Source of the DNA: Podarcis pityusensis
Taxonomy: Eukaryota
Assembly: GCA_964106645.2 (NCBI GenBank)
Contig: OZ067040.1
Length of the DNA: 64,000 bases
Direction: 5' to 3' (one strand)
In this document: piece after piece, positions 1-64,000 of the stretch
Numbering within the stretch: the stretch's first letter is position 1
How the letters are laid out: every line of letters begins with the position of its first letter
The notes under the pieces: generated by a model
Database searches by the model: none
What the model saw: only the letters and a program-made list of their open reading frames with translations
What the model was told of the DNA's origin: nothing
Program-made: the position numbers and the translations under genes

Positions 1-1449
1 CTGAAACACTCCAGTTTATTCAGTCACAGCATGTCTTAACTGTAGAACATTTGGTCAATTGAAAAGAATGTAAATGTTATTCATTAGCAGTGTAATTAGT
101 ATTGATTGGTTATATTATGCAGTTCACTGAATTAAAACCCTGTATGTTACTGGGAGATTTCTAATCACTGTAACAAATTTGAAATTGGTAGCTCATATTT
201 TTTTTTGTTTCTTCCTCGCCCTCTGTCACTGGCCAGAATTTGGTTTCAAAGTGCGTGCCCTTTCCCATCATGATGAAATGCAAAAATAAAGATACAGACT
301 TGCTCAACCTGATGACAGATCTGCAGGATTTCATCTAAACATAATGGGAGTTTGGGGTGGAAACTTCAGCTCAGTCAATTCAATTGGAAACCTCCCACTG
401 GTTTTACTAAAAAATCTCTCAAGCATATCCATGGAGTTTTGCAGATCCGGCAGAGCTTTTGCCTTTTTTTCAGCCATAAAGTATGTTGCAAGCTGGGGGT
501 GGGGGGATGTTTTTAAAAGTGCCTAACTTAGACAATAATAGTCATGGGGGCCTTTGCCTTCATTCCAATGCACAAGTATGTGAAGGGCAAGTCAGGTCCT
601 GCTCCAAGTGTTTGCACTGTACAAAGTGAAGTCACTGGCACAGAGTTGTTAGCCTTTTTGCAGAGCAATCCAAACCTCTTTTTGTGGGACTGTTCAGGGA
701 TGCAGGAGAGGATATATTGTTTGATTATATCCTTTCCAACTTGTATTAACAAGTTCTATAATTTGGCAGAGTAACATTCCCCTTTTTAAACTTGCATAGC
801 GGATGCGTTTGCTCAGGCTCACTAAAGCCTCTATAATAAGTTTTAAAAATAATTCCCCATTTAGTCCCTCATGGAAAGATAAGAAAGATAAGACATGACA
901 CAGTCTTCTATAAAAGTATAAAAAGAGTTTACTCACACATTCTGTTCACAATTGGATCCCAGAAGGCAGACTTTAAGTTACAAAAGTAATATACCTGGAA
1001 ACTATCCCATAAGGAGACAGCCCCTTTGTCGTCTCTTGGCTGGAAGCTGGAAGCCGGAAGCCAAGAGAGCATCTTAGGCTAAGCAGATGTTGCTCCTTCA
1101 ACGAATGTGGTCAGAGAGAGATGGCTGACTAGTCCTGCTCTTTTGTTACCTGGGCAGGTGAGGTCACGCCCACCTCTAGTTACATGCAGAGGAAGTCTGT
1201 CCCAGCGTAGGAGAAACAGGAAGTTTCAACTGGCTGGTTCAGACATCCCCTCTTATGTCCACTCTAGGGATGTTGTACTTGACTGCTCTTGTGTTTCACA
1301 TCCCACACTTTTATGCTTGGTTCGGAATTTGGATTGAACAGAAATCTCCCTCTGCCCAGTTCTACCAGCCAGCCTCCCACTGCCTGCTTGGCAGAGTGAC
1401 ACAGGGCTGACATCCCCGTCCATCCATTGGTTATGCATGCAGAAGGCAT

Positions 1450-2220
1450 GGTGGCAGGTTTCTGGCCAGCACAAGGTGTGTCTGGAGGGCAGGACAGGTT
1501 CTGAGTCAGCCTGGGGTCTGCTGTGTCCCAAACAGGTCTTACTTATACAGTCAGGGGACAACATCAGTCAGGTGACAACATCAGACCTGATCCGGACCCA
1601 GTTGCCATGCCAGCGTGGAGGTTTGGTTCAGGGTTGGATTGCATCCCCAGATTTCCTGAGAAGAGGTGAAACCTGCCTGTTCCAAAAACCTTCTGGCCAC
1701 AGGATTCTCAGGGTGTTTGAGCTGCTGTTATTGCTATATATTTTAAAGTCCTTGTTTTGTGTGTGGAGTGTCTTTCATGCGGAGTTTCATTGTTCTGCAG
1801 GTAGGTATATGTTTGATTTTAAATCTTTGCCAGATGCCATTTTGGGGGAGAGGAATATAAATGTTTTTTTTAAAGTAACAGATATGCTTGAGAAGATGCA
1901 AATGTGTTTGAAATGTAACAATGAAATTCATGTTGAGGCTTTTTTCCATTTAGATTGCAATCCCATGGCTCCCTGGGAGGGCATCGGTTGGATCTCTAAT
2001 ATCAGATCCTACTTCCCCATCATATCCTCAGTTGGGCTGGACAAGTGTTTTCCAGTGCTGGTAGGCACTGGAGTGATCCAAGGTGGCCATAGTAGCCCTG
2101 GATGCATTGAGGGGCATTGAATAAAAATAAGGAGGTTGTGGAAGCGTAAAGAAATGAGAGAATTTTGAAAAACCTGTTTCATCTGTTGTGTCATGATGTT
2201 TACCACCAAGTTGGGTGCCA
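1450..2220 (-). mobile_element. Highly decayed L2/CR1-group LINE fragment
   Basis: The - strand reads KWKKAS..LLHFKH..FS.SVT.KK.F, resembling the linker between endonuclease and RT; many disablements. Confidence 0.4.
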
Positions 2221-2295
2221 CTGAGGGACGGTGACATTGCCTCCTCTGGATCCAGTGGTTGTGATGGAGGTGAGGGGTTTTCCCAGGCTTGGGTG

Positions 2296-2448
2296 CAGTG
2301 GCAGAGCTTCATGCTCCCACACCAGGGGGTGGAGAGCGTGGCGCGTGTCCTGGGGGGCGTGGCGCCTAGCACTAGCGGGGGGGCACCCCACCGGGATCGC
2401 GCTGCCGGGGACGGTGCGCTCCCCCCCACTCCTCTTCCTCCGCCAGTG
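2296..2448. mobile_element. hAT-type MITE (GC-rich)
   Basis: CAGTGGCAGAG...CTCCGCCAGTG termini; 8-bp TSD CTTGGGTG/CTTGAGTG (7/8). Confidence 0.75.
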
Positions 2449-4159
2449 CTTGAGTGAGCCTTTTTAGGCTTCACCCAGGCCCAGGAAGTGGATCACAGCT
2501 TGCCTGCGTATTCAGCCAATGGCAAATGTACTGTTTTGTAGGACGTGCGTAGAAATATAGACACAGACAAGAATGCTAATTTGTCACTGCCTCTTTCTGT
2601 TTGTTCACTTAAAGAAGGTAGATTTCCAAGGGGGCTTTGAGTAATTTTTTTCTGAAAAGGGGGACCAATAAGTTTGGGAACCCCTGGGCCAGACCTTTGG
2701 ATGTTGGATCATCGACATCAGTAGGGCCCTAAAGGGGGAGGTTTGGGGGTGGCCAGAAGAGGACCTGTAAATGCTTTGGTTCCAAAGGATCCAAAGCTGT
2801 CCCATTCCCCTGACCCCCATTCAGGGGTGACAAGACCTAAACTTTCTTAGCTTTAGCAAGGTGGTGGCCTCAGATGTTCTCAGATCATACAGGTCCAGAT
2901 CATATAGGTCCAGCCACCTTTGGCTCTCCCTTCCCTTTCCCCTAGATGCAATTCTGGTGCCAATTACTTGGGAGTAAGTCCCATTGGCTTAAGTAGATGT
3001 TGTGATTGCTCTGCTAGTCCATTAAATGGCTACAAGATTGCAGTCTTTTAGCAAACTCAGTGAAACCTATTTATCACACACTTTCAGCAAATTCAAATGC
3101 ATAAAGAACATTTAAATTAAGCCTACTTTTTTGAATTTTTGATAAGAATTGAGAGCAGCACAAATTTAAGATGGAGACCCATATCAACACTATTCAGCTA
3201 TGGGAAATAGCTATATTAAAGAGCATGCTACATTTCTGTATTCTTTTTTGGGGTTGAATGTAGTTATTCATGCATAATTAATACAAGTAAGCTGAAGCAG
3301 TTGGAAAGTATTTCATTAATAGATTTTAAAGGAGTAAATTAAAAGATTAGTCTATGTATCCTTTTGCTGTTTCCTCACCTTTAATGGCAGAAAGAACATT
3401 GTAAAGGACAGTATATTTGCCAGAATTGTAATGCAAATTAATGAATTCAGATACTGTCAAGATACTGTTCAGATTAATTGGACCTATTTAAATGTACTGT
3501 AGTTACTGCTAAAATATTAATGACTTTTATATCTTTCTAAAAGGAAATAAGATTTTACCTACTACTGAGTTTGAAATAATTAGGTTTCAAACGCAGCTGA
3601 GAAATGTAATGTTGGTACTTACAGTAATATGCAGACACTAAATGTGGCATGTGCCACTATAGTATTGATAGTATTAAAAAAAAATATCTCTCATGGGTGG
3701 GATCTTCTGAAAGGGTAGGCTAACCTTTTATATTACCAACCAATAAAATGCTCTGGTTGAATGCACTCTTTGCATGGTCACTATACCAAATACAAGCTTT
3801 TATATGTCCACCCATGGCTCCTTTGATTCCTGTTTGCAGAGCCTCACATCGCCCTGCTGTCTTCTCTGCCCTTTCTAATAATGCCTTACATTTTAAACCC
3901 TAATCTGTAATCAGTTTCTTCCTATTTCTCTGGTCATCTGCTGCCCCACTTCATATTTTCCAATAGTTCTGTTTTCAGTATTTATTTGTTTTTTCATTAA
4001 AATATATATTTAAAAATATGTATCTCAGGGTGGCTTGCAGTCCCAAAACAGAACAGATCATGGAATTAAGGCCCATAAAACTGAAATCACAATAAAAGTC
4101 AGATCTCATCACAAATTAAACACACACACACACATACACCGTTAACCTGTGAGAATGAA

Positions 4160-4700
4160 ATGATTTACTCATCTTCAAGAAGGCCAATGGGTAATACGTA
4201 TCCTCTCCTTGAGAGTCCTAACAGACACCCTGTGATCCAGAGAGTCAGTCTGGACACATGGCCAGCAGCTGAGTTTTTCATATAGCGGAAGGGATGGATG
4301 CATATTCCTTCCCTTCCAACATGCACCTGCATTAAGATAATGTCTGAACCAAGGCGCTGATCATCTATGTCAAGGTTGAGGAGCATTCTGTAGGTCACAT
4401 GTCAGTGGGCCAGAGACGAAGTGGGCGCGGTAATGGTTGTGATTCTTATTGTTGTACAATAGATTGCCTTCCACCCACCCAAAACTCAGAGGGTTCTGTA
4501 CGCTCAGACATGGGCACATTCACATCCATTCAAGCATTCAAGGGGTATGGCCTGGGGAGAGGAAATGTGGTCTTGGGGAGAGTCCTGAAGGCTGTATAGA
4601 GGGGCCACATTTCAACTCCAGGCTTGAGGTTCCTCCTCTGTGATCTATGCACTCAGGTGGTGTTGATTTTCTGGATTTCCCCCAGGAATAACTTTACAGG
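4160..4700 (-). mobile_element. Decayed RTE-type LINE 3' fragment
   Basis: The - strand peptide YRMLLNLDIDD...AGHVSR...SRRG..PIGLLED resembles the RTE C-terminus (GHVxR...RxRGRP...W.D). Confidence 0.55.
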
Positions 4701-6245
4701 TGTCCATAGTTAAAAATAAGCTTTGCAGGTTATGGCATGTCGCAGCATATTCATGTGATTTGTGATTGTAAAAAATGGGTGTACCCTTTCGGAATGAGCA
4801 CCTAGTTCCTTGCAACCAAATGCAGTTATAGCATAGTTTCTAGCATACCAGTGGCATCAGTATTACTTGTTTTTTGGAGGGGGGGAGGGGACTGCTTGTG
4901 TGCACTCACTGCGCGATATTTTTACCCATTTTATTTTCATTGACAGGAATGAGAAGGAAATAGGAGTAACACTCTGGTGGCTTTGCACAGGCACTGACAA
5001 TGCAAATCGGCTGTAAACTGTAGCCTGCAACTTCCATTTAATAAGGTCTTCTTATTTTTTTGTGCTGCTTTGCCCCTAAGGGTTGCAACCTGAAACTGGG
5101 TCATCAAAATGCGTGAAGTGGTTGAAAAGACAAAAATGTTTTCTTCAGTAAAGGTTCCGAGTGGCAGGGAGCCATCAAAGTTTATTGATATCCCTTTAGC
5201 TCAGGGAAAAAAGGCTGAGAAGCTCTGGCACTTAAACTTCCAGAGTGTATCAGAATATGTGGCCTTAAGCAAGTCTGGTGTGCTTCAGTGCCACTATTGT
5301 GTTTCATGTGTTCATAAATAGTTGGCATATGCTTTGAAGCTCTGAGCACCAAAGAATAAGGATTTAATTGCTGGCAAAAATACACAGCTTCTTTACAAAT
5401 CTATTATTTCCTATAACTTCTACTAGACTACTGTATTAAGGCGCTCCCGTAACCTGCTTTGTCTGTCCTGCCAATTAATTGTTAGCAAGGGCAGTTTATG
5501 AAGGGCTAATAATATGATTTGGAGCATCAGTACAGCACAGAAATAAAACCAGAATTGGGTGCATGATATTTTTGAAGATACAATAAATAATTAAAGGTGA
5601 TAATGAAATATTCATTTTAGGCTTTTTAAAAGCCAGTTTTCTGAATTCAGACTACCAGGACAAATGAACAATCAATAACTTTTTTAGTTTTTGTACCAAA
5701 CAGGGACATAATTTCGGTAATAATAGTACACCCAGCATTTTCACTAAGGCTAGCAGTTATCCTACTCTGGAATACAGTAGCAGTCATACAAAGCAATCCA
5801 GATTATGCAAACCATGGTTGTATTTGTTTAAGTTTTGGTTTAGTGAACCTATTGAAGTTGTTGAATTTCCAAAATGCTTATTCTTTCCAATATTGTTTGC
5901 AAACCAACATATGCTGAAGCCAAGAAAGCAAAATACAGGCATTTTTGTTTGATAGCTGTTCCTGCATCGCAGTTGATGCAAAATCCTCAGGACAGTGGAA
6001 GTATAGAGCAAATCATCATGGATGCTTGTATGAACAGCTTTGTACATAATAGACTTTGGGTGGTTATAAAGTATCTGGGTCAGAACTACTCGACGTGTCT
6101 CTTGCAATGATGATTATATTAGAACCTGGGCCCATCGAATGAAACTGCATGACTGAGTGAGGACAGACAACAGGAAGTGGTAATTCATGCTGCACACAGT
6201 TAGACATCGGGATTTGCTTCCACAAGATGTGGTGGCCACATGTGA

Positions 6246-6495
6246 GAGCCAGTGTGGTGTAGTGGTTAAGAGCGGTGGATTCGTAATCTGGGGAACCGGG
6301 TTCGCTTCCCGGCTCCTCCACATGCAGCTGCTGGGTGACCTTGGGCTAGTCACACTTCTCTGAAGTCTCTCAGCCCCACTCACCTCACAGAGTGTTTGTT
6401 GTGGGGGAGGAAGGGAAATGAGAATGTTAGCCGCTTTGAGACTCCTTTGGGTAGTGATAAAGCGGGATATCAAATCCAAACTCTTCTTCTTCTTT
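6246..6495 (+). mobile_element. tRNA-derived CORE-type SINE (Squam3-like)
   Basis: A box TGGTGTAGTGG, B box GGGTTCGCTTCCC, CORE segment GGGTGACCTTGGGCTAGTCAC, (CTT)n tail. Confidence 0.85.
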
Positions 6496-6844
6496 TAGAG
6501 GAGATTAGACAAACTGATGAAGGAGAAGGCTGTCTGTTTCTGCTGGTCATGATGGCTATGACTAGATCCACTGTTGGAGCCAGTATGCCTCTTGTGTACC
6601 AGTTGCTGGTGCTACCAGTCCACAAGCTGGGAGAGTGCTGCTGCTTGTGGACTTTCCACAGATACCTAGTAGGTCCCTGTGAGAACATGATGTCAGCTTA
6701 GGTGGGCCAGAAGAGCTGCTCTTAGCTTCTTAGGATCCTGGCCATCTTTGTAGTGCCTCAGGATCCAGGGTATGAAAAGAAATGCATTGGAGGTTCCATT
6801 GGTTCTTGTGGCTTTAATAGCGTAGGCCACCCTGGAAATATTTA

Positions 6845-7086
6845 CAGTGGTACCTCAGGTTAAGAACTTAATTCGTTCTGGGGGTCCATTCTTAACCTGA
6901 AACTGTTCTTAACCTGAAACACCACTTTAGCTAATGGGGCCTCCTGCTGCCGCCACGTCGCCGCTGCACGATTTCTGTTCTCATCCTGAAGCAAGGTTCT
7001 TAACCTGAGGTACTATTTCTGGGTTAGCGGAGTCTGTAACCTGAAGCATCTGTAACGTGAAGCGTCTGTAACCCAAGGTACCACTG
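6845..7086. mobile_element. Tc1/mariner (Tigger-like) MITE, family A
   Basis: TIRs CAGTGGTACCT...AGGTACCACTG with TA on both sides. Confidence 0.9.
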
Positions 7087-10000
7087 TATATTGAAAGGTA
7101 GGATGTAAATCAGTTAAATAAACATTTGCAAGTTAACTCAGGAGCAGCTGAGAGAGTGCAATCATGGTTGCTGGGCAACCTCTGAGTAGTGTTTACATGC
7201 ACTTGGCCTACAATTCGTACAGCATCTTGAAGGAAAGGAGGAACCCAGAAATGAGAGCTAGATATGCCCCTACAAAGGAAGGGCTGGCTCAGCCCAGTCA
7301 CTAAGCTATCTAAGCTACAACTTGGGACAGTGCAGTTCATGGAAGAAAGGAAGGTAGAGGGATTCCACATCCCTACAACTACTGGTTTGTTTTTCAGGTT
7401 TCACTGTACCTCCCTCACAAGGCAATTCCTTTTTTTCTCTCTTTTGTCTTAACCTCCTTTCATCCCAGCAACAAAGAATTTCTCATCATCGGAAAAGGCA
7501 AGTGGAAGGAAGGATCGTCCATTTGTTGGAAATCTTTTTTCTATGGTGAGGCAGGATACGCCACTGTTGGCTTTCAATTTGCAGCCGCCTTTTTCCTGCA
7601 AGAGCGAGGACACTGTGGGTGTGAGCCACACAAAGTAGAGATTGTTTCGCCGGTCAGAGAAGTTGCAAGAAGAGAATCAGTAGGTAAAAGGCTGCAGAGT
7701 TTTTAAAAAGAGGCTGCCACACCCACACTCAGCCAATCAATCAGAGGGCGGTGGAGGTGTGGAGGCATTAATAATATAAACTCAAGTCTGCATTGTAAAT
7801 CACAGAGGCTCTCTAGATTATATTCAGCTGTTACCCATTTGCTGCATAGAATCCAGGAATCCTCCACCGAAGAGAAATTTGAGCACATAAAAGAAGTGTG
7901 CTGTAGCTTAAAGTCTTTCTTTTCATTGTTCTCACAACACCAGCCCATTTAACTGATGGTGAATTGCCCAAGGCATGGCTTATGTGGGATTTGAACAGAG
8001 GGGGGGTTCAATACCTAGCCCCTGGATCACAATAGTTAGCCTGCATTTGCCATTTAGTGTATCAAACTCCACAGCATACCCGGCACCACCAAATAGTCAA
8101 AAATAATTTGGCTGCACCCCAAATAAAAAAGGGGGAGTTAATAACCTTATGCCATTCCTTATCTGTGCTGTCAATCAAATCCCTGTTAGCCAGGAAAGGT
8201 TTTTATCTTCTTTCTTTTAAAAATATGTTACAAGCTACATTTAGTAAGTACTAAGTTAAATGAAATGTCGGGTTATTTAATTAAAATGTACAAAGCAGCA
8301 CCTTATCCAATTACAGGGGAGAAGTGTGTGATCAGGAAGAATGTTGCAAGAAGCATAAGTTAAATGTTTTAAGTAACGCTTTTTAGTGGTCATAGGTTGT
8401 TAACTGTTCACTGTTCTTTCATTTTAGGAATGTATGTTTATATATAAAAATTCAATAAACATATGGGGCGGGGAAAGCCAATCACACTTACCCTATCCAA
8501 AAATAAGTATGTGTGTGGCTAGTGCCATTATATAGTTTAGTCACTTGGTGGAACTTTGCTTCATTGCATCTGGGGGACAGGAGGAGTTCCCAGTAGTTGT
8601 TCTGGTCTGGTCTGAAAGAAACACCATGGGTGGATCTACACACGGGGGGGGGGGGGGAGCTATAAATAAGTCAGAAATTAAACCGTTATAACAAAAGGAA
8701 AACAAACGATGGAAAATCACATAGATATTTTTTTTGTGTGGGCTAGTGAATCTCTTCTTCTCCACCCTTTTAAATTAAATTTGTAGACTGTTATTTTAGC
8801 ATACAAACAGTCCACAGCAGCGGTGGCACATCTTGGTTTGCCGCTTTGGGCGAAACGGTTAAGTGCTGCCTTGCCTTGCCAGCACCATGTGATCTGCTGC
8901 ACCAATCGCTGACTGAGAAGCTCCACCATGATCGTGCTGATATTGGGTGAGAGTCCCCCACCCCGCCGTGGATGTAATCTCACCCAAAAGTGGTGCTGAT
9001 GCTGATGTTTCTTACCTGCTGCGGGTACGAAGTCGCCTTTGGGGGCTTCCGCTGCCTTAGGCAGCAGCCTCACTCCATCTAATGGCTAAGCAGTCACGGC
9101 ATAGATCTTCAGCTTACCTTCATCATATCCTCTCCTTCTGGATTCCTGCAAATGCTCTCAAGGATTTAATAAATAATTTGTATATGTGATTTGGATACAG
9201 AATTAGGGCACTGTGAATGATAGCATGCATACTCACACCCAGATTTTTGTAGTACTCTGGCTGATAGTAGGCTATCCTGTTCGGAAATATTGACTGGATT
9301 ATTTTGCTTATTTTACCCCAACTGGAAATTGTGCTTCTAGAGAGACACACTATTTGGCAGTCATCAGGTAAAAACATTCCGCAGAGTAAGTTTCTCCCGT
9401 TGAAGTTTAAATGCAGCTCTGAGTGAATTCTTACTGGACAGAATAGACGTAATTAAGGGTAACTGAACTAACAGTATTTTGTACAGTGCAAACTAATGTG
9501 ATTTGTTATGTTGAACATGAGCATTGTACGCTGTGCAATATATTTTAACAGTTATGACTCAAACTAAATTAGCATCATCCGTGGAAATAGAATACCTATG
9601 ATTTAAAATGTCTCTCTGAATGTGAAGGCGAGAAGGATAGCCCAAAAGATGTTGAGGAACACATAAGGAATAATGAGTCTATCGTTAGCTGAAGTCCTAC
9701 AAATGAATCCTCCCTCAAGCTGAGACATTTTGGATTCTTCTTCTTCTTCTTTGTTCTTTTTCAATCTGCTGATCTTTGAGATCCTGAGGTGTTGTTATTT
9801 TTTTTTTTTGTCTTTGGAATGTTAATGCCTCAGTCAGACATGCTTCCAGACATTTACAAAAAGGAAGGGGGGGGGGGAGAGAATGCTTTCTCAGCCTAAT
9901 CATCCCAGCGTCAGAACATTGACAAATGATAGGTCAAAAGAACTGGAATTACTGACATTTTTACATAATGAATAGAGCTAAGATGAAAAACACAAAGCAA

Positions 10001-13000
10001 TCATTTTGACTATGTTCAAGGAAACAAAAATTATATAAATGTAGAAAATCACGGACACAATCAGCCGTGTGATAGACAGAGCAAAGATGTAAGAAACTTC
10101 CTTCTTTCACTACCCTTCCCTCTCCCCCAATGATTAAAAAACTAAAAACCCTCCCCTTAGGGAGTAGATGGCAGGTTGAGGAGGGCTCCAGGGAAGACGG
10201 AAGAAGCCAACCTAGCCATACCTCTGGAAGACTGGTGGAAAGTTCTGTTCTGAACATCATTTACTACAAGGGGTGATGGGTTCAGCCCCATATTATCTCC
10301 TTGAGGAAAGATGCTTAGGGAGTGCTGTTTTCTGCATAAGGCGAGGCCAGATGGTTCCTTTGGATCATATCTGGAGTTCTCTGCCTGCTATGATTCTCTT
10401 GGAGGATTTATTTTCCTTGGAGGGGGAGGGTTGCAAGACAGAGGAGCAGTGGAGGAGGGTTTGGTGGTGGGGTTGAATCAACATGTGCAAGGGGCCCTCT
10501 GACTAGCAAATGCTAGAACAGGGTAGGGAACTTCCTTCAGCCTATGGTGCATGAAGCACTGTAGCGGTCGTATTTAAATAGCAAAAATAAATATGAAATA
10601 AGGAAAATAATACTTGTAAAAGCAAGAGCTTAACATAGATAATCCTGGGTAAATAAAACAAACATTCTGTTGACACGTTTAAATATAATTTGCCTAACAC
10701 TGAATATTGGAAAAAGCGTAGTGATGTTAAGTCTATATTTGGATTAGCCAGCAGGACATTGAATTCCTTTCGTTGGTGTTATTGGACATCCTTTCGTTGC
10801 AAAATGTACTGAAATCTCATCTGTAGTCATAGTGCAGCATCTTTTTTTGGTAGTATGTGTGCGCAAGGAAAAACTGAGAAGGGGTTGAATGGGCAGTTGG
10901 CAGCCATTCATTGTCAATGATTGCTCTTCATTCATAAAAACGGTAGAACAGAGAGGTGGAGCCAGAAGAAGCAGCTTCTGAAAATGAAATGGAAGATCTG
11001 TGCTTATTTGCATAATCAGAAGTGGTTTTAGAAGCTGTTCAAATACTGCATGATGATTATAATGAGATGTATGATAAATATGTGAGAATAAATGAAATCT
11101 AGCTTGATTCTTCATTCTTCACCCATCCCAATTTTGTGCACAAAACCATTTGCTTAACTTTTGTTTCTCTCTGTCTGATTACAGCTTAAATCAGTACGTA
11201 GATTATTTTCTACTTCCAAGAATATAAAGAAAATAACATTCCCATTTTAGTTGTTGAGAAACTGCACTAGAAACTATAATATGGCAAATGGACCATTTTT
11301 TAAAAAGCTAGCTTCACTTCTTGGCTCTATTCCAGTTTCCAAGCTCAGTTTCTCTTGTTCTTGCAGCTAATCTTCTTTGCTGTTCTGTTTTTATCAATTC
11401 TCTTTTGATTATATCAATCCATTATTCTCTTGCAGACATTGATCATTTTTCAGCCTTCCGATGTGGCACACATCCATTTCTCAACTTCCTTTACTGGGGC
11501 GGGGGAGGGGGGGGCAACTTCAGGGTATCAAAGCTAATCTTTTCCCTTTCTTGGTAACCTCAGCACCCACCATTGGGCTTGGATTGCAGTTGCAGCTGAT
11601 TAGGAACGTGTACTGTGTAGTGTTTCAGGTCAATATGATGGCAAGAGAGTTTGATAATGTATCCTTTCAACGATAGCATCCCACATCTTAAAAGAATCTT
11701 TATTGGAAGACACATATAATTGAAACATTGCTGTTGGGGTGTGGTCTGAAGGAACTTAATGCAGACACTCTGCTTAAGCTCAGGTGGTCTGAATTTGGTC
11801 AGTAACTGGATGGGAGACTGCTTGGGGACCTCTGACAGGGGTGTCAACTTGAATAAATTGTTGGGAAGGGCAGGTAAGCCCTGTCCTGCATAATTGATCG
11901 CAAGAGGCGGTGCATGCACACCGTTTGAATGGCAATGCACATCCACTGGGGGGGGGCAGTCCCTCAAATATTTTATTGGGGGGTGGTGGCTGAAGGGACC
12001 TTGGCTCCTATGGGACTGCATGCATGCCACGCCACCCTAGGTTACAAAGCTGGGTTGAGCTTTGTAACATTTCATTTCATTTTTCATTTATTAGACTTAT
12101 TAGTTGCTTGTTACCCAAAGGTCTCCAAGTGACATACAGCAAAAAAAGAGATATATACAATACATATGGGAGAAAAGTGTGTGTGTGGATTATATAATGC
12201 ATTAATATTTCATATAACATCTAAAAAAATACCCAAATAATAAACAATGCGATACTCTGACCCACTAATGAACAAATAAGCAAAACCTCAACCTTCTCCT
12301 AGTCCAGAAACCATTCACATCGAATCAACCATTTCCCCCCTTTAACCTCCCCATCCCACTCTGAGGTGTGGTCTCAAGGTCAGCTGTTGCAAATCAGTGG
12401 TGGGTGGATCCAGTGTCCTCCAGGGATGGTCCGGCAGCATCTCTCCTTTCCCTTCAGGGGGGAAGCAGTAGCACAGCAAAGCAGGACAATGATAACAGAA
12501 GTTTTGTCTGCTTTGCAATTGACCTGGCTACTGCTCCTCTCCTGATCAGCACTGGAACTTTCTGACTCAGCTTCTGCTTTTACCCCAGCTGCCACATTCG
12601 GTGCTGCCTGCAGACATCCAGCAACATCTAGAGGGCTGTCTGCAGGATCCCAACCCCTACCCCTACCCCTTCCTCTATTATGTTGCCTCATGTTACAGTA
12701 GCTTTTCTGCCACTGATTTAAATGCCAGGACGGCACAATTGCTCTTTCGATTAAAGAAATACTAGAAAATATGTTGGCGTCCTACAGTATGTCCTCATTT
12801 TAAAGTACACTTTTGTGAGTGACATAGCGGACTGCATATTATTAATTTATTTCATATATTTATGCTCCGCCTTTTAGGGTATAAGATTCACAAGGCAACT
12901 TGCGAGAGCTGAGAAATAGATTAAACAGTAAACATGAAAGCATGGCAGTAAATCGGCAACTACAACAGCAGCGGCAAAAAATGTGAAGCCAGTCTTAAGA

Positions 13001-13267
13001 CTACAAATAAATAAAAAATCTGCGTCCTGCCATTATGTCATAATCAAAAGTTTGAGTACAGCCTTATTATTGGGGTGGGTGGGATATGTACACTGTGTAA
13101 AAGTGCCCAGATTTGGATGTTCAATGGGTAGAGCTGCCTCATTGGTGGTATATCTACTTCAGGAGTCTCCATAACACTCTTACCCAGCCACACTTCATCT
13201 CCCTCACACACATGTTCCTCCTTTCTTTCTGTCCCTCAGCTCTGGCAGCTCCAATGCCCTCTCCGCT

Positions 13268-13400
13268 ATCATAAAATTGTAGAGTTGGAAGGGACCTTGA
13301 GGGTCAGCTAGTCCAACCCCTAGCAATACAGGAATCTTTTGCCCAGTGTAGGGCTTGAACCCACGACTCTGAGATTAAGAGTCTCATGCTCTACCAACTG
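13268..13400 (-). mobile_element. Short tRNA-Lys-derived SINE with CR1-type tail (Squam2-like)
   Basis: Reverse complement of the same family as 26228-26375. Confidence 0.78.
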
Positions 13401-15006
13401 CCCACCATAAAGATTACCAGGGAGTAGTGACAGAAGGCTCCCCTTCCTTCCTTCCTTAAGCACCAAGGCATTCCTTAGTTACTCTACAGGTGAGGTTCCA
13501 GAAAGCACCCACCTTCATTTCCTAGAATGCCTCTGGGGAAAGAAAGATGGTGGGTGACCGGAGACAGCTTTAAGGCACCCGACTGTCTCCCATTATAGAT
13601 AAATAAATGAATGAATGAATGGTGGGAGCAGGGCACCACATTGCAGAAGGTGGGTCTACCGCTTCATGTTTACAAGCACTTAGTAATATACTCTTTTATA
13701 ATTTATGGGAACATAATAGTAAGCCACGTCTAAAAGCATTAATAAATTCAAGCTACGGTACATACCCATATCTCTTAAACAAACTACCTTGACAAGAAAG
13801 ACCCTGGGTTGGGTTGGTTTAACTTTTTCTCCTCCCTTACAAACCAGTTGCTTTGTGAACTTTTAGGGAATGAAAGGAGAAAAGAGTGGGAAACTTGGTG
13901 GTGGCTTTTTAAATCCATGACGGAAGTGAAATAAGGGTGATGCTTAAGATCACCCAGGAATATTTCCCACTAAGAAAGAGGCAGTGTACCATATGGATGA
14001 GCTCAGTTTCACTCAAGAATCCATCTGATATCAGAGGGAGTTTTCTCAGTGAAGATTTTCAACTTAACTTCAATGAATAAATCATTAAGTAGTACATTCC
14101 TACCTCCTTGAAGTTTTTTTTAAAGGTCAACAGTTCTTAAAGAAAAATGCATGCACTACGCAGAAGCGCGATTGCATTTGTGACTGCCAATCCCATCTGT
14201 TCAAATTTTATGGGTCAGTCCTTCTTTATCAAGGAAAACAAACGTGTTGAATTAAGAAGCACAGAATTTGAAGTGAATGCAGTGTGGCGGTCGTGATTCT
14301 TGCACATGTGTTAATTTTTGTCTCATTGCAATGTCAAGGTCATATTTTCACATTTTAGAAAACGACACCTGACAGCCACATATTTCCCAACATGAATTGA
14401 TTAACTTTGGGTTTCCTAGTTAAGCGGAGGCGATGCTTAATTGTCTTAAGTACTGAAAGTGCACTTAATTCCGGCTGCAGTGCAAGGGCAAGGGCTGTGT
14501 AATTAGGTCTGACAGAGAATCGGATGCACTTTTTACCTGTGGGAAGCCACCGGCACAAACCGTGTTTTAGCGCCTTGCCTGCCCCACTTCCTTTCACTTT
14601 TCTCAAGTGCCACTAAAGTCACCCAAGAGAAGAAGATGACCACCCAGCACTCTACAGTCAGAGGGAACCATGGCAAGCTGACCTTCTTCAGCATTTAGCA
14701 GTCTGCCTCCCAGTGACCCAGTTTACCTTAGTGCATTTTTGTGTCATTACTGTTGTGTTCAGTGTTGCAATAATAACATCAAGAAAAGAAGAGTGTCTTT
14801 TTTTAAAAAAAAAAAAAGGCTTGCCTATTCCTTTAATAAAATGTGTGCATGCACTCTGATAAAAGCTTTTCTGATCAGTGAAAAGCATATTGAAGTCAGT
14901 GTCAGTTTCTATTTTTAACTTCATATGGTTCCTTCCTTCCCCATCCCACACCCCACCACCAAAAAAAAATCCAATATTGCTGCAACAGGTCAAGCTGTTT
15001 GCAGCA

Positions 15007-15041
15007 CAGTGGCCTCTAGTGCTTCATGGAGGAAAGTGCAG
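15007..15041 (-). promoter_or_regulatory. Candidate CTCF site with upstream motif
   Basis: The - strand CTGCACTTTCC-TCCATG-AAGCACTAGAGGCCACTG gives a core-like sequence plus a TGCA upstream module. Motif match only. Confidence 0.4.
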
Positions 15042-15985
15042 GCAGTTTAAGGGGGAATTATTTTTCTCCTCAGTGTGTGAGAGCAATACACGGAACCTGA
15101 TATTGGCTGCAAAAATACTAGCACCTGGAAACCTCACTATGCGATGATCTGTCTAGCTTCTGAAATTTCATTTCTCTTACAATTTCATGCAAAACCTGAT
15201 ATCTTCCCCACTCCCTGATGGCTTAATTTAAGTCACCCAAAAACCACAGTGAAAAAAGTGGGTTCTGGGTCCTCATTACACAGGGTAAGGATAGTCAAAT
15301 GAGAGTTGTAGAGCCCAGCTGATAATTTACAGGAAGTACAAGTCTATTTATTTTATTTTAGAATTCCTTTTCATTCTTTATTGCAAAGATCTGCATCACA
15401 TTCACCAATCCATCACTGGAAATATAATGGTCGCTAATGCAATGAAGGAAGAACCATAAAATTCGTTCTGGAGGGGAGATCTTCCAAGCAATTGAGACAA
15501 GCAGCACGAAGTAGGGAGAGGGCTTTGTGGTATGATGTGATTGCTATTTGTTTGGTTACAGCAATGAATATGCTTAGTAATTGCCTAGCACTCTTTCCTG
15601 CAGCTGAGAATAAATATGTCGGACGTTTGTCTGCAAAAATAAACATTTTGGGGAGGAAAATGTCCATCATGAAGCCAGGCTTGTAAATAAGCCCATAACA
15701 TATTAGCCTGATTTTTTTCTCCTTTATTTTAAAAAAGAAGAACTAGCTTTCTATGTTCTTGCAGAGATGGAAAAGATCTCCTCTGCAGCAGCCTGCTGCA
15801 TTTTTTGTGTGTTGCATGCAGAAGAGGGGACTTCCCTCCCCTGGCACTGCTTGATTCTGTGCTGAAGACAGAGTGCTCCTCCAGGAGTCCAGAAAGGCTC
15901 CGCACTGCCCAGACCTGACTTTGATGGCTGAGCTGTCCTAACATCCTCCATAATGGGCCCACAGGTGGCTGTTTTAATGATGGGT

Positions 15986-16331
15986 AAAGGTATAGGGACC
16001 CCTGACCATTAGGTCCAGTCGTGGCCGACTCTGGGGTTGCGGCGCTCATCTCGCTTTATTGGCTGAGGGAGCCGGTGTACAGCTGTCATGTGGCCAGCAT
16101 GACTAAGCTGCTTCTGGCGAACCAGAGCAGCGCACAGAAACGCCATTTACCTTCCCACCGGAGTAGTACCTATTTATCTACTTGCACTTTGATGTCCTTT
16201 CAAACTGCTAGGTTGGCAGGAGCAGGGACCGGGCAACGGGAGCTCACCCCGTCGCGGGGATTCAAACCACCAACCTACTGATCGGCAAGTCCTAGGCTCT
16301 GTGGTTAAACCCACAGCGCCACCCACGTCCC
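15986..16331 (-). mobile_element. Sauria SINE (Squam1-type)
   Basis: tRNA-like head GGGACGTGGGTGGCGCTGTGG, characteristic body and (ACCTTT) tail. 11-bp TSD TAATGATGGGT at 15975-15985 and 16332-16342. Confidence 0.92.
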
Positions 16332-16542
16332 TAATGATGGGTTGTGGTTTTTTTTTTAGGGGATGGGATTCAATTCACTTTGCATGTAAAGGGACACCCC
16401 CCCCTCAGTTTGCACTTTTCAAAACAATATTCAAACTGGAAAAACAGCTATCCATTGAAATTCACACTTCTCTGAATTTTGCAATGCAGTTATCCATTCA
16501 AGTAATGGATACAAACATGCATACAGCAGGGTAAAGTGTGTA

Positions 16543-16969
16543 CAGGCAACCCCCTCCCCATTTACGTGAGGGTTACATTCCAAGGCACCGCATGTATATG
16601 TGAAATCGTGCATATTTGAAACACCACTGGAAAAACCTGCAAGCACCCTCAAAGCCTCTGGAAACACTTGAAAAACCCAGTTTAAAAAAACCCAGCAGCA
16701 CTTACCAGACTCCAAACTCCACCACAATTGCTCTTTCCAAACCACCTCCCCCAAATTCCAACCCTACATAGGCCTCAACGGTCGGTGCAAGGGCTCATGG
16801 GATTGCACTTGCAAAGGCTCATGGGATTGTTAGGCACTGTTTTCGCACCTTTTCTGGGCTCTTTTAGGGCCGTTTTTGCCATTTTTGTAGTCACTTCCGG
16901 TTCAATGTGATGTGCGTATGCATGGCCATGGACGTATTGAATGCCTGTAAATGGAGGCGGGGTTGCCTG
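16543..16969. mobile_element. Tc1/mariner-type MITE nested in an older repeat (~16360-17200)
   Basis: TIRs CAGGCAACCCC...GGGGTTGCCTG with subterminal CCATTTAC/GTAAATGG, and TA on both sides. Confidence 0.8.
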
Positions 16970-18514
16970 TATATAAAGGCATATGTTGGTAAAAATAACC
17001 TACAAAGTTGCATTGTATTAGGGAACACCACGTGTGTGAGTCAAAATTTCATGCAAAAATGTGCATGTGACTAATTTTCACGAGGACTTAAAAAAATATC
17101 AAACTGATGTGCATATATATGGAGAACTGGACTTCCGAGTGAAAAATGGAGGAACTGAGACAAACCGAAATTGACAGATTTGCACATCTCTTGGGATGGG
17201 CAAGTGTTGATGGTGCTGCTTTTGAACAGGATCCAAGGATTGCTTTGTGCCGATCAGCTATAGCATATATTGAATCTGTGTATCTCCTGATATATCCTCC
17301 TCTCCTTAGATTGATGATGCTGTCCCTGCCCACATATCGGGACAGCGGAGATTTGGAAGGCCTGAGGGGGAGCTGGAGGCTGACACATCCAAAATGGTCA
17401 CTTAATTTTTCAAGGCGTACTCGTGTTTTGAAGCACAACAGTTTAGGAACCATTGATTAGCTTCCCTTTTGGCATGAAAAGCTGTGAAGAAGCAGCATGA
17501 GCAGGAAAAGGCAGTGGGAACCTCTCCTCATAATTGTATAGCTCTTTCTGGCTCGGCTGTAGGGGAACGTTTACTGCTGGCGGAGGTTCTCCATGGAATG
17601 GAAGACCCTGGAAGATGTGGGTCCTTCGTTGTACAGGGAGCTATGTAAAAAAAGAAAAAGAAAAGAGTTTCCCTGCTGCAGATAGGGACACAGGAAAACC
17701 AGAAGATGCTGTGTGATGGGGGGAGCGCTAAATGTGTGACACCCACCCTTTGCAACTCTCCTTCACAGCCTTAACTCCTGAGGAGGACTATTGCTTTCTG
17801 TGTTGGTTGAGGGAAAGTGATGTGCAATCTGGGGATTTCACCATTTACTGTTTTTTTGTGTTTTTTTAAAGAACTTGGGTGACAAACACTGTGGTCATAG
17901 TCACAGTTACTTTAGATAACACTTCAAAAAGGAAGGGGGGAAACACATGGTAAGGTGAAGAAATGAGAGGGACAGCCAGTACTTGGAGATAAAGATCTAT
18001 TAATATAAGAAGTGTGATGTTTTCAAGCTCTCTGTAAAAAGATCGCATGACTCAGGCTGCTGACTTGGGGTGCCTTGATGCAGTACAAGGACAGTTACTG
18101 GAAACTGGTCAAATGCCGGCATAATTTTTTTTAAGTGTCTAAATGGACCTTCGCAGCATGCAAATATTGCAAGTGTGCATGCATGTATGTCTATAAAGGT
18201 TTGACACGCTTTTCTATGTAAGCTGCTTACAAATTCTGAACAGTGTGAAATATAGCCCTTAAGATGGATCCATTCAAACAAAACAGTGGCATCAGATGAA
18301 TACCAGCAGATCAAGTTCTGCACAAACCCACCATTGAGTGTCAGTGCAAAATATAGGCAGTGGTGGAGCCAGATGCCCTCCCTCCTGGGACAATGTCTTA
18401 ATGTTGAGAGTGGCACTGTGGAAAAGGGCTGTTTCTCGAGTCTGATGGCAACAGAAGGCATAGCAGAGCTTCGGAAACGACTTCTTCATAGTTTTGTGAT
18501 TATCAGTAGATGTA

Positions 18515-18759
18515 CAGTGGTACCTTGGGTTAAGTACTTAATTCGTTCTGGAGGTCCTTACTTAACCTGAAACTGTTCTTAACCTGAGGTACCACTTTAG
18601 CTTAACCTGAAACTGTTCTTAACCTGAGGTATTACTTTAGCTAATGGGGCCGCCACGCGATTTCTGTTCTCATCCTGAAGCAAAGTTCTTAACCCGAGGT
18701 ACTATTTCTGGGTTAGTGGAGTCTGTAACCTGAAGCGTATGTAACCCGAGGTACCACTG
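18515..18759. mobile_element. Tc1/mariner MITE, family A, with an internal 40-bp tandem duplication
   Basis: TIRs CAGTGGTACC/GGTACCACTG and TA TSD. 18561-18600 is repeated at 18601-18640. Confidence 0.9.
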
Positions 18760-19530
18760 TATTTATTTTTTAATGAAGTCATTGTTCATATATTATTTTT
18801 GTCTCAAATCGTATGTGTTCTATTATGGCAAGCTGGTTCGTGAAGGGATTTCTCTTTAGTGCAGGGGTGGGCTAACCTTTTTCAACCACTCAAGGTGGGC
18901 CAACGCTTTGGAGGCCTCATCCTGGTGGTTGTGGCCACCAACCACAGTCACTCTTTTTGCTTGCACATACACAGATTACAAAAGCACGGCAACTACAATA
19001 CACACAGACATACTGCACATAGAGCACAAGCAAGTCAGACACCTGTCTCTATCACATAACTTCCGTGCACTTCTGCAGGCACATATCGTTCTCTCTTACA
19101 CACACATGTACCTGCAGGTACACACCATTACGTCTTCCTGTTTCTCTCTCTTCCTCACACACACAGGCACACACACCACGGAAGACAGCAGTGGAGTGGA
19201 TGGTCTGATTCCTTCCCATCTCTCTGCTGGGTGCAGAGGAGACGTTCTCCTACCTCCAAGCCCAATGCTGTCATCGGAAAGAAGATACACTGGCCCTCTG
19301 CCCACCTTGGGAAAAGTGCCTCTTCTTCTGCTTGTGTGTTACTGTCGCTTGCAGGTCAGGCTGCTCAGGAAACAAGAAGGACCTCCTATTTCCAGAGCTC
19401 TCCAACCTGCTAGCATTGACAGTGTGCAAGTGGAATGAGAGACACCTTTCCAAGGTAAGGCCAGGGCGCTGGAGGACTACTGACAATAGCTTGGCATATC
19501 TGATCCAGTTGGTGGACCTCAAGTTTGCTA

Positions 19531-19533
<3 letters not shown>

Positions 19534-19562
<29 letters not shown>

Positions 19563-19594
19563 CTGTCTGTCTGTCTGTCTGCCTGCCTGTCTGT
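19534..19594. repeat. (GT)n + (GTCT)n microsatellite
   Basis: Seen directly. Confidence 0.95.
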
Positions 19595-19673
19595 TTGAGA
19601 CACTTGGGATGGTATCCCCTGAAGCTTTGCAAGAGTGGAGGGCAGCTGGCTAGGGCCATCTGCCTTTCAAGTA

Positions 19674-19927
19674 CAGTGGTACCTCGGGATGCGAACGGGA
19701 TCCATTCTGGAGCCCCATTTGCATCCAGAAGCAAACGTAACTAGCGACAGCATGGCTGCACATGCGCGTGTCGCTTTTCGCCGCTTCTGTGCATGCGCGT
19801 GATGTCATTTTGAGCCTTTGCGCGAGCGGCGAAACCCGGAAGTAACACGCTCCATTACTTCCGGGTTGCCGTGGAGCGCAACTCAAACACGCTCAACATG
19901 AAGCATATTCAACCCGAGGTATGACTG
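19674..19927. mobile_element. Tc1/mariner MITE, family B
   Basis: CAGTGGTACCTCGGG...CCCGAGGTATGACTG with TA TSD; CpG-rich body unlike family A. Confidence 0.85.
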
Positions 19928-22900
19928 TATGGTATATAGAGGCTATCCCCCCCCCCGAAGGTGTTTCTCACTCAAAGAAAAAGTACCCCATATAATAAAA
20001 CAATAGTAGCATTCTGTTGACAGCTACACTTAAAATGCATTTCTTCTGGTTGAGCAGTCTTTTGGTTGTTCTGGCCTATCTTAAAAATGGATAAATACGT
20101 TTCCATATATAACAAACAGCACCTATATGTTTTATACTTCATGGTCTAGTGGGAAATGAATGGATGCCTTTGAAAAAAATCAATGCTCACAAAAGAAGGT
20201 GGAAGGGATGCATTTAAAACTTAAGTGCTTTTTTCCCATTTTCAATTATAGATCATGCCCCCTCCCCAGGCATTGTAGGGTTGTAGTATAGACTAAGAAT
20301 AGCCACTAGCAGATGAAATGCAAAATGTGGACTGAAGAGGCCTGGGTTCCAATCCCTGCTTAGTCATAACACTCACTGTGCTGCCTTGGACAAATCAATA
20401 CCCTCCAGTCTTACAAACAAGGTAGTTGTTCAGATCAAATAGGGTATTATGCTGTATGCTGTCCCTTGAGATCCTTGGCAGATTGGCAGGGTACAAATGT
20501 ACTAAATTTAAAATAAATGACCAATCAGCAGGAGAACAGCTGCTTGACCCCTGATTCTTTCTTCACAACCGATGGCAATTTGTTAGCAGAAAGAGAAACA
20601 GGAATATTATTTACCAAAGCCACAAGCACTTACCATTCCCAAACAAAGCATGAACTCACTCACTCGTGAGGAAATATTTAGTGCATTGTGAATCTTCACA
20701 GGTTCAAAGGGGGGGCGGGAGAGATTCCATTAATCCACATTATTAGAGGAAAACATACTTATGGTTGCCTTTTGACTAGGGTTCAAAGAATCGAAGATGG
20801 AAGGTCTTCAAATATATACCAAGTTAGACGATTGCATAGATAATGCATGTTTATTTTTAGCAAGCTTGCTTGTGCAGAAACTGTATTGGATGTTTAGTCA
20901 TTGTTTGTGTTTAATGGATCTATTTCTAATTGTGAAAAATGCTCACTCAGGCTGCGCTCCTGTACACTTCACTGGGAGAAACCAGTGGGACTTACTTCTG
21001 AGTAGACATGGGTGGAATTGCACTCTGCCTGAGTGCCCTAACACCCTACAATAATCCTCAAATTACAGGTAATTTGCTAATGTAAAATGAAAGGGAGAGT
21101 GTTCTAATGAAGTCAACACAACTTCACAGCTCATTTTCTAGACTCTCTGGAAATATATCTGGGTATAGTATTTCAAGATTTTACTGTAAAATTTCCTGCC
21201 TTCCTTCCACTAGGAGACTCAAGGCAGCAAATGCCGCAGAAATATAATCAAGACATCTTCCTATGCAATTTTAAATAGAGCATGTCCTGTATCTTCCAGT
21301 CACTTTGAGTCTCCGAACTCTTAACACTTCAGTGAAACTACTAAATACATTGTATTTATAAATGTGTTAATTGGTGTTTTGTCAGAATGGGTAAGTGACT
21401 TATCATTTGCCATGAATATACAGCCTGTGCATTGACATAGTGAATGCAAACAGTTACATATGTTTTTGTTTCACTGTAATTTTTCATCAAACTATCTGAA
21501 CAAATATTTGTCAATTAGAAATTTGTTTATTTGTAGGGTGGGGCATATTTTAGCTAGGATGAAAAAATGAATGGACTAGGGTTTGGCAAATAACTTTTTT
21601 TGGTGTATCATTCAACTCATAAGCATTTAGGGTGATATACAACGAAGTCATACTTTGAGTGGGTTACTTATATCCATTGATTTCAGCAGGTCTACTCTGA
21701 GTATAACTGTTGGAAGCGCAACTGCAGAGATCATTCATTTTGATTTTGTTATGTACGTCTACTGTGAATGAAGCCCCATAGAGTTTAGTGAGGCTTTCGC
21801 CCTGCCTGAATAAATTGTTTAAAGAAATCATTTCTGCTTTCCACGAAACCATAGTTTCGCGAAACAAACATTGCCCTTCAAAGTTCAAGAGGCTTCTAAT
21901 GTAACTGTCGTTGTTGTGATGGAAATTTTTAGGGAACCAAAATGATCATTGGGGCAGTTGTATTCTAAGGTACTGGGAATAGGAGACCCAGTTCATGTAT
22001 TAGCTCAGCTGGCTCTCTCTCATGCCCTTATTAGCACACCATTCACACCTCCAGGACTAATGTGTGGATCAGAATGTAATTATCTGTTGGATTTCACACA
22101 TCTTTGAATTTTGCAATGTTCTTCTCAACTCCAAGAAATGTTGCAAAATACGATTTAAAATGTGTGTTTCAGAAATGCATACACGCATCAGGATAAATAT
22201 GTATTTAAAATGTGATTTTATGTTGTGAACCGTCCTGAGATCTATGGGTATAGGGCAGTATGCAGATTTAATAAATAATAAATAGTAATAAAATATATAA
22301 ATTTGGGGGAAACTGAGGTTGTTCTAAAACTGGAATACCTCATCAAAACCTTTTTCTACTTTAGGAACAAGAGCTATATTTTTAAATTGCATTTGCATTG
22401 ATTTTCAGGATAGCAACAACAATAAGAGGAGAAACAAATTTGTAAAAACCCTGGAAACATACAGAGGGAATAATAAAATAACAAAGGCAACAGTGAGAGT
22501 GCAAGTACAACAATTGCGCTTCTGAACCAAATACCTGCCTTGTTCTGTATTCCTGCAACAATGGAAAGTTACTTTCACAACACTGAGTCCTGAGCGTGTT
22601 TGCTTATGACTTCATCAAACACAATAGTGTTGCTACCCTCACTAACGTCGGGGGTAGCTGGCAGAAGCTGGTATTGTTGGGCACCTGACGAGGCCCATAT
22701 CTTGGCAGAGGTCCACTGCAAACCTCCAGGGGGCCCTGGCATTGCTGCCTAAGCAAGCAATCAGTGATAGAAGCAAGGAGAAAAAGTAGCATCTACACCG
22801 ACTTCGCTGCCTTCTCTCTCCGGATGGATTGGACTCAGAAGGAAGAGGAGAAGTGAATGGGCAGCAGTGGCAGCAAGAAAAAGCTTACAAGGATCTGCAC

Positions 22901-23077
22901 AGGGTATCTGGCTCAAGCCCCCCCCCCAAAAAAAAATATTGGAGCTGGCACTAACTAATATTGCTAGCACTGCATCTGTGAGTGAATACATTTTTTTCCA
23001 GCTGCATGAAGTTGCTGCAAATATATTCCTTTTTAAGCAAAGTGTGAAGGAAGTAACTCACTCAGCATTCAGACAAA

Positions 23078-23132
<55 letters not shown>
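23078..23132. repeat. (AC)n(AG)n microsatellite
   Basis: Seen directly. Confidence 0.95.
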
Positions 23133-23138
<6 letters not shown>

Positions 23139-24864
23139 CATTCCACCTCCTGCAGCATTTCCCAGTTTTACCAATTCAGGGTTTATATTAGGAAGGAGGG
23201 CAGAAAGTCATATGACGGTGTTTCCTCCCTTTCTTTTAAATTGTTGTTGTTACAATGGTTGTTATTTCTGAGATTCTGCATCTCTAGTATGGATTTCCAT
23301 TTCTCGAGAACTGGATACCAGAGGAAACTAAAGGCCTGAATTATTATTTGACAAAGGCAAATGGAAGCTAGATCCTGTCAGACAGGAAGCTTCATTTACC
23401 AGCACACGTTCAAAAATGAAATGTTCTGTAAATGCATTTAATGAGCTATAAAACAGACTTCTGTGCTTTAAAAATTGCTTCCTCCCAACACGATGTTCTG
23501 AATCTGTAAATACAATACAATTGTACAAATTTAGAACAATTACCAAAGCAAATTAGCAGATTGGGCAGTGAAGTGATGTGAAGGAGGTGTTGCTGCGTGA
23601 GAACTGCAAATACAGAAATAAATGTGTTTTTTAACATGTTGCAGAAATTCAAGGTTTCCCCCTCATGCTCAGGCCCTCCTACATTCCACTCCTCCTCTCT
23701 CAAGAGCAAGTTGTTGTTGTTGTTGTTTGCCAGCATACAAAAGATGAGGTAGAACATGACTTGCTGAACTTTCACCTGTTTCAAAGGTTAACAGCCTTGT
23801 GTTCAGAAGTAAAATGGTGATGTTATGGGTACTTTGGCTCTCCCAGTCTTCCAGGCATAGCTTTTTGATAGTGTCTGAAGCAGAGAAGAGATATAAAGAA
23901 GAAAGAAAAGTGGATGAGCCGCTTACAGAGAAGGTGACATTAAAAAAAAGAAAAAAGAGTATTGGCAAAATTAATACATGGCAAATAAAGTTCGGCTTTC
24001 ACATGTTCTGAACAGGTTCATTTTACATTGTGTACCACTGAAATGATAAAACAGAATTTTTGTAATGCAGCTTTCAGTAACCTGGTTCTTTTCAGATGTT
24101 TTGGGCAGTGGACTACAACTCCCATGAGCACTAGTACTTGCTGGAACTGATAGGAGATGCTGTCAAAAGAATCCAGAGGGCAGTAGGTTACTGAAGGCTG
24201 CTATAATGTGTATGTAGGGGGAATTATAATATGTCGAAAGGATCCTTCTTAGAGTTGGGGGGGGGGGAGAATATCACAGTAGTGTGAAAAGATGATTGGA
24301 CAAAGGCCAGACTCTGAAACGTTTCCCCAGATCATACAGGGAGGCCCATCTCTGAGAACATGGCTTCCTGGAAGATTTTGGCCTTAGTATCTCTCTATAG
24401 AACTGGATTGGGGGCTAACTATCTTTCTTCTGGATTGTTATTACCCTTTAGGTTCATCACCTTTAAAAAACTTGCCTCTTGTATTTATTTATTTTTAATC
24501 ATCTGAATGCTACCATTTTTTTTTTTGCAATAAATCTACTTGAGTACCGAATTGAAACTTGTTGAAAGAAATAATGGAGACATGCAGCTGAAACTGGTGA
24601 GACATTTGACTTCCTCCGGAACAAAGGGGACCTTTCACATGGAAGTTAACCTTATCTTCAAATAGTTGGGACATTCGTTTCGTAAGCATGGTAGAAAGAC
24701 TGGTAATAGTTTGCAGCACATACAACATTTTACAGCAATAAGTCGTTTGTAGTTTGTTAGATTTTTACATGTAGCCAGTTTATCCACCTGACTTTGTATT
24801 CAAAAGTAGCTGGTCCTTCTAGGGATGCAAAGGTGTACCTGAAATGGAGACAGATGTAGCTAAT

Positions 24865-25000
24865 GTTCTATCTGGCCAGGTTGTTATGGAAACCTTTCAG
24901 ACTGTGCAGCCTGAGGACATAGAGGGACTGCTTGAGGATTGAGAAACGTCGTCTGTACCCTTGACCTTTGCCCTCCCAGCTAATTACATCTGTCAGATCT
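24865..25000 (+). mobile_element. L2 LINE fragment
   Basis: Reads FQTVQPEDIEGLL...CTLDLCP, resembling the L2 motif FQLVxPEDVDR...CxLDPCPSWL. Confidence 0.55.
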
Positions 25001-25079
25001 GTCCTGCATATTTTGGGTTTCAGAGGTGTGGATGTATGCAACTTATTTGAATGGGGTTGCGCTTGTATTTAACTGAGTA

Positions 25080-25305
25080 CAGTGGTACCTCGGGTTAAGA
25101 ACTTATTTCGTTCTGGAGGTCTGTTTTTAACCTGAAACTGGTCATAACTTGAGATACCACTTTAGCTAATGGGGCCCCCTGCTGCTGCCACGCCGCTGCT
25201 GGGCGATTTCTGTTCTCATCCTGAAGCAAAGTTCTTAACCCAAGGTACTATTTCTGGGTTAGCGGAGTCTGTAACCTGAAGCGTCTGTAATCCGAGGTGC
25301 CACTG
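25080..25305. mobile_element. Tc1/mariner MITE, family A
   Basis: CAGTGGTACCTCGG...CCGAGGTGCCACTG with TA TSD; same body as 6845-7086. Confidence 0.9.
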
Positions 25306-25699
25306 TACATCTTTGACGCACGTCATCTTGTGCATCTGAAAAGTTTTCCATTGGTCTTGTTCTTGTACAAATCTAGAAAATTCTGAGCCTTGGTTGTGTC
25401 CAAGGATATGGAAGAACTGCAGCAGAGCTCTGAAGTAGTGCTTTGTAGACTAGATTTTGGTCATGAGAAGCAAATGATGTCACTTCTATGGTATGGGTCA
25501 TATCCTCGAAGCATAAAACACTATTTTAATTGCTGCATTTGCAAGCTGCTGATTATCAAGTTGCTAATACATCCAAAATCAAATGTTAATTTCACTTGGA
25601 GCAAATTTAATTTTAATGAGATTTTGTGTATATGATGTTGGGTAGAATTTCTTATTAATGGTTGGTGGTAATAAATTTGAGGGTCAGTAGTCTGAACAG

Positions 25700-26059
25700 C
25701 GGGGACGCGGGTGGCGCTGTGGGTAAAAGCCTCAGCGCCTAGGGCTTACCGATCGAAAGGTCGGTGGTTCGAATCCCCGCGGCGGGGTGCGCTCCCGTTG
25801 CTCGGTCCCAGCGCCTGCCAACCTAGCAGTTCGAAAGCACCCCCGGGTGCAAGTAGATAAATAGGGACCGCTTACTGGCGGGAAGGTAAACGGCGTTCCG
25901 TGTGCTGCGCTGGCTCGCCAGATGCAGCTTTGTCACGCTGGCCACGTGACCCGGAAGTGTCTCCGGACAGCGCTGGCCCCCGGCCTCTTAAGTGAGATGG
26001 GAACACAACCCTAGAGTCTGTCAAGACTGGCCCGTACGGGCAGGGGTACCTTTACCTTT
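25700..26059 (+). mobile_element. Sauria SINE, CpG-rich young copy of a distinct subfamily
   Basis: B-box GGTTCGAATCC and ACCTTT tail. 12-bp TSD TAGTCTGAACAG at 25688-25699 and 26060-26071. Confidence 0.93.
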
Positions 26060-26227
26060 TAGTCTGAACAGAATACAAAAGAGATGCGAAGAAAACAGCC
26101 AAAAATGTATTTCATATGGCAGAACTATTTGCTCCAATCCAAGTTAGCAACTTGTTCCTTAAAAATACACACAGTTGTTCAATTCACATTCTCCTCTAAA
26201 CCAGTGTTGCCCAGACTTAGAATAATC

Positions 26228-26375
26228 ACATAGCTCAGTTGGTAGAGCATGAGACTCTTAATCCCAGGGTTGTAGGTTTGAGCCCTACATTGGATGAAAG
26301 ATTCCTGCACTGCAGGGGGTTGGGCTAGATGAACCTAGTGGCCCCTTCCAACTCTACAGTTCTATGATTTTATGA
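26228..26375 (+). mobile_element. Short tRNA-Lys-derived SINE with CR1-type tail (Squam2-like)
   Basis: TAGCTCAGTTGGTAGAGCATGAGACTCTTAATC head; tail CCCCTTCCAACTCTACAGTTCTATGATTTTATG. Confidence 0.8.
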
Positions 26376-26604
26376 CTAATTGAGAGTTTAGTCTTACCGG
26401 TGTCCCCCTTCCTTTGGTCAGCTGCCGCTTGAGCCTAATCTTACCATGGCTGTCTTTCGAAGTCGGGGGGAGGGGGCCCTTTTAGTATGTTCTTATATAC
26501 TGTCTTCTCTCTACTGAGTGTCCCAAGAGCTAGAGCAGGGTTCGTTCAGAATACTCTAATAGACCCTGCCAGCCTTTTCTTTGCATTCCTGTACTCAGCA
26601 TCAA

Positions 26605-26961
26605 GTGGGATGCAGGTGGCGCTGTGGGTTAAACCACAGAGCCTATAACTTGCCGATCAGAAGATCAGCGGTTCAGATCCCTGCGATGGGATGGGGTGAG
26701 CTCTCGTTGCTCGGTCCCTGCTCCTGCCAACCTAGCAGTTTGAAAGCACATCAAAGTGCAAGTAGATAAATAGGTACCGCTTTGGCAGGAAGGTAAATGG
26801 CATTTCTGTGCGCTGCTCTGGTTCGCCAGAAGCGGCTTAGCCATGCTGGCCACATGACCCGGAAGCTGTACGCCGGCTCCCTCGGCCAATAAAGCGAGAT
26901 GAGTGCCGCAACCCCAGAGTCGGCCATGACTAGACCTAATGGTCAGGGGTCCCTTTACCTT
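26605..26961 (+). mobile_element. Sauria SINE
   Basis: Same body as 15986-16331. 13-bp TSD TACTCAGCATCAA at 26592-26604 and 26962-26974. Confidence 0.93.
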
Positions 26962-27097
26962 TACTCAGCATCAAACCAGTGTCACTGTTCTACCAGAGAT
27001 TTTTTTTTTTTGGTTCTTTGGTGTTAATCAAGTAGGGTTTGATGCTTTTATTTGTTGGTAAATCTCCACCTGGTTGGACGAGTTGCTTTCAAAGGAT

Positions 27098-27143
27098 TTG
27101 CGCAGACACTTGCGCAGACATTTGCACAGACATTTGCACAGAC
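27098..27143. repeat. 12-bp minisatellite (TTTGCRCAGACA) x ~4
   Basis: ttgcgcagaca cttgcgcagaca tttgcacagaca tttgcacagac. Confidence 0.85.
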
Positions 27144-30100
27144 GCTAGGATGTTGCCACTTAGTCTCAATGACCATTTTAGTCTTTTTGCACCTACAAGC
27201 TCTCCAGAAGCAGTCATTGGCCCTGGCAAGGGGAGACATTCCAAAAAGGAATTGTTACTAATAAAGGAAAATGATATGTACCCCTTATCAGGTGAAGATA
27301 ATTTGGGAAGTAGTTTTAATAATACTATTTTTATCTTTGAATTGTTTTCTACAGCTAAAAAAGATGCAATAAAGTAATATAAAAAATTCTGCCGAATACC
27401 CTTTGAAACTCTTTCATCGTGCTTTAGGAAACACTGCTCTAAACCATTGGTCTTCAGCTGATGAACCACTAGTGGATCACAGCCTGATCTAAGATGAGTC
27501 ACAACAGCAGTTCGTTCACCAAACAGATATATGGTTTTAAAAAAAGGAAAATAAATGACTCACCAAATGCATGCCTGGGTTAAAGAGGAATCCTGGGTCT
27601 GAAAATGTTGAAGGCTACTGCTTTAAACTATGGTGCACTTTCCTCCTCCCCCCTCTCACAACATGCAGGCTATTTTATCAGTTTCTGAGTTGTTGCAACC
27701 ATAGTTGCCTGAATCACACAACTAAAGTTAGCAGTAACCTCCAAATCCTGAATGGCAAACTCACTTCAAGCCATAGCTTCAAACAATGTTTGCAGGTTAG
27801 TGCAGATAGCTTGCCTGTTTAGGCATCATGGTGACCTATAGCTACAGGAAAGGGAGAAGGGACTTAGTTTATGAGAGGGAAGGAAGATGTTTCTCACATG
27901 TGTATTTGGTGAAGAGCAGGTGCTGAGGGCAGAGGGAGCATAACAATTTGTTTCCATTATACTGGCTCACTGCAACAGAGCTTTGTAGAGAAGGCATTAT
28001 TTGAAAGGATAACTCAGGGACTAGGAACCTGTAGCACTCCAGATGTTGTTGGACTCCAATCTCCAGAATCATTGACCATGGTGGCCAAAGCTGTTGAAGT
28101 CTCAACAACATCTGGAAGGCTGCTTTCCAGGGATATCTGAAAAATCAAAGCCCTGCAAATTGATAATAATTGGGGGAGGGGACATAAGACTATCTTGGTG
28201 ATTGCTGGAAGAAGTCCATGCCACTACTTGACATGTACTGAGGTCATTTTATGCGTGTAATTTTATGCTTCAACTGAGGGTTTTTGCTATTTTAGACATT
28301 GTTCTAATATGGATGAACAGATGGAACAAGTGGAGGTGGAGGCATCTTGGGGGAAAAGAGATTACGAAATGATAAGCCTCCATGCTTCTGGAAGAAGGAA
28401 AGAGCAGCATTTTTTTTTTTAAATAAAAAAACAGATTTTTAGAATAGTGGACTACAATAATCTACAGTTATAATTAGCAGAGAGAGAGGAACTGAAACAA
28501 CAAAAAAAGGAGTTCAAGAGGGCTACCAGTTGCTAGAAGCATAATTATAAACCATTCCCATACAAAAGAAAATGGGAAGCCCCATTGCAGAGCTCTGGCA
28601 CGGCTTCAAAGAAATCTTTGCACTGATCTCAAAAACCAAAAGGGAACTCTATCAGAAATGGAAGGAAGGTGAAGTCTCCAGTTAATTAGTATAGCACAGG
28701 CATACATGAGTAAAATCGGAAAAGCAAGGCATAAAATGAGTTGCGGCAGCCAAGGGACAAATGGAGCTCTGTAGAACAAAATGTGACTGTGTGTGTAGCG
28801 CTAAATTTCACCAGTGAAGGTGTTTGGGGGTGGGGAGATGGTGTAATTGGCTTCGGAGGAAGAAGAGCCTGCAAGGCCAATCCATGCACATCTGTAATCT
28901 GTTCAAATGCGAAGGAGAGTCTCCTCCCTGATGGTGGTAGTGGAGCTTGGACAGGGTGATGTCCTCTAAGCCCAATTCTGTCCCCTCTTTAGACTCCAGG
29001 TTGAAGGATAATCAAGCATGCTCCCCTTCAAGTTTGCCTCCCAGCTGCAACAGCTGCCCAAAGCCTTGTGCCCAAATATTCATCAGCTGTATGCCATAAT
29101 CATCACAATTATAACAAATAAAGGCTTGACATATCTCGCTTTGCATGTCATGAGTCTATCTCATATATTAGTTTCAGCTTTTAAGTTGAATTACTGAAAT
29201 AAATGAACTTTTCCACGATACTCTAATTTTTCGAGTTTCACCTGTAGATATGTAATGTCTGGGAACTTCCAGACTGCCCAGAGGGATTGAAGTGCCTACT
29301 GGGAAATTAAAATTTACACAGTTAAAGTGGATTAAACTGCTCTGCAAAAAATAATTCCACTTTTGAAAAAAGTGCACTTTTGCAGCTGGGAAAGTGATGG
29401 GCCGACCCACTCATTAGGCAGGCAGAAGCAGCCGCCTTGGGTGGTGAAATCCTGTGGGGTGGTGCCCCACCCACCCCTGCTACCACCGGGGTTACGCAGC
29501 TGCAGTGGCTTCCTGTGAGATCTCTCTGGAAGCCACCGCACAACCTTGGGATAAGTGAAACTTCAGAAGGGTGCAGTGGTGGCACCTTCCTGTTTTGCCT
29601 CAGGTGGCAAAATAGGATGGGCTGCTCCTGGTGATGGGGAATTGCCTTGAAAAGTGTGGAACAAACTGATGATTAATTGGAAGATGTACAAACACCCTGC
29701 CAGCAAATGCAGGAAGAATGCAGAATGCTCAATAAACACACTGGCTGTAGTCTAACCTCTGTGCAAACTTGGTGCTAACAAGTCTGGATGAATGCTCAAT
29801 AAATTGGCTGTTTGAAAGAGCCCTCAATGGAAGCATAATCTGGGAAGTTCTTTGAAATATGAATTGTTCCCTGGGCAAAACAAAGCCTGGAATATAAGAA
29901 AAAAATGCATTTTTTTAAAAATCGCCTGTTCTCTTGTACACTTACAGAAAAGAATTGCATTAGTGTGAACAGAACTGTTTGTCAAATGGCTAGCCTGACT
30001 AAGAGAAGCTGCAGAATTAGTAAATTGTACACATAATGGGAGAAGTGCTGGATGATGCTAGATAATGCCAGAGCTAAGCAACAAAACCATCCCTGTTTAG

Positions 30101-32429
30101 CCAACAAGCGCATGGCACAATGAGGGCATCTCCTGATGCGCCGTGTTTTATAGGATCCTCATGGGAATGGAGTGTAGGCAGCTGTGATGTGGGCCATGCT
30201 GGGATTTCTCAAAAATGACTATAATGAGGTGTTTTCCCATTAGCTTAAAGCTTGCTCGGCTACTGGCTGTTCTCCTGCATCAATTACTCCTCTGTTATTG
30301 TTCTCCATGTGCAAAGATTTTCGTTTTGTGACTCATAAGTGGTTTCCAGAAGACATGACTACTTTGTGAGATATTTAAAATAGATTTTAAAGGAAATACA
30401 AGTCTATCTATCAGATGATCTGTATTACAAAAAAAAGTGAGCAGGCTTTTAGTATTCTCTCCACAGTTTGGTGTGTGAAACCATCCTAAGTTTTGTTCAG
30501 CATTTTCTGGGGGGGAAAAGAGAGGAAAACCTGTACATATGAGCTGAATAGCATTCCAGTTGCAGGGCTGCACAGTTCTTGTCGGGACTAAAAACTATTG
30601 AAGTAACCATGGGTTGTATCCAACTAAGTTATACTCGGAGAAGACCCACTGAAATTAATGGACATGAACTAACTTCAGTTCACTAATTTAAGTGTGTTTT
30701 GCTCCAGTAGTGTAGCAATTTCAGAAGTACAGTGCCCCTTCATGATAGTCTGTACCACATACCATCACAGGCACCCTCCTCATTTGCACGCCCATCCAGT
30801 GCAACCTCACCTCTCTCACTGCCCTAAATCCGCCCTCTCTGGAATTGCCCTCTCTGGAAGTCTTGAAGTAGAGGTTGCCTGGAGCTCTATGGGTTGGTTG
30901 CTCTAGCTCTGGAATTCTTGCACTCAGCAAGGCTGCTGGGTTGAATTAGGTGGCCTCTCTAGGACCCTTCCAGCTCTATGGTTCAAGGAACCAGGCTTAA
31001 CACTGACTTGCCAAACTGGATGGTAGGAGTAATTATACATGCAACCCAATCCTCTTCCCTCTGAAGTACTTCCAACATTGTTTAGTGGAACTCGGTTCTT
31101 GGCAACTGTTCATGGGATTGCATTCTTTATTCCCCCTTTCAATGCTACTTCGTCCACCTGTCATTCTGCTCACTAATACGCACCCTGTGGTGTTCATTTG
31201 CTTACGACTGCAGCTTAGAGATGATTTGAATATAGTCAACATACGCCTGCTACTTAACCGGAACTTTGTTTCTTTCAAACAACCTTGGTGATGCTCAAGG
31301 ATTTTAAATTGAAACAGGAATTGTGCCTTTGTGTCTGGCAGTGTCCGGGGAAATATTGCAGTGGGGAGGGATAAAAAAACCCTGTATCGTTGAAGTGATT
31401 CCGCAAACCATTCCTGCATTAGGAAATCCCCAAACTGTACTTTGTATTAAAATGTTTTAATAAGCTGATTTAGCCAGTGCATTAATCTATCAAACAAATG
31501 CATGGGAATGCACCAAGAATCCCAAGGTAGTGGATGAGGGAAAGCATTGCATAGCTGAGATTCTGCCTATGTTAGGATGTAGGTGGGACATTCATCATAG
31601 AAGGCCTTGCCAAACTTTTTAGGCCCCTGGGGAACATTTTCAAACCAGAGAACATGTTGTGTGCTCCCCAGCCAAGCACACTCAAATGCTTATTTTAAGC
31701 TGAACAGTGGGAGAGGGGCACACTGGATTCCAAGGAAGGCCTCTGTGGGTCCCGACCTATACAGTCTCTGAGATTTTCCATTCTCAAGTGGCAGTGTCAA
31801 AATTTAAGAGCCAAACTAGAAGTGATGCAATCCCCGCTTGTCCACCACTGTAATGATAGCTTATAATTTTTTTTAGAGATGTACTGTTATTTGGAATGCC
31901 TGCCACCCATTTCTTATAAACTGCTTGCAGGACCATGTATTGGACTTCCCATCCCTGACCCATATAATGAGAGACCAAAGAGACTGGGTTTGGGTCAAAA
32001 CAGGCCACAACTTTATTGAATACAGATGAAAGAGGTTTGGCTTGGGCATGGGGCAATCAAAATTTGCCCCATAGTCAATCCAGGTGGGGGTTCCTAAGAC
32101 TTACATCTAATAGGGTGACCCCCACAGGGACGGAAGTCTGGGGGAGTGCCTTTGGCCCTTGCCCTACTAGGGCACATGGACATGGCCATTCCCCCCGAAT
32201 CCCTTTAACTGGATACCCAGCCTTTGGAGGGGCACGCAGAGACTACAACCTCCCCTCCATTCAAAACAAAGGATTGCCCCAATGCCCAACCGCCAATCGA
32301 GCAAATGCTTGCCGCCAAACGACTCACATCTGTACCCATGCCTGTTGTTGCAATGGAGGAAGGCTGGACTTCCTTCTCTGACCATGGGCTTCCCTCTCCA
32401 ACTATGGGCAGGCTGTTCTGCAACATCCT

Positions 32430-33230
32430 GTGGCTCCTTAGGTACCTTCCCTGTGAGTTTAGGATTGCTCCCTTAGTTGGAAACATATATCAAGCTCAAC
32501 TGCATATTAAGCAAGGGTATTTTGAATTAGGAAATAATAACTCTCCTAGAGTGATGGTATGAAGATATCTGAAAAAGCAACAAAAACATAATTACATTTT
32601 AAGTCCTAGGGGAGATAAATACTCATAATTGATATGTCCAGGAGCCATTACAAAATTCTTTTCAGAATAAGATAAAAAAAGAACAACAATAATCCCATCT
32701 AAAGAGAGTCTTCTTTGTTATTTAAAATAAATAATGACGACCAAATTATCACAAGGGCATAGACTGGAAGAATCCAGTACTTTTGGAGAAGTTACACAAA
32801 AGTTATTAAAAACATTAAGAATGGAGCACCTTGGGAATGTAATTTGCTATCGCCCTGATTAATTTTTTAAAAAATTGAGAAACAGATAAAAATCAGTTTT
32901 GAAAGGAGGAAAACTTTCTGATTTATAAAAATGGCTTGCATAATTGCATTTGTAAAAGACGATAAAGATGCCATTCAATTAAAATCCTATCAGCCAATAT
33001 TATTGTTAACTTCTTTAACTAGTAGAATAGCTCAGTTCATTGGGGTAGATCAAGCAAGACTTCTTCCAGATAAATATATTGTGGACAATGTAAGGGAAAT
33101 ACTGAATCTGATGTTTAAAAGTCAAAATAAAAATATCGCACCATTGGCCCTATTTGTTGACATGGCCTTTGGCAGATTAAAGCCACTATCTTTGGGAGGG
33201 AAAATACTGTTCTATAAGAGGCAAGTGGGT
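32430..33230 (+). mobile_element. Decayed L1 ORF2 (RT) fragment
   Basis: ORF 32931-33251 retains SYQPILLL, DQARLLP..YIVDNVREILN and LFVDMAFGR, degenerate versions of SYRPISLL, DQxGF and DAEKAFDR. Boundaries approximate. Confidence 0.75.
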
Positions 33231-34211
33231 AAGGAAATGGATTTCTTGTGAATTTGCTTTGTTATTACATTGAATGGAATCCATGCAACTAGTTTTGTGT
33301 ACTCAAATGGGCTTGGTATGTCTTGTATCAACATTCTTTAATGCATGGCAATACCCATCTGAAATGGGTGTTTCACCAGCAATTTGTCATGACATGAGGG
33401 TCTGCTATTTAAAAGAGGAAAGTTATAAAAATCCAAGCGAGTGTGCCCAAGCTGTTGGGGACACAAAAGTAAATATTTGGATCCCAGCATTTATTATATA
33501 TTTTTAAAAAAACACACAAATTTTCAGGGAATTAGGGTGTGGGGGAGAGAGAAACAAGGCTCCAATGCATAAAACACATTTCTATGAAGTCCTATTAGAC
33601 ACAATGAAATTTGCCCCTGAGAAAGTATGCACAGGGGTTTTGTACCCAAACAGGATATTTATTTATTTTCAACTGACCTTTAATTTATATTTGAAGGGGG
33701 ACTACTTGTGCCTTTCTAAAATAAAGAAGTTCAGAGATAACGGTATGTGTCAGAAATTTGAGCCAATGTAAGATGAGAGGGAAGCAGTAAGGAAAGTCAA
33801 AAGAAAACAAGATGGGGAGAGAACGGTTTGAACACAGGGGTCATGCAAGGGTATAAAGCAGTCATGTGAAAATGACAATGACACAAAACCAATAACCAAG
33901 GAAAAGAGAGAGAGAGAGGGAGGGAGGCAAAGCTACATTTATATTTCAGAGTATCTGAGCTCCGAGACAAGCAGAGAGAAATGGATAAATAAATAAATAA
34001 TAAATTCCTGCTCTACAAAGGTGTCCCGAGGAATTGCCTGTATTCTAAAGGAGACTATTTCATACTAGCACAGGAGGATTTATCAAGGCCACTAAATGGT
34101 CTGTGCTAAAAAAAGGTGCTGTTAATTTATTTAGGTTGATCCAACGCAGAAACATGCAGTATTTGTGCGACCCACCAAGCTTAACACAGCCAAGCAGCCA
34201 TGTACTGTGCC

Positions 34212-34351
34212 CAGTGCGATTTTTCTAGAAAAAAGAGGTGCTGGAACTCACCATGAACGCCTCCCTTGTTCTCTTATAATGACAATGACACTCACCTGAG
34301 AGGTGCCAGAACTGGGTTCCGGCAAGTTCCGGCTGGGAAAAAAAAGCCCTG
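34212..34351. mobile_element. hAT (Tip100-like) MITE
   Basis: CAGTGCGATTTTT...AAAAAAAGCCCTG termini with internal GAGGTGCYRGAACT repeats; no clean TSD. Confidence 0.55.
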
Positions 34352-34364
34352 ATCATGTCCTATC

Positions 34365-35215
34365 AGGGCCTAGAACCCCTGTGAGGAATGGTTACAACAT
34401 CTGAGGCTTTTTATTTTAGAAAAAAGAGAAGTCCCCCCCCTCACATGAAACTAAAATTGGGGGCCATCCAGGGAAGCCAAATGTTGTAAGATTAAAAGGT
34501 AAAGGGACCCCTGACCGTTAGGTCCAGTTGTGGACGACTCTGGGGTTGAGGCGCTCATCTTGCTTTACTGGCCGAGGGAGCCGGCATTTGTCATGTGGCC
34601 AGCATGACAAACCCACTTCTGGCGAACCAGAGCAGCGCACGGAAATGCCGTTTACCTTCCCACTGGAGTGGTACCTATTTATCTACTTGCACTTTGACGT
34701 GCTTTTGAACTGCTAAGTTGGCAGGAGCTGGGACTGAGCAACGGGAGCTCACCCCGTCGCGGGGATTCGAACCGCCGACCTTCTGATCGGCAAGTCCTAG
34801 ATAGTCAAAAAGCTATTCTTCACATAGAGCATAGTTAAACTATGGAATTTTCTCCCATAAGATGGGTCGTTAAACTGTGGAAGTTATTGGTAGTTAACTA
34901 TGGAATTTGCTCCCACGTGATTGCACAAGATATTGTGATGGCCACCAACTTGGAAAGCTTTAAAGGAGAATTAGATTCATTTTAGGAGAAGATTGTCTGT
35001 GGTCTCTAGCTACAATGGCTGTGTTCTTTCCCCTCTGTTGGAGGCAGCATCCCTCTGCATACCAGTTGCTAGCAATCACAAGTTGCGAGAGCACTGTTAC
35101 ATCCAGATCTCATTTGCCAACTTTCCATAGGCATCTGGTTGGCTATTGTGAGGACAGAACACAAGGCTAAATGGTCCTTCAGCCTGATCAAGCAGAGCTC
35201 TTCTTGTGGTTTTGT
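34365..35215 (+). mobile_element. CR1 LINE 3' fragment (interrupted by the Sauria SINE)
   Basis: Decayed CR1 ORF2 3' end followed by the CR1-type 3'UTR GGCATCTGGTTGGC...CCTGATCAAGCAGAGCTCTTCTTG. Boundaries approximate. Confidence 0.7.
34494..34800 (-). mobile_element. Sauria SINE, 5'-truncated, inserted into a CR1 fragment
   Basis: Sauria body and tail without the first ~30 nt. It splits the CR1 segment ...AATGTTGTAAGATT / ...CTATTCTTCACATAGAGCATAGTTAAACTATGGAAT. Confidence 0.88.
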
Positions 35216-37532
35216 GATATAACCTGTGTTTTTGCTTTCTGCCTTGGACTGCAAAAATGTGGATCTGATCAGTGGCTGTATTTGGTTTGGTGGGTGGGCT
35301 GTTACAATCCAAGAAAACATTTAGGGTGCAAATTCAGATAATGATGGGCACATTTTAAATCATCGGGAGAAGTAGCTTGTTCAGCAACATATTTTTTCAG
35401 TGGAATGCATGTTCAGAATTGAAATCGGAAGTCCACAATTCAGAGTTAAAATCCTATTAATTCCAGTAATACTTTCTTTATCTGCACTTAGCTTCATCAC
35501 ATCTTTCCTCTCTCCTGTTCCCTGACCCATGTTATTCTAACTCACTGCAAATTTTCTGACTATTCCTCTTCCATAACTTGATTTATGTGACACCCACATG
35601 ATAAGAAGTTGAAAACCCTCTTACAGATTAATTTAATTTGTTACAAATAATGGTGCATTGTCGAGAAAGTTCAGGTCCTATTGATTTCTTTGGGTTTAAT
35701 TTTTCATGTGTTCTTAAATGAATGCACACCCCAATCAGGAATTTAGAATAAAGCATAAAGTTTCCTGTTTTCTTCTAAGTCTAACTCTATGGTGTCAGGT
35801 GTTGGCTGTTGTTGGGATGCAGAATATGGGACCAGATGGCCCATTGGTCTGACCTACAGATTATAGTTGCAGTAGCATAGTCCTTTGAAATCTCTAATTC
35901 TTCTAGATATTTTCCATCTATTTGCTTTTATTACCTGTAAAATGTTCTGCCCCCCCCATGCCTAGGTTCTTGTCATTCTGGCATGGTATGACTCTCTATT
36001 GGCTTAATGCAAATCATATCCTTACCAGAACTAGACACTTATCGTGTTGAAATCAGAACAAATACTTGAAGGTTAAAACTGTGATTTATGGGGTAAGCAG
36101 AGGGAGATATGTGTCTGTGTGGGAATTTAACTGAAGGAACCACTGCATTTTCAGCCGTTGGGAGTTTGAACAAAAACATATGCCAAAATTTCAGCTCCCC
36201 AAAAGTCTTCTCTTAATTAGAGTTGAGTTTACACAGAACAACAATTACATTGATCCAATTACCATCTGCAACATGCTTCAATGTGAGGCACAAGGCTGAA
36301 GGAGAACTGAAGTCTATTTGCATCTAAAGTACAATTGTCATAAATCTATCCTACATTCTGCTTTTAAAGGAAGAAAAGTGAATATGAGGATGCTGCGGAA
36401 TGATGTGTGACATCATTCACAATAACAAGTACTCTATTTGTGTCAAGAATTCTAAAGCCTTTTCATGTTCCTAATTAAAGAACCCTCTTTTTTTGACAGT
36501 GGGAGATGCTAATTGGCAGTTTTTTTAAAAAGGGGGGAAATGATGCTCTGTAGAAATTTGGTGTTGCAAACAGCTTGCTTTACTAACCTGCCAGCATCTG
36601 AAATGTATAAATAAGAAGCACAATCCTGAAAACATGTTATCTGGTCTGTTTGTAGTTTTCCCAAAACAGATTTGTAGATTATTGCATGTGGATATCAGGG
36701 TACTACGTTGCTTTACTAAATTCTGTAAGGAATTTCCTGTTGGCTGTGGTGAGGGGGAAAGGTGAGATTAATCTCAAAGCCTTGTTAAGATACGTTGGAT
36801 GTGAAAATTAGATTAAGAGATTGCGAAGGGTGTGGATTTATACTGGAAGCCTGTCATTGGTTGTCATTTTATGTTTTTGGTTCATAAGAGTCATTTGAAG
36901 TTCACATACTGCAGTGGACATTTTGTAGGCTGATTTCAGCAAGCAAATAACTCATGCATTTGATTTCTGGGCAATGGCAGCTGGTGTAAACAGTAAATGC
37001 CTGCTTCTGCTGAGTAGTAATTGACAGGTAAGGAAGCCAGGTGCTTTTACTGGTGACTGCCTGGTTGGAGGCAAGGAGGAGCCTTCACAGCACTGTGGAG
37101 GTGTGTTGTTGAATGAACAGAGTGTCCCGTGCAGGTGTGGGATAATGACACTCGTGATTCACCATCAGTGTCCCTGTCTCTGCACCACTTCTTCTCTGCC
37201 TCCACTGTCTCCAGTCAGATGTTTGCCAGCAATAGACTGTATCTCAGTGCTTATAGAACTACTTTGTATACGGAAGGACTCAGCTTCCATCCCTGGTGTC
37301 TCCAACTAGGGCTGAGGCAGACACCCTGTCTTAAACCCTGGAGAACCCCTGCCAGCCAATATAAAACAATATTGAACTAGAATCAGGGATGAGGAACCTG
37401 TTGCCCTCCAGGTGTTGCTGGGGACTGCAACTCCCATTATTCCTGACCATTGTCCATTGGGGCTGGTGCCGATGGGGGTTTTGAGCCGAACAACGTATAG
37501 GGGGCCATATTTTCCCCAGTGCTGAGCTAGCT

Positions 37533-37656
37533 CAGGGTTTCCCAAACCTGGGTATTCAGCTGTTTTTGGATTATAGTTCCCATCATCTCTGACCACTGGT
37601 CCTGCTAGCTAGGAAGGATGGGAGTTGTATTTCAACAGCAACTTGGAGAAACCCTG
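37533..37656. mobile_element. Palindromic hAT MITE, adjacent to a second one (~37384-37524), both inside a SINE
   Basis: CAGGGTTT...AAACCCTG termini; TSD AGCTAGCT/AGCTAGAT (7/8). Confidence 0.8.
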
Positions 37657-39146
37657 AGCTAGATGGATCAATGGTCTGGGAGCAACATAATGGGAAGGTT
37701 GTTTCTAGCTCCCTAGCCCTCTTACCCTTGGAAGTCATATAAGAAGCTGCTGCAGGAGTGAGTCTGTGAGCAACAGCATGGGAGAGGTATTTCTAGGACT
37801 AAGGTGAAACTCTGAAACTCTACTGTTATTTCTGCTGTTAGGTGTTGCCTGCTGTTTATGGAATCTTGTTATATTTATAGTTTTGAAATGTGCTTTTTAT
37901 GCTATTATGTTACTGTTTTGCTGTGTTATTTTTTTAACTGTTTATTTGAAATGCACCCCTGTTCTCTTTGAGTATTTTTGTGTGTGTGGAAAAGCGGCAT
38001 ACAAATAAAAGGAATGAATGAATGAATGGCAGAGGAAAAGCTGCATACAAATAAAAGGAATGAATGAATGAATGAATGAATGAATGGCAGAGGGCAGCCT
38101 CTTCAGTTCTCTCTTGGTCGCTGCTCAGCATTCAGTGATCTGCTGTGTCGTAGCCTCTTTTCAACAACCAAGAAAGTGAAGCCATTGTTCTGGAAGGGAC
38201 TTGTTCCTGCTCTTATTTTTGTTTGTTTGTAGGATATCAAATGGCAGTTGTTACAAGCAGCAGTTTCTTTGAGTCCCATTGTCCTTTGCGTCACCAAACA
38301 GCCTCAGTGTCAAAATGGATGAACTAACTGAAAAGTAACCATTAAGCCCAGGATGGGTCAAAAAGGAGTGAAGCCAAAAATATTTTTAATAGTAATGTCA
38401 GCAGCTAGCCAGCCGAGACAGTAGCAGCTTTAAGACTGGGTGGGACATGATATGACCCCTCAGGCTGCAGAGACTATTTTACATGCCTGAATACAGCCCT
38501 AGAACAAATGCAATAAGCATTTGATGAAAGGGATCCCGGTAAATATCTTATTGTGCTTCCCTTTTCTAGTCCAAATGCAAAATATCTTCAGGATGTAGCA
38601 TAGTGTAAATTTACCCATTACCTTAAAGGGGAAAAACCCCCTGTAATTACCACTAATGCATGTGGGACCAACACCCAGAACTCAATGGATTTTGTTTCTT
38701 CCATTCCTTTCTTTCAAGATGGCTGTGCTCTGCCTCCTTGGCAGTAATGCTTCTGAATACTAGTTGCTGGAAACCACAGGAGGGGAGAGGGGTCTTGGGT
38801 TCGGGTCCCACTTGCAAGTTTCCCACAGGTTTTTGGTGAGAATAGGATGCTGAAGTAGATGGACTCTGCTCAGACCCTCCAACTGTCCCTATTTTCCAGG
38901 ATTTTCCAGGATTTACAGAAGCCCAGTCTCTGATTTGATCCCAGAATGTCTTTTTTCCCCTTAGGACATCCCTATTTTCATTGGAGAAATGTTGGTGGGT
39001 ATGGAGTTATCTGCTCCCTGAGCCATCTGAAGGCAGCCCTGTATAGGGAAGTTTTAAAATGTTTAATGTTTTATTATGTTTTTATATATGTTGGAATCTG
39101 CCCAGAGTGGCTTGAGCCACTCAGTTAGATGGGCAGGCTATAAGTA

Positions 39147-39147
<1 letters not shown>

Positions 39148-39181
<34 letters not shown>

Positions 39182-39223
39182 GTAGTAGTAGTAGTAGTAG
39201 TAGCAGTAGCGGTAGTAGTAGTA
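39148..39223. repeat. (AAT)n(AGT)n microsatellite
   Basis: Seen directly. Confidence 0.95.
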
Positions 39224-39451
39224 AAGATGATGATGGAATAGGACATCCCTATTTTCATTTGAGAAATGTTGGAAAGTATGTCTTAGGTTCTTTTCCTCTT
39301 TTTTATCATGTTGAATACCACTAAAGGGGAGAGCTGCTCGTCAGTGGTGGACCTCATGAAAGGTCTCAGGTTCAATTCCTGACCTCTTCTGGTAGGGCTG
39401 AGAAGGACCCTACTCTGAAACCATGAGGCTTCATTGTCAGTTGATGTAGAT

Positions 39452-39766
39452 CAGGGATAGGGAGGTTTTTCCCCCTCTGAGGACTGGACTGTAGTCCCTT
39501 CTGGTCAACCTTTCAGTGGAAACATACCACTAGTGGGCAGCACCAGAGGCAAAAGCGAGTGGAGTGACGAATGTAAATTTTACCTTTGTGCTGTAGGCTA
39601 GCTTCTACACAAACTTACGCAGTTCTTTCTATCCTCCAGGCAGCCAAGAGGCATTATTAGAGATCAGTGGCACATTCCAGCCAACATTTAAGGGGAGGGG
39701 TAGGTGTGACCAGGTGAGAGGCTACATTTGACCTCCTGGTTCTCCACCTGATGTTCTCCACCTCTT
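39452..39766. mobile_element. hAT-type non-autonomous element inserted in a SINE
   Basis: Starts CAGGGATAGGG; TSD ATGTAGAT/ATGTAGAC (7/8). A related decayed copy lies at ~41535-41720. Confidence 0.7.
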
Positions 39767-40359
39767 ATGTAGACAGTACTCAGCTAGGAGGACTGCTGTC
39801 CTGCCCATTTGTATGAGGCAGATTGCTGTGACCTGAGAGCACCTTTCATTCTGCAGCGTAGTCTTCTGCCTTCGGAGTGCTAGAGTACTCCACACGGGCC
39901 TCCAAAGAATACAGCGACTGCTGTTTCAAGTCCGCATTTAGAGCGAAGAAAGTAAATGCTCTTGGCTTGCAATGTGCTAAACAGATGATGGGTATCAGAT
40001 GGTAAGACAAGGTGAGCAGCAAAGATATGGCAAAGCACAGTGGCCTGTAAAGCAGAGCAAAGCTACAGAAATTGTAACAACCATATGGTGGTTATAATCA
40101 GGACATGTGCAAAGCAGGAAAAGATTTCGCACCAGGAGGTGTGATGGGGCCAGGAAGAGACAGAGTCAAAAAGAGCAAAGAGGTATGCCTTGGTGCTGCA
40201 GGTAAAACAAACAGCATTAGCGTTTTATGTTTCTAGTCACAAAGACCTGGTGTTTACCATATGCCTTGTGCCAAAAATGTAGATTTACACAGGCTGGGTG
40301 GAAGCGCTTTGAATTTATCACCTAGTTTCACCTTCTTTTCATTTAATCTTTGTCAGTGC

Positions 40360-40362
<3 letters not shown>

Positions 40363-40400
<38 letters not shown>
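40363..40400. repeat. (GT)n microsatellite
   Basis: Seen directly. Confidence 0.95.
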
Positions 40401-40402
<2 letters not shown>

Positions 40403-43008
40403 AACCAGAATGAAAAGACTCTTTTTTATTTCAGAAAACACAAAGAGCATGGATGTGAGATAGTGTTTCATCTCACTTTCATATGTGGCTCTCCAGGCAC
40501 TTGGATGCCAAGTAAAAACTGAGGAGTGAAAATATAGAGCATTATAATGGACAGGAAGAAATAATGTTGACTGCATGCTCTCTTTGACAAAGGATTTACA
40601 AGATGTTTGAGTTGATTCTCTGTATGCTATCTGCACCTTGGTTTCTACAGAGAGATCACCTTTTGCCCTCTGTTCCATTACCAACTGGAGTTGTGATATA
40701 CTGACATTAGTGATTTTTTGGACCTTATTGAACCCATGTGCAAAATTTCACCAGTATACCTTTGAATGCCAGTTGTTGGGGATTATGATTGGGAGAGGGC
40801 TATTGTGCTCAGAACCTGCTTTTGGGCTTCCCATAGGCATCTGGTTGGCCACTGTGAGAACACAATGCTGGATAAGATGTGCCTTTGATCTGATCTAGAA
40901 GGGCTCTTCTTAACATTCCTAAGGTGGATGTTACTGTAAATGTGTGGTTGCCATCAGATAAAGCAGGAACACATCTTGTAACTAGTTCCTTCCTTCCACC
41001 ACGTAGCATCTCTGGTCCATTTAGGGAGGCAGCTGCAGAACTCCCTCCAGTGTTTTGATTAAGCCCAATCTCAAGTATCTTCTGTCAGTGATGCAACACC
41101 TTATTTGCAAGTATTCAGTAGTCGGGGGTAAGCTTGTGGGGTGTGTGTGTTTGTGTTTCCTTTAAAATCACAGCTGCTTCATTATTTGGAAGCCGATTCT
41201 CCTCACATTAATAGAGTTTTACATTTTTATTGTGGATGCGATAAAGCATTAAAGAAAATCCCACTATTTGCACATCTGCAGATCTGAAAAATGTAGTGTA
41301 ACCCATGACTATGAGATAATGTCGGTATCAGAGTGGCTAGAAATAATTGTTTTTGCCACAGTTAAAAGCTACCAAGCTGGGACTGAGGGCAGCAAGGCCT
41401 GACTCTAGACGTGAAGGGTACCTTCTGTAGAATTCGTCCTGAGCACAGTGGCTTTAGCTGGAAGATGCAGAGTTCAGCAAGCACAAGGGATTGCCCTGTT
41501 AGTCATGTAAAGGCAGGAGTCTTAGTGCTTCTAGCAAGGGGAAGTTTTTTCATCATTTTTGTTGGGTGGAGCCAAAGGCAAATAGGCAGAGCAACAAATG
41601 TGAATGTTGCTTTTGTACAGCAGGCTAGTCTTTTTACACTCACGCCTCTATCCTCTGTGTAGAAAATATGGAGGCCTGGAAGCCTACATTTAGCCCTCAA
41701 GCAGAAGCTTTTCATCCCTGATCTAGAGGTTCAGATTGTGTATCCACTTTCACTAGATTCATCCTACTTTTTCAATTCAAGATCCACAGAGTTCCCAACT
41801 CGTATTATTATGATACGAGTTTTCTTCTGTCATAACACTGAAACTGTATACTTGAATAAAAGTGTTGTGGATACGGTTACAGATTGGGGATAGAGCACAC
41901 ACGTTATAGAGATGGGTTTTTAAATATTAGTTTTAATAAATCTGTGTGGCATGTGGCTAGAGTATTGACGAATCTGCTGAGGAGGCCAAATCAATAGCTA
42001 TAAAGGGGACATGAATCACTGTTTCATTCAGTAAGTCAGCTAGTGGATTTTTTTAAAGAGTGATTATTTGTACAGGTACTTGGATAAAAAATTGGAGAAA
42101 CTTGGAGCCCTGAAATATGACCGGGTAGCTTTTGTTATCTGTATCACCCTGATGAGTGCTAAGGACTTTGCCACATGTCAGATGCAGAGATGTGGTCGAA
42201 TGCGTGTTAAAACAGTTGCCTGTATGGCTTCTGTTTCTATTAAACTTTACATTTACTAAGTTATTACAGGTATGGCATAATTCCCTTTATCCCCAGGGTT
42301 CAGAGGGTACAAGGGAGAGGTATCTCCAAAGATCTGCAGAAATAAAACAAACAAACAAAAACTTTAGGGGGGGAACCCTAATGCAGAGGAGGGAACACTC
42401 CCAAAACATCCCCAGTGTTCAGTGCTCATAGAATTTTGACTTACTGTTGGGAGAAGGATGGAAAACTAGCAAGAGGGATGGGAATGGAGTGTTTGTTAGA
42501 AGGGTATGGCTGATTCAACAGAACACTGAGCAAGAGTACTACAACATTTTGTTGTACTTCTGTTAATGATCCATTTACATGGAACTCAAGGTAGCATAAA
42601 GAGATTCCACAGGTGGTTTCCTGTCCAAATACTGATCAGACCCAAACTTGTTTATCTTGGCAAAGCCGCAATACTATGTGCCTTCAATCCATAGGCTTAG
42701 GGGACTTACAGCAACTATGAAATATTTGGAGCATTGTGTCTGGAATTGTGTCAGCAGAGTTGCATGTTACACAGAGGTTGCACTCTGAATCCAGCGGGTA
42801 AGGTGAAAATCGCCTATAGTTGAAATTGCCGCACATCGCCCATAAAGTACAGTATGCTTCCAAGAGGCCTGTAGTTGGGCTCTCACTCTCCTGTTTCTGT
42901 CTGGTGCTGCTGCTTGATTGTGTGGTGGCTGTGCCACACGCTTTTCTTGCCTCGGTCTCAGTGCCTTCCTGAGGCCAGAAAGCAGGAGCTGGATGAAACA
43001 GTGGAGAA

Positions 43009-43079
43009 GGAGGAGGAGGAGGAGGAGGAGGAGGAGGAGGAGGAGGACGACAACAACAACAACAACAACAACAACAACA
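43009..43079. repeat. (GAG)n(AAC)n microsatellite
   Basis: Seen directly. Confidence 0.95.
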
Positions 43080-43437
43080 GAGAAGGCTTTCCCACGGACA
43101 GTGGGGCCATGGTAAGCACTGCCTGGCAAGTGGCCATCCTCATCTCTCCACTGCATGTGTGAGCCTGGAGGGCTCCACCCCAACTGGTGGAAAGCGCTTT
43201 CCCCCAAGGGGGAAGAATCTAGAAAAGGGTAGAAAACAAGGGAGGAGGCAGGCAAAGGTGGGAAAATCCTGGCGAGGCAGCGGGAAATATCTGGAATGGA
43301 TCCCGAAACTGGCGGGTGGGATCTTAGTAGAAGGAAGGAACTTTTGCAGAAGCTGCAGTGGCAGATGTCCTGTGGTGGAGTGCTTTCGGAAGGGGGGAGT
43401 GTGGCTGGGGACGCCCAGCCACATGGCTGGGATAAAA

Positions 43438-43438
<1 letters not shown>

Positions 43439-43475
<37 letters not shown>
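43439..43475. repeat. (TAA)n microsatellite
   Basis: Seen directly. Confidence 0.95.
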
Positions 43476-44995
43476 TAGTGTGTTTAGTTGAATTCATGTA
43501 TGCTAGATGCACTCATGATGTGACTGCACTGTACACACAACCACATCCCAAAGGTATGTTTATGTCAGCTTAGAGACTTTGCAAACCACAGTGAGCCTTG
43601 ACAGAGGCAAAAGCACTAGGTATGTGATGAGAGACACCCTTAGAGGAGGGGGAAAGCAGCCACCGATGTGTTAATAATGGCAAATTCCTTCACTGGTTAT
43701 GGCAGCAGAGTGCAAAGTCCCATTCATAATTATTTTGCAAGGGAAAGAAACAAAAATATCAAAAACGAGCCGGGGGGGGGGGAGAGGAGGTTATCTGGGA
43801 TCAAGTGGTTCGATTGCTATGACTATTTTTAAATGAAGCCCACGCTGCTGGTGTTTATGTTCATTCTTTCCACACTTGTTTGCAGCTGTTAGTTGACTAT
43901 GGCTCGGTACCAGCAACAAAATGTTCACTGAGTGGTTTTGTACTCATTCTCTATATTACAAATCACTGCCTCCTCGCAAGCTAATCAGTGCTCTTGATTC
44001 CCAAACATTCTGAAGCACTCTTATTTTGCTAACACTGTTGTCTCATATTGCATGGGGGTGGGGGGTGAGGGAAGACTGAGAATTCAACATTGATTGGCTG
44101 GTGGAGACAATAATGTTTTTCCTTCTAAATCCTGATAAATCTTCTGTGAAGGAAATTTCCAACAGATGTTTTCCCCCCCCTTTCTTTTAGACGGGTTTTA
44201 TGGACAGTGCTTGTTGCAAAAAAAGGAAATTAGCGGCCTATATTTGGCTGTGGCTGTTTTAATTTTAAATTGTTCATAGCTGCTTTTCTACATCTAAATG
44301 AACGCTAACTCCCAGCTCAATGATATTTTAACATAAAATGATAAGTCAGTAATGCACCTCCTCAAAATTCTAATTTAGATGTGCATCTGTAAAAAAAATA
44401 AAAAAAATAAAAAATCTATTGGCTGGTTTGAGTTCCAATACAATCAGGTTTCTGCATGCCAATAAATGGGGGAGGGGGCATCAGAGATTGCATGCAGAAG
44501 AGTTTCTGCAGCCAAACAATTGAATTAGGTCAACTGGTTTTCAAATAATGGTGAATTGGTGTATGATGCATACCTGAATTCTTCCACAGACACAGATTTA
44601 AGTTATATTATTTGATAACAAAACATACACGCATTTTAAAATATATTTATTTTACTTCATTGTCACATTCTGTTTACATTTCTTCCCATATTGTAATATA
44701 TTTCCCTGATCCGTTAATATATGTTGATATACCTGGATGCGGGTTCCCCTTTTTTCCCCCTTTAGGTGCTGCCATGCCCAAAACTGTAATCCATTTTACC
44801 TGCTTACCAAACACTTGCCTGAGAAATAGGTTTCATATTACTTTGGCATTTCTTGCTAACCACCACTGTCTCGTCGTTTCCTTCATGTTTCCAGTTATGT
44901 TTGGAAGTTGTAATATTCTCCAGGAAAAGAATCATGGGTCATACTTGTGGTTATTTGTTATGAAATGAATTGGTTCTGAATGGGCATATCTCCCG

Positions 44996-45046
<51 letters not shown>

Positions 45047-45049
45047 ACA
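44996..45049. repeat. (CT)n(CA)n microsatellite
   Basis: Seen directly. Confidence 0.95.
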
Positions 45050-46078
45050 TTTTTTAAAGTTTTAATGGAGTGTCTGTGAATCTGTCCCCCTGTTCATACG
45101 TTCCCCCCTTACTGGGGGATTCTTTCACAGAGTCAGGCTGTTGGTCCATCTAGCACAGTATTGCACACTCTGGCTGGCAGCAGCTCTCTGGAGTCTTCCT
45201 CAGCCCTGTCTGCAGATACCAGAGACTGAATGGGAGACCCTTTCCATGAGGAGTATATGCTCTGCCCCTGAGCTTATAGCCCCTCTCAAGTAACAGCTTT
45301 ACATAAGCTTTAGCTGTTACTGTGACTGGGAAGGGGGAAAGGAGTTTCAGACAAGGGCTAATCAAACAAGCTCAACATATTCATTTATTGTGCAGGAGCT
45401 CTCTGGAACACCGGAAACCAACCAAAATATTTTCTAAGGGCAGTTAACTTGGGCCATTATGCAGTCTATTAAATTGTCCTCAGCAGGTAGGATAATAAAA
45501 GCATTAAACAGATGCAAATTTCAAGATGCATAATAAAAAGTCTTATAACCCCTCTTGGACTTTAAATTAGCTATTGCGTTGCTGTTGCTTGAAGTGCTAA
45601 TAGCTTATTATTTATGTCCATTAATATGACCCAACCTTCCTCTTTTTCCCATTCAAGCATTAGCTTTTAAACTGAGATGAATCCAGTTATCAAGAGTATT
45701 GCCTGTTTTATTCTGATGGTTCAATGTAGAGTTTTTGGGGAGAATGGTCAGGAGTTGCTTGGTTAGCATTGGAGCCTAACTTCAGCCAAGTTGAAACAAA
45801 CAATTAAGTATCTCCTTCTGGAGGGGCATAGCAGGTGGCCTTTTGCCTCTGCAGTCCATTTCCAATGGCAATATTTGGAATTTAGGATGGTTTGACGCTC
45901 TGATATGATGATAATGGGTAGATCACATGCTAAAGGTTTAAATCCTAGACGTCATTTAAAAGGCTCAAGTAGCAGGTGACGTGAAAGACCTCTGCCTGAA
46001 ACCTTGGAAAGATGTTACTGCCAGTGCCCATGAAAGTAAACAATATTGAGTTAGATGGGCAAATACTCCGATCTGGTA

Positions 46079-46581
46079 CAGTGGTACTTCAGGTTACATA
46101 CGCTTCAGGTTACATACGCTTCAGGTTACAGACTCCGCTAACCCAGAAATAGTGCTTCAGGTTAAGAACTTTGCTTCAGGATGAGAACAGAAATTGTGCT
46201 CCGGCGGCGCAGCAGCAGCAGGAGGCCCCATTAGCTAAAGTGGTGCTTCAGGTTAAGAACAGTTTCAGGTTAAGTACGGACCTCCGGAACGAAATAAGTA
46301 CCGTATTTTTCATTGTATAAGACGCACCAGACCACAAGACGCACCTAGTTTTTGGAGGAGGAAAACAAGAAAAAGAATATTATGAATCTCAGAAGCCAGA
46401 ACAGCAAGAGGGATCGCTGTGCAGTGAAAGCAGTGATCCCTCTTGCTGTTCTGGCTTCTGGGATAGCTGCACAGCCTGCATTCGCTCCATAAGACGCACA
46501 CACATTTCCCCTTAATTTTTACGAGGGAAACAGTGAGTCTTATAGAGCAAAAAATACGGTACTTAACCCAAGGTACCACTG
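46079..46581. mobile_element. Tc1/mariner MITE, family A (opposite orientation), hosting a nested MITE
   Basis: CAGTGGTAC...GTACCACTG with TA TSD; interrupted at TA 46299-46300. Confidence 0.9.
46301..46559. mobile_element. Nested Tc1/mariner-superfamily MITE (TIR CCGTATTTTT)
   Basis: CCGTATTTTT...AAAAATACGG with TA duplicated at 46299-46300 and 46560-46561; internal 26-bp perfect inverted repeat. Confidence 0.88.
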
Positions 46582-47979
46582 TATAAGGATATTGCTGCAT
46601 TCACATCACTGCTGCACACAGTACCTAGGTGGGGGGAGGTGGAGGGGGTACATTGGGTTTGAAGGTGTCCCACCACAGCAGTGGGACCTGCTTGGGATGC
46701 AGCCCTGCCCCTAGAAGGCCTGGCAGACGGTGGGGAGTCCTACCAGTAGCACTTCTTCCCACTTTGTACATTCAGTGGACAGAAGAGGAATGGGAAGACC
46801 AATGGAGGGACACACAAACACACCATCGGGGTGCAAATGAGGGTTGGAATAATAAAATCTTAGAGTTGGAAGGGATGCAAGGGTCATCTAGTCCAATCCC
46901 CTGCAATGCAGGAATCTCAGCTAAAGCATCCATGACAGATGGCCATCCAGCCTCTCCAAGGAAGGAGAGTCCACCTGGAGTCCTCTGCCAGTCCTGTGTG
47001 CTTAGCGCTGGGTCCCTCTGCTCTCAGCAAATGCTTCAGCACGCAGCTAAAAACCTAGAAAGCGGGACCAGGAAAGTGGTGGGCAGCCTGTAGACCACTG
47101 AGTACCTCCTAATGACCCCAAAACCAACTATTCTGTGCAGAAACTGACCTGTCCTTCAACCCTAGTAGGTTGATGGTTTGTTCTCTGTGGGTTGTCAGGA
47201 TTATATGGTCCTAATTTATCAAGACTCTAGAAGATTTTCTAAAGGCTGATACGGATTCACGTAGGAAGTAAGTTCCACGGAGCGCAGTGAGAGGTTCGCT
47301 TTTGACCAAATGTGCATAAGATGGTTAGGTTAGTGGGGGTTTTTATATGACTGCTGACTTCTTCAGACTTCTAAAAAATATTAATCGGAATCATTATTTT
47401 AAGCACAGACTAGAAACTTGGATATATACCAGCAGGGACTAGAAGGCTATCCAGGCTCTTGCTGTGACTGGTAAACAATTCCATTTTTATCCTACAGTAC
47501 AGAAAATTATTGCTTATTTCTCTCATAAAACTTGTTCTCGTATTTTGCTAGGAATCAAGTCTCCCCGAATGGAATAATAACTCCAAAGGCTTTGTATGAT
47601 TTAGACCAGGGTGGTCCAATGTGGGGCCCTTGGGCTACATTTCATGTCATGTCCCTTTGCTACCTTCCCAAAGCCATGTAAGCGAGGGGCTGGGCTTTGG
47701 GAAGGAGGTGGGAAGACTCTGACAGCGTCCTAGAGTCCTTCTGCCTTCTTCCCAAAGTCCAGTTAGTGCTCACCCAGCTTTAAAAAGGAGGTGGGAGGGT
47801 TTAGGATCCTGCCAGAGCCTTGTGCCTCCTTCCCAAAGCCCAATGCCTCACTTAGCTGGCTTTGGGAAGGCAGAATGAAGGTGTGGGGTGTGTTTGTCAA
47901 ATTTTGGCCTTGCTCTCCCCCCTCCAAGTGACAAGGTAGTGTGCAGCCTGCAGGTTCCACATCAAAGTCCTCTTGCGGC

Positions 47980-48185
47980 CAGAGCTTTCCAAACTGTGTG
48001 TTGTGACACGTTAGTGTGTTGGCCGCAGTGTGTAGGTGTGTCGTGTGAATGCTCCCTGTGCTCCTCCTGGGGCTGGAAAGGGGTTAGTTTAGCCTCCAGT
48101 TTGCTAGTAAAACTGAATTACTGTGTTGAGAAATGATGCACGTCTAAAAAGTGCGTCACCAACATGAATAGTTTGGAAAGCTCTG
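47980..48185. mobile_element. hAT MITE nested in an older hAT-like element (~47607-48223)
   Basis: Perfect TIRs CAGAGCTTTCCAAACT / AGTTTGGAAAGCTCTG; exact 8-bp TSD CTTGCGGC (47972-47979, 48186-48193). Confidence 0.9.
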
Positions 48186-49431
48186 CTTGCGGCCCACTTG
48201 GTGTGAAAAGTTGAGCTGCCCTGATGTGTGACTTTAACTCCCCTTTCTCCTTGATTACTTGTTCAAAACCTGGCAACTATGTGATGGGAAATGAGCAATA
48301 TAGAAATAGTTGCTCGTTGGCTCAATCTTTTTCTCCCCCAGGGCAGGTGAATGGAATAGAGTGTCCTGGAAAACAGGTGTGGTTGGCTGGCTAGAACCCT
48401 TAACAAGAGCACTCTGAATTGCAACATCACCTATCAGGTCTCCCTTCCTAAGAGCTACAAAACATTTCTGGTTCCCCACACTAGATGCTGGCAGTCAGCT
48501 GCAGTATGGGATAGCAATGAGCTGAGTGTAGATGCTGAAGCAGGTCCTTCTAATGGTCTTGCACAACCAAGGAGGTTCTCTATGCACAGACAACCCAGTT
48601 TCAAGCCTCTTAGGTTCTTGTAGAGTTGCCGTTTCCCCTGTGGCAATGTCTTTCCTCTGCCAGCTATTTTTAATCAAATTCTGATTCTTTATGTAAGGAA
48701 GAAATCCCATTGAACTCGGAAGTTGAGACTTCTAAGGAGTGAGTGGCTGGAATCAATAGTGAAATGTGGGCAGTCTCTGGGCCTGGGAAAAAGAAACCAC
48801 ATGCAATGGAACTTTCAGAAATGTTTCATCAGCTTTGAGATATAAAAGCTTCAAGCTGAACAAGAATGGCTGTAATAGTTCCTGCTGGCTTGGTCAGAGA
48901 GAAGCTTCCTGGTTGAACAGCTGCATGCGATCATTTCGGGAATAATAGTGGGAAGCTTGCATATTTAGCTTGCTTTATTTTAGCTATCATAAATCACTGA
49001 CTCATAATCGTCCAGTTGTGCCTCTTGAGTCACCAGGGTTTTGAAGCGCCTTTTTCTTTCAATAGGTATGTTCGCTTGCAGCTTTTGAGATGATGTACAA
49101 AAATGAAATTCAACAGTAACCCACTTTGCTGTAAACCTGTTGTGTACCTCCTATGGCTGATCCTTTCCATATCTTGTTAAATAATTGTGAGAAGTGGACC
49201 TTTTGGAATTATGCCAAGTCCCTCTCACAATGCCATAGCAGGGCCAGCAGCAGTGTAGTTGCAGTGAACAGGTGCCACCATTTTGCTCTTGAGATGAATA
49301 CAATTCAAGCTCAACCAATAGCTGCAGTCCCTAAGCACATTTGGAAATATTGTTATTGTTCTTCTTTCCTTCTTTAGCCCTTTCAGAGCACTTTAAGAGT
49401 GTCATCTTTCTCTTAGCAATGTAAGGCAGGT

Positions 49432-49436
<5 letters not shown>

Positions 49437-49477
<41 letters not shown>
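49437..49477. repeat. (AG)n microsatellite
   Basis: Seen directly. Confidence 0.95.
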
Positions 49478-49480
<3 letters not shown>

Positions 49481-49528
49481 CTACAAGGCCTCCTAGGGAC
49501 CTTTATAGTTTCCTCGCATCATATCAGT

Positions 49529-49775
49529 TGTTAAATTGTGGGTGAACATATCAGACAACACAGCGATTCTTCAAACAGCTCTTGTTTATTCACAGGCCAG
49601 AACAGAACTGAACTGAAGGGTTCAGTCAGCCTGCTTATATAGAGCTCCAGTACAATGTAACTGTAACAATTTTCTAAAACTATCCAATCACTGAACGTCA
49701 CTTTCGATCCCTTATTTGCATAACTATCTACAGTATCCCCCTGCTGGCCCAGGGTGAGAACTTCAGTACATAACA
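49529..49775 (-). mobile_element. Solo LTR (247 bp)
   Basis: Termini TGTTA...TAACA and a 5-bp TSD TCAGT (49524-49528, 49776-49780). On the - strand the order is octamer, CCAAT box, TATA box (49635-49641), then AATAAA (49585-49590). Confidence 0.85.
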
Positions 49776-49889
49776 TCAGTTGTCCTGAATGCACTGGAAA
49801 TTAATGGGACTAAAACCATCTTCAGGTGTTCTGGTGCCCTGCTTAATAAAACATGTGAGAGAGGGCCATTCACCATTCTTATTATTTTA

Positions 49890-50114
49890 TTTATTAATTT
49901 ATATACCAACCTTATCTTCCAGTGATCTCAGAGTGGTGCACATGGTTCTCCTCCTCCGCATTGCATCTGCACAACAAACCTGTGAGGTAGGTCAGGCTAA
50001 GAGATGATGGCCGGCCCAAGGTAACCCAGTGAGCATCGTGGCTGAATGGGGATTCAAACCCTGTTCTCCCAGGTCCTAGTCCAACACTCTAACCATTACA
50101 CCACATTGGTTCTC
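49890..50114 (-). mobile_element. tRNA-derived CORE/MIR-like SINE (a second decayed copy lies at ~50325-50500)
   Basis: The reverse strand reads GAGAACCAATGTGGTGTAATGGTTAGAG...GGGTTTGAATCCCC...CTGGGTTACCTTGGGCC...CCTACCTCACAGG. Confidence 0.75.
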
Positions 50115-51164
50115 TTGCTGCCCTCCCTAAGCCAGAGTGCAATGTGTTAAGAGAACACCTGAAGAGGGCTTTTATTTTCAAGCAAAACATGTTTTAGGAG
50201 CAAGGTGCCCTTAAGGGTGCTTTGTCATTCCAGCTGAATAGTCACCAGCAGGGCTCAAAATCTTTCCATGGACGGACAGGGAAATTGACTTGGTGGCTTC
50301 TGCAACAGTTAGTGTCAAATGCATATATATTCATCCCATCTTACTCCAAGGAAGTGCTGAGGGAATGTAGATGGTTCTCTCTGCTCCCCCCCCCCACAAC
50401 AACCCTGTGAGGTAGGTTAGCCTGGGAGATGGTGACTGGCTCAGTGGCAATTTGAACCTGAGTCTCATCAGTTCAGTTGGCTCTAACCATTACACCAAAC
50501 TAGGTATTTTTAAGCATTTGCAGATCTGTCAGCCTTTGTGTGTGGACTGTTTACTCACTATGTAAACAAGTCCCACAAAACATCAGTGGGCTTAATATGA
50601 ACTATTGTTATATGCAAAGAGACTCACAAAAAATTGTAGAAGTTGTGCTCTTCATCTGCTCCCTGTGTTTCGTTCTGCTCAAGAACTATAAAAATACTTT
50701 CCCCACAAAAACCGGGTATCTCATTCAGTCTTTCTTCCTCCTATAGAAACTCTTACACCAGGCTGGACTTATATTGAAAAGCTGGTTTTGACGTAAAATT
50801 AGAAATGGAAAACAAATGCTAGGGATGGTTCCTTCTGTGTACACCAGTGGAATGCACCAGATACTAGATCTTAGGGCCTGGTTGTGGCTATCTGATTTCC
50901 TTGTGAATATCCAAACATGATGGTGGTTACCTGACTGATTCGTTGTGAACAGAAGCTGTCGTTTTGCACACTCCTGTCACAAGCTGAGCGGACAAATGAA
51001 CAGGCAAATACTCATTTCATGCACACAAATATTCTTACATTTATAAAGAGAGATTTTTAACAGAAGATAAGGCCGTTGTTACCACAAAATTAAAGGCACT
51101 TGCTTCTAGGAAACCTCAGTTCTTTAAAACTGAACAGATGATGGCTATGTGAAATTGCAATCTC

Positions 51165-51183
51165 TGGTGCCATCTGCTGGGCG
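51165..51183 (-). promoter_or_regulatory. Candidate CTCF site
   Basis: The - strand GCCCAGCAGATGGCACCA matches the CCASYAGRKGGCRS core. Motif match only. Confidence 0.5.
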
Positions 51184-51416
51184 ACTGTTTTAATCAAAAA
51201 GAAAGCCTCTCAAAAATAAGGCAGGCACTTCTGCATACATACACGGGGGATGCCCTACCTAGGTGTACAGAAGTGCAAAAGTTTGTGAATTAAAGGAAGT
51301 GACTTAAAAAAACAAAACCTGCCTGATAGATGATGACAACAGGGCAAATGGATTGAGAGAGAAGATGTAAATAAAGCGGAGGGATAGCTTTCCCATCTTC
51401 AGAATATTATTTATAA

Positions 51417-51552
51417 CAGGCAGAGGCAAACGCGGCCCTCCAGATGTTTTGGTACTACAACTCCCATCATCCCTAGCTAACAGAACCAGTGGTCAGGGAT
51501 GATGGGAGTTGTAGTACCAAAGCATCTGGAGGGCTGAGTTTGCCTATGCCTG
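51417..51552. mobile_element. Palindromic hAT MITE
   Basis: CAGGCA...TGCCTG, near-complete internal palindrome, exact 8-bp TSD ATTTATAA (51409-51416, 51553-51560). Confidence 0.9.
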
Positions 51553-51772
51553 ATTTATAATTTCAAATTGCCGAGATTTGGTTCTATCAATCCTGTATAA
51601 CTGTGCAGCACAACAAGGAAAGCCTGGGGTAGGGAAAAAAGGTGCCCTTTATACCTTCCCCATTCTTGAAACTCACCACCACTCACCACCCTGAGATCTG
51701 AACCACACTGCAAGGCTCTTGTAGGCTGGCTGGAGCTGTGAGAAGGGCAGAGACACACTGCATCGCTTTGTT

Positions 51773-53948
51773 GTTTTTTTTAAAATAATATTTATTACTT
51801 TTATAGATTACAAAAAGAGAAAGAAAACAAGAAAGAAAAAACAGGGAAAAAAAAGAGAAAAGCAAAAAGAAAAAAACAATACAATACAATATATAGACAA
51901 TACAAAACACACCCTAAACTCAAAACTAAACACATTAAACTAACCTGAACAAACCCCACTCCCTAGCCTTAACCCTAAATGAAACAAAACAAAAACAATT
52001 TAAAAACATACATCATCTCTTTTCCATACTCTATCTTTCATTCTCTTGTTTCCTCGACCTCCTCTCACCTCCCTTTTTGTATTCCACTTCTATTAATTGT
52101 TTCAGCAAATCCTTTCCATCTTTCTCCATTTTCTGTAATATTGTAAATAACGTATTTTTTAACCTTGTTTTCCATTAAAACTAAAATACTTATATATGCT
52201 TAACTCCTTATAACATTTCTACTAAGCCCATAAAAAATAAAAAATACAAAAAATCATTCCACCATTTTTCTATCACTCATTAGTTTTACCATAAGTCTAT
52301 ATATAAACTTTAAATTTTCCAATCTCCTTCCACCATCTCCCAGGTTTCGGATTCTGCCAGTCCTTTCCGTCAGCTCCATAAAGTCCATCAACCTGGTGAT
52401 CTTATGTCCGAGGCTCTTAACTCTTTTCCAAGTCCCTTCTGCAGGTCTTCTTCATTTTCTTTAATGCTAAAGAGCAAATCTTGGGGAAACTCCAACCTGT
52501 CAATCCTTTTCTTCCTTCTGAACAGATCAGCTAAATTTCCATAGTTAAAGCTACAGTCCATAAAGTATTTCAGGGCATATTTCAGGATTCCTCCAAGTCC
52601 AAAGGCCCCCAAAACTTCAATCTCCTCCAGGCCCGAGTCCATGTCCCAAAAGTCAGTTAATCCCTGCATAGAGGGCTCTTTCCAACTTTCCTTCTTTAAT
52701 CCAAACCAGGATCCATTCCTCAGAGTCTGACTTTTCCTAGATTCAATCATAAAAGGCCTCAACTTATAGTCCTCAATTTGCTTCTGTAAAGCCACAGATC
52801 TCACTTGTATTATTTTATGTTCAACAACAGCAGCATTCTCCTTCTCCTCCTTCTCCTCCACCATTTGTCCTGCCAAAATGGATTCCTGTACCAAGTCCTG
52901 AATTATTTCTGTTTTGGTGTTCGCTTTTTGACTCAAATTGGTCACTTTCTGTTCCAAATTATCAACTTTAAAAGTCATGTCATCCATCTTCTTGTGAAGT
53001 TGTCCCAGCGAACAGCTTATCTTACATAAAACAGTCACAATGGCCTCTCCTGTCAACATTTTTAAATGGTCCAAGGTCGCTCTCTGGTTCTCAGAATCCT
53101 TATCTGCAGCTGGGAATCCCCCAGTTACGCTCCTGTTACAGTTTCAAAAGCTCCCTCTAGAGGGAAACAGTCTCCACTTGTATCAGTTCTTTCAGGCACA
53201 ACTCAAGCATTAAAGATAAATTTTAAGTTACTTTTCCTCTTTTTTAAGCGCAGAAAAGGACAATGGAAACAGTATCTTACTCTTATTTAGCTAGCTGTCA
53301 AATCCGTTCTGTCAAATGCACTCTCTCCAAACGTCATCTGGCAGCCCGTTCCCAGGTTCAGAGCAGTGGTAATTTGATTTTTCACTCTCTCCTGCAGGCT
53401 CACTAGTTCCAAAATTTCCCCCTCTTCTCCTGCTTCCAAGGGGGGTTTTGTATTTTAAACCGGTGGAAATTTAATCCTTTGCCAAAAGCTTTCAAAGGCT
53501 TTAACTTGTAGCGTCTTTGCTTCAGTCTATTTACAAAAACAGGAGGCGGACTTCCTGTTTACAACCTTCCCGTTCAATGCCAAATTAAAGTATTTAAAAA
53601 TCCAATTTTCCGTTTTACTCCCGCGTAGTTGTTTAAAATCCAATTGTCCACAGGAAAAAGTCAGCGCTCTCCGGCAACAGCAATGCGGCTTCACTCCGTG
53701 AAAGAAGCAGTCGATTCAAAGCACCGCGCCACTCACCCCACGTTGCTCCGGACCCCCAAAACAGGGTTTCCCCGCGAGTAGGGAAGGCGCAAAAGTTGCC
53801 AGCCGAATCCCAGGTTCACAAGCTTCTCCCGCTTGTGATTTCAATGGGTCTCCACCTTCGCCGTGGCGGTCAGACCCTGTTTTTCACGGAGCAAGTTCCT
53901 CCCGAACGGAGGAGCTCCGCCATTGCCGGAGGCGCCAACCCGGAAGTC
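51773..53948 (-). mobile_element. Full-length non-autonomous L1-derived retrotransposon (HAL1-like, ORF1 only), 2176 bp
   Basis: 15-bp TSD CTGCATCGCTTTGTT at 51758-51772 and 53949-53963. The right flank continues TTTT/AA, the L1 endonuclease site. 5' end is GACTTCCGGGTTGGCGCCTCCGGCAATGGCGG with a CpG-rich 5'UTR. AATAAA (- strand, 51791-51796) is followed by a short poly(A). One long ORF; no endonuclease or RT. Confidence 0.85.
52388..53059 (-). CDS. L1 ORF1p-like protein (223 aa from the first ATG): coiled coil plus degenerate RRM/CTD
   Basis: Heptad region LHKKMDDMTFKVDNLEQKVTNLSQK. MIESRKSQTLRNGSWFGLKKE resembles the ORF1p LENRSRRNNLRIxGLPE motif, IEVLGAFGLG resembles IERAHR, and LEFPQDL resembles IFxDL. 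No stops. The ORF track starts at TTG 53074; the first ATG is at 53059. Confidence 0.7.
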   Translation of the reverse strand: MLTGEAIVTVLCKISCSLGQLHKKMDDMTFKVDNLEQKVTNLSQKANTKTEIIQDLVQESILAGQMVEEKEEKENAAVVEHKIIQVRSVALQKQIEDYKLRPFMIESRKSQTLRNGSWFGLKKESWKEPSMQGLTDFWDMDSGLEEIEVLGAFGLGGILKYALKYFMDCSFNYGNLADLFRRKKRIDRLEFPQDLLFSIKENEEDLQKGLGKELRASDIRSPG

Positions 53949-54774
53949 CTGCATCGCTTTGTTTTAAGAGCCACTTGTACTTAAATATTTTCACCGACAG
54001 TTGCACATATGATAGTGCTTCTTCCAGAACTTTTGGACAGCTTGCAATTTGCAGCTTATGATTGGTTTCAGCCATAACAGCAGTTAATGGGTTAAATCGA
54101 AAAGTGTATTATTCTGCTATACATTTTTAAAATTTTGTTTGACATAGTGGCGAGTGAGACTGGTGGTGCGTGTGACAGCTTTCACTTTGAAAATGTTATG
54201 GATGAAATGATAACAGAGCGCTTATGAAAATCTTTAAGGAGAGAGAACCTACGTTTTATTAAATTGAAAGTAATAATCAGTTTGGACAATGACTTCAGGT
54301 AAATTTACCTAAGAAGAGGAAGGGTTTTTCTTTGTATGGCATTTGCTATTATCAAATAACTTTTTTGAGGTTTCTACGTCCTGGCAAAAACACAGACATC
54401 TGTGTTGGTCGTACACAGTATTGGGACTCTTCTGAAATCTATAAGTGACCTTTATTTGTTTTGGAAATAGGAGATTTTATTGGTAATTGTTTGCATTAAA
54501 AGCAGCTTGCTTGGCTTATGTTAAAGAAACCAATATGAGCAGTTAAAAGTTGCTTTAAATTGCTGGTGCCTCAGGGTGAAGTGTGCATAATAAATAGATA
54601 AATAATCCCGCTGTTTGTTTTTCCTTTCAAATAATCAAGAGTGGCACTTGTATTCATGCTTCTGTTTAGCAAACATAGTGAAGACACACATAGTGTGGAT
54701 TAGTGCTAGGCACTTGATGGGTGAGCTTGTCTTGGTGCTTTTGCTATATAAAAAACCCCTTCTTTTCCTTACAG

Positions 54775-54988
54775 AAGATTGCACCAACAATTTGAAAGTT
54801 ACAAAGAGCAAGTCCGAAAAATAGGTGAGGAATCCCGCCGTTACCACGGAGAGCACAAGGATGATGCACCAACATGTGGAATCTGTCACAAAACTAAGTT
54901 TGCCGATGGTTGTGGCCATTTATGCTCCTACTGCCGGACAAAGTTTTGTGCCAGATGTGGAGGACGTGTTTCTCTGCGATCAAACAAT
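54775..54988 (+). CDS. RIMS1: RIMS1 (RIM1alpha) internal coding exon: Rab3-binding helix plus N-terminal part of the FYVE-type zinc finger
   Basis: Translates as (x)RLHQQFESYKEQVRKIGEESRRYHGEHKDDAPTCGICHKTKFADGCGHLCSYCRTKFCARCGGRVSLRSNN. This is the RIMS1 version; as I recall it, RIMS2 reads FEMYKEQVKKMGEESQQQ. Polypyrimidine tract plus CAG acceptor ends at 54774 and the GTAAGT donor is at 54989-54994. Phase 2 start, phase 0 end. Confidence 0.97.
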
Positions 54989-55969
54989 GTAAGTTTTCTA
55001 CTGCATGCAAAACAAAGCAATGTTGATTTCCATCGCTAGAACATCCTACCTGTGCAGATTTTTTTTTTTTTTTGGCATTGGTTTCCTTTTCTTATTTCCA
55101 CACCCCAACTCCTTGAACTTCATTGTTTTGCTCACTCTATATATTTGTTTTCAGAATTCCTCGCTCCATGTTTTGTTTGTGCAAAATCAATTTCAGAAAT
55201 AAATAAAAGAGGGGACCTATTTTTTTTCCTCACTTGAAAATGATTGTGACAGACACAGTGACAAGCTATAATAATGCTTTTCTCATGGAATTCTGCATTA
55301 GTATTGTAGAAAAGCTACTTTGATTTATATACCCTGAAAATTGTATATGCTCTTGTGCAGTTGCCAATGACATTTATAGAAAGTAGTGTCACATGCTTAT
55401 ATACACAACTAAGTAGTATTTTGAGCAGACCTTTTGGAATTAATGGACCTAAGTTGGTGGTGTTCATTCATTTCAATGGATGTACACTGAGTAGGACGAC
55501 ACTGGAGACCACCCACTGTACTTTACACGTTGCAGAGTCCAAAGGGGGAGCCATACTGCTTCTAGTAGGGACGAAACAATCCAAATTTCTTATGTGTGAG
55601 GCGAAAGTGCATCCATTTCTGCCCTGTGGATTTCCAATTTCTCCTACCAGTAGTACATGGTCTCTTGCTCACAGCCTTTTGGATCTCAGCTATTCCATCA
55701 AAACTGGAGTATTGAATCCTGATGCATCCATTTCACTATTATTTATTTTATTTTCTGCTAAAATCCTTCAGGTATCTGCCCGTATGTGTGTGGTGCTATA
55801 GATATTTTTATTTAAACGTGCTGTGTTTCATTTTTGGTAAATCTTATGCTTACAGGAACACAAGAATTGCCTTGTTTATATCTGCCTATTAATGTTTTCC
55901 TCCTTTTTCTTTTCTCTCTTTCTTTTATATTTTTCTCCTTTTTCTGCTTCCCTGGATGCTTTCCCAAAG

Positions 55970-55981
55970 GAGGACAAAGTG
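55970..55981 (+). CDS. RIMS1: RIMS1 12-nt microexon (GAG GAC AAA GTG = EDKV)
   Basis: Long pyrimidine tract (~55895-55965), AAG acceptor at 55967-55969, GTTAGA donor at 55982-55987. It continues the known RIM1 sequence ...LRSNN-EDKV-VMWVC in phase 0. Confidence 0.9.
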
Positions 55982-56091
55982 GTTAGAATCCATATTTCTT
56001 CATATATTATTACAGTGTTCTTTATGTGAAACCAATTAATGCAAATTATTTTGACTAAATGTTCGGTTGTAAAATCCAGATACTAAACTGA

Positions 56092-56093
<2 letters not shown>

Positions 56094-56127
<34 letters not shown>
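56094..56127. repeat. (AT)n microsatellite
   Basis: Seen directly; about 110 nt downstream of the microexon. Confidence 0.95.
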
Positions 56128-56130
<3 letters not shown>

Positions 56131-57663
56131 CAAAATTTTAAGCACAGTAGCTAAACAGCTTTTCCTATTATAAATTTGTATTTTTCATAGCAGTAGAACA
56201 TGCAGGTAATGCTTTGGGAGGAAGAAATATTATTTATTACAACCTCTTTTTACATTACATAGGAAATCAATATATCAAATTCATAATTTGACAGGGAATA
56301 GTAGTAAAGTTATTTCTTTGTGAAATTGAAAGGTATCTAATTCTGGTTTTTAACTTTGTTGCTGTAAATGACTTTAATTGTCAAATCACATATATAGATA
56401 TTCAAACCATTACACTGTGAACGTTATTTTTTTAAGGTAGATTTTCTGGGAAATCTAACCAATAATATTTTATTATTATTTTTTTAAAAAGAAAAGTCCA
56501 ATATGTACTTCTAAACATCTACTCTCTCTGCAAATCATATGGCATGTAATATGAATGTTTAAAAATCACCTTTCTTATTTCCTCAATATGCCTGTTGGTG
56601 TGGGGAAAATAAAATTTAAAAGGTTAATGAAGATGCCTCATGAAAATTGAGTGCACACTGTAGAACCAAGATGGAGAATCTGCAAATCTCTAAGTGTTTT
56701 TGAACTAAAACTCCCATCAGCCCCATCCCCATTCTAGCCACTACGGCAGGCAACTCGTCTTTTGAGAGCTCCTGGGAAGCTTCTAAAGAATTCAGGTTCT
56801 ATTGACGCAATGTGAATAGCAGTTTGTGCGGGAGGACTAATATCCCCTTTTAAGGTTCAGGGAGTGGTTGGACTTTCAGAAGATGGGCATTTCATTTTAG
56901 TCAGTTTATTCATTCTAAATTAGTAGCCAAATTTCTTAGCTATATGTGTTGGCCAAACGCAGAAAATGGTTACCATGGAAGACCATTGCTGTGTAACATG
57001 GCATCTTGGAAGTTGAAAATATACACTGTTTAGGGATTAACCAGGAGCAGATTAATTCCCCCCTCTTAAATTTGGGACATAAAAAAGTACGAATGTATAT
57101 ACCTTGAGCTATAAACCTAAGTATACTTCTCAGAAAGCAATACCTGTTGAGCTTTGTGGAACTTAATCCTTGAAGAAAACATATTTAGGATTGGGCTGCC
57201 AGTTTAACTGAAATGAACTGAGATCTCTGAGATCACAGCCGAATAACTAGAATGAGGACCCACTGAAACACTGGTGCATCTGGGCCTTTCTTTATGCAAG
57301 TACGCATAAGACAACACCAAAACTTGAGGCAGCTTCAGATGCTCTCTTCAACACACATATTGTTGGCAGTCGTGGCGGATGGAACAGGATCACTTAGCAT
57401 ACACGTGAAAGGCACTGAAGGGGTTCTTTGGATCCCAACCTACATACGTTGATCTTTGCAAGGAGTTAATAACTACTGGTATTAAAATAATTTGGATATA
57501 TACTGCGCATTAAATCACCTTCACTTTGGACAAGTGCTTGGAGCTGTTTCTGCTAACCAGAATCTGCCTAGACACCTTTTTTTTTAGATCTCCACCAGTT
57601 TCCTTCGTTTACATGTAGCAATCCTACATCTTCAGTACATATGCGGACATCATTGCCTTAAGA

Positions 57664-57855
57664 CAGGGGTTGTTAACCTGGTCCCTACCGCCCACTAGTG
57701 GGCATTTCAAGATTCTAGGTGGGCTATGGGGGGGGGCGTTTCTATGGCACAAGCTGAATCCTCCGTCCATCAAGCCCTGGTGGGTGGTAAGGAAATTTTA
57801 CCATCAAGAAAGATGCATTAGTGGGCGGTAGGTATAAAAAGGTTGACTACCCCTG
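57664..57855. mobile_element. hAT MITE
   Basis: TIRs CAGGGGTTGTTAACCT / AGGTTGACTACCCCTG; exact 8-bp TSD CCTTAAGA. Confidence 0.9.
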
Positions 57856-59239
57856 CCTTAAGACATCCTCTTGTCAAGCCAGACCTGTTCAGCTGAACGT
57901 ATTAATTGATGCTATTCAGTAAAGCGCATCTGAAAATGTTCTGCTTTGTTTTGCTGTCTTAAGCAGAGTGGTTTACAATTAATAATTTGTAGGCCACAGT
58001 ATTCTGAGATGCTAACATAGTCACTGTATTTACAAAAGTGTCCCGAGAGAGGAAAAGGCACAAATCCAAATGCCATCATCTAATCAGTGCCCAGATGGTC
58101 AAGGCTTTAGTCTCAAAACCAGCGGCAAATCTTGGCTATTGATCCATTCGTGGCTCTAGAAATGTGAACTCTGGTGGTGAGAAGCCTCACTTTAAAAGGG
58201 AGCTTGCACATGGATCACCTCTTGGGGTTTGATAAGTATCGCCCAGGTTTCCAAACGTGTTTAGCTTTCAAGGATAATACAATGTACAATGTGGTCAATT
58301 GTGACACCAGGCTGGGGACCCAACCATGCTGTTTAAGGGGCATGAAACAAACAATTGAGTTGGACTACTTATTTGAAGCATCGTGACTTCTGTTTGCTCA
58401 CTACTAGGGCATGTATGCAATCATTGCTGGCCAAAGGGCAGCCTCCTTTTTTGGTTAATGTGAAAGTCTGGGCTTCATAATTAGAAGTTAGCAAGAAGTG
58501 CTAAGGATCATCAGTTTGATCAGTAGTGAAATGGCTGTACTTTGTGCAGATAGCAATGCTGTAGCAAGATGAGATCAAAGACATTCTGTGTTGGATATGG
58601 CTAGCAAATATCATTTTATTTCTTCTGTCTGTGGAGTAGGAGCACCACTTTAATCATCTGGAGAGAAAAAAACGTGGCCACTTCTAATTTACATGAATGT
58701 GCATTTTCTCATGTCATTTGCCATTATAAGATTACAGTGACTGTAATCCTATGCATGTTTACTCAGAAGTAAATCCCATTAGCTTCAATGGGGCTTAATC
58801 CCAGGCCACTGTAAACAGCCATACTTACCTGGGAATAAGCCCCACTGAATTGAATTGGATGTATATTTGAGTAGACATGGCTATGATTCCACTGCTAGTT
58901 TGATAAATGAGTAGACTTTTCAATATTCACTACTGGCTAAATTTATTTGCAGTTTTTGTATATTAAGGAGAACCTGTATAATACTGTAGCAGAATAATTT
59001 CCTGAAAACAACATGATTATTAGAGATGGATGTAATCTGTTCTTTCTCTCTCTTTTTTGTTATAAAGAACTTTAATCCTCATCTAGGATTAAAACTGTGT
59101 ATTTTTAGTACTGCTGTGTCCTAGATAAAATATATTTCCCCTGTATGTGTTATACATGCCTTATAGTATTTGGAAAATACTTGCTTTGTGCAGTATTTTT
59201 CTGCTGATCCATATATTAGTGTTGCATTCAACTAAACCA

Positions 59240-59241
<2 letters not shown>

Positions 59242-59282
<41 letters not shown>
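59242..59282. repeat. (TAT)n microsatellite
   Basis: Seen directly. Confidence 0.95.
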
Positions 59283-60639
59283 TCCAGCTTCTACAGATAG
59301 TCAAACAAATGCTAAGAGAGGCTATAGGGATAGTGTTGCTGCTTTCAAAGTTTTGCATTTTTTAAATGTGTTGAATTCAGAGATAGACTTTGGAAATTGT
59401 GGGTTGTATGCAACAATTTGATTAGTTCAAAGACTTGTGCTTGTGAAATAGAACTTTCCTCTTCTCCTCCCCTGTGTGCCCCTGCCAAGTTTGTATTTGT
59501 TTTCCACTGAATCCTCTGGAGCAGATTTTGGGGAAGTGCAAGGAGAGGGAGGGCCGGTGCAGTCATTAGGTGGGGTGAGGCAGCTGCCTCGGGCATCAGA
59601 AGCCCCTGAGGTGTCGCCTGCCCATTTCCACCAGGATCTTTCCAAAATCACATGAGATATTGTGGAGGGTGCAAGATCTTATTTGAAATAGACGTGATCA
59701 TTTCATGTGCATCCTTTTGTAGTGAATTTCCCACTTAACTTTGATTGTTTCTATCAACTAGGAGGTCCTAACAAACTCAGCTCTTTTGTTTTGAATGATA
59801 GAAACCCATGGCAATAACAGTATTACCTTATATAACATTTTGGGGAAGTAGTAAACCAGAAATGGGAAACTGTCACGCTAGGTGGGTTGAGCTGTATCCA
59901 GGTTGAGTCAGGAGTTTCTTGTACCTGTTCCTCTATAAGTTCTTGTCTCACTTCCTGGGTAGTGTGCCCTAAACTCCCCATAACAAATGATTGAATGTGG
60001 CGATTTCAAACATAGGGGGTACATTGTCAGCCAGCTTTGCAAGTGCTGCTCCTCTTGTTGGATCTTAGCAGTAAATTTAGTCTTCTGTCCAGTTAGCTTT
60101 TTGTCCCGCCTTCTTCTCTTAAATAACCTGTCAGAAATGACACTGCAAATAGTCTGTGAGAACTACTATCTCTTTTGGTTATCTAGGGGTTACTTAGACT
60201 TAGTGAGCTATCAGTTATTTAGATTACGTAGCAATGACTTATGCTGATGTGACAAACTCCAAAGGAATAGAGTTTGTTCAAAAATAATAGCCATGTGTCC
60301 TACTTTACCGAAGAGGGTCCTCTATTAAACTAGTCCAACTATGGGTTATTGATAAATAACTTTCAGAACGCAGAGCAGACACCTTGAACAATTAACTTGA
60401 ACAGTAGACTGAGCAGGCATGCAAATAATCTCATTAGCCTACTGCACTATGCTGAGAAATATTGTGTTTCTATTTATAGTAATCGTTATTTCTAAATTTG
60501 ATTTTTTAACCTATAATTTAGCGTATGATAAATGTTTGTGAACCTGTGCCCTCTTTTGTCCTCTCCCTTGGTAATATGTGGCTATCCTAGCTAAAAAATT
60601 TTATTGTGGCATACGTTTTTGTGGTTTCATAAGATTATA

Positions 60640-60891
60640 CAGTGGTACCTTGGTTCTCGAACTTAATCTGTTCAGGAGTCCGTTCGACTCCTGAAATGGT
60701 TCAAAAACCAAGGCACAGCTTCCGATTGGCTACAGGAGCTTCCTGTACTGAATCAGAAGCCGCGGAAACCACGTCGGATGTTCAGCTTCTGAAAAACGTT
60801 TGCAAACTGGAACACTCAAACTTCCGCGTTTGCGCTGTTCGGGAGCCAAAACGTCTGAGTACCAAGGTGTTCGAGAACCAAGGTACGACTG
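60640..60891. mobile_element. Tc1/mariner MITE, family C
   Basis: CAGTGGTACCTTGGTTCTCGAAC...GTTCGAGAACCAAGGTACGACTG with TA TSD. Confidence 0.88.
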
Positions 60892-61644
60892 TATAGGGTA
60901 AAAACTCACCACCCTCCCTGGTTTTACAGTGATGCCAAAAGATAGAGCAATAGTTCCCAACTCTTCCCCACTACAGACCACCTTAAAGATTACTCAGGGT
61001 TTTGGCACATTACTTAAATATTTATCTGCCTGCTATAGCAATTGTAATGTGCTGTGCTAGATGTTGTATACTTTTTAATGGTATTTTCTTTCTTTCTTCT
61101 TTGATTTCTTGTGTTTTATTTTATCACCATTTGAATTCCATAGAATTTAAACCACAATACAATAAAACACAATGTAAAAAATAAAAGAAGCAATAGATAA
61201 AAATCCAAATGCATATTTAATATGGACATGCCACAGACCAGCTGAATAAACCTCATGGACCACTGGTGGTCCGTAGACCGCAGTTCGGAAATCCCTGGAC
61301 TAGAGCAACAATTGTAATAACTGAATCCAAGATACATAATTTTAATCAAGATGCAAGTAGAGTGGGTTTTACTCATCCTCATCTCTTGGTCACTTGTATT
61401 AATTTAGCATAGTAGGGAAGAAAGTTAGTATAGATGCCTGAAGTGGGAAAACTACTTTCAATATTGAGAGAACCATTCCCAATGCTTGCTGAGCCCAAGT
61501 TTTTCAATATCAAATGAGGAACAGTACTACTTTAACTGCTTCACATCAGAGCATCCTATTGGAAACTTGCATTGCAACTCTAAGGACAGTAACAGAAAGT
61601 CGTGAGAGATTTAAAGACTACTGATTTCAAAACAAATGCACCTT

Positions 61645-64000
61645 TAGATAGATAGATAGATAATACTTTATTCGGCTATAAGCCCACAAGGTAAAACAAA
61701 TCAATAGATAAAAATCAATAGATAAAATCAACAGCATTTTACAATCTAAAATATCAACTAAAATATTTCAACGCATAATCTCTAAATGTACCGTGTTATG
61801 GCCTTGAAGATAAAGATGGTGCATAGAGTTTACTGAATTTTTAATAGTCATGCAGCATTCCATGAAGTCTTTTATATGACAGAACTGAGATCAGGAATCT
61901 AGCAACCTGTAAAGTTCTATAAGAGTCAATGTCCTGGAGTAGATAAGCTAGATGTAATTCAGGTGGTTTAGCAGCAATTTCCAGAATGATTGAACTCAGG
62001 ATCCTTGATCGGGGAACATTGTATAAGGGGCAATTAAACAAGATATGATAAAGGGATTCTATCGATTTGTTGTCACATGTGCACAAAACAGAGATTTTAC
62101 CGTTAGAAAATCTATTGCTCAGCACATTTGAGGGGAACACATTAAATCTGGCTCTAACAAATGCGAATCTATGCGACGCAGCCGATAAAGTAGACAGATA
62201 TCGAGGTATCTGGGACATAGATGTAATGCCCTGATATATCGGGGAACATGTACCTCCACCTGTGGTAAGATTTTGTTGTAAATCTACCTCCTCCAGTCTT
62301 TGTTTGATGACCTTTTTAGCTGTAATTAGATCTAAATTAAGTATATCGGAAGGAGAGATTCCATAAGACAACAGTTTGGAATGGATTTTTGTTGCCCATG
62401 GGCTGGTGAATTCATCTCTCCAAAGGCACTGAATAAGATGGTAGTTTGGCAATTTATGCCAAAGGGACAGCCAATAATTAAAGGCATGTCTCCACATCAG
62501 AATCTCAAGGGAGGGGGTCTTAAGTTCTAAGCGAATGGCAGAGTTGCTTACACAGGAGGGTAGTTTCAAAAGGCGTCTTAGAAAAAGATTTTGCAATGTC
62601 ACCAGAGGCAAGAGGTTTACAAAGGCGCCCCATAAAGGGACCGCATAGGCCATAGTTGCAACCACTTTTGCACTATAAACTTTTAAGGCGGATGGAACAT
62701 GCATAGCCCCCTCAGTAAAGAAGAAGCGTAGTAGAGCGTAGATAAGGGCTTTCATCTTGTTTTGTAAATATGTGATATGCGCTTTCCATCCCATATTATA
62801 CTGGAAGTAAATTCCTAGATATTGAAATTTGTAAACTTGTTCAATTGGCTTCCCCTCAAGTTCCCATCTATACAGTTTACGACTCCTGGAAAAAATTAGG
62901 ACTTTAGATTTGGAATGGTTAATAGTAAGTAAATTTGTTTGGCAATATGATGCAAAAATCTTAAGGGCCCTCCTCAAACCGATTCGAGAATAAGAGAGGA
63001 TCACCGCATCGTCAGCGTACAATAATAAGGGGCAGCGATAGTCTGCAAGCCTGGGTGCATGAATGGAGGTTTGGGCCTCAGCTAGGGGCGTCCTCATGTC
63101 ACTAATATAAAGGTTAAAAAGATAGGGGGCAAGGATACACCCTTGTCGTACCCCCTTGTTTATTGGAACTGAGTTTGTGAGATCGCCCTCAGGTGTTAAC
63201 CTCACCCTAGCGGCCGTCCCTTCATGTAATTTAATCAATAGCCACAACAGCCTTTTTTCTATGCCCCACTTTGCCAGTTTTTCCCATAACAGCTCTCTAG
63301 AGATACTGTCAAAAGCCGCCTTCAGGTCTATAAAAGCGGCACATAGAAGACCATGAGTAGGGGAAGAATACTTCCGCGCCAAATGATATAGAATTATAGC
63401 ATGGTCAATAGAAGCGCGATTTGGTCTAAACCCGACCTGTTCATGGCCTATCAGATTGGAATCTTCGGCCCATTGGGTTAGTCTGGTTAGCAAGAAGCGA
63501 GTGTAGATTTTTCCGATGATTGATAATAAACTGATATTACGATAGTTTCCTGGGTCCTCTGGTGGTCCTTTTTTATATATAGGAATTTTGATGGACTCCT
63601 TCCATGATGTAGGTATCTGGCCCGTGGCATTGATTGCATCAAAGATTTTTGCAAGAATTTTAGCCCACCATATTGGGTGTTGTTTAATAGCTTCCGCCGG
63701 GATCAGATCGGGCCCTGGGGCTTTATCAGTTTTCAGTTTAGCAATTAAATCTACTATTTCCTCCGGGTCAGTATCTGGCCATATGGGCAAGTGACTTGAG
63801 AGAGTATCAGATTGGATGTTAGAGATGTCTGTCTGGGAGAAATATTTTCTTAGAAATTGTTCCCATGTCGGGGCTGGGATAACCGTCAATGGGTATTTCC
63901 TCGATCTTTTGTTGATTAAATTCCAAAAACCGCGAGAGCTGCGAAGCTTAGAGGCAGCAATCAGCGCTTGCCAACGTCTTAGCTGCCACTCGTGCTTGGC
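61645..64000 (-). mobile_element. Non-LTR retrotransposon (LINE, probably RTE-X clade), 3' portion; 5' end beyond the window
   Basis: RT ORF, ~195-nt 3'UTR, AATAAA (- strand, 61667-61672) and a (TATC)n tail at ~61645-61661. The clade call rests on RT plus a C-terminal CCHC motif plus the microsatellite tail. Confidence 0.9.
61841..64000 (-). CDS. LINE ORF2-type polyprotein: reverse transcriptase plus C-terminal CCHC zinc knuckle (5'-partial)
   Basis: Motifs KAPGPD, IPIYKKG..NYRNISLL, EQVGFR, FIDLKAAFDS, GVRQGCILAPYLFNLY, LYADD, FQYLG and CTCDNKSIESLYHILFNCPLY. I translated 63890-64000 by hand and the frame stays open to the window edge (AKHEWQLRRWQALIAASKLRSSRGFWNLINKRSRKYP), giving at least 719 codons. 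Confidence 0.95.
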   Translation of the reverse strand, partial: AKHEWQLRRWQALIAASKLRSSRGFWNLINKRSRKYPLTVIPAPTWEQFLRKYFSQTDISNIQSDTLSSHLPIWPDTDPEEIVDLIAKLKTDKAPGPDLIPAEAIKQHPIWWAKILAKIFDAINATGQIPTSWKESIKIPIYKKGPPEDPGNYRNISLLSIIGKIYTRFLLTRLTQWAEDSNLIGHEQVGFRPNRASIDHAIILYHLARKYSSPTHGLLCAAFIDLKAAFDSISRELLWEKLAKWGIEKRLLWLLIKLHEGTAARVRLTPEGDLTNSVPINKGVRQGCILAPYLFNLYISDMRTPLAEAQTSIHAPRLADYRCPLLLYADDAVILSYSRIGLRRALKIFASYCQTNLLTINHSKSKVLIFSRSRKLYRWELEGKPIEQVYKFQYLGIYFQYNMGWKAHITYLQNKMKALIYALLRFFFTEGAMHVPSALKVYSAKVVATMAYAVPLWGAFVNLLPLVTLQNLFLRRLLKLPSCVSNSAIRLELKTPSLEILMWRHAFNYWLSLWHKLPNYHLIQCLWRDEFTSPWATKIHSKLLSYGISPSDILNLDLITAKKVIKQRLEEVDLQQNLTTGGGTCSPIYQGITSMSQIPRYLSTLSAASHRFAFVRARFNVFPSNVLSNRFSNGKISVLCTCDNKSIESLYHILFNCPLYNVPRSRILSSIILEIAAKPPELHLAYLLQDIDSYRTLQVARFLISVLSYKRLHGMLHDY

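Follow-up and report, generated by a model that had tools for sequence, protein, structure and literature searches.

The window, which is the whole 64-kb stretch of DNA that was analysed, carries on its minus strand a 2176-bp non-autonomous element, every part of which is homologous to a part of an L1 retrotransposon. The features referred to below are as follows.

51773-53948, minus strand: the whole L1-derived element, bounded by target-site duplications (TSDs).
53949-53963: TSD beside the element's 5' end, 15/15 identical, then TT/AAGAG on the plus strand.
51758-51772: TSD beside the A-tail, 15/15 identical.
53060-53948, minus strand: L1-type 5'UTR of 889 nt, placed by alignment to the L1-type loci L003 and L004; its first ~400 nt (53549-53948) are CpG-rich.
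53915-53924, minus strand: AATGGCGGAG box, element nt 25-34, placed by a four-way alignment of 5' ends.
52388-53059, minus strand: 223-codon ORF with its stop, identified as a pruned ORF1p by HMMER matches to lizard ORF1p and short relatives and by hhalign.
52763-53050, minus strand: coiled-coil part of the ORF, aa 4-99 (AlphaFold2 helix, sub-threshold HSBP1 match, modelled trimer).
52577-52600, minus strand: point where ~39 residues of the RRM core are missing, between aa 157 and 158 (GLGG/ILKY), from alignments and X7 contig record 18 (depth 517).
52448-52471, minus strand: point where ~17 residues of the CTD are missing, between aa 200 and 201 (FSIK/ENEE), from alignments and X3 contig record 5 (depth 357, 2 mismatches).
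52274-52394, minus strand: junction of the ORF1/ORF2 deletion, at about 52391-52394, with the final ~37 ORF2 codons in decayed form, from nucleotide and peptide matches to L004 ORF2 tails.
51782-52273, minus strand: 3'UTR with a T-rich sense strand (A 31, C 6, G 21, T 42%), 74% identical to L004 9695-10106.
51791-51796, minus strand: AATAAA polyadenylation signal.
51773-51781, minus strand: short A-tail, A8 then C, read from the sequence.

The TSD letters, CTGCATCGCTTTGTT, match at 15/15 positions between the two ends and form the only repeat bracketing the unit in a search of 51500-54200; by our own arithmetic, chance alone would yield ~0.003 exact 15-mer pairs over 2.7 kb. On the plus strand the reconstructed empty site is ...GCTTTGTTTT/AAGAGCC, matching the L1 endonuclease consensus, and the sense strand of the element begins GACTTCCGGGTTGGCGCCTCCGGCAATGGCGGAG. 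The TTTT/AA nick, the 15-bp TSD and the short A-tail are together the hallmarks of L1 target-primed reverse transcription. A preliminary description had placed a 2176-bp unit between identical 15-bp TSDs at a TTTT/AA site, with an L1-style start, a ~890-nt 5'UTR, one 223-aa ORF and an AATAAA, and all of these are present. The poly(A) it reported exists too, although as a tail of only eight residues (11 nt if the adjoining AA is included) and not a long one. No joint across 51772/53949, as expected of an empty-site allele, was listed among the contigs of the DNA runs; the 3' junction is filled in one contig of organism A, and a contig of organism B ends inside the TSD. The perfect TSD and the CpG-rich head make a recent insertion plausible, and this copy has private changes relative to the family majority. 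The named relatives nearest to the element are Podarcis, which fits the lizard host originally proposed. The window contains no N, and Rfam and tRNA scans around the unit returned nothing relevant.

The first 400 nt of the element have a GC content of 46-60% and a CpG observed/expected ratio of 0.88-1.23, the value for the whole window being 0.29. Element nt 3-334 align with L003 81-387 at 66.6% identity (E 5e-19) and nt 1-608 with L004 4529-3905 at 66.3%, and identity of the 5'UTR to L003, L004 and L002 spans 66-69% over 330-610 nt. L003 contains ORF1 followed by ORF2 with an Exo_endo_phos domain (31.3 bits), and the minus strand of L004 bears RVT_1 (127.8 bits). The 5' ends of the element and of the L1-type loci coincide at GGACTTCCG, upstream of which the flanks are unrelated, and AATGGC.G is invariant across the four aligned L1-type 5' ends. 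Because this 5' end is shared with L1s carrying both ORF1 and ORF2, the copy is full length, without 5' truncation, as had been claimed. The AATGGCGGAG box presumably resembles the YY1 site that sets the human L1 transcription start, and the CpG-rich 5'UTR probably includes the element's own promoter.

The ORF starts with an ATG at 53059 and stops at 52388-52390; no second sense ORF in the element reaches 75 aa. An ORF2 with endonuclease and reverse transcriptase is absent, and a blastx search of the element against the reverse transcriptase in the window gave no match. Searches with phmmer against the ORF1p-bearing lizard proteins P0004, P0006 and P0007 gave E values of 1e-11 to 1e-12, and a profile-profile comparison (hhalign) of the ORF with lizard L1 ORF1p returned a probability of 99.4% and an E value of 5e-21 over 204 columns interrupted by two clean gaps, which answers the call in the preliminary description for a comparison with L1 ORF1p: the two are homologous. 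Its connection with human ORF1p is a chain running from the ORF to P0007 (E 5e-11) and from P0007 to human LINE-1 ORF1p 2ykp, the last two being colinear across RRM and CTD in a single-sequence search (E 0.0046); the lizard ORF1p profile run against the PDB returned coiled-coil noise only. Relative to lizard ORF1p, the ORF has no N-terminal extension or C-terminal tail, and its RRM core and CTD are shorter by ~39 and ~17 residues, respectively.

Other searches with the ORF returned little. The Pfam match suggested at the outset, Transposase_22, was obtained neither for the ORF nor for the lizard full-length ORF1p, even at E values up to 10. A match to Pfam HSBP1 is sub-threshold (E 1e-5; 25.7 bits against a cut-off of 28.6 bits), covers 27 residues of heptad repeat, recurs in an unrelated bacterial coiled coil and reads as coil likeness. 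Word-indexed protein searches were blank with the ORF and recovered only two known members with a profile of the short family, both results being uninformative on distribution, and a search of a phage collection was also blank. Among ESM Atlas features, only unnamed arthropod clusters at ~0.9 were returned, one of them with Baculo_FP_2nd.

The TGA stop of the ORF falls just within ORF2-derived sequence, so that the composition first given for the element, ORF1 plus 3'UTR, is right as to both parts but omits the ~37 decayed C-terminal codons of ORF2 that follow the stop. These codons are all that is left of ORF2, and the absence of endonuclease and reverse transcriptase recorded earlier stands. 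The ORF2-tail peptide reads LMDFMELTERTGRIRN in the element and MLDFLELADLTGRIRD in L004, whose tail ORF includes the CWKC...H...C motif of L1 ORF2p. The ORF1/ORF2-tail junction is common to the element, L001, L002 and L006, and is bridged by X3 contig record 4 (depth 270). Downstream, the 3' part is 71-74% identical to the ORF2 tail and 3'UTR of L1-type elements of Podarcis raffonei, with a conserved 3'UTR block at about 52055-52130. No GT follows the ORF1 breakpoint in L003, which is a weak test for splicing since the diverged L1 that L003 represents is not the parent.

Taken by themselves, a CpG-rich start with CCGGAAGT, a 5'UTR, an ORF, a 3'UTR, an AATAAA, an A-tail and a TSD are compatible, too, with a processed retrocopy from the mRNA of an HSBP1-like coiled-coil host protein, a reading to which the Pfam match might seem to lend itself. 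The 5'UTR, the ORF and the 3' part are each homologous to L1, however, the copy number is high, and the HSBP1 match, confined to 27 heptad residues, is also seen with an unrelated bacterial coiled coil; the retrocopy is refuted.

The element belongs to a multi-copy family. Word depth in the ORF bins is 560-2663, 2900-12316 and 9219-33292 in DNA runs X3, X7 and X6, with flank depths of 4.4, 10.5 and 26, respectively; the element thus lies at hundreds of times flank depth in DNA runs of two organisms, although summed depth does not give a count of copies, and related L1 families raise the values in the 5'UTR and 3'UTR bins. Between 39 and 54% of the unit's sampled 31-mers were found in DNA runs of seven organisms. 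Each of the three deletion junctions is bridged by contigs (depth 270-517), and four short relatives of 201-215 aa (P0001, P0003, P0008 and P0011) have the same deletions and the same ...RASD.R.PG end, on contigs that carry an identical ORF1/ORF2-tail junction. Deeply diverged relatives, at 25-37% protein identity, retain open frames and have junctions in common with the element. The short proteins have in common a conserved C-terminal motif, RDLRASDLRSPG, and a tree places them on one side of a branch separating them from full-length ORF1p with support of 100/99. Decayed copies are present as well, P0002 having a premature stop and P0009 and P0010 being fragments. In RNA run X23, from another organism, there are few and mostly partly aligned reads on 3'UTR and 5'UTR blocks and virtually none on the ORF.

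That high-depth contigs and diverged relatives carry the same ORF-to-3'-end junction marks a mobile family and not a local deletion, and on this evidence of depth and contigs the mobility originally claimed is borne out. An ordinary L1 that suffered internal deletions after insertion would agree with the presence of only one copy within the 64-kb window, but would leave unexplained why all three junctions lie in contigs at 60-80 times single-copy depth and why the same junctions occur in separate contigs of other runs; this explanation too is refuted. A recombinant origin of the coil was also considered, the coil of this copy standing at 52% to P0004 versus 19-25% to the other short proteins. 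The idea was dropped: the C-terminal half is likewise closest to L1 ORF1p, and the tree unites the short proteins, with a short branch for this copy.

Subfamilies that are 37-47% diverged at the nucleotide level all retain a colinear open frame of 201-223 codons, bearing in mind that intact relatives were found as open ORFs and are to that extent subject to ascertainment bias. In a simulation, 0.02% of ORFs remain open at 37% substitution, and all nine of nine common indel variants lie outside the ORF (among contigs at least 90% alike). The persistence of the frame across very diverged subfamilies suggests that active lineages need the ORF. It could be argued instead that the family is real but the ORF a passenger, spread requiring only a promoter in the 5'UTR and an A-tailed 3' end, and the frame being open through youth or chance. 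Estimates of dN/dS run from 0.3 to 1.1, are method-dependent and come with saturated dS, and identity is nearly flat over the three codon positions; these values hint no more than weakly at amino-acid constraint and suit a passenger, as do the decayed copies and a C-terminal half that has no confident predicted fold. The colinear frame at 37-47% divergence with its simulated chance, the avoidance of the ORF by common indels and the conserved RDLRASDLRSPG motif all speak against a passenger, and we consider it unlikely.

AlphaFold2 predicts a single helix over aa 4-99 (block pLDDT 64-81) and, whether run on the ORF alone or with a 9-row alignment, gives no confident fold for residues 101-223. 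This agrees with the earlier proposal that the RNA-binding motifs had eroded while the coil persisted: the RRM core has been deleted along with some of the CTD, and the helix is the only confidently modelled part. A complex of two copies of P0004 residues 52-165 with ORF residues 1-105 scored 0.65, as compared with 0.01 for the best control, with at least 90% contact agreement between runs and partner pLDDT of at least 75, and the contacts in the modelled trimer follow a heptad pattern in homologous register. Of 78 solved complexes, 51 attain that mark, as do 2 of 108 mismatched pairs; the controls were not coiled coils, the job type differs from that of the calibration, and proteins closely related to a genuine partner are known to pass as well. 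On this model, the short protein may co-assemble with L1 ORF1p trimers.

Retention of the coil with deletion of the RNA-binding core, and a co-assembly model that passes, are also what would be seen if the short protein chiefly interfered with L1 by poisoning ORF1p trimers, or had been co-opted by the host as a restriction factor, with no help to its own spread; L1TD1 has been proposed to act likewise (PMC4161310). The ORF resides in hundreds of dispersed copies with L1 UTRs and not at a single conserved host locus, and because the family depends on L1 activity, strong interference would be harmful to the family itself. We regard interference as somewhat less probable than even a passenger ORF.

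The locus is best explained as a full-length copy from a family of non-autonomous L1 derivatives, abundant and long-lived, that inhabits a lacertid-type genome and works in the manner of HAL1, an explanation to which we assign a probability of about 85%. An ancestral L1 would have lost everything between the end of ORF1 and the final ~37 codons of ORF2, and within ORF1 the N-terminal extension and two in-frame segments, one being the RRM core and the other part of the CTD, leaving the L1 5'UTR, a coil-dominated 223-codon ORF with RRM and CTD fragments, the ORF2 tail, the 3'UTR, AATAAA and A-tail. Transcription would start from the internal CpG-rich L1-type promoter and end in polyadenylation, and the short protein would be translated from the element RNA. 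As the copying enzyme is lost, the element would have to borrow ORF2p from complete L1s; ORF2p of autonomous L1s would copy its RNA into the genome in trans, a TTTT/AA nick and priming on the A-tail giving rise to the 15-bp duplication.

As to the protein, our preferred reading, held with lower confidence, is that the coil admits it to the ORF1p trimers of the partner, and that such mixed trimers would bring the partner's RNA-binding domains and ORF2p to the parasite RNA. In its most specific form this would be a long-lived lacertid lineage of L1 parasites whose ORF1p has been cut down to a coil-only adapter, made in cis, which joins partner trimers, borrows both RNA binding and ORF2p, and has a coil that tracks the fast-evolving coil of L1; we offer this version tentatively, as a possibility more doubtful than not. 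If true, it would constitute a natural experiment in which what the coil of ORF1p does can be told apart from RNA binding. The family also offers a parasite and a partner amenable to study, in a genome where many L1 lineages coexist. Although the ORF has lost the RRM core and some of the CTD, its frame is open through very deep divergence and the family has grown to hundreds of copies, which raises the questions of what role the ORF1p coiled coil has of its own and how cis-preference can be subverted. Because units of 2.0-2.2 kb with ORFs of 200-223 codons escape Pfam, annotators could take them for orphan genes.

Several known systems resemble this family in part. SpIREs are spliced or internally deleted L1 RNAs that have been reverse-transcribed and inserted with normal hallmarks; they are dead-on-arrival single insertions, whereas the lizard element forms a self-perpetuating lineage with deep subfamily structure. 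HeT-A of Drosophila is a gag-only telomeric non-LTR element of the Jockey clade. It is similar in having only the first ORF, in using reverse transcriptase in trans, and in that its protein interacts with the Gag of its partner, but it differs in clade, telomere specificity, the zinc knuckles of its Gag and the lack of L1-type TTTT/AA insertion. ORF1-only telomeric elements are discussed in bioRxiv 10.1101/2025.06.09.658640. L1TD1, an ORF1p-derived host gene, likewise encodes a protein that has kept the coiled coil and is proposed to interact with L1 ORF1p trimers (PMC4161310), although it is a single-copy gene with two RRM/CTD-like units and not a multi-copy retroelement. The closest parallel is with the mammalian HAL1 families (Smit 1999; Bao and Jurka 2010), which, to the extent that they are summarised in PMC5753468, have several independent origins and, like the lizard element, are non-autonomous, combine an L1 5' region with an ORF1-type gene, lack ORF2 and are amplified as a unit by the L1 machinery. 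Given that HAL1s are said to have arisen independently several times, another independent origin would be in character; no squamate HAL1 was found in a literature search. The lizard element is set apart from HAL1 as described by its squamate host, its presumably independent origin and the ~37 codons kept from the end of ORF2, and its ORF, with two internal deletions and both ends shortened, is not a complete ORF1p of coiled coil, RRM and CTD. Descriptions of ORF1-only L1 parasites have until now come from mammals, and the lizard family would extend this kind of element to the squamates.

All components of the half-L1 listed in the preliminary description were found again when both strands of 51600-54100 were read, and its positions are as follows.

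Features of the half-L1 and its insertion site
51773-53948, minus strand: whole element, 2176 bp
51758-51772 and 53949-53963: target-site duplication (TSD), an exact 15-bp direct repeat CTGCATCGCTTTGTT that brackets the element
ATG at 53059 to TGA at 52390-52388, minus strand: ORF of 223 codons, the only ORF carried by the element
51796-51791, minus strand: AATAAA

By our own arithmetic ~0.003 exact 15-bp pairs are expected by chance in the examined stretch, and the rebuilt empty site (GCTTTGTTTT/AAGAG on the plus strand) is, judged by its sequence, a classical L1 endonuclease target. Two T's ahead of the inferred nick fall outside the perfect repeat and a single C breaks the tail at the other side, such that the TSD measures 15 bp if only exact matches count, or 17 bp if one mismatch is allowed. 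On the sense strand the element starts GACTTCCGG...AATGGCGGAG and has a leader of 889 nt, with a CpG-rich first 400 nt (observed/expected 0.9-1.2, versus 0.29 across the window). The poly(A) reported previously is very short, consisting only of A8-C. There is no second copy of the element within the 64-kb window.

Several other features are present in the window. A palindromic MITE-like repeat of ~150 nt (51411-51560, the unit lying within 51311-51643) has arms that are 83% complementary, a word depth of 6e5 to 2.6e6 versus 4-26 in its flanks, and partial copies at 37403-37629; many RNA reads from another organism map to it. An RT ORF with 682 open codons (61841-63889, minus strand; RVT_1, 124 bits; C-terminal Cys/His motif) belongs to a different LINE unrelated to the half-L1, and its 5' part may extend past the window. 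A tRNA-like match at 26231-26288 on the plus strand (Rfam RF00005, 41.5 bits, model positions 8-63) could represent either the head of a SINE or a tRNA pseudogene, and an ORF of 227 open codons (1437-2120, plus strand) matches nothing in Pfam and does not resemble the half-L1 ORF.

Both ends of the element correspond to L1s of related lizards. Its nucleotides 3-334 are 66% identical to the leader on contig L003, and nucleotides 1-608 are 66% identical to the leader of a minus-strand L1 at the P. raffonei locus L004, which contains part of an ORF1 and, in an ORF of 834 codons, RVT_1. When four L1-type sequences are aligned, their 5' ends all fall at GGACTTCCG, with an invariant AATGGC.G box and unrelated upstream flanks, showing that the element is full length relative to the L1 leader and not 5'-truncated, as had been proposed. 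Directly after the ORF, TTGATGGACTTTATGGAGCTGACGGAAAGGACTGGCAGAATCCGAAACC matches the ORF2 end of two L1-type elements of L004 (peptides LMDFMELTERTGRIRN in the element versus MLDFLELADLTGRIRD or KLMDYMELAEMTGKIRD in L004), followed by a 3'UTR with 74% identity to the L004 elements over 410 nt. The element carries a single ORF as first described, together with an ORF2 remnant of ~37 codons that had been overlooked. Because the TGA stop lies just within ORF2-derived sequence, a large deletion must span from the ORF1 RSPG codons to ~37 codons before the ORF2 end. A ~75-nt block of the 3'UTR (about 52055-52130, minus strand; GATGGAAAGGATTTGCTGAAA...GAATACAAAAAGGGAGGTG.GAGGAGG) is ~90% conserved among contigs otherwise ~65% alike and is over-represented in word depth, and may thus serve these L1-type families as a common cis signal. 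L004 8001-10172 (P. raffonei CM049768.1) holds another deletion derivative, alike in leader type and 3' end, in which an ORF1 N-half with NLRIRALPE intact is fused in frame to an ORF2 piece and annotated as uncharacterized protein XP_053229072.1.

The ORF itself is, by sequence comparison, a pruned L1 ORF1p. Pfam recognized no family (the sole match being an HSBP1 coil below threshold), and a word-indexed protein search with the ORF gave no match. An exhaustive HMMER search of 1.84 billion protein representatives identified 14 proteins in two groups. The short group (P0001, P0003, P0008 and P0011; 201-215 residues) matches the ORF from end to end and shares its C-terminus, ...RASD(L/V)R(S/D)PG, with P0001 the top match (E 1.5e-30, 37% identity). 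The long group, including two proteins annotated in P. raffonei and P. lilfordi, has the ORF1p layout of a coiled coil followed by NLRIRAVPE and ...FRWEFPQGLSFSFK.... One of these, P0007, is encoded on contig L003 upstream of an ORF2 that opens with an APE-type endonuclease (Exo_endo_phos, 31.3 bits), and is matched colinearly by human LINE-1 ORF1p (2ykp) across the RRM and CTD (E 0.0046). Profile-profile comparison aligns the short and long groups over 204 columns with two clean gaps (probability 99.4%, E 5e-21), in agreement with the proposed similarity to ORF1p. Compared with lizard ORF1p, the short proteins are missing an N-terminal extension of ~60 residues, ~39 RRM residues (strand 3, helix 2 and strand 4 according to the 2ykp alignment), ~17 CTD residues, and all sequence past RSPG; the RRM first-strand motif has decayed to LRNGSWFGLKKE in the element's ORF, versus NLRIRAVPE in ORF1p. 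AlphaFold2 predicts a single long helix at residues 4-99 with moderate confidence and gives no confident prediction beyond residue 100, either from the single sequence or with a 9-row alignment, consistent with the earlier view that the coil persists and the RNA-binding parts are eroded. Another predicted protein, P0014 (422 aa), has a TRIM-like RING and B-box N-terminus joined to an L1 ORF1p RRM and CTD, which could reflect either a chimeric gene model or a genuine fusion.

The element is a member of a family and not an accident at one locus. Logan contigs from three DNA runs of two organisms (X3, X6 and X7) were aligned on 51200-54500 at 90% likeness. Word depth in six bins within the ORF is 560-2663 in X3, 2900-12316 in X7 and 9219-33292 in X6, hundreds of times that of the single-copy flanks (4.4, 10.5 and 26 respectively); UTR blocks common to other L1 families are above the ORF bins. 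This corresponds to hundreds of copy-equivalents, as an order of magnitude only, since summed depth is not copy number. Each junction is crossed by contigs far above single-copy depth, which reach 270 at the boundary between ORF1 and the ORF2 tail (X3 record 4), 357 at the CTD deletion (X3 record 5, with 2 mismatches over 192) and 517 at the RRM deletion (X7 record 18), arguing for a mobile family and against a local deletion of an ordinary L1. The insertion is present in X3, as a contig at single-copy depth covers 51525-51809 and so joins the flank to the 3' end of the element, and no empty-site joint is among the joints listed for the aligned contigs. Between 39 and 54% of the element's sampled 31-mers occur in DNA runs labelled with seven organisms, suggesting that related species carry copies nearly identical to it. 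Contigs of the short relatives (L001, L002 and L006) show this ORF1/ORF2-tail junction too, with the corresponding ORF2-tail remnant after it, and one branch of a maximum-likelihood tree of shared columns separates 7 short from 5 full-length proteins (support 100/99), with the element's copy on a short terminal branch close to this split. The simplest history is therefore that the deletions arose once and the family then diversified over a long time. Decayed copies (P0002, P0009 and P0010) also occur, as would be expected of a family of transposons.

Comparison of the ORFs across subfamilies gives identities of 53-64% for nucleotides and 28-44% for protein, dN/dS ranges from 0.3 to 1.1 by method and region with dS saturated, and the three codon positions are nearly equal in identity, suggesting amino-acid constraint that is weak at best. 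All compared subfamilies have a colinear open frame, with the ascertainment bias that relatives were found by being open. In simulations only 0.02% of ORFs stay stop-free after 37% substitution, not counting indels. Among copies at least 90% alike, 9/9 indel variants at 10% of depth or more are in the UTRs; the ORF, with 31% of the element's length, has none (probability about 0.04 under uniform indels). Given that stops fixed in source lineages are irreversible, we conclude that active lineages are under selection for the open frame, despite the ascertainment bias. At several sites the element's copy departs from the family majority; two of these differences change an amino acid, and one of the two (CGA to CAA) is typical CpG decay.

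By analogy with L1 biology, the leader would serve as the element's internal promoter, with a CpG-rich head and a conserved AATGGCGG box that resemble, we presume, the YY1 site positioning human L1 initiation. The RNA would be polyadenylated past AATAAA and the short protein translated, with ORF2p of an autonomous L1 nicking TTTT/AA and priming on the A-tail; mobilisation may be helped by the ORF2 tail and 3'UTR that the element retains. Co-assembly with ORF1p, also suggested in the preliminary description, was modelled using two coils of the Podarcis ORF1p-type protein P0004 (residues 52-165) and ORF residues 1-105. The score is 0.65, compared to 0.01 for the best of three controls, which are non-coiled-coil; this mark is attained by 51/78 solved complexes and 2/108 mismatched pairs, although the calibration covered a different kind of job, proteins closely related to a true partner also pass, and a pass is not a measurement. 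Runs have at least 90% contact agreement and partner pLDDT of at least 75, with contacts every 3-4 residues in homologous parallel register. The model lends modest support to the short protein being able to enter ORF1p-type trimers, in which a protein consisting only of a coil would have the use of borrowed RNA-binding domains; interference of the short protein with L1 is an alternative reading that fits the same result.

The initial interpretation is essentially right. Mammalian HAL1s are non-autonomous L1 derivatives encoding ORF1p only, with several independent origins (PMC5753468), and are likely mobilised by L1 (PMC4161310). The lizard element works alike: it derives from L1, its only gene is of the ORF1 type, and it has been amplified as a whole, but it differs in not having a complete ORF1p. 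It is also analogous to the gag-only Drosophila HeT-A and, in contrast to one-off spliced or deleted L1 copies, is a self-perpetuating lineage. Full-text literature searches found no description of a squamate half-L1, and the family may be catalogued already under an L1 name. The ORF1-only L1 parasite is already known as a kind; what is new is that the host is a squamate, that the lineage is deep, and that ORF1p has been drastically pruned to a conserved open coil-plus-fragments protein.
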